Part shown: one piece after another, positions 1 to 64,000 of the stretch | How the letters are laid out: every line of letters begins with the position of its first letter | Position numbering within the stretch: position 1 is the first letter of the stretch | From: a virus | Lineage: Duplodnaviria; Heunggongvirae; Uroviricota; Caudoviricetes | Virus record (IMG/VR): IMGVR_UViG_2974563859_000001 | Strand: one strand, 5' to 3' | DNA length: 64,000 nt | The notes under the pieces: model-generated | What the model was told of the DNA's origin: nothing | Databases searched by the model: none | Seen by the model: the letters and a program-made list of their open reading frames with translations, nothing else | Program-made: the position numbers and the translations under genes

Positions 1-2233
1 GTGCTTCTTTAATAATTTTATAATTATTATAATTTTCCTCAATTTCTTTTAATCTTTCAGTGCAATCATCAATAATGATTAAGTCTCTTTGAACTTCTTT
101 TAATTTAATTTCTAACGGTTCAAGTTCAGATCTTTTGCTTCTTAATAGAAGAAGATTATCATTAATGATTTTCTCATTTGCTTTAATAGAATTATAGATG
201 TTTAGTTTCTTTTGGTAATCTGCTTCTTTTTTATTTAATTCATTAGTATTATTCTCAATAATACTTTTTTGATTTTTAATAGTTTCTAAAATTGCTAATT
301 TTGTTTTATTATTTTTAATTTTCTTGTCTGTTGATTTTTTACTAGAAATTAGAGTATCAATTTCACTCTTACACTGAAGATACTTTTCCTTAATTTCCAA
401 TAATTCCTTTTTAGCCTGTTCAACAATTTCATTTTGCTTTTGTGCTGTTTTAAGATGAGATAATAAATTTTCTTTTTTATCTTTTTCAATTATAATATCC
501 ACTTTTACACTAGCTATTTCAATAATATCCTTAATTGAAAACTTTTCTTGGATGTCGCTAATGCTACTTTTTAGAATATCAATTACATTTTCCTCTGTTA
601 TAGCATTATCATAAATTAATGAAATTACTTCTTTATTAGAATTAATTTTCTTATTCAATCTCATAATATCTTGAGCATAGTTCCATCTATTTCTTAATTC
701 TTCAAGATTTTTCTGATCTTCAATAATACTATTTTCAATATCTATTAATTCGCTAAGTAAGGGTTCTAACCTAGAATAATCATTATTTCTATAATCTAAA
801 GCTTTAACAATAAAAGGACATGTATCAATTATACAATTACTTGGTCTTTTCTCAAGTGTTTCAAGTAAATAAGAATTTGACTCAATCTTATTAGTCTCTT
901 TTTCAATAGTATTTTTTCTATTTAGATCAACTTGTAATTTTTCATCAAGTCTCTTAATCTCATTAGGTATAGTAATTATTTCAGAAACATTAAATGATTC
1001 AATGATATGGCTAGTATGATCAGACTTAATTGATTCAATTGTTTCAACAATTCCATCTAAGATATATTGATATTGTGTTGCCATTTGAACCGTTATATCT
1101 AGATCTGAATAAGGACTATTTAAAATTTTCTTTTCATACTGTTCAATTAATGAATCTTTATTCTTTATTTGTTCCTCTATATAGTCAGTATCAGCTTTAT
1201 TTTCAATAATACTATTTTTAGAAGTGATTTCGTTTCCTAGACGAACAATATCTTTTTCAAGATTATCAATCTGACTATTGATTAAATTTAATTCTCCATT
1301 TAGCTCAACTTCTAACTTATTACATTCCATAATTGAATTATTAATTCTATCAATCTCATAATTTTTAAGGTTTGGATATTTGTCATAATAAGTATCCAAA
1401 ATCTTTTCACCTTTTATAATTTCTACTTGCATCTGTTTAATAGTATTGCTTAGATGGTTAATATAATGATCATAATCATCAAAGCCCTCAGTATCTAGAC
1501 TTACTTTTAATTCGTCTATCTTTCCCTCAGTTCGGTTAATATTCTTATCAATATTCTCAATCTCTTTATTTAATTCATTAATTCTTTTGGTCAATGTTTC
1601 ATTTAATTTTTCCAAGTTATCCTTGGAATCTAATTTTTCTAATTGACTTCTAATGCTTTTAATAGTACTTGTAACATTCTTAAATTTTTCATTGACTATC
1701 TCAAATGCTTCTAAATAATCATCAATATCTGGAAGAAAATTGTTTATATATTTCTTCCTATCAGCAGTTTTTAAATCTACAAATGTAGTTACATTACTCC
1801 CAAGTCTTGCTACTCTAAAATAATCCCTTGTTAGATTAAATTCTTCTTGAAGAATTTTTTCAAATGTTCTAATACCGCCATTTTCATTCAGTTCTTCACC
1901 ATTCTTTGAAATAAATGATTTATTACCACTACTATTAAATTTACCATCTACCACTTTTGCATAGTAATGTCTAATAATGTAGCTATTTTTTTCACTAGAG
2001 AGATGAATTTCTTTTTCACCTTTCTTGCCATCAAGAATGATAGATTTTCTCTCATCATTAGTATCTCTATAAGGAGTTAATAAACTTAAAATAGTCGTTT
2101 TACCAGAACCATTATCACCGATTAAAGCAATAATTTTATTAGTAGATTTTGAGAAATCAAGCTCTAGTTCTGTTTTACCTAATCCAGCATAAATTCCAGC
2201 AAAGTTAACAAATCTTGCATAAGTGATTTTCAT
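1..2233 (-). CDS. SbcC/Rad50-like recombination ATPase (T4 gp46-like); the N-terminal 744 aa lie in the window and the gene runs off the window edge
   Basis: Reverse-strand reading frame from ATG at 2231-2233: MKITYARFVNFAGIYAGLGKTELELDFSKSTNKIIALIGDNGSGKTT (Walker A). A long coiled-coil-like region follows. It is open to position 1. Confidence 0.7.
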   Translation of the reverse strand, partial: MKITYARFVNFAGIYAGLGKTELELDFSKSTNKIIALIGDNGSGKTTILSLLTPYRDTNDERKSIILDGKKGEKEIHLSSEKNSYIIRHYYAKVVDGKFNSSGNKSFISKNGEELNENGGIRTFEKILQEEFNLTRDYFRVARLGSNVTTFVDLKTADRKKYINNFLPDIDDYLEAFEIVNEKFKNVTSTIKSIRSQLEKLDSKDNLEKLNETLTKRINELNKEIENIDKNINRTEGKIDELKVSLDTEGFDDYDHYINHLSNTIKQMQVEIIKGEKILDTYYDKYPNLKNYEIDRINNSIMECNKLEVELNGELNLINSQIDNLEKDIVRLGNEITSKNSIIENKADTDYIEEQIKNKDSLIEQYEKKILNSPYSDLDITVQMATQYQYILDGIVETIESIKSDHTSHIIESFNVSEIITIPNEIKRLDEKLQVDLNRKNTIEKETNKIESNSYLLETLEKRPSNCIIDTCPFIVKALDYRNNDYSRLEPLLSELIDIENSIIEDQKNLEELRNRWNYAQDIMRLNKKINSNKEVISLIYDNAITEENVIDILKSSISDIQEKFSIKDIIEIASVKVDIIIEKDKKENLLSHLKTAQKQNEIVEQAKKELLEIKEKYLQCKSEIDTLISSKKSTDKKIKNNKTKLAILETIKNQKSIIENNTNELNKKEADYQKKLNIYNSIKANEKIINDNLLLLRSKRSELEPLEIKLKEVQRDLIIIDDCTERLKEIEENYNNYKIIKEA

Positions 2234-2256
2234 TCTCTCAACTCTCCCATATGTCT

Positions 2257-2688
2257 CTATTTAAGCTCTTCTCTAACTTTCATGAGAATCTTACCTAATT
2301 TATTTTGTCCTTTCCCATTGCATACTCCCCAAGTTGTATCATTCCATGTATTTCCTTCAATTAATTCAAGATTTCCTGTAGCAATTAATTTTCTTTTGAG
2401 TCCTTCATTTTGTGAGAATTTAGCATAAACAATTCTATACATAATATCCTCTTTAATATTCTCCCAATCTGGTCTTAGACGAACACTACGACCTTTTCTT
2501 TTGGCTAGATTTGGAGGAAGAATTGTAAATTGTTTACGAATAAAGCTTGAAGTAACCTTCATAGCTTGAAAGGCGGCTTCGTTATTATTAAACTCTAAGT
2601 CAGCAAATTTTACTTTTGCAGGATAAAAATTACTTAAAAAATAATATTTACCTGAAAAACTATCAATCTTATTCATCAACATCCCCAC
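2257..2688 (-). CDS. NADAR / YbiA (DUF1768) family N-glycosidase-like protein
   Basis: GKYYFLSNFYP...FxxxEAAFQAMK signature of the YbiA/NADAR family. Confidence 0.75.
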   Translation of the reverse strand: MGMLMNKIDSFSGKYYFLSNFYPAKVKFADLEFNNNEAAFQAMKVTSSFIRKQFTILPPNLAKRKGRSVRLRPDWENIKEDIMYRIVYAKFSQNEGLKRKLIATGNLELIEGNTWNDTTWGVCNGKGQNKLGKILMKVREELK

Positions 2689-2754
2689 CTTAGTTTAATA
2701 TTCTTCATTTTCATGTTTTTAAATAATTTTTTTAGTTACAAGAATATAAATTAT

Positions 2755-2900
2755 TTAGTATATATCTGCTTGATTATATTCTTCAAAATTATCACATTCT
2801 TCACATTGTATTACAAGTAATGAACCAAATTCATCATCGTCTACTATAAAACTAATATTGTTTGATCCACATTCATCGCATCTAATAGTAAAACTCATTT
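2755..2900 (-). CDS. small zinc-ribbon protein (47 aa; CxxC...CxxC)
   Basis: Hand translation: MSFTIRCDECGSNNISFIVDDDEFGSLLVIQCEECDNFEEYNQADIY. Below the 60-aa cutoff of the ORF track. Confidence 0.4.
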
Positions 2901-3045
2901 AAATCACTCCATTTTTTCTTTTATTTTATTAACTTATTTATAATATATTCTTTAATCTTTTTTTATTTTTAGAGAATTAATTACAATAAAACATAATTAT
3001 AATAAAATAAACCCCTCAATAAAAGCAGAACAATATTATTTAATT

Positions 3046-3078
3046 AAACCAAGGATATCATTATTTGATATCCTTGGT
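3046..3078. terminator. inverted repeat / hairpin downstream of the 3083..3769 gene
   Basis: aaccaaggatatca-ttatt-tgatatccttggtt. Confidence 0.4.
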
Positions 3079-3082
3079 TATT

Positions 3083-3769
3083 TTATTCTTCATCTTCAGT
3101 AAATTCTACTACATCATAAATTTTTCCATTTTCATCTTTTGCAATGTATTCCCCATTTTCTTCTGTAATCTCTATTTGCAGATCTGGTATTTCAGCATCT
3201 TCTATAATATTATAGTCGCCATCCAGACAATAGATATTTTTCTCCATATCTACTACATATTGATAGTCATTTATTTTTTCCTCTATTACTGTCTCTTCCT
3301 TTTCAGAATTGCTTTCATTTTGTTCTTCTTTCAATCTTGCTTCTAATAATGCATCTACTTCTTCATCATTTTTCTGTGATCCAGAAATATCTTCAGATTC
3401 TTGTTTATTTATAATTTCACTAAATTTTTTATCTTTTTTATTATTAAGAATATAATCATGAACACCAGCAACAATTTCTCTAATATCAGAGTTATCGCCA
3501 CCCTCTTGATTTCTTTGATTTTTAAGTGCAATATCAGCTTCAGTTTTCTTAGCATTTACGATTTGCTGAATAATAGATATCTTACCAGTTTTAAGTGAAA
3601 TTAAATTAGAGGTTTGTTTTTCTATAAATGTAAGAGTTCCATTACTGCCACTATTTTTAACTTTATCATAATGCTCTTTTGTTTCATCATATAATTCATC
3701 GATTTTTTCTAATTCATTCTGGAGAATACTTAATTCTTTAGAAATATCGATATTAATATTATCAGCCAT
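3083..3769 (-). CDS. hypothetical acidic protein
   Basis: 228-aa ORF, no recognisable domain. Confidence 0.55.
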   Translation of the reverse strand: MADNINIDISKELSILQNELEKIDELYDETKEHYDKVKNSGSNGTLTFIEKQTSNLISLKTGKISIIQQIVNAKKTEADIALKNQRNQEGGDNSDIREIVAGVHDYILNNKKDKKFSEIINKQESEDISGSQKNDEEVDALLEARLKEEQNESNSEKEETVIEEKINDYQYVVDMEKNIYCLDGDYNIIEDAEIPDLQIEITEENGEYIAKDENGKIYDVVEFTEDEE

Positions 3770-4052
3770 TTTCTATCACTCCTATAATATTTAATACTAA
3801 TATAATGTTCCGTATCAAAAAGATTTTCAAGTATATATTATTACTGTAACAATAAGAAACACAAAAACTAGTAATAAATAAGGTAATAAAAGAATGGTTG
3901 GAAAGACAAAAATATTCATCAGGCTACATACCACGAAAAGTGTATTGAACGAATGACAATACCCACCTAGTGATTATAGCAAGATCTTTCACCATTCTCC
4001 GTATCCTTATAAAGAGAAAAAGGATTTTTTAAAATGGAGAGGAGAATACGCT

Positions 4053-4133
4053 ATGACAAACACAGTTGAGAAAAATGATTGTCTGGGAAAATTCCCTATT
4101 GATGCAGTAAGAATTAGAAGTTCTATTATTTAA
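4053..4133 (+). CDS. small peptide (26 aa)
   Basis: Strong RBS ggagaggagaa lies 7 nt upstream of the ATG. MTNTVEKNDCLGKFPIDAVRIRSSII. A strong terminator follows immediately. Confidence 0.3.
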   Translation: MTNTVEKNDCLGKFPIDAVRIRSSII

Positions 4134-4155
4134 ACATATACGACGACTACTTTTA

Positions 4156-4197
4156 CTATGGGTGGGGGCAACCCCACCCATAGGGCTTTTTTTGGTC
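4156..4197 (+). terminator. rho-independent terminator
   Basis: ctatgggtggggg-caa-ccccacccatag followed by a T8 run. Confidence 0.65.
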
Positions 4198-4242
4198 AAT
4201 GTATAAAGATTTCGTCAAAATACTTAATGGGGAGGTTTTTGA

Positions 4243-5016
4243 TTGAATTGGTTTAAAAGAATGTTTATGGCAAAGGAGAAGGATAAGGAAATTGATTCAC
4301 TAAGAAGGATGGTTGAACAGAGTAATGAAACTATTAAACTCATGGATGGTGTCATAAAAAGATTAGAGGATAATATGACTAAATCCAGACAAGAATCAGC
4401 AGCAACTCTTCAGGAAGAAAAAGAATATCAAGATCAAATGAAATTGGAATCAGAAAGGATGCGGGAATATGAATATATTCAAAATGCTCAAAAAGTTGTT
4501 TCTACTTATTTAACTAAATATCTAGATCGTTTTAATCTAATTGAAAATCGTTTTTCACTTGCTCATAATATAGATCTTCTTTCTAATTCTGATGACTTAA
4601 TGTTTAAAATTGTACAAATGATTAAATTGTCTAAGACCAGTGTTGAATTTGCTACTGTTTGGAACAATCATGTTATAAGAATTAGTATTGATAATGATGA
4701 AGATGATGTATATTATAGTATTAATGGTGGAAAAAATCTAAGTTCCGACATTGTAGGAACCAAATTTCTTACTAAATTTAAGAAGGATATCCAATTAGAT
4801 ATATTGAATTTTCCATGTGTTCAGACAAATAAGATTTATGAAGTAACTGGTAAGAAGTACAAGTATGTCTTAGCTAACTCAAGAAGAGAATGTTATTATA
4901 TACTTAAAGATAAAGAGATGAAAACAAAAATAAAAGAAGTTAGTTTTGTTGAACCAAGTGCATATACACGTTCTATTAGATCTAGACTAGTATATGTAGT
5001 ACCTCATCAAACTTAA
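4243..5016 (+). CDS. hypothetical protein (TTG start)
   Basis: RBS ggggagg 7 nt upstream; 257 aa, no recognisable domain. Confidence 0.55.
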   Translation: MNWFKRMFMAKEKDKEIDSLRRMVEQSNETIKLMDGVIKRLEDNMTKSRQESAATLQEEKEYQDQMKLESERMREYEYIQNAQKVVSTYLTKYLDRFNLIENRFSLAHNIDLLSNSDDLMFKIVQMIKLSKTSVEFATVWNNHVIRISIDNDEDDVYYSINGGKNLSSDIVGTKFLTKFKKDIQLDILNFPCVQTNKIYEVTGKKYKYVLANSRRECYYILKDKEMKTKIKEVSFVEPSAYTRSIRSRLVYVVPHQT

Positions 5017-5024
5017 TGCTATAA

Positions 5025-5059
5025 GAGTAAAGTCTATAAAAGACTTTACTCTTTTTTTT
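5025..5059 (+). terminator. rho-independent terminator
   Basis: gagtaaagtct-ataaa-agactttactc followed by a T8 run. Confidence 0.6.
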
Positions 5060-5060
5060 G

Positions 5061-5240
5061 TTAATAACGTTTGATATCTAATAATAAGTATTGATTATTT
5101 TTATAAAGAAAATTTGAATACTGTTTTACTTTAAAACCAAATCTTTGTAATAGCCAGCAAGGGAAAGAAATAATAAACATTAACAAAATTAGTATAATTA
5201 ACAATAGTCCTTCCAATAAATTTATCTTAAAACCCCACAT
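5061..5240 (-). CDS. small hydrophobic membrane protein (about 59 aa)
   Basis: RBS ggagga; MWGFKINLLEGLLLIILILLMFIISFPCWLL... Confidence 0.3.
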   Translation of the reverse strand: MWGFKINLLEGLLLIILILLMFIISFPCWLLQRFGFKVKQYSNFLYKNNQYLLLDIKRY

Positions 5241-5251
5241 AGAAATCCTCC

Positions 5252-5413
5252 TTATTCTCTAGTTAGAGAATAAATTGCTTGTATTGCTTCATTCCCAATT
5301 TGACGAGAGTTTCGTCCCATTTGGTCTAACATATTCTTCTTTTCCCATATTAATCGTTCTGCTTCTTCATTAGCTTCTTTACTAAATACTCCACGTAGAG
5401 ATACTGTATCACC
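5252..5413 (-). CDS. RNA polymerase beta-prime N-terminal gene, last exon (GDTVSLRGVFSKEANEEAERLIW...YSLTRE*)
   Basis: Aligns to E. coli beta-prime [22 protein letters not shown]...LGLYYMTR. It has no start codon. It lies directly downstream of a td-like intron 3' end (...gaagattttG|ggtgat). Confidence 0.6.
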   Translation of the reverse strand, partial: GDTVSLRGVFSKEANEEAERLIWEKKNMLDQMGRNSRQIGNEAIQAIYSLTRE

Positions 5414-7303
5414 CAAAATCTTCCAGTAGATTCGCTACATCTACTGCGTTCTCTTATGAACTGCTCTATATTACTATAGAGATGAGACTATATCTTCACA
5501 ATATAATTGTGCCCTCCGTTTCCATTTAAAGAGGAATTATAACCTTATTACGGAATACCTCTACCGCTTGGCTGTACTCTACTCCCTTCCTTCTAACTAG
5601 CGTTATCACAACGATCTGTTAGAGTGGTTTCGATAGTCGTTGAACCTTCATCTTTAAATGAATTAAAGATGCTTGGATGCTGATTGTCCATATAGGATTT
5701 TCCAGCAGTTAAAAGGGTTTTACTACGACAGTAGATTATTATCTTTTATAGGTAAATACTAAATTACCACAATCCCATATTCTTTTAAATCTAGTTTTAT
5801 CCATGATTTCAAATTCAGTACTATCATCACTATATAATTTTGGAAATTTCTTTTTGAGATTAGACTTTCTATAATTAAATCTATGGAATCGTTGAGTTTT
5901 TTCAACGTTAACATACCAATAGTTGGGTTTACTAATATGACTTAATTCAAATTTATTATTGATATAAACATTGCCATCTGACCAGCGTTTATCTGCATAG
6001 GTTATTAATTCTTTCCACTCATAATTTCTCTCGAAGTATTTGAGAAGTTTACTAAAAGCACCTATTACTCTATAGTCCATATCGGTAGCGAATCTTGATA
6101 GTTCAAAAATATTATCAGCACTATTTCTACCTAGGCTTTTTCTAAGTTTACTAAAAGTCATTACCGCTACAAGTTCATCGCCATCTTCTTTTGGAAGCCA
6201 TAAGCCTAATTTAATTGATGACAAATCTTTTCCCTGAATGTGATTTCTTTCTAGGAATTCATTTTTAAAATTGTTATCAATTACTTCTACATAACAATTT
6301 CTAGCGTATATTTTAGTAGAATTATTTAATTTTAGTAGGTGTTTTATTTTTTCTTTTACTATGAGAGGTTTGTTAACCCATTCGTCTTCAAAAATTTGAA
6401 TTAGTCTAATCCCTTTACTATTACATTTTTCTAATTTTTCTAAATGATAGTTTCTTTTCTTCCCCATTTGCTCTGAATGCCAATATAAACCATTAAATTC
6501 AAAAGCAATTTTTTTGGAAGGAATAAATATATCAATCTCTTTACCTTCAAGTAATTTCCTGTCATTACATATGACTTTATCTACAACTAATCCTTTAATA
6601 AAAGAAGATAGTTCTTTTTCCATTTTTGATGAACTTTTAAATGCACAATATGGACATCTATTTCCATTATCAAAGTTTTTAATTGTAACTTCATACTCCT
6701 TATTACAACTATGATGTAACAATCTAATCTTCGTTTTATTATTACGATATTCACCTAATAATGAATACTCATTATTTGTAACTAAGCTAATTTTTCTTTT
6801 AACCTCATCAGTAGTTAGTCTTCTTTTACCAGAACATTGAGGACATCTATTTTTCAAAGCATAATAAGGAGTAGTCTTCCATTCATAATTACAGTCATTA
6901 CATCTGAAAAGTATTTTGGTATCGATATTGATATATTTCTCAAGACTTATAAGTCTTCCATTAGTCTTTTCTTTTAATTCCTTCTTAAACTCATCATTGC
7001 TTTTTAATCTTGATTTACCTTTATTAATATCAGCGCACTGAGGACATCTTCTACCATTATGAAATACATCAGGTCTAACCTCATATATATTTCCACATAA
7101 TTCATGCCTTAATTTGATTTTAGTCTTATTGTTAATATATTCATTGGATAAAACTGTATAGGTATTGTTAGTTAGTAATTTAACTTCTTCTTTGAATTCG
7201 TCCAGTGTCTTTTTATGTGGCATACATTAATACCTCCAAATAATTAATAATTATTTGTTTATTTGACACTGTATTCCCTTAAAAAGAAATAATATTAATT
7301 TTT
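5414..7303 (-). mobile_element. group I intron (phage IA2 / td-like core) carrying homing endonuclease ORF 5739..7223
   Basis: Core blocks AACGACTATCG and GAAGATATAGTCTCA plus the shared 3' tail agagcagttcataagagaacgc...gtagcgaatct. IGS gtcgtagt pairs the exon end actacgaT with a U-G pair at the junction. The junction splits the catalytic motif: D-Y-D | G-D. Confidence 0.6.
5739..7223 (-). CDS. homing endonuclease: N-terminal repeated zinc-finger modules plus C-terminal Vsr/EDxHD-like (DUF559-type) nuclease domain
   Basis: Repeated Y..L.EY.N..TKI...H..C...Y...P..F..G.RCP.C modules. C-terminal IAFEFNGLYWHSE. Paralogous to 7576..8493 and 34288..36051. Confidence 0.65.
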   Translation of the reverse strand: MPHKKTLDEFKEEVKLLTNNTYTVLSNEYINNKTKIKLRHELCGNIYEVRPDVFHNGRRCPQCADINKGKSRLKSNDEFKKELKEKTNGRLISLEKYINIDTKILFRCNDCNYEWKTTPYYALKNRCPQCSGKRRLTTDEVKRKISLVTNNEYSLLGEYRNNKTKIRLLHHSCNKEYEVTIKNFDNGNRCPYCAFKSSSKMEKELSSFIKGLVVDKVICNDRKLLEGKEIDIFIPSKKIAFEFNGLYWHSEQMGKKRNYHLEKLEKCNSKGIRLIQIFEDEWVNKPLIVKEKIKHLLKLNNSTKIYARNCYVEVIDNNFKNEFLERNHIQGKDLSSIKLGLWLPKEDGDELVAVMTFSKLRKSLGRNSADNIFELSRFATDMDYRVIGAFSKLLKYFERNYEWKELITYADKRWSDGNVYINNKFELSHISKPNYWYVNVEKTQRFHRFNYRKSNLKKKFPKLYSDDSTEFEIMDKTRFKRIWDCGNLVFTYKR

Positions 7304-7489
7304 ATCGTAGTCTCCGCCTAAAGCCTTTAAATAACCATTATAAGGAATTACTGTATCAACAAAAAGTTCATCCTCTGCGGGATAGTCAGGGTATATAACA
7401 GGATAATCAGGTAAGTATCTATCTTCCAGCTTTTGAGGTCGTGTTTCCTTTGTTGAAAGAATTCTTATTTTACTTGGATAAATATTCTA
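7304..7489 (-). CDS. RNA polymerase beta-prime N-terminal gene, internal exon (...IPYNGYLKALGGDYD)
   Basis: No ATG/GTG/TTG in frame. Ends in the DYD of the universally conserved NADFDGD motif. The 5' boundary is approximate. Confidence 0.45.
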
Positions 7490-9032
7490 TAGTGATAGGT
7501 AAAGATTTGATTTTATCTCCTCTTTTTCCCCCACTTCACACCCTACGTGCGACTTTCATCGCATAAGGCGTTCCATCAATTTAATAAAAATTTTTTAATA
7601 AGAATTGGTATACTATCGATTGGTGTATCATATTTAATTCTAAGAATTGGTAAATTATATTTCTTACAAAAATCATTTTTAATATTATCATGTTTTTGTA
7701 TTAATTCTAATTTTTTAATACGGTCATTTTCATCGTTACCAAAGATAGGAAGAAAATGTTGTCTACCATCATATTCTATTATAGCATTAAATTCCTCTAC
7801 AAAAAAATCAAAAGGTAAGGGTTTTCTATCTTTACATTCTTTAAAAGTTTTTTGATAGGTATATTCTGTTCCCATATTATTTAAAATATTTTTTATTAAT
7901 AATTCCCCACTACTCATTTTACAGTTTTTACATGAAAATTTATTAGATGTAATATTTTTTAATGAAAATTTATTAATAGTATTACACTCTAAATGTATTA
8001 TTTCTAATGGAGTTACATTATTTATATACTCACCAATCACTTTATACTCATTAGGATTTATTTTGTCTAACTGTTCTTGAACATATTCTTTATTTTTCTT
8101 AATAAGTCCTGAACAGTTAGGACAACGTCTCCCTAGAGATGTAAAATTTCCTGCTTTGACTTCATAAATGAATTTACATTTATTATGACGCATTGTTACC
8201 TTAGAATGATAATTTTTATAATTAGACAAAACAGTATATTCATCTTTTACTAATTCCTTAACCTTATTGATAAATTTTTCTGTAGTTAACTTTTCTTTTG
8301 AATTACAATGAGGACATCCATAACCCTGTAATAAGTTACAAGGTCTTGCCTCAAATTCTTTATTACAAATTTCATGTAATATTAAAATTTTTGTTTTAGA
8401 ATTAATATATTCACCAATTCGTTTGTAACCTTTTAGTATTTGATTTAGTCTTAAATCAAATGAAGTATTATCCAATTTTCTCATTAAAATCACTCCACAT
8501 AACTATTTATTATTATGTTTTGTGATTGTTCGATTATTTTTATTAAACTGACTATGACCCTTCGCTCCAATGGAGTTACCCATCTTCATAACTACTATGG
8601 TCTGCTGACTTTCTATATAAGAGTATCAACTATAATTTCTCTTATATAGAATCTCTGACGTTCCGTAAATGATAGTATAGCTATAACTTAGATGCCTTCT
8701 GCCCTATATAAACTTCTATTGTACCACACTTTACAATCAGGTCGTTCACCAGTACCGTATTACTAAACCCTGAATTTATATAGTATAAAAAGGTTCGTGT
8801 TCCTCATCATATTATAGCACCGCCCACCCTATCTATTAGTATTATAGTACTACTAATATTCAGATGACTTCACCTAACTTCATACAAATATTTTATATAG
8901 TTTAAAATAGATGCATGTAGGAGTATTAGCGACAAGTCTTCAATGAAAATGGTCATATCTTTTACTTGTTCTCATTTACAGTTTAGATTATAAAATCTAC
9001 TCCATTTCACATTAAATGCTTATAGGAGAACG
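7490..9032 (-). other. intervening sequence (putative intron of a different class) containing homing endonuclease ORF 7576..8493
   Basis: The beta-prime frame is broken by a stop at 9033-9035 and resumes at about 7489 without a start codon. The 540-nt segment at 8494-9032 is GC-richer and hairpin-rich. It lacks the td-like core blocks. Confidence 0.3.
7576..8493 (-). CDS. homing endonuclease paralog (zinc-finger modules + EDxHD/Vsr-like, IIEYDGRQH)
   Basis: Same architecture as 5739..7223. Confidence 0.6.
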   Translation of the reverse strand: MILMRKLDNTSFDLRLNQILKGYKRIGEYINSKTKILILHEICNKEFEARPCNLLQGYGCPHCNSKEKLTTEKFINKVKELVKDEYTVLSNYKNYHSKVTMRHNKCKFIYEVKAGNFTSLGRRCPNCSGLIKKNKEYVQEQLDKINPNEYKVIGEYINNVTPLEIIHLECNTINKFSLKNITSNKFSCKNCKMSSGELLIKNILNNMGTEYTYQKTFKECKDRKPLPFDFFVEEFNAIIEYDGRQHFLPIFGNDENDRIKKLELIQKHDNIKNDFCKKYNLPILRIKYDTPIDSIPILIKKFLLN

Positions 9033-10205
9033 TCACATACGATACTGCTCTATTGGATACCTTGTTACATATACATGTTTATCTTTGGTAATATCAACTG
9101 CCGCAATGAATAGAATATCAGTTAATGTAAAGTTACGCCCTAGTTCTTCTCTATATAATGGAATAGGAATTTCATTCCCCTTATCATCTTTAATCATTAA
9201 ACTATTAAAACGACTTTCAATAGACTTAATGTATAATGAGATCATCTTTTTTACTGCTTCTTCAGAGAACTGCTCTCTTATATTACTGATAGTTATCTCT
9301 TTTCCATTATGCTTAAATTTACTAAGTTCTGATTCACGTTCAAGAATATAATCTTGGATATATTTAAGAAAGAATGGATAAAATTCTACCACTAATTGTG
9401 ATAGGGGAATACCAGTCCATCCAAATCTAATAGGGTTATCCTTCCAGCTATTTGACTTAAATCGTGGTGCTGAGATTACACTACGAGTTGCATAATCAAC
9501 AGATTTACCTAAAGAGTTTTGATGGAACATACCATTTTTACCAGCTAAAGAGGATGTAAAATAGTCATAGATATCATATAAAAGAGTCTGAATAGATGAT
9601 TCTGTTATTACTCCCATAAAATCATAATCTTCACCCTTAGAAATTGATTGGCTATACCTAATTAATTTAGCATATTTGTCATTCACTTCATCAACAGCTT
9701 TAATCGTATCATTAGAAGATTTTGAGGGATTATAATCTCTATAAAATGCCGGAATCACTAAATATTTGTCAATAAATATATCATCCTTACCAAGTTTATT
9801 TAATAATGTAAGATAACTTGTTCTTCTATCAGTTCCAGTATTACTAAATTTTAATTGGTCATAAATAGTATAAAAATAGGTAACTCCAGTTTTACCATTA
9901 TCTTTATCTTCAACTAACCTACCGCCCTCAACTTTAAAATATTTTTTTCCAGATAGACAATCTGCAATTTTTCGATCCATAGAGGTTAGAAGCTTATAAA
10001 TTACTGGATGGAGAAATTTTCTCTTTAAGTCTATATAACCAAAAATTATTTTTCTTTCTTTACTTCCCGGATAACCAAAAATACTAGTTGAAAATAATCC
10101 ATCTTCAGTTGGTATATTTCCCATATTAAAGTAAACCGGATTTGTTACTTCTTTACATGCATGAGAAGTAATAAATTTATCTATATTTAATGTATCTATT
10201 TTCAT
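9033..10205 (-). CDS. RNA polymerase beta-prime N-terminal gene, first exon
   Basis: NSLGKSVDYATRSVISAPRF...GIP matches beta-prime NLLGKRVDYSGRSVIVVGP...QCGLP. The frame ends ...VYVTRYPIEQY, matching NRAPTLH. The 3' end is approximate. Confidence 0.65.
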   Translation of the reverse strand: MKIDTLNIDKFITSHACKEVTNPVYFNMGNIPTEDGLFSTSIFGYPGSKERKIIFGYIDLKRKFLHPVIYKLLTSMDRKIADCLSGKKYFKVEGGRLVEDKDNGKTGVTYFYTIYDQLKFSNTGTDRRTSYLTLLNKLGKDDIFIDKYLVIPAFYRDYNPSKSSNDTIKAVDEVNDKYAKLIRYSQSISKGEDYDFMGVITESSIQTLLYDIYDYFTSSLAGKNGMFHQNSLGKSVDYATRSVISAPRFKSNSWKDNPIRFGWTGIPLSQLVVEFYPFFLKYIQDYILERESELSKFKHNGKEITISNIREQFSEEAVKKMISLYIKSIESRFNSLMIKDDKGNEIPIPLYREELGRNFTLTDILFIAAVDITKDKHVYVTRYPIEQYRM

Positions 10206-10260
10206 TTAATTTCCCTCCTACTATTATAATAATTTGTTAACGGTTTAAGAGAAATGAACA

Positions 10261-10290
10261 AAAAAAAAATATGAAGGGATTAACCTTCAT
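10261..10290 (-). terminator. hairpin terminator
   Basis: atgaagg-gattaa-ccttcat flanked by an A10 run on one side and a T-rich run on the other. Confidence 0.4.
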
Positions 10291-10293
10291 ATT

Positions 10294-10557
10294 TTATTTA
10301 AATTCAATTTTTTCATTTCCCAATGGCATAATTCTAATACTGTTACTAACTGAGTCGTTTACAATAATACAATCAATTGATCTATTATCTTTTAAATAAA
10401 TTAGTCTTTTAATGAGAGTTGGTTTTTTAGGATCAGACATTTTATTTAATGTATCAAGCTTATTTATTACATCTTTAGTAGTTTCTCCGCATAATAATTC
10501 TGATTTTTTATATCCTTTAACAATAGTTAAATAAAAGTTTTCATTTAAGTATTTCAT
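10294..10557 (-). CDS. hypothetical protein
   Basis: 87-aa ORF. Confidence 0.45.
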   Translation of the reverse strand: MKYLNENFYLTIVKGYKKSELLCGETTKDVINKLDTLNKMSDPKKPTLIKRLIYLKDNRSIDCIIVNDSVSNSIRIMPLGNEKIEFK

Positions 10558-10585
10558 ATATTAGTCCTTTTTATTATATTTTTGA

Positions 10586-11047
10586 TCAATGATTATATGA
10601 TTCAATTGTTACTGAAATCTCTTTAATTCCAAAGCTTTTAATAGTATTTTTAATTCTTTCAAATTGTTCATCAATATTGTCAATATTAATATCTTGGATG
10701 TTTAAACTTATAGAACCACTATCAAATTTCTTTTCAATTGGTTTATTTAAAGATTCATTAACTATGTGAGTTGGTGTAATTCCCTTTACATTATCCTTTT
10801 CTTCTGTATAATTTAAAGGTTTTCTAACTCCATATCTAATTTCTTCTTCTGGAGTCATTTTTCTAGTGATTACCTCACCATGCATACTTTCTTTTCGTGG
10901 TCTCTTACCTCTAATTTTTGAACCATGATATTGTACTGTTTGATATTTTACCCCAGTCTTTTTAGAAATATCAGAATAAGACAGATCAGTCTCTCCAATT
11001 AATCTTTTTGCTTCTTCAATATTATATTGTCCATTCTCTCTTCCCAT
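10586..11047 (-). CDS. putative HTH DNA-binding protein
   Basis: N-terminal LSYSDISKKTGVKYQTVQYH resembles a helix-turn-helix. Confidence 0.4.
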   Translation of the reverse strand: MGRENGQYNIEEAKRLIGETDLSYSDISKKTGVKYQTVQYHGSKIRGKRPRKESMHGEVITRKMTPEEEIRYGVRKPLNYTEEKDNVKGITPTHIVNESLNKPIEKKFDSGSISLNIQDINIDNIDEQFERIKNTIKSFGIKEISVTIESYNH

Positions 11048-11097
11048 TATTTTTCCCCATTTCTATTTAATATTTATATAGTTTTGTTTCTCAAATT

Positions 11098-11355
11098 TTA
11101 TAATTCTTTAAATAAAAGATAAAATAAAATAATAATGATTATTAAAATAATTCCAAAGGGAATGTATATAATAGGATCACTTAAATGAAGAATTGTACTA
11201 CTTTTATCATCTTCATAGAGGTAGTTAACAGGATGTGTAGGACTTAATAAATTATTTGGACTGGTAGGATTTAAAGGACTTGTTGGATTAGCAGGATTTA
11301 ATTGACTAGATGGATTCATCTTATTCTCTCCTTTGTAGACAAAAAATAAAAACAT
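11098..11355 (-). CDS. proline-rich protein with C-terminal transmembrane helix
   Basis: NPANPTSPLNPTSP repeats; C-terminal IILIIIIILFYLLF. Confidence 0.35.
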   Translation of the reverse strand: MFLFFVYKGENKMNPSSQLNPANPTSPLNPTSPNNLLSPTHPVNYLYEDDKSSTILHLSDPIIYIPFGIILIIIIILFYLLFKEL

Positions 11356-11379
11356 AAGAGACTTATAAGTCTCTTATGT
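11341..11379 (-). terminator. rho-independent terminator
   Basis: acataagagact/agtctcttatgt stem followed by a T-run on the minus strand. Confidence 0.5.
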
Positions 11380-11383
11380 CATT

Positions 11384-12109
11384 TTATACTGCTTTCTCTT
11401 CTGTTTCTGGTCTTTCTATAATTACATATGGAACGGCATTAAATCCTTTTTTCATTAGATTTTCATTAAAACCATCAATATCTTTATTGTTATAACCAGT
11501 TGATGGAATATAAATATCTACTTCTTCAAAACCATCATTACAATTTTCTACAATATCATTAATATTTGATAATTCATCTTCTACAATCATTTTTACATTC
11601 TTTAGATTCTTAATATAATCTGATTTCTTTTCATTTTTCCCAACAAAAATAATCTCTACTTTATTAGAATTTAAGAAAGTTTCAATAAATTTTCTTTTTC
11701 CTTCTTTGGTTCCTTCACTTGTTCTTGTTACAACATAGATTTTATCTACGAATTTTTGTAATGATAATTTATAAATTCCTTCACACATTTTAGTTGGCAT
11801 ACAATCTTCATAAAATTCATCATTATCATATAACGAATAAAATCTTTCAAATAATTCTTTTTCTTCTTCATCTGATAATACAAGATTTTCTTTTCTTAGC
11901 CATTTATTTAAATGAAATTCTGGTCGTGATAGTACTGTTTGATAATGTTCAAATGTACCAAATTCCAATCCTTCTAGTTTACTTAAATCAAAGTATTTTC
12001 CAAAATAATCAGCATTTTGCTGAATCTTATGAACCCATAAAGGACTAATGTCAGTTAATACCTCATCGCAGTCTGTAACAATTGAAAATGGTTCTTTAAT
12101 AGAAAACAT
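11384..12109 (-). CDS. HAD-superfamily 5'(3')-deoxyribonucleotidase-like phosphatase
   Basis: N-terminal IVTDCDEVL (DxDxV/T HAD motif I). Confidence 0.5.
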   Translation of the reverse strand: MFSIKEPFSIVTDCDEVLTDISPLWVHKIQQNADYFGKYFDLSKLEGLEFGTFEHYQTVLSRPEFHLNKWLRKENLVLSDEEEKELFERFYSLYDNDEFYEDCMPTKMCEGIYKLSLQKFVDKIYVVTRTSEGTKEGKRKFIETFLNSNKVEIIFVGKNEKKSDYIKNLKNVKMIVEDELSNINDIVENCNDGFEEVDIYIPSTGYNNKDIDGFNENLMKKGFNAVPYVIIERPETEEKAV

Positions 12110-12188
12110 TAAATCCTCTCCCTGTAATTATAATATGCACGAAGGAATATTAGAATAATACCATTATATTCTAATAATATAAATGCTT

Positions 12189-14141
12189 TTAGAATGTTAA
12201 GATATTGGTTGGAAATTGTGTCTGTTTAGTTGTTTCTAGTATTTTAAATCCTAAAGATTCTAACATAATCATACCACTCTTAATATGGTCGTTAACCATT
12301 GTTTCAATATCAATAAATGGAGTAACCCACTCAGGTAATTTTTTGATTGATTTTGGTAAACACAGGATTGTAAAACCATACTTAGAAAGATTTTCATTAT
12401 CATAAATAGTTTCTTTAATAGTTTTATAGACATCCATTGGTATTTTACCTGCTAAATCGTTTAAACTCTCAGTTGTCAATTTAATCAGATTTACTTTGGT
12501 AGGTAACACAATTTCATTATCAGGAAATAATTCATTCCAAATAATAGTTCCTCTAATAGATTGCATTGCATAAGGATTAGCATATGATTCAATCTCATTA
12601 GCCTTGGAAGGAAGTGTATAAGTAATTTCTCCATTCATCAATGAATTAGCAATTTCATTTTGTAAATGAACAAAGTTCCCAAATACTTTACTTAAATCAA
12701 TTTTATCAGAAGATAAAATATTTTTATCCAGCATTTCAGTAAAGTAGTCTCTTACATTTTTGTTTACACTTACTTTTCTAATAGCTAAACCCTTAATATC
12801 AAGTTTAGGCTTTTCAAACATACGACCTTCTTGCATGATTAATTTACCAGCATAACTTTTCTTATTACGAGTAAGCATTAGACGTTTATAGAAAAATTCA
12901 TTTTTCATATTGATAATAGGACGTTTTTCAGAAGGAATATTTAGTTCAGATGTCATTTTCCAATAAACATTTTCAATTACCTTTGCCAATAAATATGATG
13001 CAATATTAACAACACTTACTTTACCTTCATCCGTCTCGTCTACATTATCTGGGTAATTTTCTTTTAAGTATTTATAAAATGGATCTAACATTAAGAAGTT
13101 TGAGTCAGTATCTACTACTAATACTGTTTGTCTCTTTTCATTCTCTGCATTTTCATAACGATAGAAACTTAAATGATTATATAAAACCCATTCTTGAATA
13201 TATGTCCATAACATTTCTAGTGAATCTTTAATATCTTTAGGTGGATCATTTGGATCTAAAAATTCTTTATTAATTACTTTTCCTAAAAGATTAGAGATCT
13301 CATTATTACCTAAGAATTCATAAAGATTATTTTTATAATAAATTTTGTTAAGTGTTTGTTGATCCATTCTCTCAATAATATCTGAAAGAACCTTTACATC
13401 TGAATCATTTCTATTTCTCCATTTACGTAGGAGATATTGTAATAATTCTCCGCTTTCAATATTTCTATTAATAATGTGTGTATATACATATTTCTGTTCT
13501 TGAATATTATTAATGTATAGAAGAACGTCATTTAGATTTTCAAAGTGAAAGTTATTAGACATAAAATTCTCAAATGCATTTACAGCAGTCGTAATAATAA
13601 TTACACCACTATATGTAATACTTGGACCAAAGTTTTGATTAAAGAAGATACTATTTTTCTCAACTGTTGCTCCATAAAATGAGTTAGCAAGAAGTTTAAA
13701 GGTTTTTTGCATTAAATCTAAATTATTATATTCCGTTCTATCTTCATCATTAACATGCTCAAACATTTCTTTTTTTACTTTCTTACGTGATACCAGCAAG
13801 TAATCAACCATATCAGAAAGTAAATTTACACCTTCATTATGTTTTCTATAGAATGCTCCGTAACCAGTAATTATTGGTTTCTTTTCTTCTAACCATTCAG
13901 TAACACTTAATAAATTTTTTACACTTTTTTGCTCACCATCATTAAATACAACATTTTTACCTTGAATAGTACTATTAATTTCCTTGTCTAAAAATTCTTC
14001 AATCTCTTCTTCTCTAATATCAGGAAATGAAAGAAGTAATTGTTTCTTTGCCTGTTCTTTATATTTTTCTAAGAAATTTGGATATGAATTTACATAATCT
14101 TTAGTTTCCTGCAAATTTTTCTCCTCCCAAGTGTTTATCAA
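12189..14141 (-). CDS. family B DNA polymerase, C-terminal fragment (motif B to C-terminus)
   Basis: KLLANSFYG (motif B) and VLVVDTDS (motif C). Motif A is absent. Split polymerase gene. Confidence 0.8.
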   Translation of the reverse strand: MINTWEEKNLQETKDYVNSYPNFLEKYKEQAKKQLLLSFPDIREEEIEEFLDKEINSTIQGKNVVFNDGEQKSVKNLLSVTEWLEEKKPIITGYGAFYRKHNEGVNLLSDMVDYLLVSRKKVKKEMFEHVNDEDRTEYNNLDLMQKTFKLLANSFYGATVEKNSIFFNQNFGPSITYSGVIIITTAVNAFENFMSNNFHFENLNDVLLYINNIQEQKYVYTHIINRNIESGELLQYLLRKWRNRNDSDVKVLSDIIERMDQQTLNKIYYKNNLYEFLGNNEISNLLGKVINKEFLDPNDPPKDIKDSLEMLWTYIQEWVLYNHLSFYRYENAENEKRQTVLVVDTDSNFLMLDPFYKYLKENYPDNVDETDEGKVSVVNIASYLLAKVIENVYWKMTSELNIPSEKRPIINMKNEFFYKRLMLTRNKKSYAGKLIMQEGRMFEKPKLDIKGLAIRKVSVNKNVRDYFTEMLDKNILSSDKIDLSKVFGNFVHLQNEIANSLMNGEITYTLPSKANEIESYANPYAMQSIRGTIIWNELFPDNEIVLPTKVNLIKLTTESLNDLAGKIPMDVYKTIKETIYDNENLSKYGFTILCLPKSIKKLPEWVTPFIDIETMVNDHIKSGMIMLESLGFKILETTKQTQFPTNILTF

Positions 14142-14301
14142 TTTTTAGTTATTATTTCTCTTAAAAATATCTAAGATTAAAAATAACTAATCAATATAAT
14201 AATATATTTTTAAAAAGGTTTTTATTTAAACAATTAAATATAAAAGTATTTATTTCAAATAAACATTTAATTATATTAATCTGAAAGGAAAGTGATTTTT
14301 A

Positions 14302-14601
14302 ATGTCATCATTCTTCAACTTACTCACTGAGTCAAATACTAGTGATATTATTCTTGAGCAAACTTTTCAAGAAGCTAACGTAGTTCGTATGGATAAACAA
14401 ACTCTTAAAAAACGTTTGCTTACTCAGGCTACACTATTAGCGGCTAAAGATGCTAACGATCCAATTTATCAAAAATATGTTAAAGCGGCTAAACAAAAAC
14501 GCCATTTCCGTTCTCAAATTCAACAAAAATATGGTGCTAAAGGTCAAGCTAAAGTCCGTGAGTTCCTTAAACAGCAACAACAAGCTAAACAATCTCGTTA
14601 A
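14302..14601 (+). CDS. hypothetical basic protein
   Basis: 99 aa. Confidence 0.45.
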   Translation: MSSFFNLLTESNTSDIILEQTFQEANVVRMDKQTLKKRLLTQATLLAAKDANDPIYQKYVKAAKQKRHFRSQIQQKYGAKGQAKVREFLKQQQQAKQSR

Positions 14602-14778
14602 TTTTCGGATCATAGAAATATGAATGAGAAAGATTACTATTAATGTAATCAGATTTGAAAGTGAAGAATAATTTTAAATTATCCTTAAGATCTTATTAAA
14701 GATCTTAAGGATACTTATATGCCGTTTACATATAATACTTAGTTATTTTTAAGATATTAAAAAACATAAAAAGTGATG

Positions 14779-14793
14779 TAAATATATATTATT
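14779..14793 (+). promoter_or_regulatory. AAATATATATTATTA promoter-like motif
   Basis: 54 nt upstream of the TTG start at 14847; recurs at four further sites (26385, 27393, 50888 and 38728 on the minus strand). Confidence 0.45.
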
Positions 14794-14846
14794 AACTTGT
14801 ATTTTTCCATGTTTCATGTTATAATTAATCAACGGAGGGATCATCA

Positions 14847-16742
14847 TTGGAAAAGACTTATAATTTAAATGATATTCTATTATCAAATGAGTATGAAAAA
14901 ATTAAAGAGGATATCAAAGAAGAAATAATTAATGATATGGCATCTAAGAAAGTAAAGTATAGTAATACTTCTGAATTTGCTAAAAATGACTTTCTTAAAG
15001 ATGAATTCATTGATTTAGTTGTTGATGGGGAAACATATGAAATTACATATGGAAATCTAATCACATTATTAATTGTTGCAAGACCATTTAATCACTTTAA
15101 AGTACCAATGACTGAAGATTTATTATTTGATCTATCTGATTTAAAAGAATACCAAAATTATTATACTACATTGCTAGAACATTTTAGTTACAGTAATGAA
15201 ATTAAATCTATTATTAAAGATGTTATTAGTGAGTTAGCAATTTTCTCTGGGGATATTAACGTAACATTTGGTAATACAGTTTCTATTAAATCACTTATTG
15301 ATTTGGGAAATAAAGTAAAGAGATTTAGAGAACTATTACATTATCGTTTACCAAATGATGAGGCATTAGAGTTTAATGATATTGAGGCTATTATTAAAAA
15401 GAATTTAGATGAAATTATGAAAATTCTTTCTGAAACTGATAATATGCTAAGATATTACATTGATTCAGGTGCTGGTATTAACTCAAAACAATTTGGTCAA
15501 GTATTATCATTAGTAGGTTCTAAACCGGATTTATTTGGTAAAATTATTCCTTATCCAATTAATACTAGTTTCCTAAGAGGATTAGATGTACGGTCTTTCT
15601 ATATTAATGCTTTAGGGGCAAGAAAAGCTTTAATCACAAACTATCAACAAGTAAGAAACTCTGGCTATCTAACAAGAAAAATTAGTATGTTATTGATGGA
15701 TACAAAATTAATTGATTTAGATGATTGTGGAAGCCATGAAAACAACTATCTTTCAATTAATGTTGAGAATAAAGATGTTCTAAAAAGATTCTCTAAAAGA
15801 AGTTATTTAAATAATAATGGTGAATTAGTTGAAATTGATATTAATGATGAAAGTCTAATTGGACAGGTAATAAAAATTCCTTCTCCAACTACTTGTGCAT
15901 CTAATGAAGGCGTTTGTCGTAAATGTTATGGTAAATTGTTTGATATCAATAAAGATTTAAATATTGGCATGATTGCAGTTCTACTATTAACAGATCCATT
16001 AACTCAGCGTTTATTAAGTGCAAAACACTTACTAGAGACTCGGTCTTCTAAGATCGATTGGGGAACTAATTTTGAAGAGAACTTTATCGTAAACAGAAAC
16101 TTAATTTATCCTAAAGTTTATAATGGAACGGTTATTATTAAAGAAGATGATTTTAAAGAAGATGAGGAAACAGAAGAACAAGTATTTGATACATTTACTT
16201 TAAAAAGTGGTAATAGATTTATTTCTATTAGTTCACCAATGAGATTATTCCTAAATAAAGACCTTAAGAAACAACTTGATGAAAGCTTTTATAATATAGA
16301 AGAAATGCAATTTGAAATTCCATTAAATAAGCTTGATGAAGGCGATAGTTTTGCAACATTCATCATGGATAATAACGAATTATCAAAACCATTAAGGGAA
16401 ATTAAAGATCTTATTGAAACTAATAAATATATTAAAGATCATAATGTTAATGAAGTGGTAAACTATTTTATTTACCTCTTAAATGAATCAGGTATCAATA
16501 TTCAGTCTGTTCATTCAGAGTTAATCATTAGAGAAATGATGAAACTAGATGATTCAGATAGAACACAATTTAAAAATGATAAAATGCCGGATTATGAAAT
16601 CTTCCGTATTACAGATGCTAATTTAAAGGGAGATAGTCTATCAAGATCATTATTATTTGAGCAAGTTAAGAAACAGCTAACTACACTAGATTATGATACA
16701 TTTAATAAAACAAAATCTTCAATTTTAGATAAACTACTTTAA
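14847..16742 (+). CDS. RNA polymerase beta-prime C-terminal gene (trigger-loop region), TTG start
   Basis: CASNEGVCRKCYGKLF...IGMIAVLLLTDPLTQRLLSAKH matches beta-prime C..C..CYGRDLA...[21 protein letters not shown]. RBS ggaggga upstream. Confidence 0.75.
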   Translation: MEKTYNLNDILLSNEYEKIKEDIKEEIINDMASKKVKYSNTSEFAKNDFLKDEFIDLVVDGETYEITYGNLITLLIVARPFNHFKVPMTEDLLFDLSDLKEYQNYYTTLLEHFSYSNEIKSIIKDVISELAIFSGDINVTFGNTVSIKSLIDLGNKVKRFRELLHYRLPNDEALEFNDIEAIIKKNLDEIMKILSETDNMLRYYIDSGAGINSKQFGQVLSLVGSKPDLFGKIIPYPINTSFLRGLDVRSFYINALGARKALITNYQQVRNSGYLTRKISMLLMDTKLIDLDDCGSHENNYLSINVENKDVLKRFSKRSYLNNNGELVEIDINDESLIGQVIKIPSPTTCASNEGVCRKCYGKLFDINKDLNIGMIAVLLLTDPLTQRLLSAKHLLETRSSKIDWGTNFEENFIVNRNLIYPKVYNGTVIIKEDDFKEDEETEEQVFDTFTLKSGNRFISISSPMRLFLNKDLKKQLDESFYNIEEMQFEIPLNKLDEGDSFATFIMDNNELSKPLREIKDLIETNKYIKDHNVNEVVNYFIYLLNESGINIQSVHSELIIREMMKLDDSDRTQFKNDKMPDYEIFRITDANLKGDSLSRSLLFEQVKKQLTTLDYDTFNKTKSSILDKLL

Positions 16743-16750
16743 TTAATAAA

Positions 16751-16796
16751 AAACAGTATAAAGGTCTATATGATCTTTATACTGTTTTATTTTTAC
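16751..16796 (+). terminator. rho-independent terminator
   Basis: aaacagtataaag...ctttatactgttt followed by a T-run. Confidence 0.6.
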
Positions 16797-16864
16797 ATAT
16801 TAATGTATAAATAAATAAAAATATAGATAACAAAATATCAGAAATAAATTTAGGGAGAGATTTT

Positions 16865-17455
16865 ATGTTAGCCTTTCAAGATCAAAAAGAATTCAGAAAT
16901 CATATTAATGATTTTACAAAAAGACAAGAAGAAATTGATGAACTTATGATAGATATTACCGAGTATATAAAAGAATATTTATGTACTAATTATATTATTG
17001 GTGAAAAATTAGTTTTAGTACCTGATGAGCGTAAAATTGATATTTATTTCTTAGAGGAAGTTGATTCATTACTTATGTGTAGCATTGATATTTTTAGTAT
17101 GGTTATTACAGGTTATAAAATAGATCCTAGATTATTAAAGAAACATAAAAAAATGATTGAAAAACAGTATAAAGATATGCATGACGCTAAAAAAGGACTT
17201 ACAAAACGTTTATCATTTTTAAAATCTATTAAACTCCCAATTAAAAAAAGATATGAACAAATAGAAAGAATTGAATATGAAATCATTCAGACAGATATTG
17301 TAATTGGCTATATAAACGACTATATTTATTTTACTAATACTAGAGATGATTTAGTCAATCAAATTTCTTATGATATACAAATCAATTTTAATGAAGAAAA
17401 TGATAAATATCCATTTTTAAAATTCTCTAGAGAGTATGAATTTCTTGGTTCTTAA
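16865..17455 (+). CDS. hypothetical protein
   Basis: 196 aa. Confidence 0.5.
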   Translation: MLAFQDQKEFRNHINDFTKRQEEIDELMIDITEYIKEYLCTNYIIGEKLVLVPDERKIDIYFLEEVDSLLMCSIDIFSMVITGYKIDPRLLKKHKKMIEKQYKDMHDAKKGLTKRLSFLKSIKLPIKKRYEQIERIEYEIIQTDIVIGYINDYIYFTNTRDDLVNQISYDIQINFNEENDKYPFLKFSREYEFLGS

Positions 17456-17471
17456 TAGGAGAGGATAATAT

Positions 17472-18905
17472 ATGATAAGAGTACAACCAACTAGAATTCT
17501 TGTTGAAAATTATAAAGCTGGTGAAAGTGATAAACTAGAGAAATCACTATCTGTATGGGATAAAACTATTTTTCAATATACCTTTTCAGCATTTTTAATT
17601 GATGAAGATACAAATCAATTATTAATTCCTGGAGGTTATGATTACACTAAATTAAAAAAGTGTTTTCCAAGAGATAAGATAGTTAATGAAAGATTAAATG
17701 TTGATCCTTATAATAAAGTAACCTTTTCACTAAAATATCCTCCTAGAGATTCAATACAACAAGATGCAATTAAATTTCTTTTACAAACAAATGATTCACA
17801 GAAATTCTTATGTTTACCAACAGGTAAAGGAAAGACATACTGTTCTATTAACTACGTATTTAAGTCTAAGAAATTACCAATGGTATTTGTAGACCAAGAG
17901 AACTTAATGGAGCAATGGAAGAAGAGTATTCTAAATTTTACGTCAGTAAAAGAGGAAGAGATATTTCTTATTAGTGGTAGAAATAGTATTGATAAGTTAA
18001 TGAAAATGAAAAAGAAAGAGCTAAAGCAATATAAGTGGTTCATTGCTATTCATAAAACTATTGGTAACTATATTGACGATAATCCAGATAATATTGATAA
18101 GTTAATGAAACACTTAGGCATAGGTGTTAAATTGTATGATGAAGCACATGTCGAATATAAAAATATATTCTATATTGATTCATTAACTAATACTGAAAGT
18201 GTTTATATAACAGCTACTCCATCCCGAAGTGATCCAATTGAAAATAAAGTTTATCAAAATATTTTCAATGATGTTCCAATGTATAAAGTTAAAGAAGATG
18301 AAATTGTTAATTATCACAATATAATTATTGTGAAATTTAACAGCAAACCTAGTATTGATGATCAAGCCAAGATGAAATCAAAATACGGTTTTGATACAAA
18401 TAGATGGTGTAAATATATTCTGGATAATATTAAATATGAAGAATTTATGAATCATATTACAAAAAATATTATTGAAAGAGTAAATAAGAATTTTGATAAA
18501 AAAACAGTACTATTATTTCATACAATGGCTGGCAATGATGTTATTATTAATGATCTTAAAGAAACTTACCCAAATATAGAAATTGGAAGATATAATTCCA
18601 GTATTAAGGACAAGGATAAACGCTTAAAGGAATTAGAAAAAGATATAATAGTAACAACAGATGTATCATTTGGGAAAGCTATTGATGTTAAAGGATTAGA
18701 GATACTTATAAATACGGTTCCATTTGGATCAAAAGTTCTAACTGAGCAGTTATTAGGTAGATTAAGGGAGATTGAAGGAAAAGAAGTATGGTATATTGAT
18801 CTTGTAGATATTGGTTTTGATAGTTGTAAAAAACAATTAAAACAGAGACAAAATATATATAATAAAAAAGCAAAGAGAATTTATGAATTAGACTTGACAA
18901 AATAG
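17472..18905 (+). CDS. superfamily-2 helicase (DEAH box)
   Basis: LPTGKGKT (Walker A) and LYDEAHVEY (DEAH). Confidence 0.6.
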   Translation: MIRVQPTRILVENYKAGESDKLEKSLSVWDKTIFQYTFSAFLIDEDTNQLLIPGGYDYTKLKKCFPRDKIVNERLNVDPYNKVTFSLKYPPRDSIQQDAIKFLLQTNDSQKFLCLPTGKGKTYCSINYVFKSKKLPMVFVDQENLMEQWKKSILNFTSVKEEEIFLISGRNSIDKLMKMKKKELKQYKWFIAIHKTIGNYIDDNPDNIDKLMKHLGIGVKLYDEAHVEYKNIFYIDSLTNTESVYITATPSRSDPIENKVYQNIFNDVPMYKVKEDEIVNYHNIIIVKFNSKPSIDDQAKMKSKYGFDTNRWCKYILDNIKYEEFMNHITKNIIERVNKNFDKKTVLLFHTMAGNDVIINDLKETYPNIEIGRYNSSIKDKDKRLKELEKDIIVTTDVSFGKAIDVKGLEILINTVPFGSKVLTEQLLGRLREIEGKEVWYIDLVDIGFDSCKKQLKQRQNIYNKKAKRIYELDLTK

Positions 18906-18910
18906 ATAAA

Positions 18911-18948
18911 AAATGGTATAATCATATCTAAATATGATTATACCATTT
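18911..18948. repeat. perfect 17-bp-arm palindrome containing TGGTATAAT
   Basis: aaatggtataatcatat-ctaa-atatgattataccattt. Confidence 0.5.
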
Positions 18949-18993
18949 AAAATATTCATTTTAAAAGTATTATGGGGGAAAGAAGGAAGATAA

Positions 18994-19884
18994 ATGATCA
19001 TCACACATTATGATGCAGATGGAAAAACATGTTTAGTTCTAGCCAAAAAATATATGAATGGAATAGGTAGTTATCGAATTTGTGACTACTCAAATGTGGA
19101 TGAGGTAGTAAATGATTATCTAGATGCTATTGAAAACTGGCAATGCACTGATTCAGTTTTAGTCATTACAGATATTACTATTTCTAAAGAAACCGCAGAG
19201 AGAATTGAAAGTTTAAAACACTTATTCAATTTTATTATGCTAATTGACCATCATCCAGCAAATCACTATTATCTCAAGAAATATGAGTGGTGCTTACTAT
19301 TTAAGGATAATACCAGTGCTTCTAAGGAATTATATCAATATTTAAAGCAAAAAGGTTTAATCAATATGAATGATGACAGCTATGATGAACTAATTGACTC
19401 TGTTAATTCATTAGAAACATGGGATTATGATAACGAGAATGCTAAGATTATTAATGATTTATCTTATAACTTAAAGACTCATGACTTTTTGGCAAGATTC
19501 TTAATCAATCCATCTCTCACATTGAGTAAGAAAGAAAAGATTATTCTTGGAATGAGACAAGATGATATTCAGGCAACTATTCAAAAAGTTAAACCAATAA
19601 TTAAAGGTAAAACATGTTATATTTTTGTAGATAGATATGTTACTGAAATTACAGAACATATATTTGGGAATTTTGATAATGTAGATGTACTTATTGCTAT
19701 TAATCCAATGAATCATTCTATCTCGTATAGAAGTAGAGATGCTAGAAATGATGTTTCAAAGGTAGCAAGTGAGAATGGTGGAGATGGAAGAAAAACAACT
19801 AGTGGTAGTCCTATTAGCGAAGACGCAATGTTAAAAATTGTTGATATTTTATTAAAGGATGGTGCTAAAGATTATGCAAAGTAA
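18994..19884 (+). CDS. DHH-family phosphoesterase (NrnA/RecJ-like)
   Basis: ITHYDADG and LIDHHP motifs. Confidence 0.6.
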   Translation: MIITHYDADGKTCLVLAKKYMNGIGSYRICDYSNVDEVVNDYLDAIENWQCTDSVLVITDITISKETAERIESLKHLFNFIMLIDHHPANHYYLKKYEWCLLFKDNTSASKELYQYLKQKGLINMNDDSYDELIDSVNSLETWDYDNENAKIINDLSYNLKTHDFLARFLINPSLTLSKKEKIILGMRQDDIQATIQKVKPIIKGKTCYIFVDRYVTEITEHIFGNFDNVDVLIAINPMNHSISYRSRDARNDVSKVASENGGDGRKTTSGSPISEDAMLKIVDILLKDGAKDYAK

Positions 19885-20431
19885 AAATGAAATTTCATTG
19901 GGATTAAGTGTTAAAATCACAAACAAAAATAAGAATGCAAAGATTATTAGTCTTTGCATTTCTGATCTTGGAGGTAAAAACTTATTTTATGCAGAATTTA
20001 ATGATTATTCTGAGCACTTTTTAGATTATTATGCTAAGAATGATATCATTCCTAATTTATTATTTAATGAGAAAAATGATTTTATTATAGAGAGTAACAA
20101 TCATTTTCACATCAAATCTAATAGTGATATAATAAGAAAAGAAGTTTCAAAATGGCTGGCAAACTATTATCTAAAACATAAGAAGAAGATTAAGTTTATT
20201 ATTGATGATAAACAATTTAGCTGGCTGTTCTTTTCAGAATTAATTGATTATGAAATTTTTCCTAAATTTATGTTATCCAATGATACAATTGATTTAGATT
20301 CTCTTCTAGAGTTCCTAAATATTAATCTATCAGGAACATCATTAGAGAAAAAATCCAATGCTATTATTAGCGCCAAAGGGAACATTAGTATTTGGAAGCA
20401 ACTATTTGATGTATATCAAAATAAAAGATAA
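19874..20431 (+). CDS. hypothetical protein
   Basis: ORF; the start may be 19859 or 19874. Confidence 0.4.
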   Translation: MQSKNEISLGLSVKITNKNKNAKIISLCISDLGGKNLFYAEFNDYSEHFLDYYAKNDIIPNLLFNEKNDFIIESNNHFHIKSNSDIIRKEVSKWLANYYLKHKKKIKFIIDDKQFSWLFFSELIDYEIFPKFMLSNDTIDLDSLLEFLNINLSGTSLEKKSNAIISAKGNISIWKQLFDVYQNKR

Positions 20432-20456
20432 ATTTATATTATAATAGTGTCTTTAA

Positions 20457-20645
20457 ATGAAAAGGAGGAGTAGCATGAATACTTATTATGATTATTCAAA
20501 TCAGACTAAGAAGACGTTAAAAACTAATGAAAGAAGTCTCTCTAGGAAAGAAAGGAGGGAATTAGCAAAACTAGAAGAAAGAGAAAGGAGGCTTTATGAT
20601 AAGAAGCAGAGGGAAATTGCAAAACGATTGGGGTTCATTAAATGA
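20457..20645 (+). CDS. small basic protein
   Basis: ORF; RBS aaaggagg lies upstream of the internal Met at MNTYY. Confidence 0.4.
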   Translation: MKRRSSMNTYYDYSNQTKKTLKTNERSLSRKERRELAKLEERERRLYDKKQREIAKRLGFIK

Positions 20646-20929
20646 TAGATGTTTTTATTCAAGGTAAATTTAATATTAAAAGATTAAAAAAGTATTTCCA
20701 TGATAATACTAAAACAATGTTTCTAAATGTAAATGAAAAAAATTATCTTATAGCATTTGATAATAAAGAGCAAAAAGAGATAAATACTAGGGAATTGAGA
20801 AACTGTATAGAATGTCTACAGGATCACATGGATAATGTACCATTAGATAGCTGGACAGATAGTGTTGCAGGTATTAATTATGGTACATATTTTGGACAAA
20901 ATTTATCCTTAAGAGTATATATTTTGTAG
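20642..20929 (+). CDS. hypothetical protein
   Basis: 95 aa, start overlaps the preceding gene. Confidence 0.4.
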   Translation: MIDVFIQGKFNIKRLKKYFHDNTKTMFLNVNEKNYLIAFDNKEQKEINTRELRNCIECLQDHMDNVPLDSWTDSVAGINYGTYFGQNLSLRVYIL

Positions 20930-20998
20930 ATTAATTTTCATAAAAAGTTAGAAAAAATTAAACATAAAAATGTATCAAAAAAAAAAATAATTAGAAAT

Positions 20999-22039
20999 AT
21001 GGGGGAACACTTAATGAGCAGACTAGACACAGTAGAAAGAATTGAAAAAACTTTATTTTCAGTAGGAAATCTATTCTCCGTGAAAAATGTAATTCTTAAT
21101 GGAAATAAAGGAAAGAACGATAATAAATTAAATTCTATTTATACACGCTCATATGATTCACAAAAATATTCAGATAGAAGTACGTTAGATCAAATCCAAA
21201 TCAGAACTTCTGATTTCCTTGTATTTTCATATCATGATTTTCAAAATAAAATTAATGAGGATATTTTTATCAGCTATCCTCATATGATGAACTTTATGAC
21301 AATCCTAACATCTGCTTATAATATGGTTAATACTGATGAGGTTTATCAAGGAAATAATATTAATCCAAAATATGCAAATGTTTCTTTGACAACAAATCCT
21401 CTTGGTGGAGGTAAACAATTAGCTTTTATTCCTACTATTATTCAACGAGATCAAGTATATACTAATGGTGTTATTTTATTCCTTGGATCAGAAGATTATG
21501 CAATTGAATTAGATGCTTCTCAACTAGGCGCTCTTTATTATATCTTAAATAATTTCAACCTATTATCTGAAAGCTCTACTTTGTTCCTTACAGGATTAAT
21601 GTTTGATTCAGCTGTAGAAGGTTCTGAACCATCTGTCAACACATTTAGCTCTGCGCCTAAAAATAATGCTGGCTTTAACGCTAAACCTAAACGTGGAATC
21701 TTTGGTGGGAATAATGGTGCTTCTAGAGGTAATGGTAATACATTCGGTGGAAATAAGAGCGAAGAATCAAGCCCTAAACGTAATGCAGGATTTAAACCGC
21801 AAACAAAGAATGTTACTCCAGATGAGTTAGAAAGTGCCATTGAGAATGGAACTGATCTAAATCCTCCTATTCCTAGTGATGACGATATCCCATTCACTGG
21901 TGGAATTGAAGATGATTCTCCTATTGAAACTGGAAGAGAGAATAATGATTCTCCTATTAGTTTTAATGATGTAATGGCTGGAGCAACAGAGATCGAAGTT
22001 CCTGATCTTGATGATAAAGACGGCGGCATTAATTTCTAA
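20999..22039 (+). CDS. hypothetical protein with Gly/Asn-rich C-terminal region
   Basis: 346 aa. Confidence 0.5.
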   Translation: MGEHLMSRLDTVERIEKTLFSVGNLFSVKNVILNGNKGKNDNKLNSIYTRSYDSQKYSDRSTLDQIQIRTSDFLVFSYHDFQNKINEDIFISYPHMMNFMTILTSAYNMVNTDEVYQGNNINPKYANVSLTTNPLGGGKQLAFIPTIIQRDQVYTNGVILFLGSEDYAIELDASQLGALYYILNNFNLLSESSTLFLTGLMFDSAVEGSEPSVNTFSSAPKNNAGFNAKPKRGIFGGNNGASRGNGNTFGGNKSEESSPKRNAGFKPQTKNVTPDELESAIENGTDLNPPIPSDDDIPFTGGIEDDSPIETGRENNDSPISFNDVMAGATEIEVPDLDDKDGGINF

Positions 22040-22068
22040 GATTACAAAGCAAAGGGTGAAACAGAACT

Positions 22069-22407
22069 ATGACAAACAGCAATGATTTCCTAGATAAAAT
22101 CTCTCAAATTAGTAATACAAAAGAAACAGAAAAGAAAAAACCTTCTAGAAAAGGACGTAAGGTTGAAGTAGAAGTATTGGAATTTGAAATTGATGAAGAA
22201 AAAGACACTGAGTTAGCAGTATTTGTTAAACAGATAGTTAATAAAGCTCAGATTACCAATCAAGATGTATATAATGTATTAGGAAGAGTTGAAGGTTGGA
22301 ATCTAATTAATGGACTACGAAAGGGTAGTGTTAGTTGGGGAAGAGTAAAGAAATGGTGTGAAATAATTGGATATAGGGTAGAAATTACTCTATCAAAAAT
22401 TGATTAA
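22069..22407 (+). CDS. hypothetical protein
   Basis: 112 aa. Confidence 0.5.
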   Translation: MTNSNDFLDKISQISNTKETEKKKPSRKGRKVEVEVLEFEIDEEKDTELAVFVKQIVNKAQITNQDVYNVLGRVEGWNLINGLRKGSVSWGRVKKWCEIIGYRVEITLSKID

Positions 22408-22415
22408 TGTAAATA

Positions 22416-22450
22416 AGGATAGACATAATATGTCTATCCTTATTTTTTTT
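22416..22450. terminator. bidirectional terminator between convergent genes
   Basis: aaggatagacata/atgtctatcctt followed by a T10 run. Confidence 0.6.
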
Positions 22451-22908
22451 TATTTTTCTGGATTTGATTCAATTACAGCATCTTTTAATTTAGAGAGTGT
22501 ATCATTATATCCATAATTTACACCACGAGAGTCCAAGATTTCTTTAAGTTCTTTTTTAGTTGCTTCTTCAAGATCTTCCATTGTATATGCTATGTCAGAA
22601 TCAATTTCCTCTAGTTCTTCTTCTGAAATTTCTTCTTGTTCTTCAACTAATGTTTCTTCTTCTTGAGACTCTTTAGGATCTTCTACAGAAACTTCTTGTT
22701 CTTCAACAGATTCTTCCACTTGAGGTTTTGGCTGTTCCTGAATTTTTTGAGGTTTTTCTTCTTCATAACGAACTACATTAAAACCTAGTTTAGTCAACAA
22801 TTCATACTGACCTACAGTAATACTAATAGGACGGTTAATTGGACCTTTTCCAATAGTAGGAATAAGTTTAGAGTCAGTAATTGTTACACGAATTCTTTGT
22901 TTACTCAT
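22450..22908 (-). CDS. hypothetical protein with acidic linker and C-terminal SAP-like motif
   Basis: LEEATKKELKEILDSRGV..LSKLKDAV. Confidence 0.45.
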   Translation of the reverse strand: MSKQRIRVTITDSKLIPTIGKGPINRPISITVGQYELLTKLGFNVVRYEEEKPQKIQEQPKPQVEESVEEQEVSVEDPKESQEEETLVEEQEEISEEELEEIDSDIAYTMEDLEEATKKELKEILDSRGVNYGYNDTLSKLKDAVIESNPEK

Positions 22909-22923
22909 ATACTGTATCCTCCC

Positions 22924-23520
22924 TTAAAGTAAGTCTAGATCTAATAATGACTCTCCGATGGCTTCTAATTCTTCATCATCTTCGTCATCTTCATCTGCTA
23001 ATTCTTCAATTTCTTTATCATCAGCAATAGTCTCTTTTTCTTCATTAATTAAAATTTCTTCAAGTTCATCCAATGCTTCATCAAGAATAATGTCATCATC
23101 TTCGTCATCATCCTCAAAATCAAGAACTTCTTCATTAGAAGTTGCTTCTTCTAATTCAAGTTCTTCTAATGTAACTTCATCTTCTTCTTTGACAACCTCT
23201 TCATCTTCAGAGATGATTTCTTCATCTAATAGTTCTTCAGATAACTCTGCACCTTCTAATAGATCATCTTCGTCATCATCATCCATATATAAACCTGAAG
23301 TGTCATCATCTTCGTCATCAAGATCATTAACATCTAAGTCTACATCAAGATCATCAATGTCAACTGATAAATCCTGACCGTCAATTTTTGCTTCATCAAG
23401 AACTTCATCTTCAGTTGTCTCAACTGTTTCTAGTTCTTCCTCTAAACCCTCAAGTTCCTCATCAATATTAAGCAACTCAGTATCTTCATTAAGCATCTTA
23501 TTTTTAATAGTTTTAAACAT
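22924..23520 (-). CDS. extremely acidic (Asp/Glu-rich) protein
   Basis: 198 aa composed mostly of D/E runs. Confidence 0.55.
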   Translation of the reverse strand: MFKTIKNKMLNEDTELLNIDEELEGLEEELETVETTEDEVLDEAKIDGQDLSVDIDDLDVDLDVNDLDDEDDDTSGLYMDDDDEDDLLEGAELSEELLDEEIISEDEEVVKEEDEVTLEELELEEATSNEEVLDFEDDDEDDDIILDEALDELEEILINEEKETIADDKEIEELADEDDEDDEELEAIGESLLDLDLL

Positions 23521-23560
23521 TTAAGTCTGCTCCTTCCTTAAATAAGGTAATTATACTTAT

Positions 23561-24748
23561 TTAATTGTTTAAAATTGTATTCTTTATTTCTTTTAGTATG
23601 AAGAGAATACATGGAATAATCATATAATTATCCAATGTCTCCTTTATTTTTTCCTTAGTAATAAAATTAACAATTTCTTCTTCTACTAAAGCATTGTTTA
23701 AAAAATTAATTATAAAATTATTTATTTTATAATTATCATCAGCATAAGGTTCATTTGTTTTAATTCTTTTAATAAAATCACTAGTAAATAAAGGTAATAA
23801 ATCACTAGAATCTGATTCAGAATAACTAATATGAAGAATGTTATACTTGTTTTTATAGAGATTAAATATGCTCTTACTATCATTAATTTCTTCAAGAGTA
23901 TAGTTTAAATTCTCTAAATTATCTGTACTTTTTTCTTCAATGGCTGAGTAGATACTATTATCATAGGCGAAAAATTCATCCATGCTTTCATTTAGTAGCG
24001 GTTCTATTTTAATATTTTTCAAGAATGTTTTAGAATTGATAAATAGATTATTACTTTGGATAAATTTCATAAGCATATTATCGTATAATTGATTCTTGAA
24101 AAGAAAAGTATTATAGAACTTATTATAAAATAACTTTGTATACTGTTTTGATAAGATATTAAATGCATCATCTATTTTACCTAACAGGAGAAAATCTGTG
24201 GTCTTAAGAATACTCTTAGCTTCTTTACCAATATTCTCATAAACAACTTTATATTCTTCAGTTAATTGTCTCTCTTCCAGTATTCCAAGATTATCACCTG
24301 ATAGTATATAAGTAATTCTATAGAATACTTTATTATCAATACTGCTAGTCTCAACATTACTAATTCTAAATAGATAATCTTTATTTAGATAATTAACTAG
24401 GAAATAGTCATTTGGGAGTGGTTTAAGAGTATTAGGTAGAACGATTGCAGTACTTTCTACTGATGTATCTAGACCATTTTCAGTATCATATTCTAAATTA
24501 GGATCAATTTGCTCCATATTATAAATAGGGAAATTTTCAATTTTATTAAATTTTATAGGAGACTCTACACCAATAACTTCCATAACACCTTGTAGTGTTT
24601 GATCTTCCATAGAATTCATTATATCTTTAGAATAATAAGTGACAAAGTTTGGAGAACCTTCTATGAACCGAGAGAAATCTTTAGTGGTACTCGTAAAATT
24701 GTTTATATATTTTTCGATTACATCTTTTTCTTCAATAAATCGACCCAT
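23561..24748 (-). CDS. hypothetical protein
   Basis: 395 aa. Confidence 0.55.
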   Translation of the reverse strand: MGRFIEEKDVIEKYINNFTSTTKDFSRFIEGSPNFVTYYSKDIMNSMEDQTLQGVMEVIGVESPIKFNKIENFPIYNMEQIDPNLEYDTENGLDTSVESTAIVLPNTLKPLPNDYFLVNYLNKDYLFRISNVETSSIDNKVFYRITYILSGDNLGILEERQLTEEYKVVYENIGKEAKSILKTTDFLLLGKIDDAFNILSKQYTKLFYNKFYNTFLFKNQLYDNMLMKFIQSNNLFINSKTFLKNIKIEPLLNESMDEFFAYDNSIYSAIEEKSTDNLENLNYTLEEINDSKSIFNLYKNKYNILHISYSESDSSDLLPLFTSDFIKRIKTNEPYADDNYKINNFIINFLNNALVEEEIVNFITKEKIKETLDNYMIIPCILFILKEIKNTILNN

Positions 24749-24885
24749 TATTTTAACCTCCTTTAAATTAATATAAAGCCAATATTCATTTGTTCAGTTA
24801 TTATTTACATGATAAACTTTGATTCATTTGTTGAAACATACTATTAGTGATTTAAAAATAAAATAAGAAGGAGGGAGAATAAGAA

Positions 24886-25695
24886 ATGCAAAAAATTGAG
24901 AATGAACTAAATAATCTTTTATATGAGTCTATAGAAATACAAAATTTAATCAATGAAATATATTATATTGAAAGAAGTTTAATTTTATCTGAATATAATG
25001 ATATTTCTAATAATACAGCTATATTAAATGAAAATTTAACTGATAGTATATTAAGAGTTTTACAAAAAATAAAATTACTCATTAATAAAATTATTATTTG
25101 GTTTAAAGATATATTTAGCAAGGTAATAACAAAAATTAAGAATGATACTCCCAACTATAATTTAAATAGTAAAAAAAGAGTAATATCAGAAATTGATATT
25201 ATACTAAGTATTAATAATTTACTTAGATCTTATGAGGATGTAAGTGTTGATTTGAGTTCAATCAACCTTTTATTGTCGGCTAGTATTAATAATACAAAGC
25301 TAAATAATGTTAATATACCAAATATGAAAAAGACAATTAATAATAAGAAAAAATCAATTAAAGATTCTTGTGAAAATATTGTAGTTAAAAGAACAAATTT
25401 AACATATATAGCTAGCGATATTAATGCTATTATAAAAAATAAAAATATTTTAGTAAATTATTTAAATAAAAAATGTAATAAACAGATTCAAAATCAAATT
25501 ATAGTTATGAAAGAATATTATCATACTTTGACTAGGATGAATAATTCTGGAATTGATCAAGGTAAATTATATATAACTATAAATTCTCTTGCAGAATTTA
25601 TTAGCATTTCAATAAGTTCATACTCTCAACTGCTTACAGCAGGTATTTCTATTCTCTCTGAAAGTACAAAAGTGTTAGAACAATTTACAGAATAA
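24886..25695 (+). CDS. hypothetical Asn/Ile-rich protein
   Basis: RBS aaggaggga. Confidence 0.5.
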   Translation: MQKIENELNNLLYESIEIQNLINEIYYIERSLILSEYNDISNNTAILNENLTDSILRVLQKIKLLINKIIIWFKDIFSKVITKIKNDTPNYNLNSKKRVISEIDIILSINNLLRSYEDVSVDLSSINLLLSASINNTKLNNVNIPNMKKTINNKKKSIKDSCENIVVKRTNLTYIASDINAIIKNKNILVNYLNKKCNKQIQNQIIVMKEYYHTLTRMNNSGIDQGKLYITINSLAEFISISISSYSQLLTAGISILSESTKVLEQFTE

Positions 25696-25713
25696 TAGAG
25701 AGGTAGATTTATA

Positions 25714-25929
25714 ATGCGTGGTAGAAGTAGATATTATAAACATTCAATCATGTCCAATGCGACATTCGGAGAGTTAACTATCAGAAATAAAGATATGGAA
25801 TTAATTATTCCACAAAAATATATTACTTTAGAAGGTAAGATTTATCAGAATATTCAGAAACTTATTGATAAAGGTAATATAGTTGAGTTAAAAGAAAGAG
25901 GAATTAAAATAAATAATCTAATGTCATAA
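25714..25929 (+). CDS. hypothetical small protein
   Basis: 71 aa. Confidence 0.4.
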   Translation: MRGRSRYYKHSIMSNATFGELTIRNKDMELIIPQKYITLEGKIYQNIQKLIDKGNIVELKERGIKINNLMS

Positions 25930-25956
25930 GAGACATTAGATTATTTTATTATTTTG

Positions 25957-26340
25957 TCAAGAAACTTTCTGTTCTACTTTAAAATGAAATAGTGTATTTA
26001 CATAATCATTTGTTTCTGGATTTTGAGAGATAACAAAGACCTTATCCTCATCTTTATCTTCACATACAATATCACTAGTATTACAAATATCCAGATTTGA
26101 AATTGCATTAATGATTAACTTTTTATAGTTTTTATCCTTCATTCTTACAATAAAACGACAAGATGGTTTATCTCTAAATTCTTTATATTTTTCTCTTAAT
26201 ACTTTTAACATCTCTAGATAAATGTAATCTTCCATAATTTCATTATTATCCATGAATGAACCTTCAACTAATTTAATAATTTCCATTTTTATGCACCCCT
26301 CTAGATATTGGATTAATCTAACTAAATGTTGATTATTCAC
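25957..26340 (-). CDS. hypothetical protein
   Basis: 127 aa. Confidence 0.45.
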   Translation of the reverse strand: MNNQHLVRLIQYLEGCIKMEIIKLVEGSFMDNNEIMEDYIYLEMLKVLREKYKEFRDKPSCRFIVRMKDKNYKKLIINAISNLDICNTSDIVCEDKDEDKVFVISQNPETNDYVNTLFHFKVEQKVS

Positions 26341-26384
26341 ATAAAAAAATTAAAAATTTCAGAGACGTATTAAAATTTTAGATG

Positions 26385-26399
26385 AAATATATATTATTA
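26385..26399 (+). promoter_or_regulatory. AAATATATATTATTA promoter-like motif
   Basis: 42 nt upstream of the ATG at 26441. Confidence 0.45.
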
Positions 26400-26440
26400 A
26401 AGTGAAGAGGATGTTATATTTATTAAAGGAGAGGTAAATT

Positions 26441-27364
26441 ATGATTTGTGAGAAAGAAAGAGAGATCACAGTAGAAGAGAGAATTAGGAATGTAAGAAAA
26501 TTAAATGTTAGTAGAGAAGTATTGGAAGAGATGGTAAAGAGACACTATAGAAAAGTTCCTGTAGATTTAATTCTAAAGAATACATTTATGGTTCCATTAT
26601 ATACTGAAGCTTTACCAAAATGTATTATATATCGAAAAGACAGATATCCTAAAAATCGTTATGTTGGTCTTAAAGAGACTATTAAGAAACAACATTTTCA
26701 GATGTATCATATTATATCAAATATTAAAGAAGAAGAAAGAACTGTCGCTGAACAACAATTTTTGAATTATATAGATAGTAAGGACTTCTATAGTCTTCAG
26801 ATGAAACTTCTCACCATATTTATTTCCACATCAGCAATGACTAATCCAAATACTAACTATCTCCAAAACTTCAGTAATAGCGTACTTAAAGTAATAAATA
26901 AGATTAAGAATGAAAGAAAAATTGAATTTATTGGACAAGCAGAAACAAAATTTAATTTTTATTTCTCTGATCATTTTCAATTTGATAGAATGATACATCG
27001 TGGTATTCCCTATCATAATCTAGAAATGGCATTAACGCCAATCGTTCAGTTTGAAAACTATAATAAATTTAAGAAAGGGACAGTGATAGCATCACAACTA
27101 AACTTAGGTGATACTGAAATTAGTCCTATTATCCTAGTAGGTGTTACTAAGAATGAAGATAAAGAAATTGAATTCACAATTATTACAGTACTTTATAATC
27201 AGGATAAAAATTATGTAATAAAAGATTGTGATGATTTTATATGTAGATATTATCATGAAGAACAGAAAAGATATAGAAGTATTAATTATAAAAGTAATAA
27301 GAAAGTATTTAGAAAATATTTCCCTACTATTAAGGTAGTAGACGAGGAGGAAGGCATTTATTAA
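26441..27364 (+). CDS. hypothetical protein
   Basis: 307 aa, RBS aaaggagagg. Confidence 0.55.
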   Translation: MICEKEREITVEERIRNVRKLNVSREVLEEMVKRHYRKVPVDLILKNTFMVPLYTEALPKCIIYRKDRYPKNRYVGLKETIKKQHFQMYHIISNIKEEERTVAEQQFLNYIDSKDFYSLQMKLLTIFISTSAMTNPNTNYLQNFSNSVLKVINKIKNERKIEFIGQAETKFNFYFSDHFQFDRMIHRGIPYHNLEMALTPIVQFENYNKFKKGTVIASQLNLGDTEISPIILVGVTKNEDKEIEFTIITVLYNQDKNYVIKDCDDFICRYYHEEQKRYRSINYKSNKKVFRKYFPTIKVVDEEEGIY

Positions 27365-27381
27365 TGCCTTTCTTTTTTTTA
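27351..27381 (+). terminator. rho-independent terminator
   Basis: aaggcatt-tatt-aatgcctt followed by a T8 run. Confidence 0.6.
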
Positions 27382-27392
27382 TTGAAAAAATT

Positions 27393-27406
27393 AAATATAT
27401 ATTATA
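27393..27406 (+). promoter_or_regulatory. AAATATATATTATA promoter-like motif
   Basis: 33 nt upstream of the ATG at 27439. Confidence 0.4.
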
Positions 27407-27438
27407 AAAAAGAATAAAATTATTAAGGGGGAAGTATA

Positions 27439-27789
27439 ATGGAAATTGTTGTAAAAGCATTAAATGTTTCTTCAGAAGTACATGAAGTGGAAAAATTATT
27501 TAGACTCTACGATAATGGGTATAAAAATGTTCTTTATGGTAATTATCAAAATGATGTGTGTTTGCTATCTAAAGATGTTATTCCAAAGGATATAATTAAA
27601 AATATTAATGATAATATACTAGAAGAAATTTATTTGGAATTACTTTGGTTGAGTAAATCTCCTGTTTTTATAATTAATAAACTTAAATATACAGAAGTTT
27701 TAAGTTATGATGATGATGGCAATTTAATCGTAAAAGCTAACAATGATAGTTTAAAAGATATTAAATTTTATGTAGAAAAAGGTGAATAA
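27439..27789 (+). CDS. hypothetical protein, paralog A1
   Basis: MEIVVKALNVSSEVHEVEKLF...; paralogous to the next gene. Confidence 0.55.
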   Translation: MEIVVKALNVSSEVHEVEKLFRLYDNGYKNVLYGNYQNDVCLLSKDVIPKDIIKNINDNILEEIYLELLWLSKSPVFIINKLKYTEVLSYDDDGNLIVKANNDSLKDIKFYVEKGE

Positions 27790-27790
27790 A

Positions 27791-28150
27791 ATGGAAATCA
27801 TTGTAAAAGCATTAACTGCTGTAGCTGAAGTAACAGAATTGGAAACTCTATATGAACATTTTAAGAATGGTTATACTCATATTCTTGCGTCTAATTATCA
27901 AGATGACTTATGTTTAGTAGCTAAAGGTAATATTGAAGGAGATATAATTGAAGAATTAAAAAATGAATTGTCTGAAGAGGCATTTGAAGAATTAATGTGG
28001 ATTAGTAAAGAATTTAATTTAGTAGATAGATTTAAAGATGAATTATATCATATTGAAGTATTATATAATGAAGATGATTATCTGATTGCTAGAATTAAAG
28101 ATAATGATTATCTAAAAGATATTAAATTTCATGTGGAAAAAGGAGATTAA
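27791..28150 (+). CDS. hypothetical protein, paralog A2
   Basis: MEIIVKALTAVAEVTELETLY...; tandem duplicate of 27439..27789. Confidence 0.55.
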   Translation: MEIIVKALTAVAEVTELETLYEHFKNGYTHILASNYQDDLCLVAKGNIEGDIIEELKNELSEEAFEELMWISKEFNLVDRFKDELYHIEVLYNEDDYLIARIKDNDYLKDIKFHVEKGD

Positions 28151-28163
28151 AACAGGAGAACAT

Positions 28164-28454
28164 ATGTTTAAGTGTCTTAAGAAAATTTTAAATAAAACTA
28201 AAAAGATTAAATGTGATCATCATGGAATTGAAATGGGATCAAAAGGACGTATTGCTGATCCAATACATTATTTTAAATGTAATAAATGTGGCTTATATTG
28301 TGATAATAATATTATGAAAAGTAGAAAAAATAAAAATAATTATATAGAATTAATGGATCTCTACTTTAATAATCAATTAGCAGTTAGAGATAAAGATTTT
28401 AATAATGGCGAATTAAGTTATTTTGAGGATTATTTTAATAGTTTTAGATTGTAA
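28164..28454 (+). CDS. small Cys/His-rich (zinc-finger-like) protein
   Basis: CDHHG...FKCNKCGLYC; RBS aggaga. Confidence 0.4.
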   Translation: MFKCLKKILNKTKKIKCDHHGIEMGSKGRIADPIHYFKCNKCGLYCDNNIMKSRKNKNNYIELMDLYFNNQLAVRDKDFNNGELSYFEDYFNSFRL

Positions 28455-28512
28455 GAGAATAATTAATTATTCTCTTAATATCATCATGAATATACATAAA
28501 AGGAGTAATAAA

Positions 28513-28665
28513 AATGGATATCTATGAATCATTTTGTTTTTCACTATTAGGATTTGGTTTAGCGATTGCAGTTGTATGTGTAACATTAAGTGTTATCTTA
28601 GTATTAAATACCAATATTCTTATTAAAAGACAAATTGAAAAGTTGGAGGATAAAATAAATGACTA
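28513..28665 (+). CDS. small membrane protein (about 50 aa)
   Basis: MDIYESFCFSLLGFGLAIAVVCVTLSVILVL...; RBS aaaggag. Confidence 0.4.
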
Positions 28666-29123
28666 AAATTATCTCAGGTTTTCCAGGAATTGGTAAGAGT
28701 ACTCTCTATAATAATACTGATTTAAAAGTTTTAGACTCTGATAGTAGTAATTTTTCATGGTCACGTCCGGGAGTACGCAATAAGGATTTTCCACAAAATT
28801 ATATCGATCATATTAAAGAAAATATGGGTAAAGTGGATATTATTCTTGTATCTTCACATGATGTCGTAAGAGAAGCGCTTAATGATAATAATATTGATTA
28901 TTATATTGTATATCCTGATATTAAATTAAAAGATGAATATCTTAAACGTTATAAAGAAAGAGGAAATGATGATAAGTTTTTATCTTTCATAGAGAAAAAT
29001 TGGGAATCCTTTATTAATGCAATTGAAGATGAAAATAACGCAACATTGATTAAATTGCATTCTAATGAATACTTATCTGATATTATTAAATTATTTAAAA
29101 ATATTGAAGGGATGGGGTTGTGA
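28659..29123 (+). CDS. P-loop nucleotide kinase-like protein
   Basis: GFPGIGKST Walker A. Confidence 0.5.
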   Translation: MTKIISGFPGIGKSTLYNNTDLKVLDSDSSNFSWSRPGVRNKDFPQNYIDHIKENMGKVDIILVSSHDVVREALNDNNIDYYIVYPDIKLKDEYLKRYKERGNDDKFLSFIEKNWESFINAIEDENNATLIKLHSNEYLSDIIKLFKNIEGMGL

Positions 29124-29349
29124 AATGAAAAGAGACTAAAGACATAAAAGTAGTTATTCATATACTATTAGTAGTATATCAAATATTAAATTTTCTGATA
29201 AAAAGATAAATGAAATAAAGTCTATATTCTAGAACTAGAAATGAAGATATTACCAGAAGATTGATAATTTATTTATGGCAGAGATGGTGGTTATTCAAAT
29301 ATGGCTGAAGTATTCAATAATAAAAATAAATAAAAGAGGTTAAAAATAA

Positions 29350-29763
29350 ATGGATAAACATCAGAATATTATAGAATTTATTGGATTGATTAGAGGAAGT
29401 GATGCTAAAGAAATACTCGGTTCTAAATATAGGGGAGTTAGAGATGATCAACACTCTGCTTCTTATATAATTAAGGAAATATATACTAATGGTAATTGCG
29501 GTCAATTAGTAAAATTGCTTAAACATGTATATCCTGAAACTAAACCAATATTAATTACAAATTTTATAGATCCTAAGACTAAAGAAAAATTTCCAATGTA
29601 TCATATAGTTGCTGATATTGATAACAAGATATACGATATTGATGGAGAATTCATGAACAGTAATTTAAATAATTACGAACACAAATATTTATCAGATGAT
29701 GAGTTTAAAAATGAAAAATTAGAGAATTATTCCTTTAAAAATAGAGGAGCACTTGAGAATTAA
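29350..29763 (+). CDS. hypothetical protein
   Basis: 137 aa. Confidence 0.45.
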   Translation: MDKHQNIIEFIGLIRGSDAKEILGSKYRGVRDDQHSASYIIKEIYTNGNCGQLVKLLKHVYPETKPILITNFIDPKTKEKFPMYHIVADIDNKIYDIDGEFMNSNLNNYEHKYLSDDEFKNEKLENYSFKNRGALEN

Positions 29764-29782
29764 AGTGAGGTAGTAAAATTCT

Positions 29783-30316
29783 ATGAGTAAATGGACAAAA
29801 AAAGTAGATGTATTTAATGATGCAGAATTTATTTTGGGAAAACCTTATAAAATTATTTTAAGTAATGATGATAAAGAGATTGTCTATGGATTATTGTCTG
29901 ATATAAGTGACTATTCATTGCAATTTATTATTTATGATAGTGATACAGGACATAAGAGAATCTCATTTAATATTCATGAGTTTTTAAATAATGATTTTAT
30001 GATTGTTGAGTTAGATGACGATAATGAATTGGAATTATATTCAGGGCAAATTTATCAGATGATTTATGATACAGAAATTGCTGGTTATATGGTATCAAGT
30101 GGTGCATTTATTAAAATTGATTCAATTACAGAATATCCCAATCGTAAAATATATAATATTACTATTAAGAATAAAGGTTATATAAAAGAATTTAAACTTG
30201 CTAAAAATCACCTTCAAAAAATTAATACAAATTCAATGAAAATTGAAATGAGTGAAGATGAATGGGATAATTTAATTGATTATTCAACTAATAAAGATGA
30301 GGGAGTTGTAGAATAA
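29783..30316 (+). CDS. hypothetical protein, paralog B1
   Basis: MSKWTKKVDVFNDAEFILGKPYKI... Confidence 0.5.
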   Translation: MSKWTKKVDVFNDAEFILGKPYKIILSNDDKEIVYGLLSDISDYSLQFIIYDSDTGHKRISFNIHEFLNNDFMIVELDDDNELELYSGQIYQMIYDTEIAGYMVSSGAFIKIDSITEYPNRKIYNITIKNKGYIKEFKLAKNHLQKINTNSMKIEMSEDEWDNLIDYSTNKDEGVVE

Positions 30317-30444
30317 TGAAATGTCCTGATTGTGAAGGTACAGGATATGATACTTGGTTTGTTGGAGATAAAAAGATACAAGATCATAATACCCCATGTA
30401 TTAATTGTAATGGATATGGTAAAATTAAGGAGGATAATAAATGA
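30316..30444 (+). CDS. small DnaJ-type zinc-finger peptide (42 aa)
   Basis: MKCPDCEGTGYDTWFVGDKKIQDHNTPCINCNGYGKIKEDNK; two CxxCxGxG motifs. Confidence 0.4.
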   Translation: MKCPDCEGTGYDTWFVGDKKIQDHNTPCINCNGYGKIKEDNK

Positions 30445-30935
30445 GCGTTCAGTGGACTAAAAAAGTAGAAATAGATGTATTTAATGGACAAAAATTTAAT
30501 ATTGGTAATGCTTATAAAATTTTTGCAGATAATTCCACTTATACTGGTTTATTGAAAAAAGTTACTGATGATCAATTAGATTTTACAACTCTGAATCATG
30601 ATGTTTTTGTTAGCATTGGTGATATATTAGGTGGTAGTGTAAGAATTATTGAAATGAGCGCATATAATAAAATAGATTATAAACCGGGACAAGTTTTCAA
30701 ATTAATTAGTGGTATGACAATTTGTGGGGAACGAGTCTTTAGTAATTCACTAATAATAATTGATTCCATACTTTTAGGTTCTGAAGGAAAAGATTACTAT
30801 AATATTGTTATTAAAAATAAAGGTCAAATAACGAGAGAATTAAGTATAACTAAAGATAATTTTATAGAAATTGATAAAAACTCAGAGCAAATAAGGATGA
30901 CATCTAATGAATGGAAAAATATACAATTTGATTGA
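30441..30935 (+). CDS. hypothetical protein, paralog B2
   Basis: MSVQWTKKVEIDVFNGQKFNIGNAYKI...; paralogous to 29783..30316. Confidence 0.5.
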   Translation: MSVQWTKKVEIDVFNGQKFNIGNAYKIFADNSTYTGLLKKVTDDQLDFTTLNHDVFVSIGDILGGSVRIIEMSAYNKIDYKPGQVFKLISGMTICGERVFSNSLIIIDSILLGSEGKDYYNIVIKNKGQITRELSITKDNFIEIDKNSEQIRMTSNEWKNIQFD

Positions 30936-31215
30936 TTATCTAAACACAAGTACAAATTCATTAGTAGTGGGAAGGAAATATGGAAAAATCACACGTAAAT
31001 TAATGGACTTAAATAGATTAGATAAAACTACTGATACCATAGATATTATTTTTCCAGATACTATATTTATGGTATCTCCTTCATTCTTTCTAGGAATGTT
31101 TGAAGATATTTTTATACTATTGGAAAAAGAAAAATTTTTAAAAAAATATAATATAGTTTGTACTTTGTTTATAAAAGAATCATTATATAGTGCTATTAAT
31201 AGAGCTATCAAATAG
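30907..31215 (+). CDS. hypothetical protein
   Basis: 102 aa. Confidence 0.4.
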   Translation: MNGKIYNLIDYLNTSTNSLVVGRKYGKITRKLMDLNRLDKTTDTIDIIFPDTIFMVSPSFFLGMFEDIFILLEKEKFLKKYNIVCTLFIKESLYSAINRAIK

Positions 31216-31225
31216 GAGTGTTAAA

Positions 31226-31399
31226 ATGGTTAATATCATAGTACTACTAATTGTTTTATTTTTAATATTTATTGCAACTTTCGTCTATCAAGAATTTGCA
31301 AATACAGGATACGCAATGAGTGATTTTCTAACTGCTATACAAATTATTTCTGGAGGATTAATGTTTTGTATTCTTGCTAAGTTAATATTTGAAATGTAA
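31226..31399 (+). CDS. small membrane protein
   Basis: MVNIIVLLIVLFLIFIATFVY... Confidence 0.4.
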   Translation: MVNIIVLLIVLFLIFIATFVYQEFANTGYAMSDFLTAIQIISGGLMFCILAKLIFEM

Positions 31400-31483
31400 A
31401 TTTATTGTTTAAAAATTGATTTTTCTATAACTAAAATAGAGATTTAGTAACAATTTATCAGAGGAGGAATGTGTAATTGAAAG

Positions 31484-31633
31484 TAATGATTGGTTCAACA
31501 ATGATAGTACTTGCAATCTTATTTCTCTTGTGGTTAGCAATCAGTCCATTATTTGAGAAAATAGGTAGAAGTACCAGAAAAGTAAAAAATAATATTTTTA
31601 AGGGTGATGAGAATGACAGTGAGAAATAAGATT
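31484..31633 (+). CDS. small membrane protein
   Basis: MIGSTMIVLAILFLLWLAISPLFEK...; RBS ggagga. Confidence 0.35.
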
Positions 31634-32419
31634 ATTGGTGGTATCGTTGCAGGAGTAGTATTAATTGCTGGTTTAATTATCTCTATCTTTATGGTTGAGA
31701 AAATTCCAAATGGATATGTTGGTGTAGTTTATTCCCCTAATGGTGGAGTAAAAGAGACTACACTTGATCAAGGTTGGCATTGGATCAAGCCTTTTGATAA
31801 AGTTACAGAATATCCAGTTCGCATGCAAACAGTAAATAATAAAGACATCAAAGTAGCAACATCTGATGGTAAAAACATTGAAATGGATATTGCTTATAAC
31901 TATGTTGTACAACCAGATAAAGTAGTAGATGTATTTAATAAGTTTGGTTCAGTTAAAGTTGAACAAATTGAGAATTCATATCTTAAATCACGTTTATGGG
32001 ATGCCTCTCGTAAAGTGATCTCTAAATATTCAGTAATTGATACTTATGGTCAAAAATCTTCAGAAGCGGCTAGTGAAATTCAAAAAACATTTGCTGAAGA
32101 TATGAAGAAATATGGTTTTATTATTGATGATCTTACTTTAGGTGTGCCAAAGCCAGATAAAGCTACTCAAGATGCAATTGATGCTAGAGTTAAATCTTCT
32201 CAGGAATTAGAACGTTCTCAAACTGAAATCAAGATTGCTAAAGCAGATGCTGAGAGGAAGAAAATTGAAGCTCAAGGTGTTGCAGATGCCAATGAGATCA
32301 TTAAGAAGTCTATGTCTAAAGAAATTATTATGAATAAATGGATTGAAAAGTGGGATGGTAAAATGCCAAAAGCAACTGGTACTAACTCACTTCTTCAACT
32401 TCCTTTAGAAGACAAATAA
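31604..32419 (+). CDS. SPFH / band-7 (stomatin/HflKC-like) membrane protein
   Basis: N-terminal transmembrane helix followed by GYVGVVYSPNGGVKETTLDQGWHWIKPF... Confidence 0.6.
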   Translation: MMRMTVRNKIIGGIVAGVVLIAGLIISIFMVEKIPNGYVGVVYSPNGGVKETTLDQGWHWIKPFDKVTEYPVRMQTVNNKDIKVATSDGKNIEMDIAYNYVVQPDKVVDVFNKFGSVKVEQIENSYLKSRLWDASRKVISKYSVIDTYGQKSSEAASEIQKTFAEDMKKYGFIIDDLTLGVPKPDKATQDAIDARVKSSQELERSQTEIKIAKADAERKKIEAQGVADANEIIKKSMSKEIIMNKWIEKWDGKMPKATGTNSLLQLPLEDK

Positions 32420-32444
32420 CTTTAAAATAGGAATTAGAGTCTAG

Positions 32445-32711
32445 TTGACTCTAATTCCTATTATTAATTTACATAGGAGGATTTTAATGACTGATATTTA
32501 CTATAAGCTGTTATATTATATTAGCGAGAATGGTAAACCAAAAGTAACAGTAGCAACATTACAGTGGTTTGATGAACTTGACGATAATGATAAGTATCTA
32601 AAAGATGAAGATGGGGATGACCTACTGTTTTACAATGAAGAAGAAGCTGTTCAATGGTTATTGGATAATTTTCAAGAAAATGAAATTGATTCAGAATATC
32701 TAAATAAGTAA
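32445..32711 (+). CDS. small acidic protein
   Basis: 88 aa. Confidence 0.4.
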   Translation: MTLIPIINLHRRILMTDIYYKLLYYISENGKPKVTVATLQWFDELDDNDKYLKDEDGDDLLFYNEEEAVQWLLDNFQENEIDSEYLNK

Positions 32712-32722
32712 AGGAAAATAAT

Positions 32723-33031
32723 ATGAATCAAAAAATATTACCAGTAAGAATCGTCTTTACACCTATGTCTAAATGTCCTTATTGTAATGATAAAATGATT
32801 AATCATAATTATCATCTATGTCATATAAATTACAATAATATTAAAGGTACTATGAATATAAGAACTAATGAACAAGGAGAAGAAAACTTATGTTTAAATT
32901 ATTCTCAAAGAAAAATAAACCTAAATTCTGTAAAGAATGTGGTAAGGAATTTATTAGTGAACATTGGGCAGTCTGTCAAAATTGTCTTAAAAAAAGAAAC
33001 TGGTGGTCTTAAAAGTAAAGGGAGGAATTAA
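32723..33031 (+). CDS. small Cys-rich protein
   Basis: CPYCNDK...HLCH. Confidence 0.4.
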   Translation: MNQKILPVRIVFTPMSKCPYCNDKMINHNYHLCHINYNNIKGTMNIRTNEQGEENLCLNYSQRKINLNSVKNVVRNLLVNIGQSVKIVLKKETGGLKSKGRN

Positions 33032-33033
33032 TT

Positions 33034-33402
33034 ATGAAAACAACAATTACTGCTGAGGAATTAGTACAAGCGTATAAGAAGACCGGTATTAAACCAATAA
33101 ATAAAGTATATGTAAATCCAGTGATTAACTGTGGGTGTGCTTTATCAGTTCTATCCATTAATAATAGTAATGGTAATTTGTCATTAAGTAAAATTAATGC
33201 TATTAGAGATACTGAGGAATTGGAGAAAATCTTTAGAGATAAAATTGGTCTTGATCCAAGTTATAATATTGATGCCTTCATGGATGGTTTTGATTGTATT
33301 ATGAGTGGAAAAATGGATACTAAAGAATGGAATGAAGGCTATAAATGTGCAAATATAGTTAAAGAAGAATTTTCAATCAATGATCTAAGTCAGGGAGTTT
33401 AA
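33034..33402 (+). CDS. hypothetical protein
   Basis: 122 aa. Confidence 0.45.
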   Translation: MKTTITAEELVQAYKKTGIKPINKVYVNPVINCGCALSVLSINNSNGNLSLSKINAIRDTEELEKIFRDKIGLDPSYNIDAFMDGFDCIMSGKMDTKEWNEGYKCANIVKEEFSINDLSQGV

Positions 33403-33404
33403 TC

Positions 33405-33599
33405 ATGGAAGATATGATTCTATTTAGTATTGAGTTAACACCATCTGAACGTGATATTTATGAAGTAGAATTAAAGAATAGAATTTCTAATTTGATGAAA
33501 TTAAGAGTAGTTAAAAGAAATAATAGAGAAATAGATAAACGTATTTATGTCCTTAGAAAGATTTTAAAAAAATTAAGGGATAATGGAGGACAAGAATAA
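33405..33599 (+). CDS. hypothetical small protein
   Basis: 64 aa. Confidence 0.4.
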   Translation: MEDMILFSIELTPSERDIYEVELKNRISNLMKLRVVKRNNREIDKRIYVLRKILKKLRDNGGQE

Positions 33600-34114
33600 T
33601 GGAAAAGAAATCTGTAAAAGATTTATTGAAATTAAGAATTAGTAAAATCTCATTAGATAATGAATTTAGCAAAATAAATGAAGATGATATCGAAAAAATT
33701 ACTAATGAAATTCTTGATAATATTGATAAAACAATATTAACTAAACATGATTTTGATCATTATTTAAGAAATAATGTAAATCCTCATATTATTGATGATA
33801 TTGTTCTAGAAGCAATAAAAAAGTATCTATATGGGACAATAAAACCATATTATACACCAGATACTAAAAACTATGTATTTTTACTATTAATGAACAATGG
33901 AACCTACGAAAGAGATTTTGATGAATCTGGTATTGGATATTCAGATGAACAAATTGAGAAAAATGAAAATCTAGCTGTTTTAAAAACATTCTTAACTATT
34001 ATTAGTCTTGAAACAATCACTGGTGGAGAAGAGAATGTTGAAAAGCATGTTAAGCAATTAATGAAAGATTATGGAGTAAGTAGAGATAGAATAAAGCATT
34101 TTTCTATTAATTAA
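33599..34114 (+). CDS. hypothetical protein
   Basis: 171 aa. Confidence 0.45.
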   Translation: MEKKSVKDLLKLRISKISLDNEFSKINEDDIEKITNEILDNIDKTILTKHDFDHYLRNNVNPHIIDDIVLEAIKKYLYGTIKPYYTPDTKNYVFLLLMNNGTYERDFDESGIGYSDEQIEKNENLAVLKTFLTIISLETITGGEENVEKHVKQLMKDYGVSRDRIKHFSIN

Positions 34115-34127
34115 AGGAGGATTATCA

Positions 34128-34271
34128 TGAAATTTAAATTAACTGACTTACAAGGAAATAAAATCATGACTTATCATGCAAATAGTAAAACTGAGGCTAC
34201 TAATTATTTTAGGAATTATTTAAGTACAATAGGTAAAAACCTTAGAGGACTAAAAGTAATTGGGGAATAAT
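34128..34271 (+). CDS. small protein (47 aa)
   Basis: RBS aaaggagg; MKFKLTDLQGNKIMTYHANSK... Confidence 0.35.
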
Positions 34272-34275
34272 AAAT

Positions 34276-34318
34276 AAAGGATAGAGACTAAATATCTCTA
34301 TCCTTTATTTTTTTTTTT
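34276..34318. terminator. bidirectional terminator
   Basis: aaaggatagagac-taaat-atctctatccttt followed by a T11 run. Confidence 0.6.
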
Positions 34319-36051
34319 GTATACTCAAAGACTAAATTTCCACAATCCCAAATTCTATCATAACCAGCTTCTCTCATAATTTGAATTTCTGTTTTATCAT
34401 TACTATAAATTTCTGGAAATAATTCTTTTAATCTTTGTTTTCTATAGTTGTATCTATGTGAAAGACTCAATTTATTTTTATTAAAATACCAATAATTTGG
34501 CTGAGAGTTATGCATAAAGTGAAAGCTATTTTTATGATATACATTTCCTTCTGACCATCTTAAATCAGCATATGTTATGATTTTATTCCAATCATAATTC
34601 TTTTTAAAATAACTGAATAATTTTCCAAAACTACCTATTACATTATAGTCTCTTTCTGTAGCAAATCTACTTAATTCATAGTCATATTTATTCCCTTTTT
34701 GCCCTAAGCTAACTCTAGGTTTACAGAATGTCATTACTGCTACTAACTCATCACCCTCATTCCTTGGATACCATAGTCCCAGTTTAATAGTAGAGTTATC
34801 AGATCCTTGAATATGATTTTTATCTAAAAAATCTCTTTTCACATTATTCTGAATTTCTTCTATATAACATTTTCTAGCATATATTTTTTCTCCATTATTT
34901 AAACCTAAAATATGTTTTATCTTTCCCTTTATAAGTTCTTTATTATCAATCCACTCATTCTCAAATAAATGAATTAATCTTATACCCTTTTCATTACATT
35001 TTTTCAATTTATTTAAATGGTAGTTTCTATCTTTTCCTTGAGATTCACCATGCCAATATAAACCGTTATATTCAATTGCTATTTTCTTTGAAGGTATATA
35101 AATATCCAGTTCTAAACCTTCAAGTATTTTTCTGTCTGATAGAATTACATTAGTGCTATTGGGGAGAATTTGTTTAATATAATCATATAATTCAATCTCA
35201 TCTTTTGAATTATGTTTCTTTAGTTGACATCTAGGACAATCTCTTTTAACTTTTTTACCTCTTGAATTACCATGTAAAATATCGACCGGTCTAACCTCCC
35301 AAGAATAGCCACATGAATGCTCAATAACTATTGGAGTTTTATTATTAATATATCTACTCTTAATTGTATAATCATTACTATTAAATATTCTATAAAAATC
35401 TTCTTTAAAACCATTAGATCCTTTATTTTTTGGATTTTTATTACATATATTACACCTTTTTCTTTTTAGGAAATTAGTTGGTGTAATAAAGAAATTATGA
35501 GAATCACTAGTATTGTGTCTCATCTCAATTTTATCTTGAGAGCTAATATATTCTCCTAATACAGTATATTCATCTCCTACTAAATCATACACTTCTTTAA
35601 TAAACATTTCAGTAGTCTTTGTCTTTTTCCTTTTTATTAGTTTCTTAGTACAATCAGGACATCTTGAACCCTTACTGAGAAAGTCATTAGGTCTTTTTTT
35701 AAACTCCTTATTACAGATGTTATGTCTAAGTAATACTAGTTTAGAACTATTAATATATTCTCCTAATACAGTATATTCATCTCCTACTAAATCATACACT
35801 TCTTTAATAAACATTTCAGTAGTCTTATTTTTTCTTTTAGATATTCTCTCTGATTTATGTAAAGGACATCTATTACCTGCATTTAAAAAGCCATTTGGTG
35901 AGACATAGTATTCATGACTGCACTTTTCATGTTTCATTTTTATTTTATTATTAGTTCCAGTATATTCTCCTAATACAGTATATTCATCTCCTACTAAATC
36001 ATACACTTCTTTAATAAACATTTCAGTAGTCTTTTTAGGCAAAACAATCAT
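34288..36051 (-). CDS. free-standing homing endonuclease paralog (three zinc-finger modules + EDxHD/Vsr-like nuclease)
   Basis: Three near-identical modules: KTTEMFIKEVYDLVGDEYTVLGEY...CP.C. C-terminal IAIEYNGLYWHGE. Confidence 0.65.
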   Translation of the reverse strand: MIVLPKKTTEMFIKEVYDLVGDEYTVLGEYTGTNNKIKMKHEKCSHEYYVSPNGFLNAGNRCPLHKSERISKRKNKTTEMFIKEVYDLVGDEYTVLGEYINSSKLVLLRHNICNKEFKKRPNDFLSKGSRCPDCTKKLIKRKKTKTTEMFIKEVYDLVGDEYTVLGEYISSQDKIEMRHNTSDSHNFFITPTNFLKRKRCNICNKNPKNKGSNGFKEDFYRIFNSNDYTIKSRYINNKTPIVIEHSCGYSWEVRPVDILHGNSRGKKVKRDCPRCQLKKHNSKDEIELYDYIKQILPNSTNVILSDRKILEGLELDIYIPSKKIAIEYNGLYWHGESQGKDRNYHLNKLKKCNEKGIRLIHLFENEWIDNKELIKGKIKHILGLNNGEKIYARKCYIEEIQNNVKRDFLDKNHIQGSDNSTIKLGLWYPRNEGDELVAVMTFCKPRVSLGQKGNKYDYELSRFATERDYNVIGSFGKLFSYFKKNYDWNKIITYADLRWSEGNVYHKNSFHFMHNSQPNYWYFNKNKLSLSHRYNYRKQRLKELFPEIYSNDKTEIQIMREAGYDRIWDCGNLVFEYTKKKIKDRDI

Positions 36052-36061
36052 CCTTTATATA

Positions 36062-36105
36062 AAATTGGATTTCAACTATTATTTTGTTTAGTTGAAATCC
36101 AATTT
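36062..36105. terminator. hairpin between the beta gene end and the endonuclease gene
   Basis: aaattggatttcaac...ttgaaatccaattt. Confidence 0.45.
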
Positions 36106-36120
36106 GTTTATCAAAGAAAA

Positions 36121-37251
36121 TTATTCTGAATATATTTTACCAATTTCTCTCTTAAGATGAACTAAAGCTTTATTTAAATACAATGCATTGTAAATATCAA
36201 CGGTCATGCGTGAAACGATACTTAATGGACTCATAATGGCTTCAATATTCTCATCTGGATCATTCTCACTAAAAGGCTCTTGATCTTTAGGAATAACATC
36301 AGATACAATTGTTTTAAGTGCTGTATAATACGTAATCTTATCTCCAATACCAAGTTCATCATCATACTCAATATAAATCTCAATGAGTAGTCCATCTACC
36401 TCAGTACCTTTAATTTTCTCACCTGATTGCTTTTGAATAGGTTTAAGATTAACAGAAGTCAGATCATTAGTAACAGACTTAATCTTATCTTCTTTCTTCT
36501 TACTATCTTTAATATAGTTCTTCAGAATCTTTTGTACTGAAGGAGAAAACTCACTGATATCTTTATTGTAGTACATTACAACATCTACAATCTTACCAGT
36601 ATATTTAGAACTTACTTTGTTCTTAGATAACTCATTAATAGTCTCATTAAAGTCATCTCCTAGTTTATCTAAGAGTTGGTTGAGTGATTTATCTTCAAAA
36701 GAGTTTTCAAAGATAATCAGTGGATCACCAGTTTTAACCATATCGCCTTTCTTAACAATAAAGTCAATGTTTGAGTTAACTCCAAGAGCAAGTTCTTTCT
36801 TCATAGTAATCTTAGTAGATAGGTCTTGAGATAAGCTTTCTGTGATAATACTACTATCTTCATATGTGTAATCTGCGCTTGCTAGTGCTACTTTACAAAG
36901 CTTCCCTGTAGTATACGTGATATCATCTTTCTTATCGCCAAGGAAATAACTTGGATTCTTCGCTAGGATATCATCTTTTTTGAATTTCTCTCCTACTTTG
37001 ATAATGAGTTCTTTACGATTGGAAATATAGAAACCACCATTACTGTTCTTACTCATATGCTCGGAGAGATCAATGACGTCTTTCTTACCATCATTATAAC
37101 GAACGACAGCTAACTCATGTTCTTCATCTATGGACTCTAGAACTCCATCTTTTTTTGCTCTAAACACAAAGTCGTCACTTAGAATGTAAGCGACAGTCTT
37201 CTCTACACCACTACCAAATAGAGGTTTAGATTGCTTTGTGGTAGGAATGAT
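36121..37251 (-). CDS. RNA polymerase beta N-terminal gene, exon 5 (IIPTTKQSKPLFGSG...PSRM...)
   Basis: Aligns to E. coli beta AVPTLRADKPLVGTG...GDKMAGRHGNKGV...GVPSRMN. The frame is open upstream of the GTG that the ORF track used as a start. Confidence 0.65.
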   Translation of the reverse strand: MIPTTKQSKPLFGSGVEKTVAYILSDDFVFRAKKDGVLESIDEEHELAVVRYNDGKKDVIDLSEHMSKNSNGGFYISNRKELIIKVGEKFKKDDILAKNPSYFLGDKKDDITYTTGKLCKVALASADYTYEDSSIITESLSQDLSTKITMKKELALGVNSNIDFIVKKGDMVKTGDPLIIFENSFEDKSLNQLLDKLGDDFNETINELSKNKVSSKYTGKIVDVVMYYNKDISEFSPSVQKILKNYIKDSKKKEDKIKSVTNDLTSVNLKPIQKQSGEKIKGTEVDGLLIEIYIEYDDELGIGDKITYYTALKTIVSDVIPKDQEPFSENDPDENIEAIMSPLSIVSRMTVDIYNALYLNKALVHLKREIGKIYSE

Positions 37252-37611
37252 CGTTAACTTCCATTAGATTCGCTACGTCTAATGCGTTCTCTTATGAACT
37301 GCTCTATATTTCTATAGAGACGAGACTATATCACTATCCTTATCTATTAAGGATAACCCCCATTTCCATTTAAGGGATTCTCACCCACTCCAATCGCTTG
37401 AGCCGTACTCCTATTGCGGAATTTCACCGCTACTCACAATCCTAAGATTGCTTTCGGATAGTCGTTGAACCTTCATTGTTATTTATAACAATGCTTGGAT
37501 GCTGATTGTCCATATATCCTTTAGATTGTTACACTTTGGTACTAAAGGCTTTAGGATTTTCCAGCAGTTAAAGGGTTTTGCTAGCAATATTACTACTACT
37601 AGGCACGAATC
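37252..37611 (-). mobile_element. group I intron (td-like, no ORF) in the beta gene
   Basis: ctttaactgctgg, caacgactatcc, gatatagtctcg and the tail ...gcgaatctaatggaagttaacG. Confidence 0.55.
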
Positions 37612-37788
37612 ATGCTTTTGCTGCGTTGTTTGCATTCCAACGCGCGGTGGGTCGGCATGACGAGCAGTAAAGGAGTTTAATAACTCTGCCGGACCATAGA
37701 TATTTGTCGTATTATTTTTTGTATTAGGATTGGTGTCTAAGAATCCTCGTGTGTTTTTGAATGCTGGATCAAAAGTTAACTGTCTAAC
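37612..37788 (-). CDS. RNA polymerase beta gene, exon 4 (VRQLTFDPAFKNTRGFLDT...FTARHADPPRVGMQTTQQKH)
   Basis: GC-rich island. GFLDT matches GFLET. ARHADPPRVGMQTTQQ matches EHDDANRALMGANMQRQ. Confidence 0.55.
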
Positions 37789-38837
37789 CCATTACCTTCA
37801 TATAGGTTCGCTACACCTATACCGTTCTCTTATGAACTGCTCTATGTTACCATAGAGATGAGACTATATCTTTATCTAGTCAAAAAAAAAGAAAGGAGAT
37901 GACTAGATATCTCCCATTTCCATTTAAGGGATTCTCACCCACTCCAATCGCTTGAGCCGTACTCCTATTGTGTGTTAACCACTAAAGGATAGTCGTTGAA
38001 CGTTACTCTCGTTATAATTAAAAATAATTTATAAAACCGTTTTTCTCAGCAATTTCTTTTCTAAAAGTAATTGCTAGTTCTTTAGCTTTTTCAAAACCAT
38101 ATTTATTAACTGCAAATGTTTTAATAAATTTTTTATGATTAACACGGATTTCAGATTCCCATCTATTTTTCTTTTTAGAATATCTTATTCCTTTAATTCC
38201 AGAAGTATTATCGTTTCTTAGTGATGTATTTCTATTATTCATCATTTGAGAAACCTCACGCAAATTACTTTTTCTATTATTTAAACTATTTCTATCTATA
38301 TGATCAATTACATTATTATTATCTTTAATATCCATTAGGTATCTATGAAGCTTTCCACCTGAATTACTTGAAATATAAAATGAATTATTTCTTTTAGACC
38401 AGATAGCTCTCCAAACATGCTTATTTATTTTATCAATATCTTCAATATCAATTTGAGATTTTACGATACCATATGTTTTTGAAAAAGTAACTAATAATGC
38501 ATGATCATCTAATACTTCAATAAAATTATATGCTCTTTTTCCTTCTTTTAATGTTTTCATAGCTATACGCTCACTATAATCTCCATATAAAACTTCTGAA
38601 TAATGTGCAAGGGAATTTGATTTCTTTTCTTTATTATAGAAACTTACTCTCCATAATTTTTGTTCTTTTAGATATATTATTTTATTTTTTTCCATAATAG
38701 TAGCTCTCCTTTTTAACTTACTACTATTATAATATATATTTAACGAGAGTCTTCGATACGGATTGTCCTATTATTAGGAGTTTCCCGTAGTTAGAGAGAT
38801 TTTATCATTATATATCACTATATAAGGGGGCAGTTTA
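37789..38837 (-). mobile_element. group I intron with HNH-AP2 homing endonuclease (38018..38695) inserted in a stem-loop
   Basis: Stem ctctcgtt/aacgagag flanks the ORF. The td-like 3' core lies at 37789-38010. Confidence 0.5.
38018..38695 (-). CDS. HNH homing endonuclease with C-terminal AP2 DNA-binding domain
   Basis: IDHIDRNSLNNRKSNLREVS (HNH) and GIRYSKKKNRWESEIRVNHKK (AP2). RBS aaggagagc. Promoter-like motif on the minus strand at 38728-38741. Confidence 0.7.
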   Translation of the reverse strand: MEKNKIIYLKEQKLWRVSFYNKEKKSNSLAHYSEVLYGDYSERIAMKTLKEGKRAYNFIEVLDDHALLVTFSKTYGIVKSQIDIEDIDKINKHVWRAIWSKRNNSFYISSNSGGKLHRYLMDIKDNNNVIDHIDRNSLNNRKSNLREVSQMMNNRNTSLRNDNTSGIKGIRYSKKKNRWESEIRVNHKKFIKTFAVNKYGFEKAKELAITFRKEIAEKNGFINYF

Positions 38838-38852
38838 ATTCACCCCAACTTT
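38838..38852 (-). CDS. RNA polymerase beta gene, proposed 15-nt micro-exon (KVGVN)
   Basis: Lies between a td-like intron 3' end (...ggaagataatG) and the next intron, which starts taa after an exon T. It restores the conserved (I/V)GL(I/V)N segment. Confidence 0.35.
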
Positions 38853-39187
38853 CATTATCTTCCACTAGATTCGCTACATCTAATGCGTTCTCTTATGAAC
38901 TGCTTCATGTTACCATGAAGATGAGACTATATCATCATCCTATTAGGATGCCTCCCATTTCCAACTCCAATCGCTTGAGTTGTACTCTACTCCCTTCCTT
39001 CTAACTAGCGTTATCACAACGATCTGTTAGAGTGGTTTCGATAGTCGTTGAACCTTACTCTAATGAGTCTTGGATGCTGATTGTCCTTAAAGGATTTTCC
39101 AGCAGTTAAAGAGGTTTACTTATAATATTTCTATTATAAGGGACTATTATAAATCTTGTCTGGGAATTCAAGAATTATAATAATTCA
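38853..39187 (-). mobile_element. group I intron (td-like, no ORF)
   Basis: Complete core: ctttaactgctgg, caacgactatcg, gatatagtctca and the tail gtagcgaatctagtgg. Confidence 0.5.
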
Positions 39188-39265
39188 ATCCGAGTCGGGT
39201 GTTGACATTGCCATGATTCCACGCATACTAGGGTCATAAGCCCGAATATCAGTTGTATAAGCATC
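39188..39265 (-). CDS. RNA polymerase beta gene, proposed 78-nt micro-exon (DAYTTDIRAYDPSMRGIMAMSTPDSD)
   Basis: STPDS matches the universal ETPEG motif. Flanked by a td-like 3' end (...gaaggaaaacG) and a 5' exon-T|tga junction. Confidence 0.45.
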
Positions 39266-39649
39266 CGTTTTCCTTCATATAGGTTCGCTACACCTATACC
39301 GTTCCTTAGAACTGCTCTAAGTTTCCCTAGAGACGAGACTATATCATCACTTAAAAGTGCCTCCCATTTCCAGCCTCAATCGCTTAGACTGTACTCTACT
39401 CCCTTCCACTAACTAGCATTATTGTAATGATCTGTTAGAGTGGTTTCGATAGTCGTTGAACCTTTACCTTATTACAAATAATTTGTAACTTAGGTACTTG
39501 GTTGCTTATGATTACCCAATCCTTTAAATTTTTACCATACCTGAATTGTTATATTCAGCCATCTATTATGTTTCCATATAGATTTGGTATTAAAGGCTCT
39601 AAGGGTTTTCCAGCAGTTAAAGAGGTTTTAATTGGACTAAAACACTTTA
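39266..39649 (-). mobile_element. group I intron (td-like, no ORF)
   Basis: Begins taaagtgttttaGTCCAATtaaaacctctttaactgctgg. IGS gtccaa pairs the exon end ttggaT. Confidence 0.55.
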
Positions 39650-42445
39650 ATCCAAGTTCCTTCCTGAAAGCCCCTTGTAAGTAGCCGCACCACCCTTTTC
39701 AATTTCCAAAGAAGGGTTAAGGACACTATATTCATCGACAGTAGGTGAATTCATTAATGTCTTTAATAGAATATCCTGTGGAACAGACATCTTAATAGGA
39801 TTACCAGCTTTCAGTGTATCCTTATACGTTTTAAATGAATCTGCCAAGATTTTATACAAGTAGGCGTTTACTTGCTCAGTACCACGGATTCGATATGAAT
39901 TCATATCATTCAGTGGACTATAGCTCATATCTTCCAATAAGGTATTCGCATACAACAATATGTCATAGATATTCTCAGGTAATTCTAACTGTTTCAGTAC
40001 ATCTAATGTGATAGGATCAACCATTAGAGATAGAGTATTATGGAGACCTTTACCCATATTTCTGCTACCAAACATCTCATAGAAAGTTTCAATATAAGGA
40101 TCTTTAGAGTTCATTTCTTCAAATGTATACTCTTCAGTAGCCATAGTACTTAGACCACTTAATAATAAGGAATTTCTCAATAAAGAATTATTATAATATA
40201 GGTATCCATCTTTAAAACGGATCTTATCATAGTCATCATCAATTGTAATTCTCTTATTCTTAGTATCAAAGCTATATTCAATATTATATCTTTCTAATAA
40301 ATCTTCTAATCCTAATTCATATCCAAGAAGAACCACTAAAGGAATCATTCTATTATTAATACGAACTCGGTTATATGCTAGAGACTTAGAATTACTTAAA
40401 GAAGATAATTTTTTATAAGCTTCCTCACTAAGTGAAGTAACAACAACTTTAATAATGAGTTCTGAAAGACTCATATCAGTATTTTCTTGTTTCTTATTAT
40501 TAATCAGATAAACTCTTTTACTTGAACGCTTAAGAGCAATAACATTTTCATTATCTTTTGTATGACCGATTGGTAAGAATTGTTTATCATCAATATTAAT
40601 CTTAGCAAGCTTAGCCATATTATCAAGATCACTTTTCAATAAATCTTCTACTTCTTTTTGACTGAACATAAGTTTATATTCATCATTCTCTAAGCTTAGA
40701 AGGAAGGAAGAGATTTCATTATATTCAAGAGTTGTTTCATATCCCTCATTAATTGTTAGAGCGTTACCTAGACGATAATTAAACTTCTTACCTGATACTT
40801 TAAATTCATTTAGATCCATACCAAAAAGCTTCTTAAGTTTCTCAGTTTTATGAGATAGCTTAGAACCAAAGCGCATGACAAAAAACTTATTGTAGTTAGT
40901 AGTAATCTGAACTTCATCAGGTTTTGTTTTTACAATGGGTAAAGATAGAATTTGCTTAAGAATTAATTTTTTACCACCATTAATATTCATAAACCTACCA
41001 TCTCTGATAATAGGATAATCAAATTTAACAGTATGCTTTACATTACGATCATCTTGGAAAGTAACAGTGTAAGTTAATTTCTTTGATAAATCAGTAGATG
41101 TGTCTTCTGTTTTAATATCACTTACAAATAATTTAACATCGCTATCTCCATTAAATGATGAAAGAACTGCAACTAAGTCTTTTTTCATCTGTTTCTCAAA
41201 GTAGCTCATATCAAAATCTTTAAGATTTGAATATCTAGTTTCTTCTTGAATAACATTTGTATTGGTAATTGGCTTTCGGTCAATACTTGTTGATTTAAAA
41301 TCATCAATAATATCTTGAATATTAATATCATCAAGAGTAACTTGTTTTTGTTTTTCTTTTAGGCGTTCAAGAGTCTTTCTCTGTTTAATTTCATCTCCAC
41401 CAGTAGACTGAAGCTCTTTAAGAGTTGAAACATCAGCTTTTAATTCCTTACTGTTATTTAAGATATCAATGATTTCATCTTCACTTTTATCAAGAATATC
41501 TTCATCACTTGAATCAATAGCTTTTTCAATATCATCACCAATCTTATCAGTAACTTCAATTGCACTACTGGATAATTTTGTATTTCCATCAATTTGGAAA
41601 TTACTTAATAATTTTTCTTTAACTTTTTCAGATTTTTCTTTTACTAATGCATCTCTCTTGTTTTCTGTTTCTTGAGTTGCATCTTCTTTACCTAAAGGTT
41701 TTTCATCATTATTAGTCCTCTGATGATTTGCTGTTTTAATAAGAATATTTAATGCATTAAGGAATCTATTTGCAAGAAGATTAGAAAGTTCATCATTAAT
41801 ATTGAATTTAATAAATGTATTATTAACTGTAGTATAAAAAATAAAGTCTACATTCTTAAGCTCTTTCTTCTGTTCCTCTGTTAACAACTTTCTTTTAATT
41901 GCCATATAGATATAAGCAAAAGGTGTTCTTGCATTATTTAAGTCAAAGAATGATGGATCAAGAACATTGTCAGGAACAGGAATTGCTACTGCTTTATTCT
42001 CATATGATGCGCCCTCTTTAATTTTAGATATAAGAAACTCAAAATACATTTCAACTCGTTTTCTTCCACGAACTTTAATCTCTACTTCATTCTCAAGATG
42101 CTCATTTGTAATATCATAGATCAAGTTAAGATCATTATAATTAGTTAAAGCACGTTTAGTATAAATAATACTGGAGCATTTTGCTTTTACCTCATCATAA
42201 TATTTCTTTTGATCTACAATAATTCTTTTATTCTTTTGAACAGTATTGAATGCTCTTGGAATATATACTCCTCTAAAAAAAGAAGGACTGAATATATTAG
42301 AATTAATAAAATCAAATATTTCACTTTGATTATTTCCTGAAAAGAAAATCAAATTTGAATTACGGTCATTTTTCCTTTTTTTAATGGATGAAAGTTTTAT
42401 ATTAGAGTACACTCTCAATTCCTTGAGATTATCAAGATAAAACAA
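39650..42445 (-). CDS. RNA polymerase beta N-terminal gene, exon 1 (TTG start)
   Basis: Ends ...NPSLEIEKGGAATYKGLSGRNLD, matching [20 protein letters not shown]. RBS aaggaagtggg. Confidence 0.6.
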
Positions 42446-42502
42446 TTATACCCACTTCCTTTCTTAACAATATCTATTTGTTTACATAAGAAATTAAAAA
42501 TA

Positions 42503-42535
42503 AAAAGATAAGGTATTATCCTTATCTTTTTATTA
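42503..42535 (-). terminator. rho-independent terminator
   Basis: aaaagataagg-tatt-atccttatctttt. Confidence 0.5.
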
Positions 42536-42536
42536 T

Positions 42537-42806
42537 TTACTCTGTTATAGTTTCATTCAATTTATCTTTATTATAAATAGTAATAATATTATTATCTATA
42601 GTATCAGATTCATCTGAAAATGAAAATTCACTTTTTATATATCTAATTAAATCATCTTTATCTTTAAAATTTTCTTGAGTATAAGGATCAAATGGTTGGT
42701 AATAGAACTGTTGTCCACTAGGAATAAAGTAACCATCTGTAACCCATCTTCCATCTTTTTCTTGTCTGAGTATAAATTGCTTATCATGACTTTCCATAGT
42801 TGACAC
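42537..42806 (-). CDS. hypothetical protein
   Basis: 89 aa. Confidence 0.45.
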   Translation of the reverse strand: MSTMESHDKQFILRQEKDGRWVTDGYFIPSGQQFYYQPFDPYTQENFKDKDDLIRYIKSEFSFSDESDTIDNNIITIYNKDKLNETITE

Positions 42807-42808
42807 CC

Positions 42809-43390
42809 CTATACAGTTTTCGTTTCATATTCACTAGAAACCTTCAAGTTAATCAATACTTCGCTCTTATTTTTAAGAACTACTGTAATAACAAAATCAC
42901 CAAGAACTAATGGAGTTCCTTTGATCATTTCACTATCAGCATCATAATACAAACTTGAAGGCAATCCTTTAACCTGTTTAATAAGAGATACTTCACTTGT
43001 ATTTAATTTTACGGTTAGTGAATGTCCTGAAACTGCATTAATTGAAAAGTCTTGTAGACCATTTACAGAAGGTTTTAGGTAAATAGTATAGTCCATTTTA
43101 ACATCAATTGTTGATTTAAGTGAAGTTACATTAGTCAAAAATACTTTATCTTTTTTATTTTCTTTAACAATCAGATTGGAAAAACCACTTAATACAGGTT
43201 TATTAGAATTAAAATTACATAAAGTTGCTTGCGTTTTTCCTATAGAGTCAGTAATATTTCTAACATAAAAGGTATTTGTTATTATATGGTTATCAGGATT
43301 ATTTAAATCCGTAATTTTTCCATCTTTAACATTAAGTTCATTTTTTATTTTAAAACCATTTAAATAAGTTAATCTAGTTTTAACAATCAC
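42809..43390 (-). CDS. putative virion structural protein
   Basis: Lies in a structural gene cluster; beta-rich composition. Confidence 0.4.
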   Translation of the reverse strand: MIVKTRLTYLNGFKIKNELNVKDGKITDLNNPDNHIITNTFYVRNITDSIGKTQATLCNFNSNKPVLSGFSNLIVKENKKDKVFLTNVTSLKSTIDVKMDYTIYLKPSVNGLQDFSINAVSGHSLTVKLNTSEVSLIKQVKGLPSSLYYDADSEMIKGTPLVLGDFVITVVLKNKSEVLINLKVSSEYETKTV

Positions 43391-43395
43391 TTTAC

Positions 43396-45357
43396 TTAAC
43401 TCCCTTCATAAGAAGTATAAGTAGAAATGGCTCCTGAACCAGTTATTATAATTGGTACTCTCGTAGGTGATGTTGAGCTTGTAGAAACATTATATGATTT
43501 ATCTTGACTATCTCTAAATATTGCATTTCCTTCAAGCATTAATTTAATCTCTGTTTCTTTTAATTGTCCTGTCATATCTCTTGCCTCGACTAATATTGCA
43601 CTTTCAATATTTTGATCCACATAGGTAATATCTGTATCTTCGAAACTAACTGAGACATCAACTGACAAGAAAGGACTAATCATTTCTAAATTAGCACCTT
43701 CTTTATTTCTTATAAACCAAACTCTTTCTAAATCATCAATGCCTATAGATCTAATTGGATCAGTAATATTCTCAATCAATGAAAATCTCTTTGTAGTGGA
43801 ATCAGTAGTATATACCCAAAAACCATTATTTTTAACAATAACAATAAATTGATCACCTAGAGGGAAAATTGCCTTAACGCCATCCAAATGAATATCTTTG
43901 AATGGTAGAGAATCTTTTAAAGTTAAATTTAATTCAGTATCATCAAATTCTAAAAGATGAATTGGGAACTCTTTTGTTTTATAGGTATCTGCAAGATATG
44001 ATGCATTTAATGAACCAGATCTTGGGTTTGAAACTGATGCTCTTTTATAATAGTTAATCCAATCGGTATAAAAGATTTCATTTAAATGCGAGAATACATT
44101 TCCAATATATAGGTATTTAGTATTATTAACAGTGATTGAACCAATTTGAATTGAGTAAAGATTTAAACCATAATCTTGATAATTGTAAAGTGTTTTTAAA
44201 TCTAATCCGTTAATACTAAGATTTGTCACCGTACCTACTTTTCCATTAGGAATATCTATAGGTAACTTACATAAAGAACTGCTTGAACCAGTTATATATT
44301 CCATTTGTAAATAATATAAACAGCTTTCTTTAGAATCAAAATATGGTATTTGTCTAGCAAATGTGGAATATCCTGTTGTTGATCCAGCATGAATATTTTT
44401 ACTGAATAAAACCGTTTCAACTAATGTTGGTGAAATCTTCTTTACTAGCAATCTTGTTTTTGGACCAGACATTGTATATGTTGTACCATCTTCTTTTGTT
44501 ATAGTTTCATTATTAAAAATATAACCTTGTGTTAAAATAATTAAACTGCCATTAGAAGTTTTACCTAGAATATTTAAAATTTCTTCTCCATTTAAAGTGT
44601 AACTTTTAGTTAAGTTTAAGTTTTTATCAAAAAGTAGAATACTATCATTTAAATTAACGGTATTATATGCTGTTGATGTTGAAGCTAAACTGTATTGATT
44701 AAGAGCAGCGGCAGAATAAGTGCAATTGGAATAGTAGTTTCCATTCACTATTACATTAGAAGAACTTCTATTTAGTTCAAAATACTCTTTTCCGTATAAA
44801 TCAATTTTAGCATTTTCACCATTAGCTGGAGGAGAACTAGTACTTCCAATATTATTTATCCCAAATCCTCCATAATTTATCATATTTCTAACAACAATGA
44901 ATGAGCTTTCATCTAGTTTAACTAATGATGTTTTTCCTAATCCATTCGAAAATCTATAAGTATTTAAAATTTTTCCATACTTATATTGATAGATAGCAGT
45001 TGCTGTATTTCCAGAACTTTCTGATACTCTAATTTCCGTACCATCATTAAACGAAATTGAATTTTGAAAAATGGTTTCATCTTTGCGATATGGTATACGT
45101 CCTCCTACAAAAGCTGTTCTACCATCATAATTTATACTATGAGTTCTTGTTCTAGTATTAATATTATTTGCATTATATGGGGCAGAATAACTAAAGTATG
45201 GTGATCTTGCAACTTTCTCTTCTTGTAAAGAATTTTTATTATACGTCTTTCCATTAATTAAAATTGTATTACTCTCTTCCTGAAACAAAGGAAAAGAAGT
45301 AAAATTATCTCTTGTAATTGAGAAATTTCCTTGACCAATTGAATAAATTACACTCAT
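43396..45357 (-). CDS. putative tail fibre / baseplate protein
   Basis: 653 aa, rich in Ser/Thr/Asn/Gly. Confidence 0.4.
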   Translation of the reverse strand: MSVIYSIGQGNFSITRDNFTSFPLFQEESNTILINGKTYNKNSLQEEKVARSPYFSYSAPYNANNINTRTRTHSINYDGRTAFVGGRIPYRKDETIFQNSISFNDGTEIRVSESSGNTATAIYQYKYGKILNTYRFSNGLGKTSLVKLDESSFIVVRNMINYGGFGINNIGSTSSPPANGENAKIDLYGKEYFELNRSSSNVIVNGNYYSNCTYSAAALNQYSLASTSTAYNTVNLNDSILLFDKNLNLTKSYTLNGEEILNILGKTSNGSLIILTQGYIFNNETITKEDGTTYTMSGPKTRLLVKKISPTLVETVLFSKNIHAGSTTGYSTFARQIPYFDSKESCLYYLQMEYITGSSSSLCKLPIDIPNGKVGTVTNLSINGLDLKTLYNYQDYGLNLYSIQIGSITVNNTKYLYIGNVFSHLNEIFYTDWINYYKRASVSNPRSGSLNASYLADTYKTKEFPIHLLEFDDTELNLTLKDSLPFKDIHLDGVKAIFPLGDQFIVIVKNNGFWVYTTDSTTKRFSLIENITDPIRSIGIDDLERVWFIRNKEGANLEMISPFLSVDVSVSFEDTDITYVDQNIESAILVEARDMTGQLKETEIKLMLEGNAIFRDSQDKSYNVSTSSTSPTRVPIIITGSGAISTYTSYEGS

Positions 45358-45368
45358 AAATATCCTCC

Positions 45369-45761
45369 TTAGATACTTTTAATAGAATAAGTTAATGTAC
45401 AGTTTCCTCCTATAGAAATGACAAGATCACTTCTTTGTGAAGAAAATGCCATTACTTTTCCTGCATCTATATTTCCTTCATGTAATACCGAACCTAATGA
45501 TGTAATCTTAAAAGGAATAGCTATAGAATTTTTGTTTTTAATATTAATACTACAGCTTATTACAGATGTTCCCCCAATCGTATTTAATATATTAGACATA
45601 TTAAATATTTCAGTTAAATTTGTTATATTAGTAAAATCTTTAGTCTCACTTTTTGAGTTTACTGATAGGGAATTCTTTTGTAAGCTAAGAATATCTTCCT
45701 TAATAGTGTTACCAATGATACCCTTTATTTGATTCTGATTAATCAATAAGTTCACCTCCAC
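45369..45761 (-). CDS. putative virion structural protein
   Basis: 130 aa. Confidence 0.35.
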   Translation of the reverse strand: MEVNLLINQNQIKGIIGNTIKEDILSLQKNSLSVNSKSETKDFTNITNLTEIFNMSNILNTIGGTSVISCSINIKNKNSIAIPFKITSLGSVLHEGNIDAGKVMAFSSQRSDLVISIGGNCTLTYSIKSI

Positions 45762-45800
45762 TCTAAATAATTGTTTTTAATTTAGTAAAAATATAAAAAA

Positions 45801-45830
45801 TAAGCATACCCTTTTTTAGAGGTATGCTTA
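45801..45830 (-). terminator. rho-independent terminator downstream of the endolysin gene
   Basis: aagcatacc/ggtatgctt stem with a T-run on the minus strand. Confidence 0.55.
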
Positions 45831-45843
45831 TCTTGTTTCCCAA

Positions 45844-47016
45844 TTATTTGACTCTTAATTTTTGCCCTACATAGATTTTATTAACATCAACTAATTTATT
45901 CCATGATTTAATTTGATCAATTGAAGAGCCAAATTTCTTAGCAATAGCTGATACATTATCTCCTGCTTTTACAGTATAATACTGTACAGATGATTTAGTG
46001 GAACTACCACTAGTAGGAATTTTAAGTGTTTGTCCTACAGAAATTTTATTTGGATCTTTAATTCCGTTAGCTGATGCGATAGCATTAACTGTAGAGCCAA
46101 ATTTCTTAGCAATAGCAGTTAAATTATCTCCTGCTTTTACTTTATAAGTTGTAGAAGAACTAGATGTCTTAGTAGAACTTACTGATTTAGAATTACCGCT
46201 AAGTTTAAGAACTTGACCTACATAGATTTTATTTGGATCTTTAATTCTATTAATACTTTGAAGAGTAGAAACAGAAACTCCAAATTTACTAGCAATTTTG
46301 GAAAGAACATCACCTTTTTGCACTGTGTACGTACCAGAAGGTTTACTTTCTTTTTTAGGTGCTGACACTGTAACTGGTTTTACAGCAGATTCTGTTTTAA
46401 CAACTTTTTTAACTCCACCAGTAAACCAAGTAAGTGATTTATCACCATTTAGTAAATTCATGTCAAGAGTACCGTTATACCATGATACTTTCCCATATTC
46501 GGTATATTGCCAGATGCAACAAGGGAAATCTGGTTTTTTATTAGCTGTACCATCATTACGACCATAACGAGGAATCCATAAGAAATCAGCATCAACTTTA
46601 TTCAGTCCATAAGACATATAAAGATTGTGAGATACATAATAACCAGTCTTATAACCAGCTTTTCTACAAGTATCAATAAATGCTTGTGAAGCTTCTCTAA
46701 GATTAGCAGTTCCGCAAGATGCAACTGTATCATCCTCAACATCAAGAGCTAGAAATTTAGCATCTTTATCAATACGGCTTAAGAAATCATTTGCTTCAAT
46801 AATAGCATCTTTAACTGATACATAGTGTCCATAAGCATAATGACCAAAAGGAATGCCATATTTCTTACAATTAGCCACATGATTTTTGTATTCTCGGTCA
46901 ATAGTCTTTGAACCATATTGAACACGAATAATCATAAGATCTACTTCTTTAGCCGCTCTTGCCCAATCAATTGCACTTGAAGGTTGGTGGTGAGAAATAT
47001 CAATAATGTAACCCAT
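45844..47016 (-). CDS. endolysin: GH25 muramidase with three C-terminal LysM repeats
   Basis: [11 protein letters not shown]...IDW (GH25 start). Three copies of Y.V..GD.L..IA.KFG.....L...N.I.DPNKI.VGQ.L. Confidence 0.85.
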
Positions 47017-47081
47017 ATATAAAAGTTCCTCCTTTAATTAAGATTAATAAAATGTTACTTTAATAATGCGATAAAATAATA

Positions 47082-48854
47082 TTAGACATCTATAGGTATA
47101 TTATTAATCTGTCTATCGTCTTCAAGCATCCAAGGCTTACCTTCATATAGACTATTAGCTAAAGTAGTACTCTTAGATGATGTTGAGACTAATGGTGCTG
47201 ACATAGATGCACTTTCTGTTGCCGCATATGCCTGTAGATCATTTATTAATACTTTTTCAGTGTTTACTAAATTTAATCCACGTCCACCTGAAATGTTGGT
47301 TGTAATATAAATACGTTCAAATCGATGACCCATACCACCTGTTATTTGGATCGGTACAATATATTTAGATTCTAATACTTTAATATCCTTCATAAATAAA
47401 CGATATTTTGTTGCCACTCCAAGTATACTTAAATTCTTAGATTTTTTGACAGTAATATTATCAAATAGAACTTGACTTTCTGCATCGAAATCTATACCAT
47501 AAGATTGGTTTTCAATGTCATTAAAATCTACAAGAATATTCAAAAAGTTCACTTCTGATGATCTAATTCGAATTCCTGAATAGCATCCTATTGCATGGAA
47601 ATCTTTAATTCGAATACTTGTTGATCTAAAAATATCTAAACCTCTTGTTGATGAGTTATAAGCCTCATTTCCTATTAAAGAAATATTTGAAGAGGTATCA
47701 ATTGAGAAAGCAATTCCATTTTCATTCATTACTTTATTACCTGAAATGGTTACATTGTCAGCATAATATGCAACTATGCCAACTGCAGATTCATGCATCT
47801 CATCAATTATATTACCAATAATATTAACACCTTTTCCTCGTGCATCAATACCTTTATTAAATCCTTTGATTGTATTTCCAATAATCAAGGAATTATTACA
47901 TTTTTGAGAGGATGATACACCATCTCCTTGAATGGCAGTATTTTTACCATCAGTACGAACCATTGTATTATTAGAAATAAGTGTATCAGTACCACTTCCA
48001 TAATTAATTACATGGTCAGACTGATTGTTTACAATACGTACACCATAACCATTGAAGTTACTTACTGAAGCATTTATATTCCCTATAAATGTACATCCTT
48101 CAATAAGTACATCTCTAATTTCCTCATAGTCAATAGAACCTTCTCCATAACCTTCAATATCAATACCAAAACGAGGGGCACAACCATCATCAGCACCAGC
48201 TTTAGTAATTATACAATCCTTAATTCTAACTACTTCTGCCGCTGTAACTGAAATATTATTACGTCTATTATTGGAAATAAAACATTTCTCAATATGAATA
48301 TTATAACAATAATGGTATTCTGATCCTGTATAGTTAAGTAATCCTTTAGCACCAAGAAAAATTCCATCACCTGTAAAATCCATGATTTTTAGTTTTTCAA
48401 CATAGCCATCATGAGAACCATGAAAGTAAATACCATAACCCCATTCATGAGTTTTCTTGTTTCCATCTTTTCCTTGAAAACTATAATCATGATCATAACG
48501 TTCTCCGACTAAGTAACCTCCTCCTGAAAATGAAACATTTTTCTCACTAGGGGCTACATAGAATAAAGTATAGCCATAAGAATCATTAGGTGCTACTTTT
48601 AATGTAGTATCAGGGGTGATTTCAATTTCTATATTTCCCGGAACACGAATTCCAGCACCAATTTCAGGACTTGTTGTTGTATTACTTACTCCATTAATCA
48701 TATAGGTTCCTTTAGGTAATGTTACTTTATAGTAACCCTCTGATTTTGCATACTCAATAGCTTTAATAAAACCATCTTTGTTAACAGTAGCATTAACAGG
48801 ATCTGTACCTTCAACAATTCCCCATTGTGTTGGATCGATTACATAACTATTCAA
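47082..48854 (-). CDS. right-handed beta-helix (pectate-lyase-like) tail spike / depolymerase
   Basis: Repeated NN...I.. / GI..... beta-helix turns. Confidence 0.5.
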   Translation of the reverse strand: MNSYVIDPTQWGIVEGTDPVNATVNKDGFIKAIEYAKSEGYYKVTLPKGTYMINGVSNTTTSPEIGAGIRVPGNIEIEITPDTTLKVAPNDSYGYTLFYVAPSEKNVSFSGGGYLVGERYDHDYSFQGKDGNKKTHEWGYGIYFHGSHDGYVEKLKIMDFTGDGIFLGAKGLLNYTGSEYHYCYNIHIEKCFISNNRRNNISVTAAEVVRIKDCIITKAGADDGCAPRFGIDIEGYGEGSIDYEEIRDVLIEGCTFIGNINASVSNFNGYGVRIVNNQSDHVINYGSGTDTLISNNTMVRTDGKNTAIQGDGVSSSQKCNNSLIIGNTIKGFNKGIDARGKGVNIIGNIIDEMHESAVGIVAYYADNVTISGNKVMNENGIAFSIDTSSNISLIGNEAYNSSTRGLDIFRSTSIRIKDFHAIGCYSGIRIRSSEVNFLNILVDFNDIENQSYGIDFDAESQVLFDNITVKKSKNLSILGVATKYRLFMKDIKVLESKYIVPIQITGGMGHRFERIYITTNISGGRGLNLVNTEKVLINDLQAYAATESASMSAPLVSTSSKSTTLANSLYEGKPWMLEDDRQINNIPIDV

Positions 48855-48958
48855 TCTTATTCCCCCAATATTTATTTAAAAATTAATGTGATAAATAGAA
48901 GATTAATAGATTAAATATACTTAGTGGTGTTAAAAATATCAACACCACTATGGATTTA

Positions 48959-49837
48959 CTAAGACATTACTACTACACGGTATTGATTCAATGTAGGTGC
49001 TTGAGAGAAGCTAACAGTGATATTATTTTCATCTACTCTTACAATATCTGTACTAATATTAGCAAATGTTTCATTATCGAATACTTGTACAATAACATCA
49101 CGAGTATTAAAATTATGATTAACTGTAAAAGATGTAGCAGTTCCATCCCCAATTGTTGATACAAATTTAGGATTTAAACTACCTACAATTTTTAGACCAT
49201 CAGCGTCTGTTGCTAAACGTGAATCATTTAATTTAACTTTTAAGCTACCATCAGTATTTTGCTCTAAACCAAGACCAGCTAAGTCTGTACCTAATTTAGT
49301 CTTAGTAATTGACTTATCAATTACCTCTAATTGATTCCCAACATTAAGACCGATAGAGACATTATCAATTTTTACATTAAATGTATCATCAATATTTTCT
49401 AAACCTCTACCAGCATTAATTGTAGTTAGATCGGCGATTGACCAAGTACTATTAGTATACTTGAAAAATTGTTTATCGCTTTTGCTAAATAATAATACAC
49501 CATCACCTTTAGATGAAACATCATAGGTAACAACAAATTTAGATCCATCATATTGAACGATATCTCCAGCTTCTAGACCTTCAATTGTTCCAAATGATGG
49601 ATCAAGTGTAGTTGGATCTTTAATTACATAACGATCTCCAACAACAGGAGAATCAATTACCAATGTAGCATCAGATTGGATTGCTTTTACATCATTTTGA
49701 AAATCAAAATCAGTAATTGCTTTATCAATCTTATTTTCTACAAAGGATTTACTTACTAAATCAGATCCTTCAGTCGGACTAGGTAAATTGACAATTTTAG
49801 CCACTCCACCCAAATCAATATTACTAAGAACTTTCAT
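48959..49837 (-). CDS. putative tail fibre protein
   Basis: 292 aa; Gly/Thr/Asp-rich. Confidence 0.4.
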   Translation of the reverse strand: MKVLSNIDLGGVAKIVNLPSPTEGSDLVSKSFVENKIDKAITDFDFQNDVKAIQSDATLVIDSPVVGDRYVIKDPTTLDPSFGTIEGLEAGDIVQYDGSKFVVTYDVSSKGDGVLLFSKSDKQFFKYTNSTWSIADLTTINAGRGLENIDDTFNVKIDNVSIGLNVGNQLEVIDKSITKTKLGTDLAGLGLEQNTDGSLKVKLNDSRLATDADGLKIVGSLNPKFVSTIGDGTATSFTVNHNFNTRDVIVQVFDNETFANISTDIVRVDENNITVSFSQAPTLNQYRVVVMS

Positions 49838-49877
49838 GACAACACCATCCTTTATACCAGAATAATTTTTTGTTCTA

Positions 49878-50357
49878 TCAATCGATTATCAAAGTGAATA
49901 TTTCATCATCGTCTGTTGGAGTTTTTAATAAAATAGAATTAGTACTCTGGTCTTCAGTATAGTCAATATTTAAGTCTTGAAATACACCATTCCTATATAT
50001 TTTTAATGAACCACCAGTATTAAAGCTAAAAGGTACTGTAAAAGATGATTGACCTTTTAATGGAGTTATTGTTTCTCTTTTCTTACTATTAGATCCATCA
50101 GTTATAGGTTTAAATATTGAACCATTCCAAATATAAATTTTATAATTATCTTTTGTAAGATATAATTTATTTTGTATTTTTTCAGTTAAGGAATTTAATT
50201 CATCTTCACTTTCTACAACTATAAGATCTGATATTTTTAATTTTTGTCCATTGCTTCCTACTATATATAAATTTCTTTCATTAGTAAAAATAATAGTTCC
50301 TATAGTATTAATTGAATTTAATAATGATTCTTTAATAGCTCTAAATGATAATTTCAA
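49878..50357 (-). CDS. putative tail fibre / structural protein
   Basis: 159 aa. Confidence 0.35.
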   Translation of the reverse strand: MKLSFRAIKESLLNSINTIGTIIFTNERNLYIVGSNGQKLKISDLIVVESEDELNSLTEKIQNKLYLTKDNYKIYIWNGSIFKPITDGSNSKKRETITPLKGQSSFTVPFSFNTGGSLKIYRNGVFQDLNIDYTEDQSTNSILLKTPTDDDEIFTLIID

Positions 50358-50402
50358 TTATTTTACCTCCTTATTCTTTTAGTTAATAATTTTTTAAAAA
50401 AT

Positions 50403-50765
50403 TTATAAATTAAATTCTTCCCATTCAAGAGATACACTATCACTTGCAATAAATTTTTCTTCTGCTAAAGAGTATGATAGAATCGACTTATCTTTTATGT
50501 TTGTCATATCTACATCTGACATTTCAGATAATTTGGAAATAATTTTCTTTGCTTCCCATTTATTACTAACAGAATTGTAAGTTAGAACGAATCCATTCTC
50601 AATAGTTGGGTTAATACTAACATCATATAGAGAAGAAAGGTTTAACTTACTTTCGATCTCTTGAATAATTCTATCAGGAGACCATGCATGATCGGTTCCA
50701 GTAGTATTATCATCTATAACAATACCGCTTACTTTATTTTGGTAAAATCTAGGCACTATAATCAC
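50403..50765 (-). CDS. putative structural protein
   Basis: 120 aa. Confidence 0.35.
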   Translation of the reverse strand: MIIVPRFYQNKVSGIVIDDNTTGTDHAWSPDRIIQEIESKLNLSSLYDVSINPTIENGFVLTYNSVSNKWEAKKIISKLSEMSDVDMTNIKDKSILSYSLAEEKFIASDSVSLEWEEFNL

Positions 50766-50887
50766 ATCCCTATATTATTTAGATTTTAATAAGTTGTTCT
50801 CGTTTGTTCTAACTATTATTAATTCTTTTTAAAATTTAAAAGAATAGATAACAGTTATATAGTTTGGAGAAATTTCAAACTAAAAAA

Positions 50888-50901
50888 TAAATATATATTA
50901 T
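50888..50901 (+). promoter_or_regulatory. TAAATATATATTAT promoter-like motif
   Basis: About 85 nt upstream of the ATG at 50986, in a divergent intergenic region. Confidence 0.4.
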
Positions 50902-50985
50902 TTTATTGAAAAATCTAAGATAATAGGTAACAAGCTATTACTTTAGATTAAATAAAAATTATTTATATTACAGGAGGAATTTATC

Positions 50986-51753
50986 ATGGCATTGAAAAAG
51001 AAAGTAGTTCGCCCTAAAACATCTGGAGAAGTAGCGGCAGAAAAAGCAAAAGAGGAAGAAGTACAACAGCCAGTAGTAGAAACAACTGAGGAACCTAAAG
51101 TAGAAGCTAAAGAAGAAAAGAAAGCTACACCTAAGAAAAATGTTGCTAAAGCTACTAAAGAAGAAAAAGCTGAAGCTACATATACCGAAGAAAAACAAGA
51201 AGAGCCAGTAGAAGAAGTAGTTGAGGAACCTAAAGAAGAGAAAAAAGAAACTAAAACATCTCCTAAGAAAAAACCAGCAAGTAAAAAAGAAGCTAATAAA
51301 ACTATTGCTCTTAAATCAGTTAATGACTCAGAAGAAGAAAGTGATAACTCTGGTGGTCGTCGTGCTACTAGAAAATCTGTAATGAAACAAGTTCAAAAAC
51401 ATTTGGAAGATCAAGGAATTTCTATCACCCTAGACGCAGTTACAACTGTTGTAGGTGCTTTTGAAGAAGTTCTAGATGAAGTAACAAATCATAAAGATTT
51501 CAAATTCATGAACTCAATGATTAAACGTCAAGAGCGTTCTGGACAAGTTTATAAATCTCCAAAGGCTGGATATGATTCCTATAAAGCTGATCGTGTAGTA
51601 AAAACATTTACAAAAGATACAACTAATGTAGACAAGTTCCGTGGGCAATATCTGAAAGATGAAGGTAAATTTATTGCTGATGGTAAGTTCAACTATGACA
51701 CTGGTGAATTTGATCCAGTAGAACTTGAAATTGAAGTTGGTAAGAAAAAATAA
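50986..51753 (+). CDS. HU/IHF-like DNA-binding protein with long Lys/Glu/Ala-rich N-terminal tail
   Basis: C-terminal ISITLDAVTTVVGAFEEVL...KRQERSGQVYKSPKAG resembles the HU fold (R.ER.G..P.TG). N-terminal KEEK/PKK repeats. Confidence 0.45.
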   Translation: MALKKKVVRPKTSGEVAAEKAKEEEVQQPVVETTEEPKVEAKEEKKATPKKNVAKATKEEKAEATYTEEKQEEPVEEVVEEPKEEKKETKTSPKKKPASKKEANKTIALKSVNDSEEESDNSGGRRATRKSVMKQVQKHLEDQGISITLDAVTTVVGAFEEVLDEVTNHKDFKFMNSMIKRQERSGQVYKSPKAGYDSYKADRVVKTFTKDTTNVDKFRGQYLKDEGKFIADGKFNYDTGEFDPVELEIEVGKKK

Positions 51754-51761
51754 TATAAGAT

Positions 51762-51798
51762 AATGAAGGTAAATGAGATAATCTCATTTACCTTCATT
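51762..51798 (+). terminator. strong hairpin downstream of the HU-like gene
   Basis: aatgaaggtaaatgagat/atctcatttaccttcatt. Confidence 0.5.
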
Positions 51799-51857
51799 AA
51801 TATTGTAAGGGGAATTATTTTTTGGATGAAGAAAATAAAGATTAAGGGGATCTATAT

Positions 51858-52355
51858 ATGAGACCAGATTTTACTGATAGAAATATTATCTATAATAAAA
51901 ACATTTACGGAATAGGATATTATAATAAAAAGAGAAAGAGATATGAATGGTTAGATGAATCTGTAAGTAATCTTCCGTTATTTACTTTTTCATTGAGAGA
52001 TCTGATTAGACTAATTTCAAGAGATGAACAATCTAAATTAGACAATGGTTGGGAAATTTATCAAATGAAAGTAACTCTGGAGGATATTTCAAATATTTCG
52101 GGATCACCAACAGACCTAGAAAATTTAATGGTTAGTATGTCTAAAGAAATTTGTTTTCCAGTCATTAATAGAATCTATTTTGCTATTTTTAATGGAGAAG
52201 GAGTTTATTGGACACTTGACTCATTAAGTAAAAATCTTGACAACCAGAAATTTGTTAAATTTGAAATTACTGAAATGCCTACACTAGTTGAGAGAACCAA
52301 TGACCATTATATTACCTTAAATAATTGTAGTTATGATATAACTATTTTAAACTAA
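51858..52355 (+). CDS. hypothetical protein
   Basis: 165 aa. Confidence 0.45.
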   Translation: MRPDFTDRNIIYNKNIYGIGYYNKKRKRYEWLDESVSNLPLFTFSLRDLIRLISRDEQSKLDNGWEIYQMKVTLEDISNISGSPTDLENLMVSMSKEICFPVINRIYFAIFNGEGVYWTLDSLSKNLDNQKFVKFEITEMPTLVERTNDHYITLNNCSYDITILN

Positions 52356-52410
52356 TTCTTAAAATGATTTAATAGATATATAAGATTTATTTTTGGGAGG
52401 AAATATAACA

Positions 52411-53361
52411 ATGAAAAAGGTTTTATATGCAATAGGAACACCATTAGGAGAAACTGGTAAATTTAGTTTTATACCTAATGCCAATAATGATGGTCCAATG
52501 TTTGTTGAAGATAAAGAAAAATTGATTAAACTAATTTCAGATGATCCAGTAGCTTTTGATACATGGAATATATACGAATTTCCAGTGTTAGTGCATGACA
52601 TAGACTATTATAGTGATTTTAGAGAAAAATCTTCTTTTACTTTAAGAAAAAATGAAAAATTTACTTGTTACTATAATAGTATTACTAAAGAGTTATTATG
52701 GAATTTTAAGCCTGATGAATTATTATGTGGAAAACCTGTTAGAATAACGATTTTAGATAATCCTAGAATTATTAATGATAAAATAATCAATGACAATACC
52801 AATTATACTTCAAGAATTTCAGAAGATATTCTTGAATTTAATTTCGATTTATTTATGAAAGTACAAAGAGAGATTTATTTAAAATATGAATTAAATACTA
52901 AAGATGAAGGAATTCACTTAACTGATAGATATTTTATGCAAATCTTTGAAGAGATTCATGAAGTAAAAAGAGAAGAAAATGATATGAAGGTAATAGAAGA
53001 AATATTAGATATTGTTATGTACCTCGGAAGTACATATTGTACATTTGATAAAAACCTAATTGATCATGGTAAAAAAGTTTTTGTCAAGAAAGGCTATGAA
53101 TATGGTTTTACTAAAAGAGATATTCACACTTTAATGGATAGAGTATCTTCTAGTTTAATGGTTGTAAGACGTTTGTATCCAGAAAGAAAATGGCATAGAA
53201 AGAATAGTAATACTATTGAAAACAGAGATAAAATTGCTATGGATACAATTAGAGAATTAATTTGGGAATTATTAGAATATGTATTATTCATTAATCTAAA
53301 TGGATTTAATGGTGTTATTGATTCTATGATGATTACTAAGCAACTAAAAAATCTAAAATAA
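52411..53361 (+). CDS. protein with MazG-like all-alpha NTP pyrophosphohydrolase domain
   Basis: FEEIHEVKREEN....EEILDIVMYL (EExxE / EExxD). Confidence 0.4.
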   Translation: MKKVLYAIGTPLGETGKFSFIPNANNDGPMFVEDKEKLIKLISDDPVAFDTWNIYEFPVLVHDIDYYSDFREKSSFTLRKNEKFTCYYNSITKELLWNFKPDELLCGKPVRITILDNPRIINDKIINDNTNYTSRISEDILEFNFDLFMKVQREIYLKYELNTKDEGIHLTDRYFMQIFEEIHEVKREENDMKVIEEILDIVMYLGSTYCTFDKNLIDHGKKVFVKKGYEYGFTKRDIHTLMDRVSSSLMVVRRLYPERKWHRKNSNTIENRDKIAMDTIRELIWELLEYVLFINLNGFNGVIDSMMITKQLKNLK

Positions 53362-53387
53362 AAGTTGTTATAAAGGGAGAGACTAAG

Positions 53388-53744
53388 ATGGCTGAATATT
53401 TGAAAATACCTAGTAAATTTAATGAAATTATAGAATTATTGAATAAACATGAATATAAAGATATTACTTGGAGTACTACACATGGATTTTACATTAGAGA
53501 CTGCGCTGGATCGTCCATTGACGTTAGATTTAATTTTAATATTAATAGATTTCTCGTGACTATAAGAGGAAGAAATTATGAAAATATTAATATTGATGAA
53601 TTACAAAAATATATTGACGAATTAAATGAGACTAAAAATCTAATTGATAAATTAAATAAGCTTCTTGAAGTAGATGATATCCCTGTACCAGATCTAGATA
53701 GTGGTACTCCCACTGAAAAAACTGAAGATGGACATGATTTTTAA
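53388..53744 (+). CDS. hypothetical protein
   Basis: 118 aa. Confidence 0.45.
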   Translation: MAEYLKIPSKFNEIIELLNKHEYKDITWSTTHGFYIRDCAGSSIDVRFNFNINRFLVTIRGRNYENINIDELQKYIDELNETKNLIDKLNKLLEVDDIPVPDLDSGTPTEKTEDGHDF

Positions 53745-53765
53745 TAATAATTAATAGGGGGATTA

Positions 53766-54173
53766 ATGAAAATGAAGATGGATAATTGGTCAACTTTAAG
53801 ACAGCGCTTAGTTGAGATTTATATTGGAGAAGTTGCCTGTAAGAAAGAAATTCAACATGTTCATAATGTCTTAAAAGAAATAGAAAGATTAAATGCTTTA
53901 GCATTAAATCCATTTGACAGGGCTTTAAAATTATTAAATGAATATAATAACTCTGGTTTTGAATCTTTACAAGATGACTATAAGCTTATCTTCTCAATTA
54001 AAGATTGTTTTGAAAATAGAATTTCAGAAGAACGGAGATGGTCTATGTTAAAATTTTATTTAAAGCTTAAATTAAAAGAAAATTATGAACACAATGATCC
54101 AGAATTAATTCCTTATCTAGAATCTACATTGAAACTTATGGATAATCTTGAAATGGAAGTTAATAATCATTAA
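53766..54173 (+). CDS. hypothetical protein
   Basis: 135 aa. Confidence 0.45.
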   Translation: MKMKMDNWSTLRQRLVEIYIGEVACKKEIQHVHNVLKEIERLNALALNPFDRALKLLNEYNNSGFESLQDDYKLIFSIKDCFENRISEERRWSMLKFYLKLKLKENYEHNDPELIPYLESTLKLMDNLEMEVNNH

Positions 54174-54355
54174 TTTTAATGAAAATAATTAACAAGAAAA
54201 TAATAATGGGTAATAAGGGTTATAATAATATAACTCTTATTATTCTATTATTAATATTAAAATATTAATTTTTTTATTATATAAACAATATTATATAATA
54301 TAATTTATAAATAATTATTTTTTTTTTATTTTATAAGTAAAGAAGGTGAAATAGT

Positions 54356-57300
54356 ATGCCAATGAGAGTATTACCAAAATTCGTTAAGAATGTAGGTAGA
54401 TCACTTGGAAGATCAACAGCTTCAGCATTTGGTGATATGATGCCTAGTATGAAGAATTCAGGCATTGATAGTAAAAATTATATTGCTGAAGTATATAATT
54501 CTTCCAGAGAAAAAGTAACTCCTAATGAAGTTAAACAGACCTACATTTATAAATCTGGACAGCAATTAATTAATAATGCAATTAGAGATCTTAAATCAGG
54601 TAATTTCTATAATAAAGAAAGACAACAACAAGCATCTAATGATTCTTTCAAAGAGATGTTTGGTATTGATTTAGATAATCTTACTAATTTTGAAGATCAA
54701 AATAAAGAAACAACAAAAGAAAAAGATGGAAAAACTATTCACAATACCAGCAATAACACTCAACAAAATGTTTTTGTGAATAATAGTGATCCATCTACTT
54801 CTAAAAGCATTCAGCAATTAACAACTATTTCATCTTCAGCTATGAAGATGAGTCATTATAATTCTAGTGCTTTGAGTAAACAAATTTCTACATTAATTGA
54901 ATTCCAGCATAATAACACTAACAGATTCTATACAGAGATGTCAAGTAAAATGGCTGATATTACAAGAGATGTTAGTCAGATGACCGGATTCCTTGGTGTA
55001 ATGGCTGAGGTTTCAGTAGGTGGAACTAGAAGAACACAAGGCGAGTCCATGCTTGCAACATTATTAGGGTTAGAAGGATTTAGTGTTAGTGGAATGAAGG
55101 ATATGTATAGGAAAAAATATTCTAATTCTACTGGTGGAATGAAAGATACATTTAATCTTGTTATTAAACCTTATATTGATGAAGTTGTTGCAAATCCAAT
55201 TGGAGCTTTAACTAAAAATGCAATTAAGTTAGCTTTACCAAGAGCTTTAAAATCGGCTGTTGGTGATATGGATCAAATGTTTAAATTTCTTCCTACTATG
55301 ATCCAAGGAAAAGCTAAAGATTGGGAAGGTAGCGATAATGTCTTTAAGAGAAATGCCGCAAAAATATTTGGCATTGATCTAAAAGAAGATAAGGGATTTA
55401 ACTTTTCTAATTATGAAAAAGGAAAGGTAGCATTTGACGGTGTAACTAGACGTTCTATTGTTAATGTAATTCCATCATTGTTATCTAAAATTTTGGCTAG
55501 TGTTAGCAATAATTCAACTCATAAAGAAGAACTTATTTATGATTATGATAAAGGAAAATTTACTACTAGAAAACGTGTAATAAAAGAAATGAATAGTGAT
55601 ATTAAAAACTTCACTATTGATAACTACGATCTTACTAATTATAAAGAACAGATTGCAAGAGAGAATCAATCTAAATTTTCAAGCAGTGAAGAATTATCTG
55701 CTTTTATGGAAAGAGTTGATAAAGCTCTTTTATCCATGGTTAAAAATAGCAAAATGATTCATGGTAATAGCAAGGCATCTGATATTTCGGAGGACGAAGA
55801 TGTTGCTAATGCTATCTTAAATAACTTCAAGGGTCAAACAAATGCTAATAAGTCTAAATATCAATATGACCTGCTAAGTGCTTCAAAAGCTTATTCTGAT
55901 ATTTATAGAAGAATTGAGCAAAATGAATCATTCAATAATGCCTTTGATATGACAAAAGAAGAAAGAATATTTGAACCTGAAACTAATAAAGAAATGGCTA
56001 GAAGGGTAAAAACAAATATTGATAGATTCTTTGGCGTTGGTCAAGGTCCAGTAGAAAATAATATGAGTAAAAAGAATCCTCTTTATTGGTTAACTGAAGG
56101 TATCAAGAGAGTTAATGGAAAAACTTCTGAATTTTTTTATGGTCAGGATAATAATGAATATGCATATACTAGACCTCAACAACCTTCTTCTAATCAGCAA
56201 AATACAGTAAATAGAGGATCTAAGATAAGAGATTTTGCTAGTAGAGTAGTAAATACAGGAAGTAATGCTATTTCTAAATTAAATACAAGAAATGGTTTAA
56301 TGCCTGAGAGAAGAACTTCACCTTCAATTCCTGTTATTTCAAATACTGAGGATACTAGTAGTAACAATACAACAAGAGAATTAAGTAATTTAAATCAAAA
56401 TATCGAAGAAGTAAATAATGAAATTAGTGGAGATAGAGGTATCACCAGAAGTATCTTCCTGTTAAATAGAAATATTGAACGTAATAATAGGATTATGGAA
56501 GGTAGAAATGATGAGAAAACATCCTCTTCTACTAATTCAACTGCCATTAGAACTACGAATGTACAAAACCCAGATCTTTCCATTCTCCCTAAGATTAATG
56601 ATAATATTCTTCATATTATAGCATTACTAGAAGCTAAATTTAGTGGAGATGGCTTACCAGTAGGTAGGATTGGAAAATTCAAAAATATTATTGGTAGTTA
56701 TAAGGATAAAACTCTTAATTTCTTTGAAAAGTTATTTGGAAGAGGAAGATCTAATTCAGGAGGTTTCTTCTCTAGAACAGCAGAAAAAGTTAAAGGCTTT
56801 ATTGGAATGGTATTTGGTAATTCAGGTTCCAGAACTTCACTTTTATCTAAATTATTTGGTGGTGCAATGGATTCTATTAGAGGTGCTAATGGAAGACAAT
56901 CTATTACATCAAGACTTCTAGGAAGAGATGGCATTATCACCAAGTTTGTTTCTGGTACATTAACAACTGTTTTGGATGTTGCGTCTAAAACAATTCCAAA
57001 AGCAACTAAATTTGCAGGAGAGGTAACAAAAGGATTTTTAAATTTTGGTAAAAGTGCTTTTTCACTAATACTTGGAGCAGGTAAAAAAGGATTAGATAAA
57101 GCTAAAGAACTTCGATCAAATAGATCTGCAAGTAGAGCAGGAAGAAGCGGAAATAGAAATATTAAAGGAATGAGAGGCTTACTTGGTCTTTTAACAAGTA
57201 CTACTGGGAGTGTTATAGGAGGAGCAGGTAGCCTTATTGGTGGAAGCTTAAGCCTTGGTATGAGAGGCATTTCAAAAGTAGGAGATATCGCTTCAGGTAT

Positions 57301-60133
57301 TGGTAATAAACTATCTGGTCGTAAAGGGCATAAAAAAAGTAAATCTTCTTCTAATAGAAGATCTTTTTCAATGCCAGATATTATAGATAGAGTATTTAAT
57401 CGTAAAAGTGATTCACTGCATGTCTTTGTAGATGGCGGTTCTCTAGATAAAATCCGAGAAGTAGTTAAGGTTCAGACACATATTAGTGATGGAAACTCTG
57501 CAGTAGAACAAATTGCAGAGTTTAAAAAAAGACGTCAAAATAATGAAAATAGCCTTCTTCAAAACTTAAAAGGTGGTAGAAAGAAAAGAAATAGAAATAA
57601 CCTTACAGGTGAACAGTCTTCTGGTGGAGGTTTTTTAAGCGGAACACTGAGTAATATTGCAGGTGATATTATTGGTGAGGTAATTGGAAATAAAATTGCT
57701 GGACGTGGAGGAAGAGATACTGGTACTAGAGCTGGAAGAAGAGCTGGACGGAGAGGAATCTTTGGTAGAATTGGCGGTCTCTTTAATCGCAATAGAGGTG
57801 GTGCATCTGAAGCTATTGAAGGAGCAACTGATTTAGCACAAAACTCTACTAGAATGGGAAGAAATCAATCAACTGGACGAGGAATTAGAGGTATGTTCAG
57901 TCGAATTGGTGGAGGATTATCTCGTCTAGGTGGACGAGGAATGGCAGGAATTGGTGCTTTAGGTGCTGGTGCAGGATTGGCATCTGGGGGTGCTGGAGTT
58001 GCTCAAGCCGCAACTACAGGCGCATCAGCTACACAGGCGGCTACTACGGCGGCAGGTGCTAGTGGAGTAGCAGGATCGGCTTCTGGAGGCGCTAAAGGAC
58101 TTCTTAGAGGAGCCGGAACAGCACTTAGAGGGGCAGGTAGATTAGCAAAATTCATTCCGGGAGTAGGATTAGTTGCTACAGCAGGAATGGGTGTTATGGA
58201 TGCTATTAATGGCGTTCAGAACGCTAACCAAATATTTGGAACTGAAAAAGCTACTTTAGGACAAAAAGTATCTGCAGGAGCAGGTAGTGTTATAAGTGGA
58301 CTTACATTTGGTTTAGCTGATAAAGAAAAAGTTTCAAAAGGGATTTATGGATTTGGTAACAAGATTAAAGATTTTGGTTCAAAAGCATTAAGTACAGTTA
58401 AGAAAAATCCTTTATTACTCGCCGGAGGTATTGGTGGAGGATTAGGATTAGGTGCTTTAGGACTTTCTAAGATGTTTGGAAAAAAAGAGGATGAAGATCA
58501 AAAAAGAGATGCTGAAAAGGGAGAAAACAGTAAGCAACCTATTAATAAAATCTCTGCTTGGGTCGAAAAACTAGGTAAATTCTTCTCAATTGGTGCTGGT
58601 GGTACATTCTTTAGTGGTATCTGGGGAATGATTACTGGTAAAACAGGTGGTATCTTTGATAAGATTGGTAACTGGTTTAAAGGCTTATTTGGTGGAGGAA
58701 AAGATGATAGTAATTCAGGTGGCGATTCTTATACTGGTAAAATTGGTTCTGGTATTGGAGCACTAGCCGCTAAATATGAGTCTAGTGGTAATGCTGGAAC
58801 GGTAGCAAATAGTTCTGGTGATATTGGTGGGCAATCATTTGGTAAATATCAACTTGCAAGAAATACTGGGTCTTATAAATCTTTTATTAATAAGCTTAGT
58901 GATTATGGTCATGAAGATTGGGAAAAACAATTAAAATCAGCTTATAATAGTACCTCTCAAAGTGCGGCAGTGTGGAAGAAGATATATAAGGAAAATCCAA
59001 AAGAATTTGAAAAAGTTCAAGATCAATATTTTGCAGATCAATATTTTAGACCAGCGGCAGGTAAAATCAAATCTGCAATTGGTTTAGATGTTGGTAAACG
59101 TTCTACAGCTGTTCAAGCGGTATTATTATCTACTGCTGTTCAACATGGAACTGCTGGTGCTGTTAATGTTTGGAAGAATGCACTTGGTAGTAAAGCAAAT
59201 GATATGTCTGATTCTGAAATTATTAATGCAGTTTATAAAGAGCGTGCGGCTAATAATGGTATGAAATATTTCCCTAGTTCTTCTGCCGCTATTCGTAAAG
59301 GTGTTGTGAACCGATTCTCAAGAGAGAAAAAAGATGCATTAGCAATGTTAGCTAAAGATGGTGGAGAAAAAGCAAATACTTCATCTGATAGTGATAAAGA
59401 TACAAAAGATTCTTCATCAACAGGTTCAACAGCGTCTAAGGTTATGAATGATCGCAGTCAATTTTACGATAATCCATTTGACTCAGCTTCTTCAGGTGGA
59501 GGCTATACAAATAGTACAGCAGGTTATGACTCAGCTCCTTCTTCATCATATAAGAGTATTGGTGGATTTAGTCTTGGTTCATCTGCTGGAAAAGCATTAA
59601 CTTCTGGTTCTGCATATGTGGCAAATTTACTTTCAACATCTGATAAAGCAATGGGAGACTTAAGATGGTCAATTGGAAATAATACTATTTCTAAAGCGAA
59701 TAGTATTAAGAATAACTATCTAAATTCCAATTCTTCAAGTAATCCATTTTCTGCATTAGGAATTGGCACTGGAACAACATCAAATATTAAATCGACTGCA
59801 TCAAGTTCATTAGTAAGTCCATTAAGCTCTATTCCAAAACTTTCAAGTTCTTCTTCAGAAAGTAACACTGGAAGTACTATAACTGGAAATGATTTTACTG
59901 AAATGCTTAAGAACTCTGATGAAATTGCTCAAATGCAAAGTATTCTTAAACAAATTAATGAGAACAGCAAACAAGGAAATAGTATTCTGGCTAAGATGCT
60001 TGAAGCCATTATTGATATTAGAGATAATAAAAGTTTTGGTGGAACAACAGTAGTCAATAATACTTCTTCAGGTTCAAATTACAGTTCTTCAAGTATTTCT
60101 CCAGAGACAGATAGTATGTTAAAGGGTTATTAA
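54356..60133 (+). CDS. giant virion protein (1925 aa) with lytic transglycosylase (SLT) domain; putative tape-measure / ejection protein
   Basis: AAKYESSGNAGTVANSSGDIGGQSFGKYQL ... AYNSTSQSA (SLT ES...GxxQ...AYN motifs). Long Gly/Ser/Ala/Arg-rich low-complexity stretches. Confidence 0.65.
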   Translation: MPMRVLPKFVKNVGRSLGRSTASAFGDMMPSMKNSGIDSKNYIAEVYNSSREKVTPNEVKQTYIYKSGQQLINNAIRDLKSGNFYNKERQQQASNDSFKEMFGIDLDNLTNFEDQNKETTKEKDGKTIHNTSNNTQQNVFVNNSDPSTSKSIQQLTTISSSAMKMSHYNSSALSKQISTLIEFQHNNTNRFYTEMSSKMADITRDVSQMTGFLGVMAEVSVGGTRRTQGESMLATLLGLEGFSVSGMKDMYRKKYSNSTGGMKDTFNLVIKPYIDEVVANPIGALTKNAIKLALPRALKSAVGDMDQMFKFLPTMIQGKAKDWEGSDNVFKRNAAKIFGIDLKEDKGFNFSNYEKGKVAFDGVTRRSIVNVIPSLLSKILASVSNNSTHKEELIYDYDKGKFTTRKRVIKEMNSDIKNFTIDNYDLTNYKEQIARENQSKFSSSEELSAFMERVDKALLSMVKNSKMIHGNSKASDISEDEDVANAILNNFKGQTNANKSKYQYDLLSASKAYSDIYRRIEQNESFNNAFDMTKEERIFEPETNKEMARRVKTNIDRFFGVGQGPVENNMSKKNPLYWLTEGIKRVNGKTSEFFYGQDNNEYAYTRPQQPSSNQQNTVNRGSKIRDFASRVVNTGSNAISKLNTRNGLMPERRTSPSIPVISNTEDTSSNNTTRELSNLNQNIEEVNNEISGDRGITRSIFLLNRNIERNNRIMEGRNDEKTSSSTNSTAIRTTNVQNPDLSILPKINDNILHIIALLEAKFSGDGLPVGRIGKFKNIIGSYKDKTLNFFEKLFGRGRSNSGGFFSRTAEKVKGFIGMVFGNSGSRTSLLSKLFGGAMDSIRGANGRQSITSRLLGRDGIITKFVSGTLTTVLDVASKTIPKATKFAGEVTKGFLNFGKSAFSLILGAGKKGLDKAKELRSNRSASRAGRSGNRNIKGMRGLLGLLTSTTGSVIGGAGSLIGGSLSLGMRGISKVGDIASGIGNKLSGRKGHKKSKSSSNRRSFSMPDIIDRVFNRKSDSLHVFVDGGSLDKIREVVKVQTHISDGNSAVEQIAEFKKRRQNNENSLLQNLKGGRKKRNRNNLTGEQSSGGGFLSGTLSNIAGDIIGEVIGNKIAGRGGRDTGTRAGRRAGRRGIFGRIGGLFNRNRGGASEAIEGATDLAQNSTRMGRNQSTGRGIRGMFSRIGGGLSRLGGRGMAGIGALGAGAGLASGGAGVAQAATTGASATQAATTAAGASGVAGSASGGAKGLLRGAGTALRGAGRLAKFIPGVGLVATAGMGVMDAINGVQNANQIFGTEKATLGQKVSAGAGSVISGLTFGLADKEKVSKGIYGFGNKIKDFGSKALSTVKKNPLLLAGGIGGGLGLGALGLSKMFGKKEDEDQKRDAEKGENSKQPINKISAWVEKLGKFFSIGAGGTFFSGIWGMITGKTGGIFDKIGNWFKGLFGGGKDDSNSGGDSYTGKIGSGIGALAAKYESSGNAGTVANSSGDIGGQSFGKYQLARNTGSYKSFINKLSDYGHEDWEKQLKSAYNSTSQSAAVWKKIYKENPKEFEKVQDQYFADQYFRPAAGKIKSAIGLDVGKRSTAVQAVLLSTAVQHGTAGAVNVWKNALGSKANDMSDSEIINAVYKERAANNGMKYFPSSSAAIRKGVVNRFSREKKDALAMLAKDGGEKANTSSDSDKDTKDSSSTGSTASKVMNDRSQFYDNPFDSASSGGGYTNSTAGYDSAPSSSYKSIGGFSLGSSAGKALTSGSAYVANLLSTSDKAMGDLRWSIGNNTISKANSIKNNYLNSNSSSNPFSALGIGTGTTSNIKSTASSSLVSPLSSIPKLSSSSSESNTGSTITGNDFTEMLKNSDEIAQMQSILKQINENSKQGNSILAKMLEAIIDIRDNKSFGGTTVVNNTSSGSNYSSSSISPETDSMLKGY

Positions 60134-60150
60134 TAGAGAGGTGATTTATT

Positions 60151-61176
60151 ATGGCAGATGAACAGCAAAACGTTGATGAACAACAGTCACAGATAATTGG
60201 AGATGAGTTTTTCCAAGAAGGTAACTCTAATTCAGATTCAAAAGGTGGATTTGGAACAAGTGTAGAATATACTGATGGTTTTGAAGCGTTAATTGGATCT
60301 TCTAAGGGTGGTTCTGGTTCTTATGCTACACCTACATGGAATCCATATAAATCAGATAGTGTATTAGGCTTACCTTTATACTACAATGATTTAGCGGATC
60401 CTTCGGGAAGAGTATACAATCAAACCATTATTCAAGATATTCCTAATATATACATGGTTCCCGGAATTCCATCTATTAATAGAAATATGATTGACGTAGC
60501 AGGAAAACGTATTATTCCTGCTACTCTTTCTCGTGCATTAATGGATTTTCAAAATAATCCAAATAGTATTTTTAATTTTGGAGTTAGAGGAGTAAAAAGT
60601 GGTAATGACCTTCGTTTCATAGGGTTTAAAGCAGATTATTCTGAATACTTTAAATATGTACAAACTATGTTAAGTACTATACATTCATATATGGCAATGG
60701 ATGGCATATTTGATTTATATAGATTCTCAGATGACTTTAATAATAGTTTTAAAAATTATGGATTATGTTTTTATGCAGATAAATCTACAACTATTTCTGA
60801 GTCAGCTGATAATACTTATGCGGCTTCTAGAACAGCAGAAATGGTAAGTGAGAAAGCGGCTACTTTAAGGGAAGCAGATTTATTATATCCTACAGGAAGT
60901 ACAACATCTCGTATTGTTGACTCAATTAAAGCGGCTAATCCAATTGGTGTACTAGAATCATTAGGTTCATTTGATGGAATTATCACTCGTACATCAAATG
61001 CATTATTTCGTGTTGTAAATGGATCACAATTAATGTTCCCTGACTTTTGGCAAGATTCTAGATTTGATAAATCTTATAATATTAGTTTCAAATTTTATAG
61101 TCCTTATGGTGATAGAGAAAGTATATTTAGATACGTGTATGTACCTTTTATAGCACTATTAGCATTAGCATTGCCT
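60151..61176 (+). CDS. virion structural protein gene, exon 1
   Basis: The ORF ends at a T followed by intron-initial taa. Intron IGS gggcaat pairs the exon end attgccT. Confidence 0.55.
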
Positions 61177-61617
61177 TAAATGACGGGGCAATTAAAACTC
61201 TTTTAACTGCTGGAACATCCTTAGAGCTTATTAGACTACAACGTGACTGGTGACAGTGAGCGTGAATGTTTAAAAACTAATAAGATTGGACAATCAGCAA
61301 CTAGTTAAAACTTCCACATGGAAGTTACTAGCTCAACGACTATCGAAACCACATCATTTGATGGAAGGAAGTAGAGTACCCCACAAGCGTGGTTACATTT
61401 AGGCATAAATGTAAGTATAGTAAACTAATACTATATGGGAAACAAAGAGCATGATGAAGGCAAAAAGCTGGAGTGAAGATATAGTCTCAACTTCTATGGA
61501 AACATAGAGCATGATGAAGGCAAAAAGCTGGAGTGAAGATATAGTCTCAACTTCTATGGAAACATAGAGCAGTTCATAAGAGAACGCACTGAAGTAGCGA
61601 CTCAGTGGAAGGTTATG
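61177..61617 (+). mobile_element. group I intron 1 (td-like, no ORF) with internal 60-nt tandem duplication
   Basis: taaatgacGGGGCAATtaaaactcttttaactgctgg ... caacgactatcg ... gaagatatagtctca ... gcgactcagtggaaggttatG. Confidence 0.55.
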
Positions 61618-61677
61618 CGTCAAGACGGTTTATTAGGATATCAGCAACCATTCTTTGTAAGAATGTCTCGTCCGGGT
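61618..61677 (+). CDS. proposed 60-nt mini-exon (RQDGLLGYQQPFFVRMSRPG)
   Basis: Open frame between the intron 1 3' end and the intron 2 start (exon ...ccgggT|taactaaatagctcgg; IGS gctcgg pairs ccgggt). Confidence 0.4.
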
Positions 61678-62159
61678 TAACTAAATAGCTCGGCTTATGA
61701 GTAATCATAAGAAACAATCATTCTCTAATTGCTGGAAAGTCTTAACATGTTGTGATGAAGATAATCAGCAGCGAAGATTATTAGTTTTAGATTGTGTAAT
61801 AAAAAATTATATCAATAGTAAAATAAACAAAATAATATAAAAATAATTATTGTAAGATTAATAATATTCCACTTTTAAGAATACCATATAAATATAGGGA
61901 TACTGTTGATATAATTCTAGAAGACTTCTTTACTAATAATAACGTTCAACGACTATCCGAAAGTAATCGTTAGATTATGAGTAGCCTAAAAATAGGCAAT
62001 AGGAGTACGGCTCAAGTGTTTGGAGTGGGTGAAAATCCCTTAAATGGAAACGGGAATCCCCTCTTTAGAGAGGGTGAAGATATAGTCTCATCTCTATGGA
62101 AACATAGAGCAGTTCATAAGAGAACGCATTAGATGTAGCGAATCTAATGGAAGATAATG
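61678..62159 (+). mobile_element. group I intron 2 (td-like, no ORF)
   Basis: caacgactatccgaaag ... ggagtacggctcaag ... gaagatatagtctcatctctatggaaacatagagcagttcataagagaacgcattagatgtagcgaatctaatggaagataatG. Confidence 0.55.
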
Positions 62160-62546
62160 TATTTTGACATAGATATGGGAGTAGTAACAAGCTTGACTAT
62201 TACTAAAGGCGGAGCTGATAGTCTTTGGACAGTTGACGGTCATCCGCAAATGATTGAAGTTAATATGAACGTAGTAGATTTATATCCGCAAATGATTCAA
62301 ATTAAAGATATTGGTTTACTTGCTTATAATTTGGGAATTGCATCATTCTTAGAAAATATGGCAGGAATAAGACCAGACCAATTAAGTTTTCTTAAATTTA
62401 AATCATTAATTAATAGAAAACTATCAAATTCATTATTGTTTACTACTTTCCTTGATGGAGGTTCAGGAATTAAAGATAGAGTTGGTAATAAATTTGCTGA
62501 CTTCTTCTATGAACTACAAGGTAAGTTTAATAATATATTAAGATAA
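62160..62546 (+). CDS. virion structural protein gene, exon 3 (YFDIDMGVVTSL...)
   Basis: In frame with exon 1 and the mini-exon after removal of both introns. Confidence 0.5.
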   Translation, partial: YFDIDMGVVTSLTITKGGADSLWTVDGHPQMIEVNMNVVDLYPQMIQIKDIGLLAYNLGIASFLENMAGIRPDQLSFLKFKSLINRKLSNSLLFTTFLDGGSGIKDRVGNKFADFFYELQGKFNNILR

Positions 62547-62547
62547 A

Positions 62548-62581
62548 TTAAGAAAGAACCTTTATTTAGGTTCTTTCTTAA
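62548..62581 (+). terminator. hairpin terminator
   Basis: ttaagaaagaacc-tttattta-ggttctttcttaa. Confidence 0.55.
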
Positions 62582-62648
62582 TTAATACAATTCTAAATTC
62601 CTAACTTTTAAAGAATATGCCTAACAGATTAATAGAAATTAAATCTGA

Positions 62649-63263
62649 TTGGAGGTAGAATTCTTGGCATTTAAAAAAGGTAGTATTTCACAAACTACCA
62701 AATCGCAAAAAAAGAAATTAGAAAAAATTAAAAATACTGAAATTGAGTTAATAATTAATGAATTAGATGATAATCAAGTAGTTGTTAATATTAACATGAA
62801 TAGCATAATAGAACCATATGTAAGAAATAGATTGGCAGGTAATTCATCACATCTATATGATCCATTAAATACTTATAAGAAACAGATAAGACGAAAATTA
62901 AAAGAACAACTAGAAAATTATGAAAACTTTAAAATGGGAGAAGGTAAAATTACTTTCATTATTGATGTATATACTGTTCCACCTAAGTCATTTACAAAAA
63001 GACAACTAGTATATGCTATATTTAAGAGAATTATAAGACCTATTGTTAAACCAGACTTAGATAATGTTGCTAAAACTGCAATGGATGTTTGTTCTAAATT
63101 ATTTTGGAAAGATGATAATCAAGTAGTAGAACTTAAAGTGAGAAAATTTTATGGGGAAAACCAAGCAACTTATATTAAATTTTACATGGATTTAAAGCCA
63201 GATGAAATTCGGGGAAGAGCAAATGAGGAGGAAAATGAACTATGGAAAACGCTAAATCTTTAG
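62649..63263 (+). CDS. RusA-family Holliday junction resolvase (with N-terminal extension; start uncertain)
   Basis: KPDLDNVAKTAMDVCSKLFWKDDNQVVELKV matches the RusA PD.DN..K...D...DD motif. Confidence 0.5.
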   Translation: MEVEFLAFKKGSISQTTKSQKKKLEKIKNTEIELIINELDDNQVVVNINMNSIIEPYVRNRLAGNSSHLYDPLNTYKKQIRRKLKEQLENYENFKMGEGKITFIIDVYTVPPKSFTKRQLVYAIFKRIIRPIVKPDLDNVAKTAMDVCSKLFWKDDNQVVELKVRKFYGENQATYIKFYMDLKPDEIRGRANEEENELWKTLNL

Positions 63264-63748
63264 CGGATACATCAAAGTATCTCAACCAAAGTGACATTGA
63301 AAATATTGTGAAAGTAAATAAAATTAAAAAGGATATTACTAGTTTTTTTGATATGGATTTATTCATCAATAAGATGAGAGATATTATTGATGAATCTGAA
63401 CATTTTGACTTTAGAAGTAAAACTTCACGATTATATATTGAAAAAGAAAGACCAAATTTTATTTTAAAATATGTATCAGATGAACTAACAAATAAAATTA
63501 ATTCTGTACAAGGTTCTGATCCAGAAGAAACTGAGTCAATTCAAATTGATATTATTACTGAATACATCTTTAATGATGTTATCTCTAAATTTTCTACTTT
63601 TGTTACTGATTGTATTAAAGACACAGAAAAATTAAATGATTTATTTTCAGATATTCCAGATGATATCAAAGATATTCTAATTTCAAATATTTATACAATT
63701 AGACCTGATATCAAGGGAAATAACATTCAAGTACTTTATTTTATTTAA
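63242..63748 (+). CDS. hypothetical protein
   Basis: 168 aa. Confidence 0.45.
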   Translation: MENAKSLADTSKYLNQSDIENIVKVNKIKKDITSFFDMDLFINKMRDIIDESEHFDFRSKTSRLYIEKERPNFILKYVSDELTNKINSVQGSDPEETESIQIDIITEYIFNDVISKFSTFVTDCIKDTEKLNDLFSDIPDDIKDILISNIYTIRPDIKGNNIQVLYFI

Positions 63749-63776
63749 TAAAAAAGATTACAGGGGGTTTTCATAA

Positions 63777-64000
63777 TGTGGAAACAAGCATTAAAATTAA
63801 AAGGTACAAAAGATTTAATTGATGAAGAAATTATTAACTTAGATGATGTAATTCTAACAAAACCTGTTTACAATAAAGTAAAGAATACTATTGAAAAAGC
63901 AATTGCACGCAATGAATTAGTTACTACTAATTTAAAAGGAGTAGGAAAGACAACTGCTGTTATTAAATTAGCTAAGAAGTATGATCTGAGTGTAGTTACT
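63777..64000 (+). CDS. P-loop ATPase, N-terminal fragment (runs off window)
   Basis: GVGKTTAVIKLAKKYD Walker A. Confidence 0.4.

Follow-up and report, generated by a model that had tools for sequence, protein, structure and literature searches.

Hef enzymes, a group of free-standing homing endonucleases, were reportedly described by Sandegren and colleagues in 2005. The section of PMC3296691 that deals with them places Hef and Hef-like free-standing homing endonucleases in T4-like, ViI-like and Campylobacter phages. The prototype of the EDxHD nucleases, I-Bth0305I (PDB 3r3p; PMC3239194), is intron-encoded, has its nuclease at the C terminus and binds DNA via two NUMOD/HTH motifs. Several CapR-like domains joined to an EDxHD/Vsr nuclease are described in phage group II intron HEGs in the portion of PMC12350094 (NAR 2025) drawn on here, where three to five CapR/DUF4379/DUF723-like domains of ~60 aa are followed only by a nuclease of ~100 aa. 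Modules of the same family (Pfam PF21817) occur in PLE CapR, which is without a nuclease and whose DNA binding is sequence-specific and cysteine-dependent, and in the CapR-domain homing endonucleases of ICP1, which pair the module with a T5orf172/GIY-YIG-type domain; similarity to HEGs of phages AR9 and PBS1 has been noted (PMC8096241). Lastly, Mom of phage Mu (PDB 8bv8) is a stand-alone enzyme of ~240 aa that takes glycine from Gly-tRNA and attaches it to adenine N6 (PMC7261163, PMC13219725).

The PBS1 gene gp077 encodes, from N to C terminus, four zinc modules, a Vsr/EDxHD-type nuclease and a Mom-like GNAT domain. We propose that it is likely a free-standing and still mobile homing endonuclease gene of the Hef/Vsr-like (EDxHD-related) type, in which the heads of the zinc modules have been homogenised by gene conversion. 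It belongs to a known family, of which it is an ordinary representative, and GenBank and publications from 2011-2025 already cover the gene, the family name and the modular architecture; because the architecture has been published, the novelty of the gene itself is low.

Identity and domains of gp077

The window, that is, the whole stretch of DNA analysed, is 64,000 nt long and is 100% Bacillus phage PBS1, in whose DNA uracil replaces thymine. It contains the gene, its parts and two paralogs:

34288..36051, minus strand: gp077 coding sequence, 587 aa from ATG 36051; free-standing gene of a predicted Hef-type homing endonuclease
35830..36036, minus strand: zinc module 1 (aa 6-74), from the module HMM, a Pfam CapR match at aa 24-63 and AF2
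35623..35829, minus strand: zinc module 2 (aa 75-143), from the module HMM and a Pfam DUF4379 match at aa 101-137
35416..35622, minus strand: zinc module 3 (aa 144-212), from the module HMM
35200..35415, minus strand: zinc module 4 (aa 213-284), from the module HMM (E=1.2e-15)
34897..35199, minus strand: Vsr/EDxHD-type nuclease domain (aa 285-385), with conserved E314, D316, E327, N329, H334, H345 and K348
34291..34896, minus strand: Mom-like GNAT domain (aa 386-587), with residues that align to the Mom active site
5739..7223, minus strand: paralog gp033 (494 aa), with 3 modules, nuclease and Mom-like domain; phrog_559 at E 1e-154
7576..8493, minus strand: paralog gp034 (305 aa), with 3 modules and a shorter Vsr-like nuclease; phrog_559 at E 1e-76

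GenBank labels gp077 a homing endonuclease, with its start at TTG 36042, and the AR9 ortholog, g188, is annotated as a "Hef-like homing endonuclease". The protein matches phrog_559 (E=1.8e-167) and phrog_3339 (E=1.9e-106). The label 'HNH endonuclease' (MF360957, phrog_559) was dropped because Pfam returned no HNH match in gp077 and the nuclease is Vsr-like; an NCBIfam search gave noise only, with Vsr at E=0.097. The first-pass annotation had read 34288..36051 as a homing endonuclease composed of zinc modules and a Vsr-like nuclease. This core reading holds for the ORF of 587 aa on the minus strand, but that annotation had overlooked one third of the protein, namely the Mom-like GNAT domain at the C terminus. 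The two paralogs that it named do share the module array, and all three proteins match phrog_559. Its count of two to three modules of about 65 aa needs revision, since the module HMM finds four in gp077 and three each in gp033 and gp034, each of ~69 aa.

The paralogs differ in their settings. Whereas gp077 is free-standing, gp033 is associated with a group I intron in the gene for virion RNAP beta', and gp034, which is without the Mom-like domain, is located within a group II intron whose D1-D4 are at 8813-8986 and whose D5/D6 are at 7489-7573. The AR9 annotation calls g146 a 'Hef-like homing endonuclease' and g147 'VSR'. In the portion of PMC12350094 used here the genes described include gp034, and the group I HEG that it calls 'homologous' is gp033. 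One phage genome thus holds the same endonuclease family in three niches (group II intron, group I intron and free-standing), which makes PBS1 a compact natural example of such genes moving between niches.

Pfam matches to CapR and DUF4379 and four zinc ligands per module place the gp077 modules in the CapR/DUF4379 type. Each module is predicted to consist of a 'head', made of an alpha-helix and a strand, and a zinc-knuckle 'tail', with very basic linker helices joining one module to the next. Only module 2 among the first three has the canonical ligand set (H110, C113, C131, C134), modules 1 and 3 being non-canonical: the candidate ligands of module 1 are H41, C44, C62 and H65, with His in place of the last Cys of the usual CPxC, and those of module 3 are H179, H185, C200 and C203, its first Cys having been replaced (HNTSDSH). 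Module 4 is older and diverged and adjoins the nuclease. A comparison of module number across relatives, which had been suggested at the outset, shows that family members have between 0 and 14 modules, most often 4 (module HMM). Modular evolution of the family is therefore plausible, and specificity could be retargeted by module gain or loss.

The first-pass annotation had made a nuclease fold a check on its reading, and gp077 does have a Vsr-type (PD-(D/E)xK-derived) nuclease fold. Phmmer aligns gp077 to the I-Bth0305I catalytic domain at E=1.4e-5, and a profile of 65 homologs does so at E=3.3e-7. The (I/F)EYNG..H motif singled out earlier is present (E327, N329, H334), but its supposed C-terminal position applies only to gp034, as ~200 aa lie after the nuclease motif in gp077 and gp033. 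Of the EDxHD residues, gp077 has the Asp that binds metal (D316), the His that serves as general base (H334) and two Glu residues, E314 and E327, but the E-D-x-H-D set is incomplete: the position of the terminal Asp, which is D222 in I-Bth0305I and D97 in Vsr, is occupied by His345, invariant in the gp077 clade. Together with D316, E327, H334 and K348, this residue is invariant across the 65 homologs (45-60% identity). Because the last acidic EDxHD residue is an invariant His, a different chemistry is possible. The clade of gp077 type is called an 'outgroup' of EDxHD in the passage of PMC12350094 that names it. From these features gp077 is predicted to cleave DNA.

The C-terminal domain has a GNAT fold; of the solved structures, Mom is the closest to it and its top structural match. 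Residues H413, R462, D496, R498 and Y505 align to Mom H58, R111, D149, R151 and Y159; these five of the seven active-site residues are conserved in at least 90% of homologs. Mom Y59 aligns to I414, and S124 falls in a VIG(S/G)F(G/S)K loop without an assignable conserved Ser. Pfam Mom (PF25680) gave no match to gp077 aa 388-587 at E<=0.01; it matches 10 of the 65 homologs at E<=1e-3 (P0070 reaches 31.1 bits, the cut-off being 27.1), and hhalign to the Mom alignment gave E=6.6e-5 at a probability of 64%. The Mom-like domain family is very large (15,643 cluster representatives). By analogy with Mu Mom, the domain in gp077 might modify adenine. The unit of nuclease and Mom-like domain (aa 275-587) was found by tblastn in 419 phage records, 378 of which cover at least 80% of it, with up to 12 copies per genome. 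Hef-type enzymes are widespread, and the active site of their Mom-like domain is apparently intact.

Identical heads and diverged tails

The heads of modules 1-3 contain an exact DNA repeat, which module 4 lacks:

35961..36033, minus strand: exact 73-nt repeat, copy 1, encoding KTTEMFIKEVYDLVGDEYTVLGEY, that is, helix 1 and strand 1 of module 1 (AF2)
35754..35826, minus strand: exact 73-nt repeat, copy 2, from exact search
35547..35619, minus strand: exact 73-nt repeat, copy 3, from exact search

The copies show zero mismatches, where none is expected by chance and matches occurred in 0 of 100 shuffles, and each starts exactly 207 nt (69 codons) from the next. The first-pass annotation was right that an identical 73-nt segment occurs three times; the intervals that it gave were 2-5 nt out of register and not mutually identical, and its period of about 208 nt was slightly off. 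Tandem Repeats Finder, applied to 33800-36500, found nothing. Because the copies are too diverged outside the heads for that program, the repeat structure was taken from repeat finding, alignment and exact search.

Identity is confined to the first 73 nt of each 207-nt module. The remaining 134 nt, the tails, are only 50-57% identical in nucleotides and 27-30% in amino acids among modules 1-3, and are no closer to one another than each is to old module 4 (53-56% nt). Module pairs within one protein average 44% aa identity in the family, above the gp077 tails. AR9 and Internexus have the same three-plus-one layout with the same tails as PBS1, and the tails are ~98-99% identical between the three phages. 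Two variant sites in the heads are common to different copies in different phages. Read copy by copy, they are T,T,T and A,A,A in PBS1, A,T,T and G,G,A in AR9, and A,A,T and G,G,A in Internexus. In other family members as well, heads are identical within one protein and different between lineages. The heads evolve in concert.

It had been claimed that the modules are recent duplications, with the caveat that the repeats might be collapsed or expanded in assembly. The 100% identity of the three copies and their exact period would fit a recent tandem triplication of the three modules, and whole-module duplication does occur in the family, as modules 2 and 3 of one homolog (P0048) are identical throughout. 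However, tails this divergent, lying below the family mean, are not what a recent event would leave, and the triplication predates the split of PBS1, AR9 and Internexus, which carry the same three modules with tails differing by only ~1-2%. This small difference also means that no rapid diversification of the tails is under way. As for an artefact, two independent PBS1 assemblies (MF360957 and LC680884) agree base for base across the gene, and the layout recurs in AR9 and Internexus. We therefore consider a recent triplication, or an assembly artefact, exceedingly unlikely. An apparent length difference of 545 nt in the second assembly came from the joining of repeat matches.

Based on these comparisons, intragenic gene conversion accounts for the identity of the heads better than recent whole-module duplication does, because the variants are common to different copies in different phages. 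Such conversion would keep the three 73-nt heads identical. An origin of the tails through diversity generation or hypermutation was rejected, given their ~98-99% identity across the three phages. The zinc-module array may evolve in the manner of TAL or PRDM9 arrays: gene conversion would homogenise the scaffolds, and the recognition halves would diversify.

The gp077 segment and its flanks

Immediately downstream of the final exon of the virion RNAP beta gene there is an intergenic gap, and gp077 is located in it. The relevant features are:

34319..36120, no strand: putative mobile segment of 1802 nt (promoter, hairpin, endonuclease gene), from comparison with Goe21
36077..36088, minus strand: late promoter of gp077, AACAAAATAATA (AACA-N6-TA), identical to the AR9 g188 primary TSS region (PMC5312081 supplement)
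36064..36103, no strand: inverted repeat with 13-nt arms ATTGGATTTCAAC / GTTGAAATCCAAT, between RNAP beta stop codon and endonuclease start
34266..34316, no strand: bidirectional terminator hairpin, an inverted repeat with 22-nt arms that are 91% complementary
36150..36212, minus strand: candidate target or immunity region, a cluster of synonymous differences 30-92 nt from the virion RNAP beta stop codon

The 1802-nt segment is present in PBS1, AR9 and Internexus, and Goe21 has 9 nt, ACATGCTTA, in its place. The flanks differ between PBS1 and Goe21 by only ~0-3 nt per 100 nt (~97-100% identical). Thus, gp077 is a free-standing gene, as Hef-like genes are, with a presence/absence polymorphism between close relatives at one precise site. 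Transcription starts at 36077, leaving a 26-nt leader to ATG 36051. In AR9, the primary late TSS of g188 was mapped by dRNA-seq, and its abundance increases as infection proceeds (2.7, then 99, then 400; PMC5312081 supplement). The late promoter falls within the loop of the inverted repeat at 36064..36103, which is probably a terminator for the upstream gene. The hairpin at 34266..34316 is common to phages without gp077 and contains the last ~10 gp077 codons and the stop.

At the end of the RNAP beta gene there are 9-10 differences in the first 100 nt versus 0-3 per 100 nt over the next 800. The RNAP beta protein is identical in all four phages, and the differences in the cluster are purely synonymous. 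We infer that 36150-36212 is a candidate target of gp077, although part of the cluster splits PBS1 and Goe21 from AR9 and Internexus and not carriers from non-carriers. No further RNAP beta 3'-end alleles came up in an IMG/VR scan, so the comparison covers four phages, with a single genome without the gene (Goe21).

Under the homing hypothesis, gp077 would be transcribed late from its own AACA-N6-TA promoter. The four CapR/DUF4379-type modules would bind an extended DNA site, with their diverged tails reading different sub-sites, and the Vsr-fold nuclease would make the break, probably as a dimer by analogy with I-Bth0305I. In a mixed infection, the enzyme would cut a related phage genome without gp077; the most probable place is the final ~100 bp of the RNA polymerase beta gene. 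Recombinational repair from the gene-carrying genome would then copy the 1.8-kb segment together with flanking markers.

Alternative readings and comparison with described systems

Fusions of Mom and REase in jumbo phages have been read as conflict systems (Iyer et al. 2021), and gp077 might likewise be a fused restriction-modification-like system in which the Mom-like domain modifies the phage's own adenines, leaving unmodified DNA of hosts or competitors open to attack by the nuclease. The equivalents of H58, R111, D149, R151 and Y159, conserved in at least 90% of homologs, the structural match to Mom and the 15,643 representatives of the domain all agree with this. Nevertheless, we judge it distinctly improbable given the precise 1.8-kb presence/absence between near-identical phages, the location of gp077 paralogs within self-splicing introns, the several copies per genome, each with a different DNA-binding array, and the clustering of synonymous changes beside the insertion. 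In addition, a four-module array implies a long, rare site, unlike that of a restriction enzyme. The two readings are compatible in that a homing enzyme could use a Mom-like domain for self-immunity.

Domestication or decay is very unlikely in our view. Here gp077 would bind DNA only, for example as a transcription regulator like PLE CapR, or would have no function; CapR, which has the same module, is indeed a domesticated relative, a canonical cysteine is missing from modules 1 and 3, and His replaces the terminal Asp of EDxHD. However, the ORF is intact at 587 aa and near-identical in PBS1, AR9 and Internexus, it has its own promoter and late expression, and D316, E327, H334, H345 and K348 do not vary across 65 homologs, so that H345 is a feature of the clade and not a sign of decay. 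Moreover, the absence of the gene from Goe21 means that it is not an essential regulator. We thus favor the hypothesis that gp077 is a mobile homing endonuclease gene.

A broader idea, which we hold to be rather unlikely, is that Hef-type enzymes are two-enzyme proteins whose active Mom-like domain covalently modifies an adenine within their own recognition site, possibly by way of an aminoacyl-tRNA as in Mu Mom. If so, a genome with the gene would be protected chemically from the nuclease that it encodes, whereas naive genomes would be cut, which would explain how such free-standing enzymes tolerate target sites in their own genome. The protein would then be a single-chain hybrid of homing endonuclease and restriction-modification system, and DNA hypermodification would join the homing toolkit.

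Several described systems are comparable to gp077. Proteins of Acj9 (a 'putative Hef-like homing endonuclease'), CP220, NCTC12673, Dickeya phages and others, labelled Hef-like or homing endonuclease, align colinearly with the nuclease and C-terminal domain (aa 275-587) over 89-98% at 33-45% identity, and their genes are likewise free-standing, beside conserved genes and in several copies per genome; gp077 bears four N-terminal CapR-type zinc modules. With the HEGs of PMC12350094, gp077 shares the array of modules before the nuclease, but it adds the Mom-like domain and is free-standing; neither that domain nor gp077 is mentioned in the portion of that paper drawn on here. I-Bth0305I differs in being intron-encoded, in its NUMOD/HTH motifs where gp077 has zinc modules, in lacking a Mom-like domain and in having D222 where gp077 has His345. 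Mu Mom stands alone, whereas the gp077 domain is fused, falls below the Pfam Mom threshold and has Ile for Y59. The module family is shared with PLE CapR and the ICP1 proteins, neither of which has a Vsr-type nuclease. Engineered zinc-finger nucleases, TALENs and TAL effectors have tandem arrays of small DNA-binding repeats. As in gp077, the repeat scaffold is uniform while a sub-part varies, and in the zinc-finger nucleases and TALENs the array is joined to a nuclease. Their folds are unrelated to the gp077 modules, and the resemblance is functional only. With identical heads and diverged tails, a natural gene-less allele and a candidate target of ~60 bp, gp077 offers a tractable system for how zinc modules read DNA, which bears on the design of new modular nucleases.

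Origin of the identical repeats in gp077

Nucleotides 34000-38800 match MF360957/NC_043027 at 100% and AR9 at 98.5% identity, which identifies the DNA as that of Bacillus phage PBS1. [quoted passage not shown] RefSeq calls its product a homing endonuclease, GenBank calls it an HNH endonuclease, and the AR9 ortholog g188 is recorded as a Hef-like homing endonuclease. We rejected the HNH label (MF360957, 34288-36042 and 7576-8484; phrog_559), as we found no HNH motif or Pfam match and the nuclease is Vsr-like; for gp077, its paralog gp034, and phrog_559 it appears to be a propagated annotation error.

34288..36051, minus strand: gp077, ORF of 587 aa
35547-35619, 35754-35826, 35961-36033: exact copies of a 73-nt segment, spaced exactly 207 nt (69 codons)

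The three copies show zero mismatches, and no such copies would be expected by chance. The first-pass annotation had recognized this identical triplicate, but its intervals were shifted by 3, 2, and 5 nt, so that as written they are out of register and not identical to each other, and its period of about 208 nt is likewise replaced by 207 nt. A module HMM finds four zinc modules in gp077 rather than the two to three of about 65 aa first described, and three in each of the paralogs gp033 and gp034, all of ~69 aa. The 73-nt repeat, here termed the head, codes for KTTEMFIKEVYDLVGDEYTVLGEY, with which every repeat-bearing module opens as a helix and a strand, and the zinc-binding half follows; the remaining 134 nt of the module are termed the tail.

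Several lines of evidence bear on how the heads came to be identical. The gene is the same in two independent PBS1 assemblies and its layout is shared by AR9 and the related phage Internexus; thus, the repeats are not an assembly artefact. Recent duplication, as originally proposed, would account for the 100% identity of the heads of modules 1-3, but their tails have only 50-57% DNA identity and only 27-30% protein identity, the latter below the 44% that two modules of the same protein average across the family. Nor are modules 1-3 more similar to one another in their tails than each of them is to module 4, which is old. Furthermore, all three modules recur in AR9 and Internexus, each with its own tail retained, and the triplication is therefore old. 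Few head sites vary, and variants are common to different copies in different phages.

Variable head sites (modules 1, 2, 3)
Site 38: PBS1 T, T, T; AR9 A, T, T; Internexus A, A, T
Site 47: PBS1 A, A, A; AR9 G, G, A; Internexus G, G, A

Because parallel identical changes at two sites are not expected from independent mutation, these patterns point to short-tract gene conversion between copies. The comparison indicates that the identical 73-mers would have arisen by gene conversion and not by recent duplication, with PBS1 representing the fully homogenised state. The homologs P0105, P0012, P0048, and P0004 have the same head/tail mosaic, each with a lineage-specific head sequence, and P0048 also contains a true whole-module duplication. 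The head is the most conserved stretch family-wide, and the 73-mer matches, at 77-87% DNA identity, endonuclease genes carried by introns in Twort-like phages of Staphylococcus and SPO1-like phages of Bacillus. The head is likely a uniform structural scaffold, and the zinc-knuckle tails probably carry the differences in DNA reading.

Modules 2 and 4 of gp077 have the family ligand set H..C...C..C; module 1 has CPLH where the family has CPxC, whereas in module 3 the first Cys is gone and two His lie nearby. The founding member, CapR, binds DNA sequence-specifically in a manner dependent on four cysteines, and its similarity to the AR9 and PBS1 endonucleases has been pointed out (PMC8096241). 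Relatives include P0002, P0005, P0033, P0066, and P0090, several of them from Bacillus and Paenibacillus chromosomes. Some consist almost entirely of modules (as many as 14, in a protein of 1011 aa, with no nuclease behind the array); others join 5-11 modules to a ~110-aa nuclease or DUF2726 domain.

The inserted segment and its candidate target

In Goe21, both flanks are nearly identical to those of PBS1, the gp077 gene is absent, and 9 nt (ACATGCTTA) separate a shared bidirectional terminator's T-run from the beta stop codon.

34319-36120: inserted segment in PBS1, 1802 nt where Goe21 has 9 nt
36064-36103: inverted repeat with the late promoter in its loop
36077-36088: late promoter sequence identical to the AR9 g188 motif
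36150-36212: synonymous cluster within the final ~90 nt of the beta gene

The inserted segment carries its own expression signals. AR9 g188 has a primary late transcription start with the motif AACAAAATAATA (PMC5312081, supplementary tables), the late consensus being AACA-N6-TA, and its transcript abundance is 2.7, 99, and 400 at 5, 20, and 40 min (PMC5312081). The inverted repeat probably ends transcription of the upstream gene. At its 3' end, the gp077 reading frame passes through the shared terminator hairpin and T-run (34288-34318); this run has 11 T in PBS1 (protein end ...KKKIKDRDI) and 10 in AR9 (stop after ...KKK), so homopolymer length sets the C-terminal tail. A small ORF (34127-34270) preceding the terminator is found in PBS1, AR9, and Goe21 and missing from Internexus (its locus L004, 5001-5060, versus 34100-34290), whose left flank is far more diverged than the others'; the insertion is therefore bordered on its left by a recombination mosaic.

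We compared 900 nt of the last beta exon in four phages with PBS1 as reference. The first 100 nt beside the insertion differ at 9, 10, and 5 positions in AR9, Internexus, and Goe21, respectively, and the next 800 nt at 0-3 per 100 nt; all differences are synonymous, and the encoded proteins are identical in all four. Such a silent cluster beside a free-standing endonuclease gene would fit target-site variation with co-conversion in these four genomes. Counting from the beta stop codon, four changes at positions 79-91 set Goe21, the non-carrier, apart from the three carriers, and nine at positions 30-64 separate PBS1 and Goe21 from AR9 and Internexus. The cluster comprises two haplotype blocks, not both of which track whether a phage carries the endonuclease gene.

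Paralogs and intron niches

Both paralogs claimed earlier are real, lie on the minus strand, and belong with gp077 to phrog_559 (three of three).

5739..7223, minus strand: gp033, 51% identity to gp077
7576..8493, minus strand: gp034, 34% identity to gp077
5464-5775, minus strand: full-length group I intron match (84 bits), overlapping the last 37 nt of gp033
7489-8986, minus strand: group II intron (Rfam D1-D4 8813-8986, D5/D6 7489-7573)
37302-37621, 37840-38032, 38903-39162, 39315-39692, minus strand: four group I intron matches (Rfam)
38018-38695, minus strand: HNH-AP2 endonuclease ORF among these matches
61156-61509, plus strand: group I intron match (56 bits), just after ORF 60151..61179

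[quoted passage not shown] Both arrangements are described in a 2025 report (NAR, PMC12350094). In the group II intron, the Vsr-type gp034 sits at the domain IV position, where it is found instead of a reverse transcriptase. As gp033 overlaps the ribozyme match by its last 37 nt, its ORF is 5' of the core and not in an internal loop. The four group I matches and the HNH-AP2 ORF separate two annotated pieces of the beta gene, given as six joined exons in AR9 and two separate CDSs in the PBS1 records, where small exons are therefore unannotated.

Domain anatomy and relation to known systems

Profile-profile comparison matches the C-terminal domain of gp077 to an alignment of Mom, the DNA-modification enzyme of phage Mu (E=6.6e-5).

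Mom residues reported important for activity and their gp077 counterparts (profile-profile alignment)
Mu Mom H58: gp077 H413
Mu Mom R111: gp077 R462
Mu Mom D149: gp077 D496
Mu Mom R151: gp077 R498
Mu Mom Y159: gp077 Y505

Each of the five gp077 residues is at least 90% conserved among homologs; Mom Y59 is replaced by Ile, and S124 has no clear counterpart in this alignment. Across 1.84 billion cluster representatives, 15,643 relatives of this domain score E<=1e-3, and it almost always lies at the protein C-terminus. Joined to the nuclease, the Mom-like domain is present in 419 phage records, many labeled Hef-like or homing endonuclease, and a single genome can hold as many as 12 copies of this two-domain unit.

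We consider gp077 best filed as a Hef-type free-standing homing endonuclease with predicted cleavage activity. The Hef-like annotation in the AR9 record, CapR modules (2021), and Mom plus REase fusions (Iyer et al. 2021) are already known, and several CapR-like domains with an EDxHD/Vsr nuclease, including the paralog in the window, are described in the 2025 paper (NAR, PMC12350094). Added here are corrected repeat coordinates and module count, the combination of all three domain types in both gp077 and gp033, the conservation of Mom-type active-site residues, exact insertion boundaries and a promoter, the silent-change cluster as a candidate target, and gene conversion as the probable source of the identical 73-mers.

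The nuclease had been likened to I-Bth0305I/Vsr-type enzymes, and the relationship holds in part. D316, E327, H334, H345, and K348 are invariant among homologs, and D316 and H334 correspond to I-Bth0305I D196 (metal ligand) and H213 (general base). However, D222, the last Asp of EDxHD in that prototype, aligns with His345, and the gp077 clade thus departs from the strict motif. gp077 is therefore related to I-Bth0305I without being a strict member of its family: the terminal Asp is a His, zinc modules take the place of NUMOD/HTH motifs in DNA binding, and the Mom-like domain is extra.

What the first reader, a model, noticed from the sequence alone, without database searches (positions are those of the whole stretch)
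36121..42445. RNA polymerase beta gene fragmented by four td-like group I introns, with proposed 78-nt and 15-nt micro-exons
A single beta reading frame starts at the TTG at 42445 and stops at 39647. The missing conserved blocks can be recovered only by joining three further pieces: 39188-39265 (STPDSD, matching ETPEG), 38838-38852 (KVGVN, matching NIGLIN) and 37612-37788 (GFLDT...ARHADPPRVGMQTTQQ, matching GFLET...EHDDANRALMGANMQRQ). The 36121-37251 exon (AVPTLRADKPLVGTG homolog) follows. Each gap carries the full td-like core: ctttaactgctgg, caacgactatc, gaagatatagtctc and the 3' tail agagcagttcataagagaacgc..gtagcgaa..G. Every 5' junction is exon-T followed by taa or tga, so unspliced RNA would terminate there. 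All proposed junctions keep the reading frame. The insertion sites lie in the most conserved catalytic and hybrid-binding segments. A 15-nt exon between two self-splicing introns would be exceptional.
Basis: partly seen in the sequence, partly recalled or inferred. Interest (0 to 1): 0.9.

Follow-up and report, generated by a model that had tools for sequence, protein, structure and literature searches.

The report
PBS1 polymerase gene, four self-splicing introns

Summary
The window is Bacillus jumbo phage PBS1 (100% match). The region encodes the N-terminal beta subunit of the virion RNA polymerase, the orthologue of AR9 gp189. Four group I introns interrupt it: all four pass Rfam's gathering score, and their helices show compensatory changes. 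Phage Goe21 reads straight through junctions 1 and 2. Metagenomic relatives and bacterial beta read through junction 4.

The micro-exon is real but mis-sized. Exon 3 is therefore 38852-38842 (11 nt), exon 4 starts at 37789, and the product is 1397 aa.

None of this is new in kind. AR9_g189, 97.8% identical and the same species, has been a six-piece joined CDS since 2016. That count fits only if a micro-exon is included, and a later paper calls the AR9 mature coding sequences experimentally determined. Short exons between group I introns are also known in phage Twort (23 nt) and are routine in fungal mitochondria (12-15 bp). What remains is a correction to the PBS1 annotation and a modest curiosity.

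The parts
42471..42482 (-). Match to the AR9 late-promoter consensus AACA-N6-TA, 26 nt upstream of the TTG start. Inferred promoter for the whole pre-mRNA.
   Evidence: Sequence read. Consensus taken from PMC5312081. AR9 g189 is a late gene. The TSS was not mapped in PBS1.
39650..42445 (-). Exon 1 (2796 nt, 932 codons, TTG start). Ends ...CTTGGAT.
   Evidence: ORF. Same start as AR9_g189. Goe21 reads contiguously across the exon 1/exon 2 junction.
39266..39649 (-). Intron 1, group I, 384 nt, no ORF. P1 is UUGGAU/GUCCAA with U39650·G. The intron ends in G39266.
   Evidence: Rfam RF00028, 65 bits. P1 fold. Absent from Goe21 and BpSp at this site. Covariation.
39188..39265 (-). Exon 2 (78 nt), encoding DAYTTDIRAYDPSMRGIMAMSTPDSD.
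   Evidence: 100% tblastn match in AR9 and Internexus. Contiguous with exon 1 and exon 3 in Goe21 and in BpSp and P0001.
38853..39187 (-). Intron 2, group I, 335 nt, no ORF. P1 is GGAU/GUCC next to P2. The intron ends in G38853.
   Evidence: Rfam, 102 bits. Forcing P1 costs only 0.8 kcal/mol. Absent from Goe21, BpSp and L007.
38842..38852 (-). Exon 3, micro-exon, 11 nt AAAGTTGGGGT (K V G and the first two bases of V).
   Evidence: Uninterrupted relatives read KVGVVRQL. L007 DNA is AAAGTTGGCGTGGTGAGACAG. The P1 U·G wobble is at U38842. Goe21's spliced CDS has the same length, 4194 nt.
37790..38841 (-). Intron 3, group I, 1052 nt, with an endonuclease ORF in the P6 loop. The IGS AACUGCCCC pairs with GGGGU (P1) and GGUU (P10). 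The intron ends ...GGTAATG at G37790.
   Evidence: Rfam, 52 bits, for the 3' half. The ORF-deleted intron aligns and covaries with the others. P1. P10 by inspection.
38729..38741 (-). Exact match to the AR9 early (virion RNAP) promoter consensus AAATATATATTAT, 33 nt upstream of the endonuclease ATG.
   Evidence: [quoted passage not shown]
38018..38695 (-). Intron-encoded homing endonuclease, 225 aa, with HNH and AP2 DNA-binding domains (AR9 g190 orthologue).
   Evidence: Pfam AP2 scores 52.2 bits (cut-off 33.3). HNH_3 scores 22.7 bits, just under its 24.8 cut-off. AR9 annotation.
37612..37789 (-). Exon 4 (178 nt), starting GGTTAGACAG and ending ...CAAAAGCAT.
37252..37611 (-). Intron 4, group I, 360 nt, no ORF. 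P1 is GCAUG/CGUGC with U37612·G. The intron ends in G37252.
   Evidence: Rfam, 82 bits. P1. Relatives P0001, P0003-6 and P0010 read QQKHIIP or QQKHLIP uninterrupted. Bacterial beta aligns ungapped.
36121..37251 (-). Exon 5 (1131 nt including the TAA stop), starting ATCATTCCTACC.
   Evidence: Pfam RNA_pol_Rpb2_6 scores 39.2 bits. AR9, Internexus and BpSp carry an extra intron at codon 1095|1096 that PBS1 lacks.

Best explanation
This is the PBS1 orthologue of AR9 g189, the late gene for the N-terminal half of the beta subunit of the virion-packaged multisubunit RNA polymerase. Its coding sequence is interrupted by four mobile group I introns of the phage IA2-like (T4 td/nrdB-like) type.

Inferred course of events:
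1. The phage non-virion RNAP transcribes a pre-mRNA of about 6.3 kb from a late promoter.
2. Each intron folds into its ribozyme core.
3. The internal guide sequence pairs with the last 4-6 exon bases (P1, with U·G at the cleavage site).
4. Exogenous guanosine attacks the 5' splice site.
5. The freed exon 3'-OH attacks after the terminal G of the intron.

Five exons are joined: 2796, 78, 11, 178 and 1131 nt. The result is a 4194-nt ORF of 1397 aa with restored beta motifs (...STPDSDKVGVVRQL..., ...MQTTQQKHIIPT...). Unspliced RNA would terminate early after exons 1, 2 and 3.

Intron 3 carries an HNH-AP2 homing endonuclease in its P6 loop. It is expressed separately from its own early promoter and presumably drives intron homing into intron-less alleles during co-infection.

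Shown here: the intron identities, the conserved fold, the exon boundaries, the coding continuity and the promoter motif. Inferred: self-splicing itself, splicing order, homing and the use of the late promoter.
For: Identity:
- The window is 100% PBS1 and 97.8% AR9.
- AR9_g189 is annotated as a virion RNAP beta N-terminus CDS joined from 6 pieces, with g190 (HNH-AP2) inside it.
- gp189/gp078 together correspond to virion beta, and both are late genes.

Introns:
- Four RF00028 hits exceed the gathering score.
- Alifold of 8 introns recovers 57 pairs, 31 of them with compensatory changes. This includes ORF-deleted intron 3.
- P1 U·G wobbles sit at the splice sites.
- Intron 2 is related to T4 nrdB, Staphylococcus, SPbeta and T7-like phage introns.

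Junctions:
- Goe21 is contiguous across junctions 1 and 2 at nucleotide level.
- BpSp, L007 and P0001 are contiguous across junctions 2, 3 and 4.
- Bacterial beta aligns ungapped across junction 4 and across junctions 2 and 3 (weak).

11-nt exon.

Endonuclease and promoter.

A later paper describes AR9 mature mRNA coding sequences as experimentally determined.
Against: - No RNA data for PBS1 were available here, so splicing is inferred from structure and homology.
- I could not read the AR9 join coordinates or the Lavysh 2016 paper. I therefore cannot say whether the deposited AR9 micro-exon is 11 or 15 nt.
- Intron 2's P1 is only 4 bp and is absent from the unconstrained MFE fold.
- The alignment of the junction 1-3 region to bacterial beta is below significance on its own.
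- The Rfam hit for intron 3 is only just above threshold, because the ORF splits the core.
Confidence: 0.88

Rival explanations
1. Exon 3 is 15 nt (38838-38852, KVGVN), intron 3 runs 38837-37789 and exon 4 starts at 37788, giving a 1398-aa protein with an extra asparagine.
For: The join is in frame. The 5' splice site follows a U and is directly followed by TAA. The intron would still end in G (37789).
Against: - No relative has the extra residue: Goe21, BpSp, P0001, P0003/4 and P0006/10 all read (K/Q)V(G/S)(V/I)VRQ.
- L007 DNA matches the 11-nt join base for base.
- Goe21's spliced CDS is 4194 nt, not 4197.
- U38838 cannot form a P1 U·G pair. The exon end GAAU stays unpaired in the best duplex, -6.1 against -8.8 kcal/mol.
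- The intron 3' end would be one base longer than its aligned homologues, which end TAATG.
Confidence: 0.07
2. No splicing occurs. The pieces are translated separately as split subunits, or they are pseudogene debris, with a functional beta supplied from elsewhere.
For: Jumbo-phage RNAP subunits are naturally split into separate genes. PBS1 GenBank records annotate only separate fragments. The phage also encodes a second, non-virion beta set.
Against: - The 78-nt and 11-nt pieces have no start codons or ribosome-binding sites, yet they are 100% conserved and encode the most conserved beta motifs.
- All gaps are intact group I ribozymes with covariation.
- Close relatives carry the same coding sequence uninterrupted at these sites.
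- Differences from Goe21 near the junctions are all synonymous, which implies purifying selection on the joined frame.
- AR9 gp189 is treated as a single virion subunit.
Confidence: 0.03
3. The introns are present but are not autonomous ribozymes in vivo. Splicing of the tightly packed introns 2 and 3, or of introns 1 and 2 with their look-alike 5' splice sites, needs a phage or host protein cofactor or a fixed order. Alternatively, some exon skipping occurs, as in Twort orf142.
For: - Only 11 nt separate two ribozymes.
- Introns 1 and 2 have nearly interchangeable P1 specificity. The exon 1 end scores -3.6 with the intron 2 guide sequence, against -3.9 kcal/mol for the cognate exon 2 end.
- Exon skipping between similar IA2 introns flanking a 23-nt exon is documented in Twort and reproduced with engineered tandem introns.
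Against: No data bear on this either way. Skipping the 11-nt exon would shift the frame, so any such product would be non-functional. The cores look complete.
Confidence: 0.15

Closest known systems
Bacillus phage AR9 gene g189 (AMS01273.1, KU878088.1): virion RNAP beta N-terminal subunit, CDS joined from six exons, with g190 HNH-AP2 endonuclease in an intron (Lavysh et al. 2016, Virology 495:185; PMC5312081)
   Same: It belongs to the same species (Takahashivirus PBS1) and is 97.8% identical in DNA. It has the same four introns at the same sites, the same micro-exon sequence, the same endonuclease and the same early promoter.
   Different: AR9 has a fifth intron (301 nt) at codon 1095|1096 that PBS1 lacks. 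PBS1 GenBank records do not annotate the join. I could not read AR9's join coordinates, so the deposited micro-exon length is unverified.
Staphylococcus phage Twort orf142: three group I introns, with a 23-nt exon between two similar IA2 introns
   Same: It is a phage protein-coding gene with several IA2-type introns and a very short internal exon between related introns.
   Different: The PBS1 exon is shorter (11 nt) and is not a multiple of three, so skipping it would be deleterious. Exon skipping is shown for Twort and untested here.
T4 td / nrdB / sunY introns and other phage IA2 group I introns (SPO1/SP82 DNA polymerase, SPbeta bnrdE/F, Staphylococcus K-like phages)
   Same: They share core sequence blocks: AACGACUAUC, GAUAUAGUCU and the P9 hairpin CAUGGUAACAUG. 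BLAST gives 78% identity over 91 nt to the T4 nrdB intron. The td comparison is from memory. Like these, the PBS1 introns insert into conserved sites of essential genes and can carry endonuclease ORFs in peripheral loops.
   Different: The host gene differs (RNAP beta), and four introns fall within 270 nt of coding sequence. No formal subgroup assignment was done here.
Mini-exons in fungal mitochondrial cox1/cob genes
   Same: These are exons of 12-15 bp or fewer flanked by group I or II introns. They are described as occurring regularly and are often missed by annotators.
   Different: They occur in organelles rather than a phage, and splicing there often depends on maturases.

Membership tests
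Group I catalytic intron (Rfam RF00028) | Conserved core fold (P3-P9), scored by the covariance model at or above the gathering score | tested here: met
   The four hits score 65.3, 102.4, 51.7 and 81.5 bits against a gathering score of 50. Intron 3 is only just above, because its ORF splits the core.
Group I catalytic intron (Rfam RF00028) | Helices supported by compensatory base changes among related copies | tested here: met
   Alifold on 8 introns (4 from PBS1, 1 from AR9, 3 from BpSp) gives 57 pairs, 31 with both-side changes. One example is P4, CUGCUG/CAGCA in most introns and CUACGG/CCGUA in intron 3.
Group I catalytic intron (Rfam RF00028) | 5' splice site after a U that forms a U·G wobble in P1 with the internal guide sequence | tested here: met
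   The wobbles are U39650·G in intron 1, U38842·G38831 in intron 3 and U37612·G in intron 4, all seen in MFE folds. Intron 2's GGAU/GUCC appears only under constraint, at +0.8 kcal/mol.
Group I catalytic intron (Rfam RF00028) | Terminal guanosine (omega-G) at the 3' end of the intron | tested here: met
   G39266, G38853, G37790 and G37252 directly precede the exon sequence, as defined by intron-less alleles.
Group I catalytic intron (Rfam RF00028) | Guanosine-dependent self-splicing activity | not testable with these tools
   This needs an in vitro transcript with GTP, or RNA from infected cells. A secondary source says AR9 mature mRNA sequences were determined experimentally. The primary paper is not held.
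Subgroup IA2 (T4 td-like) | Subgroup-specific peripheral architecture (P7.1/P7.2, P9.1/P9.2) and similarity to T4 td/nrdB/sunY | tested here: inconclusive
   BLAST similarity to the T4 nrdB intron over the P7-P9 region, and extra 3' hairpins recovered by alifold. No formal subgroup classifier was available. The td resemblance is recalled from memory.
Multisubunit RNA polymerase beta subunit (jumbo-phage virion RNAP, N-terminal beta) | Homology to bacterial beta across the conserved blocks, collinear after splicing | tested here: met
   Pfam RNA_pol_Rpb2_6 scores 39.2 bits against a 23.4 cut-off. PDB beta chains match at E=2.6e-10, or 5e-14 with a profile. The alignment runs ungapped across junction 4. 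AR9 orthologue annotation.
HNH homing endonuclease with AP2 DNA-binding domain | HNH nuclease motif plus an AP2 domain, encoded inside an intron | tested here: met
   AP2 scores 52.2 bits (cut-off 33.3). HNH_3 scores 22.7 bits, slightly under its 24.8 cut-off. The ORF lies in the P6 loop of intron 3. Endonuclease activity was not tested.

The most novel reading that the evidence does not exclude
The 11-nt exon may be the shortest exon known between two self-splicing group I introns in any phage or bacterium. The packing of the gene could impose real mechanistic constraints. One is an obligatory splicing order for introns 2 and 3. Another is low-level in-frame skipping of the 78-nt exon, because introns 1 and 2 recognise almost the same 5' exon sequence (GGAU). 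A third concerns a terminator-like hairpin in intron 3 that competes with P3/P8. It could end the early endonuclease transcript yet be masked once the full ribozyme folds in the late pre-mRNA.
Probability: 0.12. Interest if true: 0.55.

Novelty: already known. Interest (0 to 1): 0.25.

Why it matters
The main value is correctness of annotation. All three PBS1 records list this essential virion RNA polymerase subunit as unrelated fragments, although AR9 shows the joined gene. Anyone modelling or expressing the PBS1 or AR9 virion RNAP needs the right mature sequence, which is 1397 aa with VGVVR rather than VGVNVR.

More broadly, six related phages use at least nine different intron insertion sites within about 185 codons of this gene. 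Mini-exons of 11 and about 37 nt occur, endonuclease gain and loss is visible, and synonymous divergence clusters at the insertion sites. That makes the gene a compact natural system for studying intron homing and tandem ribozyme splicing. The phenomenon itself has been published since 2016.

Tried and rejected
- An exact-sequence look-up of both AR9 splice variants (1397 and 1398 aa), meant to reveal the deposited AR9 protein, found neither. PBS1 and AR9 proteins appear to be absent from that collection, so the result is uninformative.
- Lavysh et al. 2016 could not be read by DOI, PMC id or PubMed id.
- A profile search against PDB did not extend the significant alignment upstream of HADPP, because most homologues in the profile start downstream. 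A short single-sequence search gave only a sub-threshold, collinear alignment for the junction 2-3 region.
- The sigma-70 promoter scan is irrelevant for this phage, which uses its own polymerases.
- I considered whether the terminator-like hairpin in intron 3 tracks with endonuclease-bearing introns in general. It does not: it is absent from Goe21's intron and from Internexus intron 4.
- The structure paper on the AR9 non-virion RNAP says nothing about introns.
- The pseudogene or split-subunit reading was rejected (see rival explanations).

Full report
**Identity of the region.** The window is Bacillus jumbo phage PBS1. The 6.6-kb query matches two PBS1 records at 100% and AR9 at 97.8%. In AR9 the orthologous gene, AR9_g189, is annotated as 'DNA-directed RNA polymerase beta subunit, N-terminus; virion RNAP subunit'. 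It is a CDS joined from six pieces, and g190, an HNH-AP2 homing endonuclease, lies inside it. The three PBS1 records list only disconnected fragments, as 'hypothetical protein' or 'RNA polymerase beta subunit'. In AR9, gp189 and gp078 together correspond to the beta subunit of the virion RNAP, and both are late genes.

**Check of the observation.**
- The 932-aa ORF 42445-39647 (-) exists.
- Rfam finds four group I introns above the gathering score, one in each of the four gaps: 65, 102, 52 and 82 bits.
- The quoted core motifs occur once per gap, far above chance.

**Junctions tested against natural intron-less alleles.** A tblastn of the spliced product onto relatives gave the following.
- Goe21, 99% identical in protein, reads contiguously through residues 1-962. 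At nucleotide level it reads ...CTTGGAT|GATGCT... and ...GAT|AAGGT... This fixes junctions 1 and 2 to the base.
- BpSp reads through junctions 1, 2 and 3 but has introns at other sites.
- A metagenomic relative, P0001 on locus L007 (84% identical), reads through junctions 2, 3 and 4. It gives ...PDSDKVGVVRQLTYDP... and ...TQQKHIIPTTKQ....
- Bacterial beta aligns ungapped across junction 4: MQTTQQKH|IIPT against MGANMQRQ|AVPT.
- PBS1 itself is the intron-less allele for a fifth intron, present in AR9, Internexus and BpSp at codon 1095|1096.

**The micro-exon is 11 nt, not 15.** Several lines of evidence point to an 11-nt exon instead.
- Every relative that is uninterrupted here reads KVGVVRQ, KVSVVRQ or QVGIVRQ.
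- L007 DNA reads AAAGTTGGCGTGGTGAGACAG where PBS1 has AAAGTTGGGGT|GGTTAGACAG.
- Goe21's spliced CDS is 4194 nt, the same as the 11-nt model.
- Intron 3's P1 folds as GGGGUG/UGCCCC, with the U·G wobble at U38842. U38838 has no partner.
- The best duplex with the guide sequence is -8.8 kcal/mol for the 11-nt exon end. It is -6.1 for the 15-nt end, where the terminal GAAU is left unpaired.
- The four bases 5' of the P1 guide strand (AACU, 38835-38832) pair with GGUU at 37789-37786. One guide sequence, AACUGCCCC, therefore aligns both exons (P1 plus P10, by inspection).
- The 3' ends of introns 2 and 3 and of the BpSp introns align as ...TAATG.
- The weak but collinear alignment to bacterial beta is ungapped only for this model: MSTPDSDKVGVVRQLT against IETPEGPNIGLINSLA.

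*Revised model (- strand).*

| Element | Coordinates | Length |
|---|---|---|
| Exon 1 | 42445-39650 | 2796 nt |
| Intron 1 | 39649-39266 | 384 nt |
| Exon 2 | 39265-39188 | 78 nt |
| Intron 2 | 39187-38853 | 335 nt |
| Exon 3 | 38852-38842 | 11 nt |
| Intron 3 | 38841-37790 | 1052 nt |
| Exon 4 | 37789-37612 | 178 nt |
| Intron 4 | 37611-37252 | 360 nt |
| Exon 5 | 37251-36121 | 1131 nt |

The product is 1397 aa.

**Are the introns intact ribozymes?** I aligned eight introns: PBS1 introns 1, 2 and 4, intron 3 with its ORF removed, AR9's fifth intron, and three from BpSp. The alignment gives a consensus structure of 57 pairs, 31 with compensatory changes, and recovers P3, P4, P5, P6 and the 3' hairpins. 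Intron 2's 4-bp P1 (GGAU/GUCC) costs only 0.8 kcal/mol to impose and stacks next to P2, as in the other introns. Intron 2 has relatives in 699 phage records. These include the T4 nrdB intron, Staphylococcus K-like phages, SPbeta and T7-like DNA polymerase genes, and there are 12 places in AR9 alone. 'td-like' is therefore a fair description, although I did not run a formal subgroup assignment.

**Mechanism.** Most of this section is inference.
- The gene has a match to the AR9 late-promoter consensus (AACA-N6-TA) at 42482-42471. It would be transcribed late by the non-virion RNAP.
- Four guanosine-initiated splicing reactions would produce the mature mRNA.
- Without splicing, translation stops immediately after exons 1 and 2, two codons after exon 3, and 42 codons after exon 4.
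- Intron 3 carries a 225-aa endonuclease in its P6 loop. AP2 scores 52 bits and HNH_3 22.7 bits, just under its cut-off.
- An exact early-promoter consensus lies at 38741-38729. [quoted passage not shown]
- Nucleotide identity between PBS1 and Goe21 falls to 0.83-0.87, all synonymous, in the 120 nt around junctions 2 and 3. It is 0.976 elsewhere. This is what co-conversion during homing, or selection for endonuclease-resistant sites, would produce.

**Comparison with what is known.**
- AR9's six-piece join can only be reached by counting the micro-exon. tblastn finds five large pieces.
- Korn et al. describe AR9 mature mRNA coding sequences as experimentally determined.
- I could not obtain the primary paper or the join coordinates, so I cannot say whether the deposited micro-exon is 11 or 15 nt.
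- Short exons between group I introns have precedent: 23 nt in Twort orf142, with exon skipping, and 34 nt in Coxiella 23S rRNA.
- Mini-exons of 12-15 bp are routine in fungal mitochondrial genes.

**Verdict.** The finding is real and essentially correct in kind, but it describes a feature already published and annotated for the sister phage. Its one distinctive claim, the 15-nt exon, is off by four bases. I rate it as already known and of low to moderate interest. The untested possibilities are splicing order, exon skipping between look-alike introns, and the terminator-like hairpin in intron 3.

Noticed in passing
window 5464-5775 (-): Another group I intron of the same family (Rfam 84 bits; core motifs at 5632 and 5484), in a different gene.
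   Followed up: no
window 7489-8986 (-): A group II intron: D1-D4 at 8813-8986 (80.7 bits) and D5/D6 at 7489-7573 (55 bits). It is probably the PBS1/AR9 group II intron in the virion RNAP beta' N-terminal gene described in NAR 2025 (PMC12350094).
   Followed up: partly
window 61156-62230 (+): A group I intron at 61156-61509 (56 bits). A second pair of core motifs (CAACGACTATC at 61947, GATATAGTCTC at 62079) was not reported by Rfam at gathering, so there is probably a second intron close by. There is also a duplicated GATATAGTCTC at 61478 and 61538.
   Followed up: no
window 34288-36051 (-): A free-standing 587-aa ORF directly downstream of the beta gene. It has three tandem repeats of about 45 aa (KTTEMFIKEVYDLVGDEYTVLGEY...) that hit the CapR homology domain weakly. 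Its AR9 orthologue g188 is annotated 'Hef-like homing endonuclease'. It resembles the CapR-like plus EDxHD/Vsr-like endonuclease family described in PMC12350094.
   Followed up: partly
window 37894-37915 (-), inside intron 3: A terminator-like hairpin GGGAGAUAUCUAGUCAUCUCC followed by a U-run, downstream of the endonuclease ORF. It uses the P3' strand and the P8 loop, so it would compete with the ribozyme fold. It is conserved in AR9 and Internexus but absent from other endonuclease-bearing introns. It might terminate the early endonuclease transcript.
   Followed up: partly
L004 (Internexus) 6760-7171: Internexus intron 3 has lost its endonuclease. Only the ORF's start and end remain (ATGGAAAAAATAAAATAATAATTTTATAAATTATTTTTAA), and the early promoter lacks two bases. 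Conversely, Internexus intron 4 carries a 368-aa ORF that PBS1 intron 4 lacks. This is a snapshot of the endonuclease gain and loss cycle.
   Followed up: partly
L007 about 5317-5353 (metagenome SRR12632055): A second mini-exon in the same gene family: about 37 nt encoding EIEKFGAATYKG, lying between two introns at sites not used in PBS1. Across six phages, at least nine insertion sites fall within about 185 codons.
   Followed up: partly
window 39650-39657 and 39188-39195 (-), with guide sequences near 39626 and 39131: Introns 1 and 2 recognise nearly the same 5' exon sequence (UUGGAU and UCGGAU, with guide sequences GUCCAA and GUCC). Cross-pairing energies are close to the cognate ones. Skipping of the 78-nt exon, which is in frame, is therefore conceivable.
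   Followed up: partly
spliced CDS nt 2820-2940 (window about 39240-37730): PBS1 and Goe21 differ only at synonymous sites here, with identity 0.83-0.87 against 0.976 elsewhere. The differences cluster around the intron sites. This is consistent with co-conversion tracts or endonuclease-site immunity.
   Followed up: yes

Follow-up and report, generated by a model that had tools for sequence, protein, structure and literature searches.

The stretch between positions 60151 and 62546 of the window analysed here (64,000 nt of the Bacillus jumbo phage PBS1; the features of this locus lie on its plus strand) is very probably one baseplate-protein gene, split by two self-splicing group I introns that flank a 60-nt exon and have lost their endonucleases by deletion. 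This finding is already known: in the record of phage AR9, these three exons are joined as one coding sequence whose product (YP_009283109.1) is identical. We propose that this late gene yields a 490-aa baseplate protein, a homolog of the phiKZ gp182 'spacer'. In PBS1, the most conserved segment of the gene is interrupted by two paralogous IA-type group I introns, with 60 nt between their insertion sites. Transcription would start at a late promoter near 59981, after which each intron would fold. In P1, the last exon bases would pair with an internal guide and form a U.G pair at the splice site, while the next exon would be aligned by P10. Two transesterifications, as we infer for splicing in vivo, would then release each intron up to and including its terminal G and leave the three exons joined in frame. 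Both introns formerly carried a homing-endonuclease gene of a family found elsewhere in the PBS1 genome. Since this gene was lost by internal deletion, the PBS1 and AR9 introns are now immobile passengers, which presumably must still splice for the baseplate to be assembled.

Gene structure and the encoded protein

Exon 1 (60151-61176; 1026 nt, 342 codons) ends in the U of the P1 U.G pair and is followed by intron 1 (61177-61617; 441 nt), whose last base is the terminal guanosine G61617. The mini-exon, exon 2 (61618-61677), comprises 60 nt or 20 codons (RQDGLLGYQQPFFVRMSRPG), intron 2 (61678-62159; 482 nt) likewise closes with a guanosine, G62159, at its 3' splice site, and exon 3 (62160-62546; 387 nt) supplies 128 codons plus the stop. 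The spliced ORF encodes 490 aa with a single terminal stop, and the predicted splice junctions fall in the protein at ...ALALP/RQDG... and ...SRPG/YFDI.... The exon/intron boundaries, frames and sequences given in the original prediction were all exact when recomputed on the window. Its claim that the three pieces are in frame is borne out by the 490-aa ORF and by intron-less alleles that encode exactly the predicted protein; these alleles, together with the joined coding sequence of AR9, also uphold the proposed 60-nt in-frame mini-exon between two group I introns.

The AR9 gene, gp204 (YP_009283109.1 / AMS01289.1), is recorded as a three-piece joined coding sequence for a 'virion protein' (Lavysh et al. 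2016 genome record). AR9 is 99.5% identical to PBS1 and carries both introns at the same sites, and its spliced protein is 100% identical, but its intron 1 lacks a 60-nt duplication found here and its exons differ at 10 synonymous positions. The RefSeq name gp204 corresponds to g205 of the AR9 authors, and the annotation of Staphylococcus phage Machias uses this AR9 gene as its exon-boundary reference. In the abstract of the AR9 genome paper, the intervening sequences are reportedly described as demonstrated self-splicing introns of groups I and II.

As had been noted, the gene follows that of a giant virion protein (54356..60133; 1925 aa, with a VgrG3-like C-terminal/lysin domain), which provides syntenic context. 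The primary transcription start site lies within the 3' end of this upstream gene at 59981, 170 nt 5' of the ATG; it was placed by mapping the primary start at AR9 172936 (AR9 Table S3; sequence ...caaggaaatA) onto the window. RNA-seq of AR9 documents late expression of the gene, rising from 1.6 to 237 to 1425 FPKM. At 40 min, the AR9 intron 2 ORFs stood 2.4- and 3.8-fold above the host gene, a comparison in which the basis of the host-gene FPKM is not given; this excess is only suggestive, though it would fit the accumulation of excised intron RNA.

A Pfam search of the host protein returned no match. The protein matches phrog_20401, a 'virion structural protein', with E=8e-279, and phiKZ gp182 (9xqs_K) over residues 205-405 (phmmer, E=1.4e-13). 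In phiKZ, gp182 forms the baseplate 'spacer', a hexameric beta-barrel ring with the tube initiator on one side and the hub on the other (PDB 9xqs; PMC13250141). Judged by its sequence, the PBS1 protein is a homolog of this spacer, and it would presumably serve in the PBS1 baseplate as well. The suggestion that the product is 'probably structural' thus gains from two sides, namely this homology and the AR9 designation of a virion protein. Gene order is also alike, with the gene lying directly after that of a giant lysin-domain tail protein in PBS1/AR9 and in Machias; the phiKZ neighbour, gp181, we take to be the tail lysin. The PBS1 protein, known here by sequence, differs from gp182 in length (490 vs 664 aa). 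The mini-exon belongs to the best-conserved block of the protein, and the alignments with gp182 and the Machias homolog run through both junctions without gaps.

Intron cores and splice-site pairings

The proposed pairing of the guide gggcaat with attgccT was recovered as an intron 1 P1 of 7 bp (AUUGCCU/GGGCAAU) with a terminal U.G; the internal guide sequence occupies 61186-61192 and is preceded by the P10 guide (61181-61185), which pairs at 5/5 positions (CGUCA/UGACG). Intron 2 has a 6-bp P1 (CCGGGU/GCUCGG), also with a terminal U.G, and a 5/5-bp P10 (UAUUU/AAAUA), with its internal guide at 61688-61693 and its P10 guide at 61683-61687. In shuffled intron heads, P1 together with P10 arose 15 times (intron 1) and 484 times (intron 2) per 200,000. 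Against Rfam RF00028, intron 1 scored 56.1 bits, above the gathering score of 50 (E=1.5e-11, whole window), and intron 2 scored 47.7 bits, 2.3 below it, in a full-length match (model 1-253; E=1.1e-10, local search). Intron 2 is also 83.8% identical over 228 nt to a paralog at 37302-37621 that scores 81.5 bits. A group I core stands in both introns beside P1, P10 and the terminal G, as the original prediction had claimed.

P4, P6 and P7 (GACUAU/AUAGUC) were located in both introns. Intron 1 has P3 at 61198-61203 with 61444-61449, assigned by family homology and covariation, P4 at 61208-61213 with 61294-61299, and P7 at 61338-61343 with either 61481-61486 or 61541-61546; its P8 is weak, at ~3 bp. 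The corresponding helices of intron 2 are P2 (61694-61700 with 61705-61711), P3 (61720-61725 with 62052-62057), P4 (61730-61735 with 61765-61770), P7 (61951-61956 with 62082-62087) and P8 (62059-62064 with 62069-62074). Rfam places P3'/P8 of intron 1 around 61373; we rejected this position in favour of 61444-61449 based on homology among six paralogs, across which P3 covaries. P9, P9.1 and P9.2 are 99.2% paired over seven paralogs, with 8 of the 18 pairs compensatory, while slid controls reached at most 48%. The stretch from GACUAU to P3', at the position of P7.1/P7.2, measures ~100 nt in intron 1, where RNAfold predicted four local hairpins, and ~95 nt in intron 2, where it was judged by inspection. 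The 3' ends of the two introns are 88.5% identical.

The introns had been called 'td-like', which is correct in the sense of phage IA-type only. Like T4 td and other phage IA2 introns, with td known here by description, they have a P1 with U.G, a P10, hairpins at the P7.1/P7.2 position and the conserved J8/7-P7 sequence GAAGAUAUAGUC, and in their intact versions a peripheral loop houses a homing-endonuclease ORF. The PBS1-family endonuclease, however, is not the GIY-YIG enzyme I-TevI of td, and it is deleted in PBS1. Among the 40 of 500 blastn matches listed, the introns matched those of Staphylococcus, Lactococcus, Brochothrix, Enterococcus, Vibrio and other phages, and no T4 record was seen. 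The nearest sequence kin among these matches are introns of Staphylococcus K/Twort-like phages, whose core sequences are related, and of other Firmicutes phages.

Alleles, endonuclease remnants and a duplication in intron 1

Three PBS1-like DNA contigs from two metagenome samples have the same neighbouring genes and an uninterrupted gene that encodes exactly the predicted 490 aa. Exact 490-aa copies in Logan/ENA were considered as assemblies of spliced mRNA, a reading we rejected, as they are DNA contigs of intron-less phages. In Goe21, intron 2 is precisely absent (junction CCGGGA|TATTTT); the empty form of site 1 reads ACTTCCC|CGACAGG. An uninterrupted homolog, BpSp gp264, covers residues 1-490 at 71.6% identity, and the homologs in BpSp, Staphylococcus jumbo phages, Yersinia phiR1-37 and phiKZ are single proteins across both junctions. 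Among the tblastn matches, interruptions occur only in PBS1-like phages, at the two sites, and in Machias, at one other site, where Rfam found no intron.

Seven alleles encode one and the same protein, and 33 sites vary among them. Of these sites, the only ones to follow the presence of intron 1 are the P1 bases 1021, 1023 and 1026 and the P10 base 1029; the presence of intron 2 is followed by the splice-site U (1086). In alleles that lack the respective intron, the splice-site U is replaced by C or A. Near site 1, ERZ777002 and PBS1 differ with marked clustering, 6 of their 15 differences being within 15 nt of the site (P=5e-9). The exact tracking of intron presence by these synonymous P1 and P10 exon bases is in effect a genetic test, provided by natural variation, that confirms the pairings.

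In compact form, the natural variants of the locus line up as a series through the life cycle of homing introns, at two sites separated by 60 nt. Both sites are empty in the metagenomic genomes and in BpSp, Goe21 carries intron 1 with its endonuclease only, and Internexus carries both introns with endonucleases; both introns remain with the endonucleases deleted in AR9 and PBS1, and the PBS1 sequence analysed here adds a core duplication. In intron 1, a deletion of ~939 nt removed the endonuclease gene still present in Internexus and Goe21; its scar is the P6a hairpin CUUCC-ACAU-GGAAG (61311..61324), and the last 18 codons of the ORF remain in PBS1/AR9. Intron 2 retains codons 1-47 (61697..61840), 100% identical to Internexus_87, and codons 258-301 plus the stop (61839..61973), the latter out of frame with the former owing to a 628-nt deletion between AAATAA microhomologies. 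AR9 annotates the N-terminal remnant as a hypothetical protein. Next to the intact ORFs of Internexus and Goe21, only remnants, and no intact homing endonuclease, were found in the PBS1/AR9 introns. The sequence comparison identifies both introns as deletion derivatives of endonuclease-bearing introns. Their description as 'ORF-less' consequently holds in function only, because the ends of the endonuclease genes remain in both. The endonuclease matches phrog_559, with weak, sub-threshold Pfam matches to DUF4379 and DUF2726, and would be EDxHD/Vsr-like if grouped with the AR9/PBS1-type phage intron endonucleases of PMC12350094.

Intron 1 also contains a perfect 2 x 60-nt tandem duplication (61451-61510 and 61511-61570) that covers P8, J8/7, P7' and P9 and is bounded by 14-nt repeats, GGAAACAWAGAGCA, at 61438, 61498 and 61558. 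Comparison of the alleles places it only in NC_043027/MF360957; AR9, the PBS1 sequence LC680884, Internexus and Goe21 are without it, and intron 1 accordingly measures 441 nt here vs 381 nt in AR9 and LC680884. A second, partial Rfam match lies at 61534-61567. The duplication gives intron 1 of this assembly two competing P8-P7'-P9 modules. The original prediction had passed over both the duplication and the endonuclease-gene remnants.

Alternative readings and related systems

In four of the five public records, the locus appears as separate genes (PBS1 RefSeq, as 96, 97 and 98; LC680884; Internexus; Goe21), in keeping with a 342-aa protein that stops at TAA 61177 and a separate 129-aa protein that starts at ATG 62157, an in-frame codon with a weak GGAAG motif 5 nt upstream. 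We regard such a set of three independent genes as almost certainly mistaken. The ATG (62157-62159) consists of the last three bases of intron 2 and the TAA likewise belongs to an intron, and both are absent from the intron-less alleles, which encode a continuous 490-aa protein, just as the homologs in BpSp, Staphylococcus jumbo phages, Yersinia phiR1-37 and phiKZ run through both junctions. Separate genes would moreover leave the 20 mini-exon codons as unexplained conserved non-coding sequence. The RefSeq division into genes 96, 97 and 98 is wrong, and the practical value of our analysis lies mainly in annotation: PBS1 RefSeq, LC680884, Internexus and Goe21 show this single baseplate gene as two to four 'genes', and in AR9 debris of the endonuclease genes is entered under hypothetical proteins.

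Two further readings were also weighed. Joining exon 1 to exon 3 would also preserve the frame, as the mini-exon is a multiple of three, and would give a 470-aa isoform without its 20 aa; the 88.5%-identical 3' ends of the introns could favour such a product, and group I introns are documented to cause exon skipping in Twort orf142 and in 47% of SIOphi polymerase transcripts. An exon-skipped mRNA beside the full one is nevertheless decidedly unlikely, as only 3 of the 5 positions of the intron 1 P10 guide, two of them as G.U, pair with the first bases of exon 3, and no part of the protein is better conserved than the segment that would be skipped. That skipping, regulated or stochastic, supplies the phage with 490- and 470-aa spacer isoforms, in a ratio that the duplicated P8-P7'-P9 could shift, is by analogy conceivable and very improbable. 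The duplication itself might cripple intron 1, leaving a pseudogene or a poorly expressed gene, or it might be an artefact of sequencing or assembly; its confinement to NC_043027/MF360957, when the independent LC680884 is without it, and the alternative folds that doubled core elements allow both point in this direction. We consider this unlikely. In the unduplicated intron the 14-nt repeats are exactly 60 nt apart, a natural route for slippage, and an assembler would not create the duplication out of 14-nt repeats. Either copy completes the core, and if copy 1 is used the additional 60 nt come to lie between P9 and P9.1, where insertions are tolerated. Furthermore, the phage stock that was sequenced was viable, and conservation of the host gene extends across the phiKZ-like jumbo phages found here.

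A gene split in this way has parallels in other phages. The tail tube gene of Twort, orf142, contains three group I introns and undergoes exon skipping (Landthaler & Shub 1999, as reported in PMC11878797); here too, several close-set group I introns and short internal exons are combined in a gene for a tail or structural protein of a Firmicutes myovirus. It is a different gene with other insertion sites, however, and skipping, shown in Twort, is disfavoured by P10 in PBS1. The locus leaves the current understanding of group I introns unchanged; it is one of the less common cases in which introns of a phage lie in a structural gene and not in a gene of DNA metabolism. Deletion derivatives are described for the group I intron of the Streptococcus thermophilus phage lysin gene (Foley et al. 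2000, as reported in PMC11878797), where, according to that account, a single site is empty, occupied by the intron with its ORF, or occupied by an internally deleted intron. By comparison with the same account, the PBS1-type series differs in being repeated at each of two adjacent sites in a jumbo-phage baseplate gene.

Exon structure and intron-less alleles of the virion protein gene

The segment 60151-62546 (+) matches Bacillus phage PBS1 (NC_043027/MF360957) at 100% identity and phage AR9 at 99.5%; by their database records, both belong to the genus Takahashivirus and are jumbo phages with uracil-containing DNA. Exon 1 (60151-61176, +, 1026 nt) ends in a T followed by TAA, the first three bases of intron 1 (61177-61617, +, 441 nt, final base G). 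Exon 2, a mini-exon of 60 nt (RQDGLLGYQQPFFVRMSRPG; 61618-61677, +), again ends in T before a TAA; intron 2 (61678-62159, +, 482 nt, final base G) and exon 3 (62160-62546, +) follow. The joined exons are open over 490 codons, as expected from the original prediction that all pieces are in frame, and its exon and intron coordinates were all right, with sequence reading, ORF listing and scripted cutting in agreement.

An exact look-up of the 490-aa conceptual product in NCBI returned the AR9 'virion protein' (YP_009283109.1/AMS01289.1), whose CDS is joined from three pieces, and the annotators therefore used the same junctions. The three-exon gene is already known, as the identical gene has been in the AR9 record since 2016 and serves as the reference in the annotation note of Staphylococcus phage Machias. 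Whereas the exons are joined in AR9, four other public records (NC_043027, LC680884, MW749003 and OM728297) give 2-4 separate genes. Our analysis adds the correction of these four annotations to a single gene, empty-site alleles and an endonuclease-deletion history for both introns, a strain-specific core duplication in intron 1, and the assignment of the host protein to the gp182 spacer family.

Exactly the same protein is encoded by an uninterrupted gene in PBS1-like DNA contigs from a food-fermentation metagenome (50 kb, with a further 3.9-kb Logan contig of that run) and in a second ENA assembly (188 kb). Each uninterrupted contig has the giant VgrG3-like gene upstream and the RusA gene downstream, as in PBS1. 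In the PBS1-like phage Goe21, intron 1 is present and intron 2 is absent, with exons 2 and 3 contiguous (CCGGGA followed directly by TATTTT). One identical protein is specified by all seven PBS1-like alleles, and phage BpSp has an uninterrupted homolog (gp264, residues 1-490, 71.6% identity). The three separate genes of the PBS1 RefSeq record (96, 97 and 98) are an untenable reading of the locus: both the stop at 61177 and the ATG at 62157 belong to intron sequence and are missing from the empty alleles.

The CDS varies at 33 positions. Perfect agreement with the presence of intron 1 is confined to P1 bases 1021, 1023 and 1026 and P10 base 1029, and position 1086, the splice-site U of intron 2, tracks the presence of that intron. 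Between the ERZ777002 allele and PBS1, 6 of the 15 differences lie within 15 nt of the intron 1 insertion site (P=5e-9), a clustering to be expected from P1/P10 constraint, from homing co-conversion or from the two together.

Structure and family of the two group I introns

With the Rfam group I model, intron 1 scored 56.1 bits, above the gathering score of 50, and intron 2 scored 47.7 bits, just below it, in a match that spans the whole model (local search, E=1e-10). The splice-site helices of both are canonical, with the P10 guide directly 5' of the P1 guide. Intron 1 has the P1 helix AUUGCCU/GGGCAAU, 7 bp ending in U.G and foreseen from the pairing of the guide gggcaat with attgccT, and the P10 helix CGUCA/UGACG; intron 2 has CCGGGU/GCUCGG, likewise ending in U.G, as P1 and UAUUU/AAAUA as P10. 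Comparable P1 and P10 pairings arose in 15 (intron 1) and 484 (intron 2) of 200,000 shuffled intron heads. The P1/P10 helices and empty alleles support the predicted pair of group I introns around a 60-nt mini-exon.

Since the Rfam model ends at P9, the 3' tails of both introns and five paralogs from the window were aligned separately. Across the seven tails, 99.2% of the cells of P9, P9.1 and P9.2 are paired (slid controls, <=48%), with compensatory changes in 8 of 18 pairs; because this pairing holds, the terminal G keeps a constant distance to a structured tail that is conserved. The introns are 88.5% identical to each other across their last 87 nt, and the tail CAGUUCAUAAGAGAACGCA...GUAGCGA...GGAAG...G is common to them and other group I introns of the window. 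P3 of intron 1 (CUCUUU, 61198-61203, with P3' AAAGAG, 61444-61449) was placed by homology to six paralogs and covaries across the family.

About 95-100 nt separate the P7 5' strand from P3' in both introns, a segment that is an IA hallmark and for which RNAfold predicts four hairpins in intron 1. The earlier description 'td-like' is acceptable only as a loose name for the phage IA2 type. Among the best 40 of 500 matches, the nearest non-Takahashivirus sequences are intron cores of Staphylococcus K/Twort-like phages (e.g. lysK), and further related cores come from Lactococcus, Brochothrix, Enterococcus and Vibrio phages.

Elsewhere in the window, a 2.4-kb stretch of an RNA polymerase beta-subunit gene (37302-39692, -; PBS1 genes 78-80) holds four group I introns (Rfam 51.7-102.4 bits) and, between them, an HNH endonuclease gene; the intron spacing makes short internal exons probable in this polymerase gene too. 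A further group I intron lies at 5464-5775 (-) and a group II intron at 7489-8986 (-; D1-D4 at 8813-8986, D5/D6 at 7489-7573), the latter apparently the one described for AR9/PBS1 (PMC12350094).

Deletions and a duplication within the introns

In the PBS1-like phage Internexus the same two introns measure 1318 and 1111 nt, each with a 301-341-aa endonuclease ORF, and Goe21 intron 1 (1321 nt) also carries one. PBS1 intron 1 corresponds to Internexus positions 1-140 and 1080-1318, with the entire P6a loop gone and a hairpin, CUUCC-ACAU-GGAAG (61311-61324), left at P6a; intron 2 corresponds to positions 1-160 and 789-1111, with a 628-nt deletion between AAATAA microhomologies. Both are internal-deletion derivatives of such endonuclease-bearing introns. 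As a result of the 628-nt deletion, intron 2 keeps endonuclease codons 1-47 (61697-61840, +; a hypothetical protein in AR9) and 258-301 (61839-61973, +) mutually out of frame, and 'ORF-less', as the introns had been called, is not simply so.

The Internexus and Goe21 endonucleases match phrog_559 and phrog_9084 (PHROGs) and, weakly, the Pfam DUF4379 zinc-finger and DUF2726. Paralogs with 30-37% identity lie on the minus strand of the window (~7630-8427, 6393-7214 and 35209-36051), one of them between the two group II intron matches, and might, in principle, serve the introns without an endonuclease in trans. In AR9/PBS1-type phages, group II intron endonucleases are reported to be homologous to proteins encoded within each genome's own group I introns and were placed in an EDxHD/Vsr-like outgroup (PMC12350094), to which the ORFs of introns 1 and 2 may belong.

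The original prediction gave the boundaries of intron 1 correctly and overlooked a perfect 60-nt tandem duplication inside it (61451-61510 and 61511-61570), which was not found in AR9, the independent PBS1 sequence LC680884, Internexus or Goe21. With P3' at 61444-61449, the duplicated unit is exactly P8, J8/7, P7' and P9, and either copy leaves a complete group I core. Repeats of 14 nt (GGAAACAWAGAGCA) lie exactly 60 nt from one another in the intron without the duplication, and in the PBS1 assembly such direct repeats, at 61438, 61498 and 61558, bound the duplication; they are a natural slippage substrate that explains it, and the duplication is probably real.

Expression, splicing and the host protein

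The AR9 authors' g205 is the host gene (PMC5312081 tables; RefSeq gp numbers are shifted by one, so that gp204 is g205). Its primary transcription start, 170 nt upstream, maps to 59981 (AR9 tables), and its expression is late, at 1.6, 237 and 1425 FPKM at 5, 20 and 40 min (Table S4, PMC5312081). Two small ORFs in intron 2 (61697-62132) reach 3410 and 5481 FPKM at 40 min, from 0 at 5 min (Table S4, PMC5312081), 2.4- and 3.8-fold above the host gene at 40 min. This excess would fit a build-up of stable excised intron RNA and is only suggestive, the FPKM counting model being unstated in the tables.

We are highly confident that these are two degenerate, no-longer-mobile IA-type group I introns that undergo ordinary cis-splicing: a late baseplate-gene transcript would be made and both introns, presumably catalytic in vivo, would be removed from it in cis. 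Joining exon 1 directly to exon 3 would also keep the frame, and such skipping has precedents in Twort orf142 and in the SIOphi polymerase (PMC11878797). It is disfavoured here by the poor pairing between the intron 1 guide and exon 3 and by the high conservation of the mini-exon.

The host protein had been thought probably structural, a view borne out by phrog_20401 'virion structural protein' (E=8e-279, PHROGs), the AR9 name and homology to phiKZ gp182; a Pfam search of it gave no match. Among PDB sequences its best match is phiKZ gp182 (9xqs_K, E=1.4e-13, residues 205-405), and the alignment is ungapped over both exon junctions, with the mini-exon in the best-conserved block, LPR..G...Y..PF. 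In the phiKZ structural atlas (PMC13250141), gp182 forms the 'spacer' ring of the central baseplate, a hexamer whose 24-stranded beta-barrel sits between tube initiator gp88 and hub gp101, which suggests a baseplate role in PBS1. The host gene of PBS1, AR9 and Machias lies directly 3' of the gene for a giant tail protein with a lysin domain, and homologs occur in 242 phage records, mostly of phiKZ-like jumbo phages.

The Machias homolog is interrupted elsewhere, at PBS1 residue 299/300, by ~1.64 kb (Machias 4649-6290); an Rfam search of this segment gave no group I or II match, and it carries a TnpB/CasX-like 'transposase'. Chains homologous to the host protein bear conflicting depositor names in the PDB: phiKZ gp182 ('spacer' in the paper), 'Tail tube initiator complex protein gp203' (11lx_H) and 'Capsid decorator gp77' (36za).
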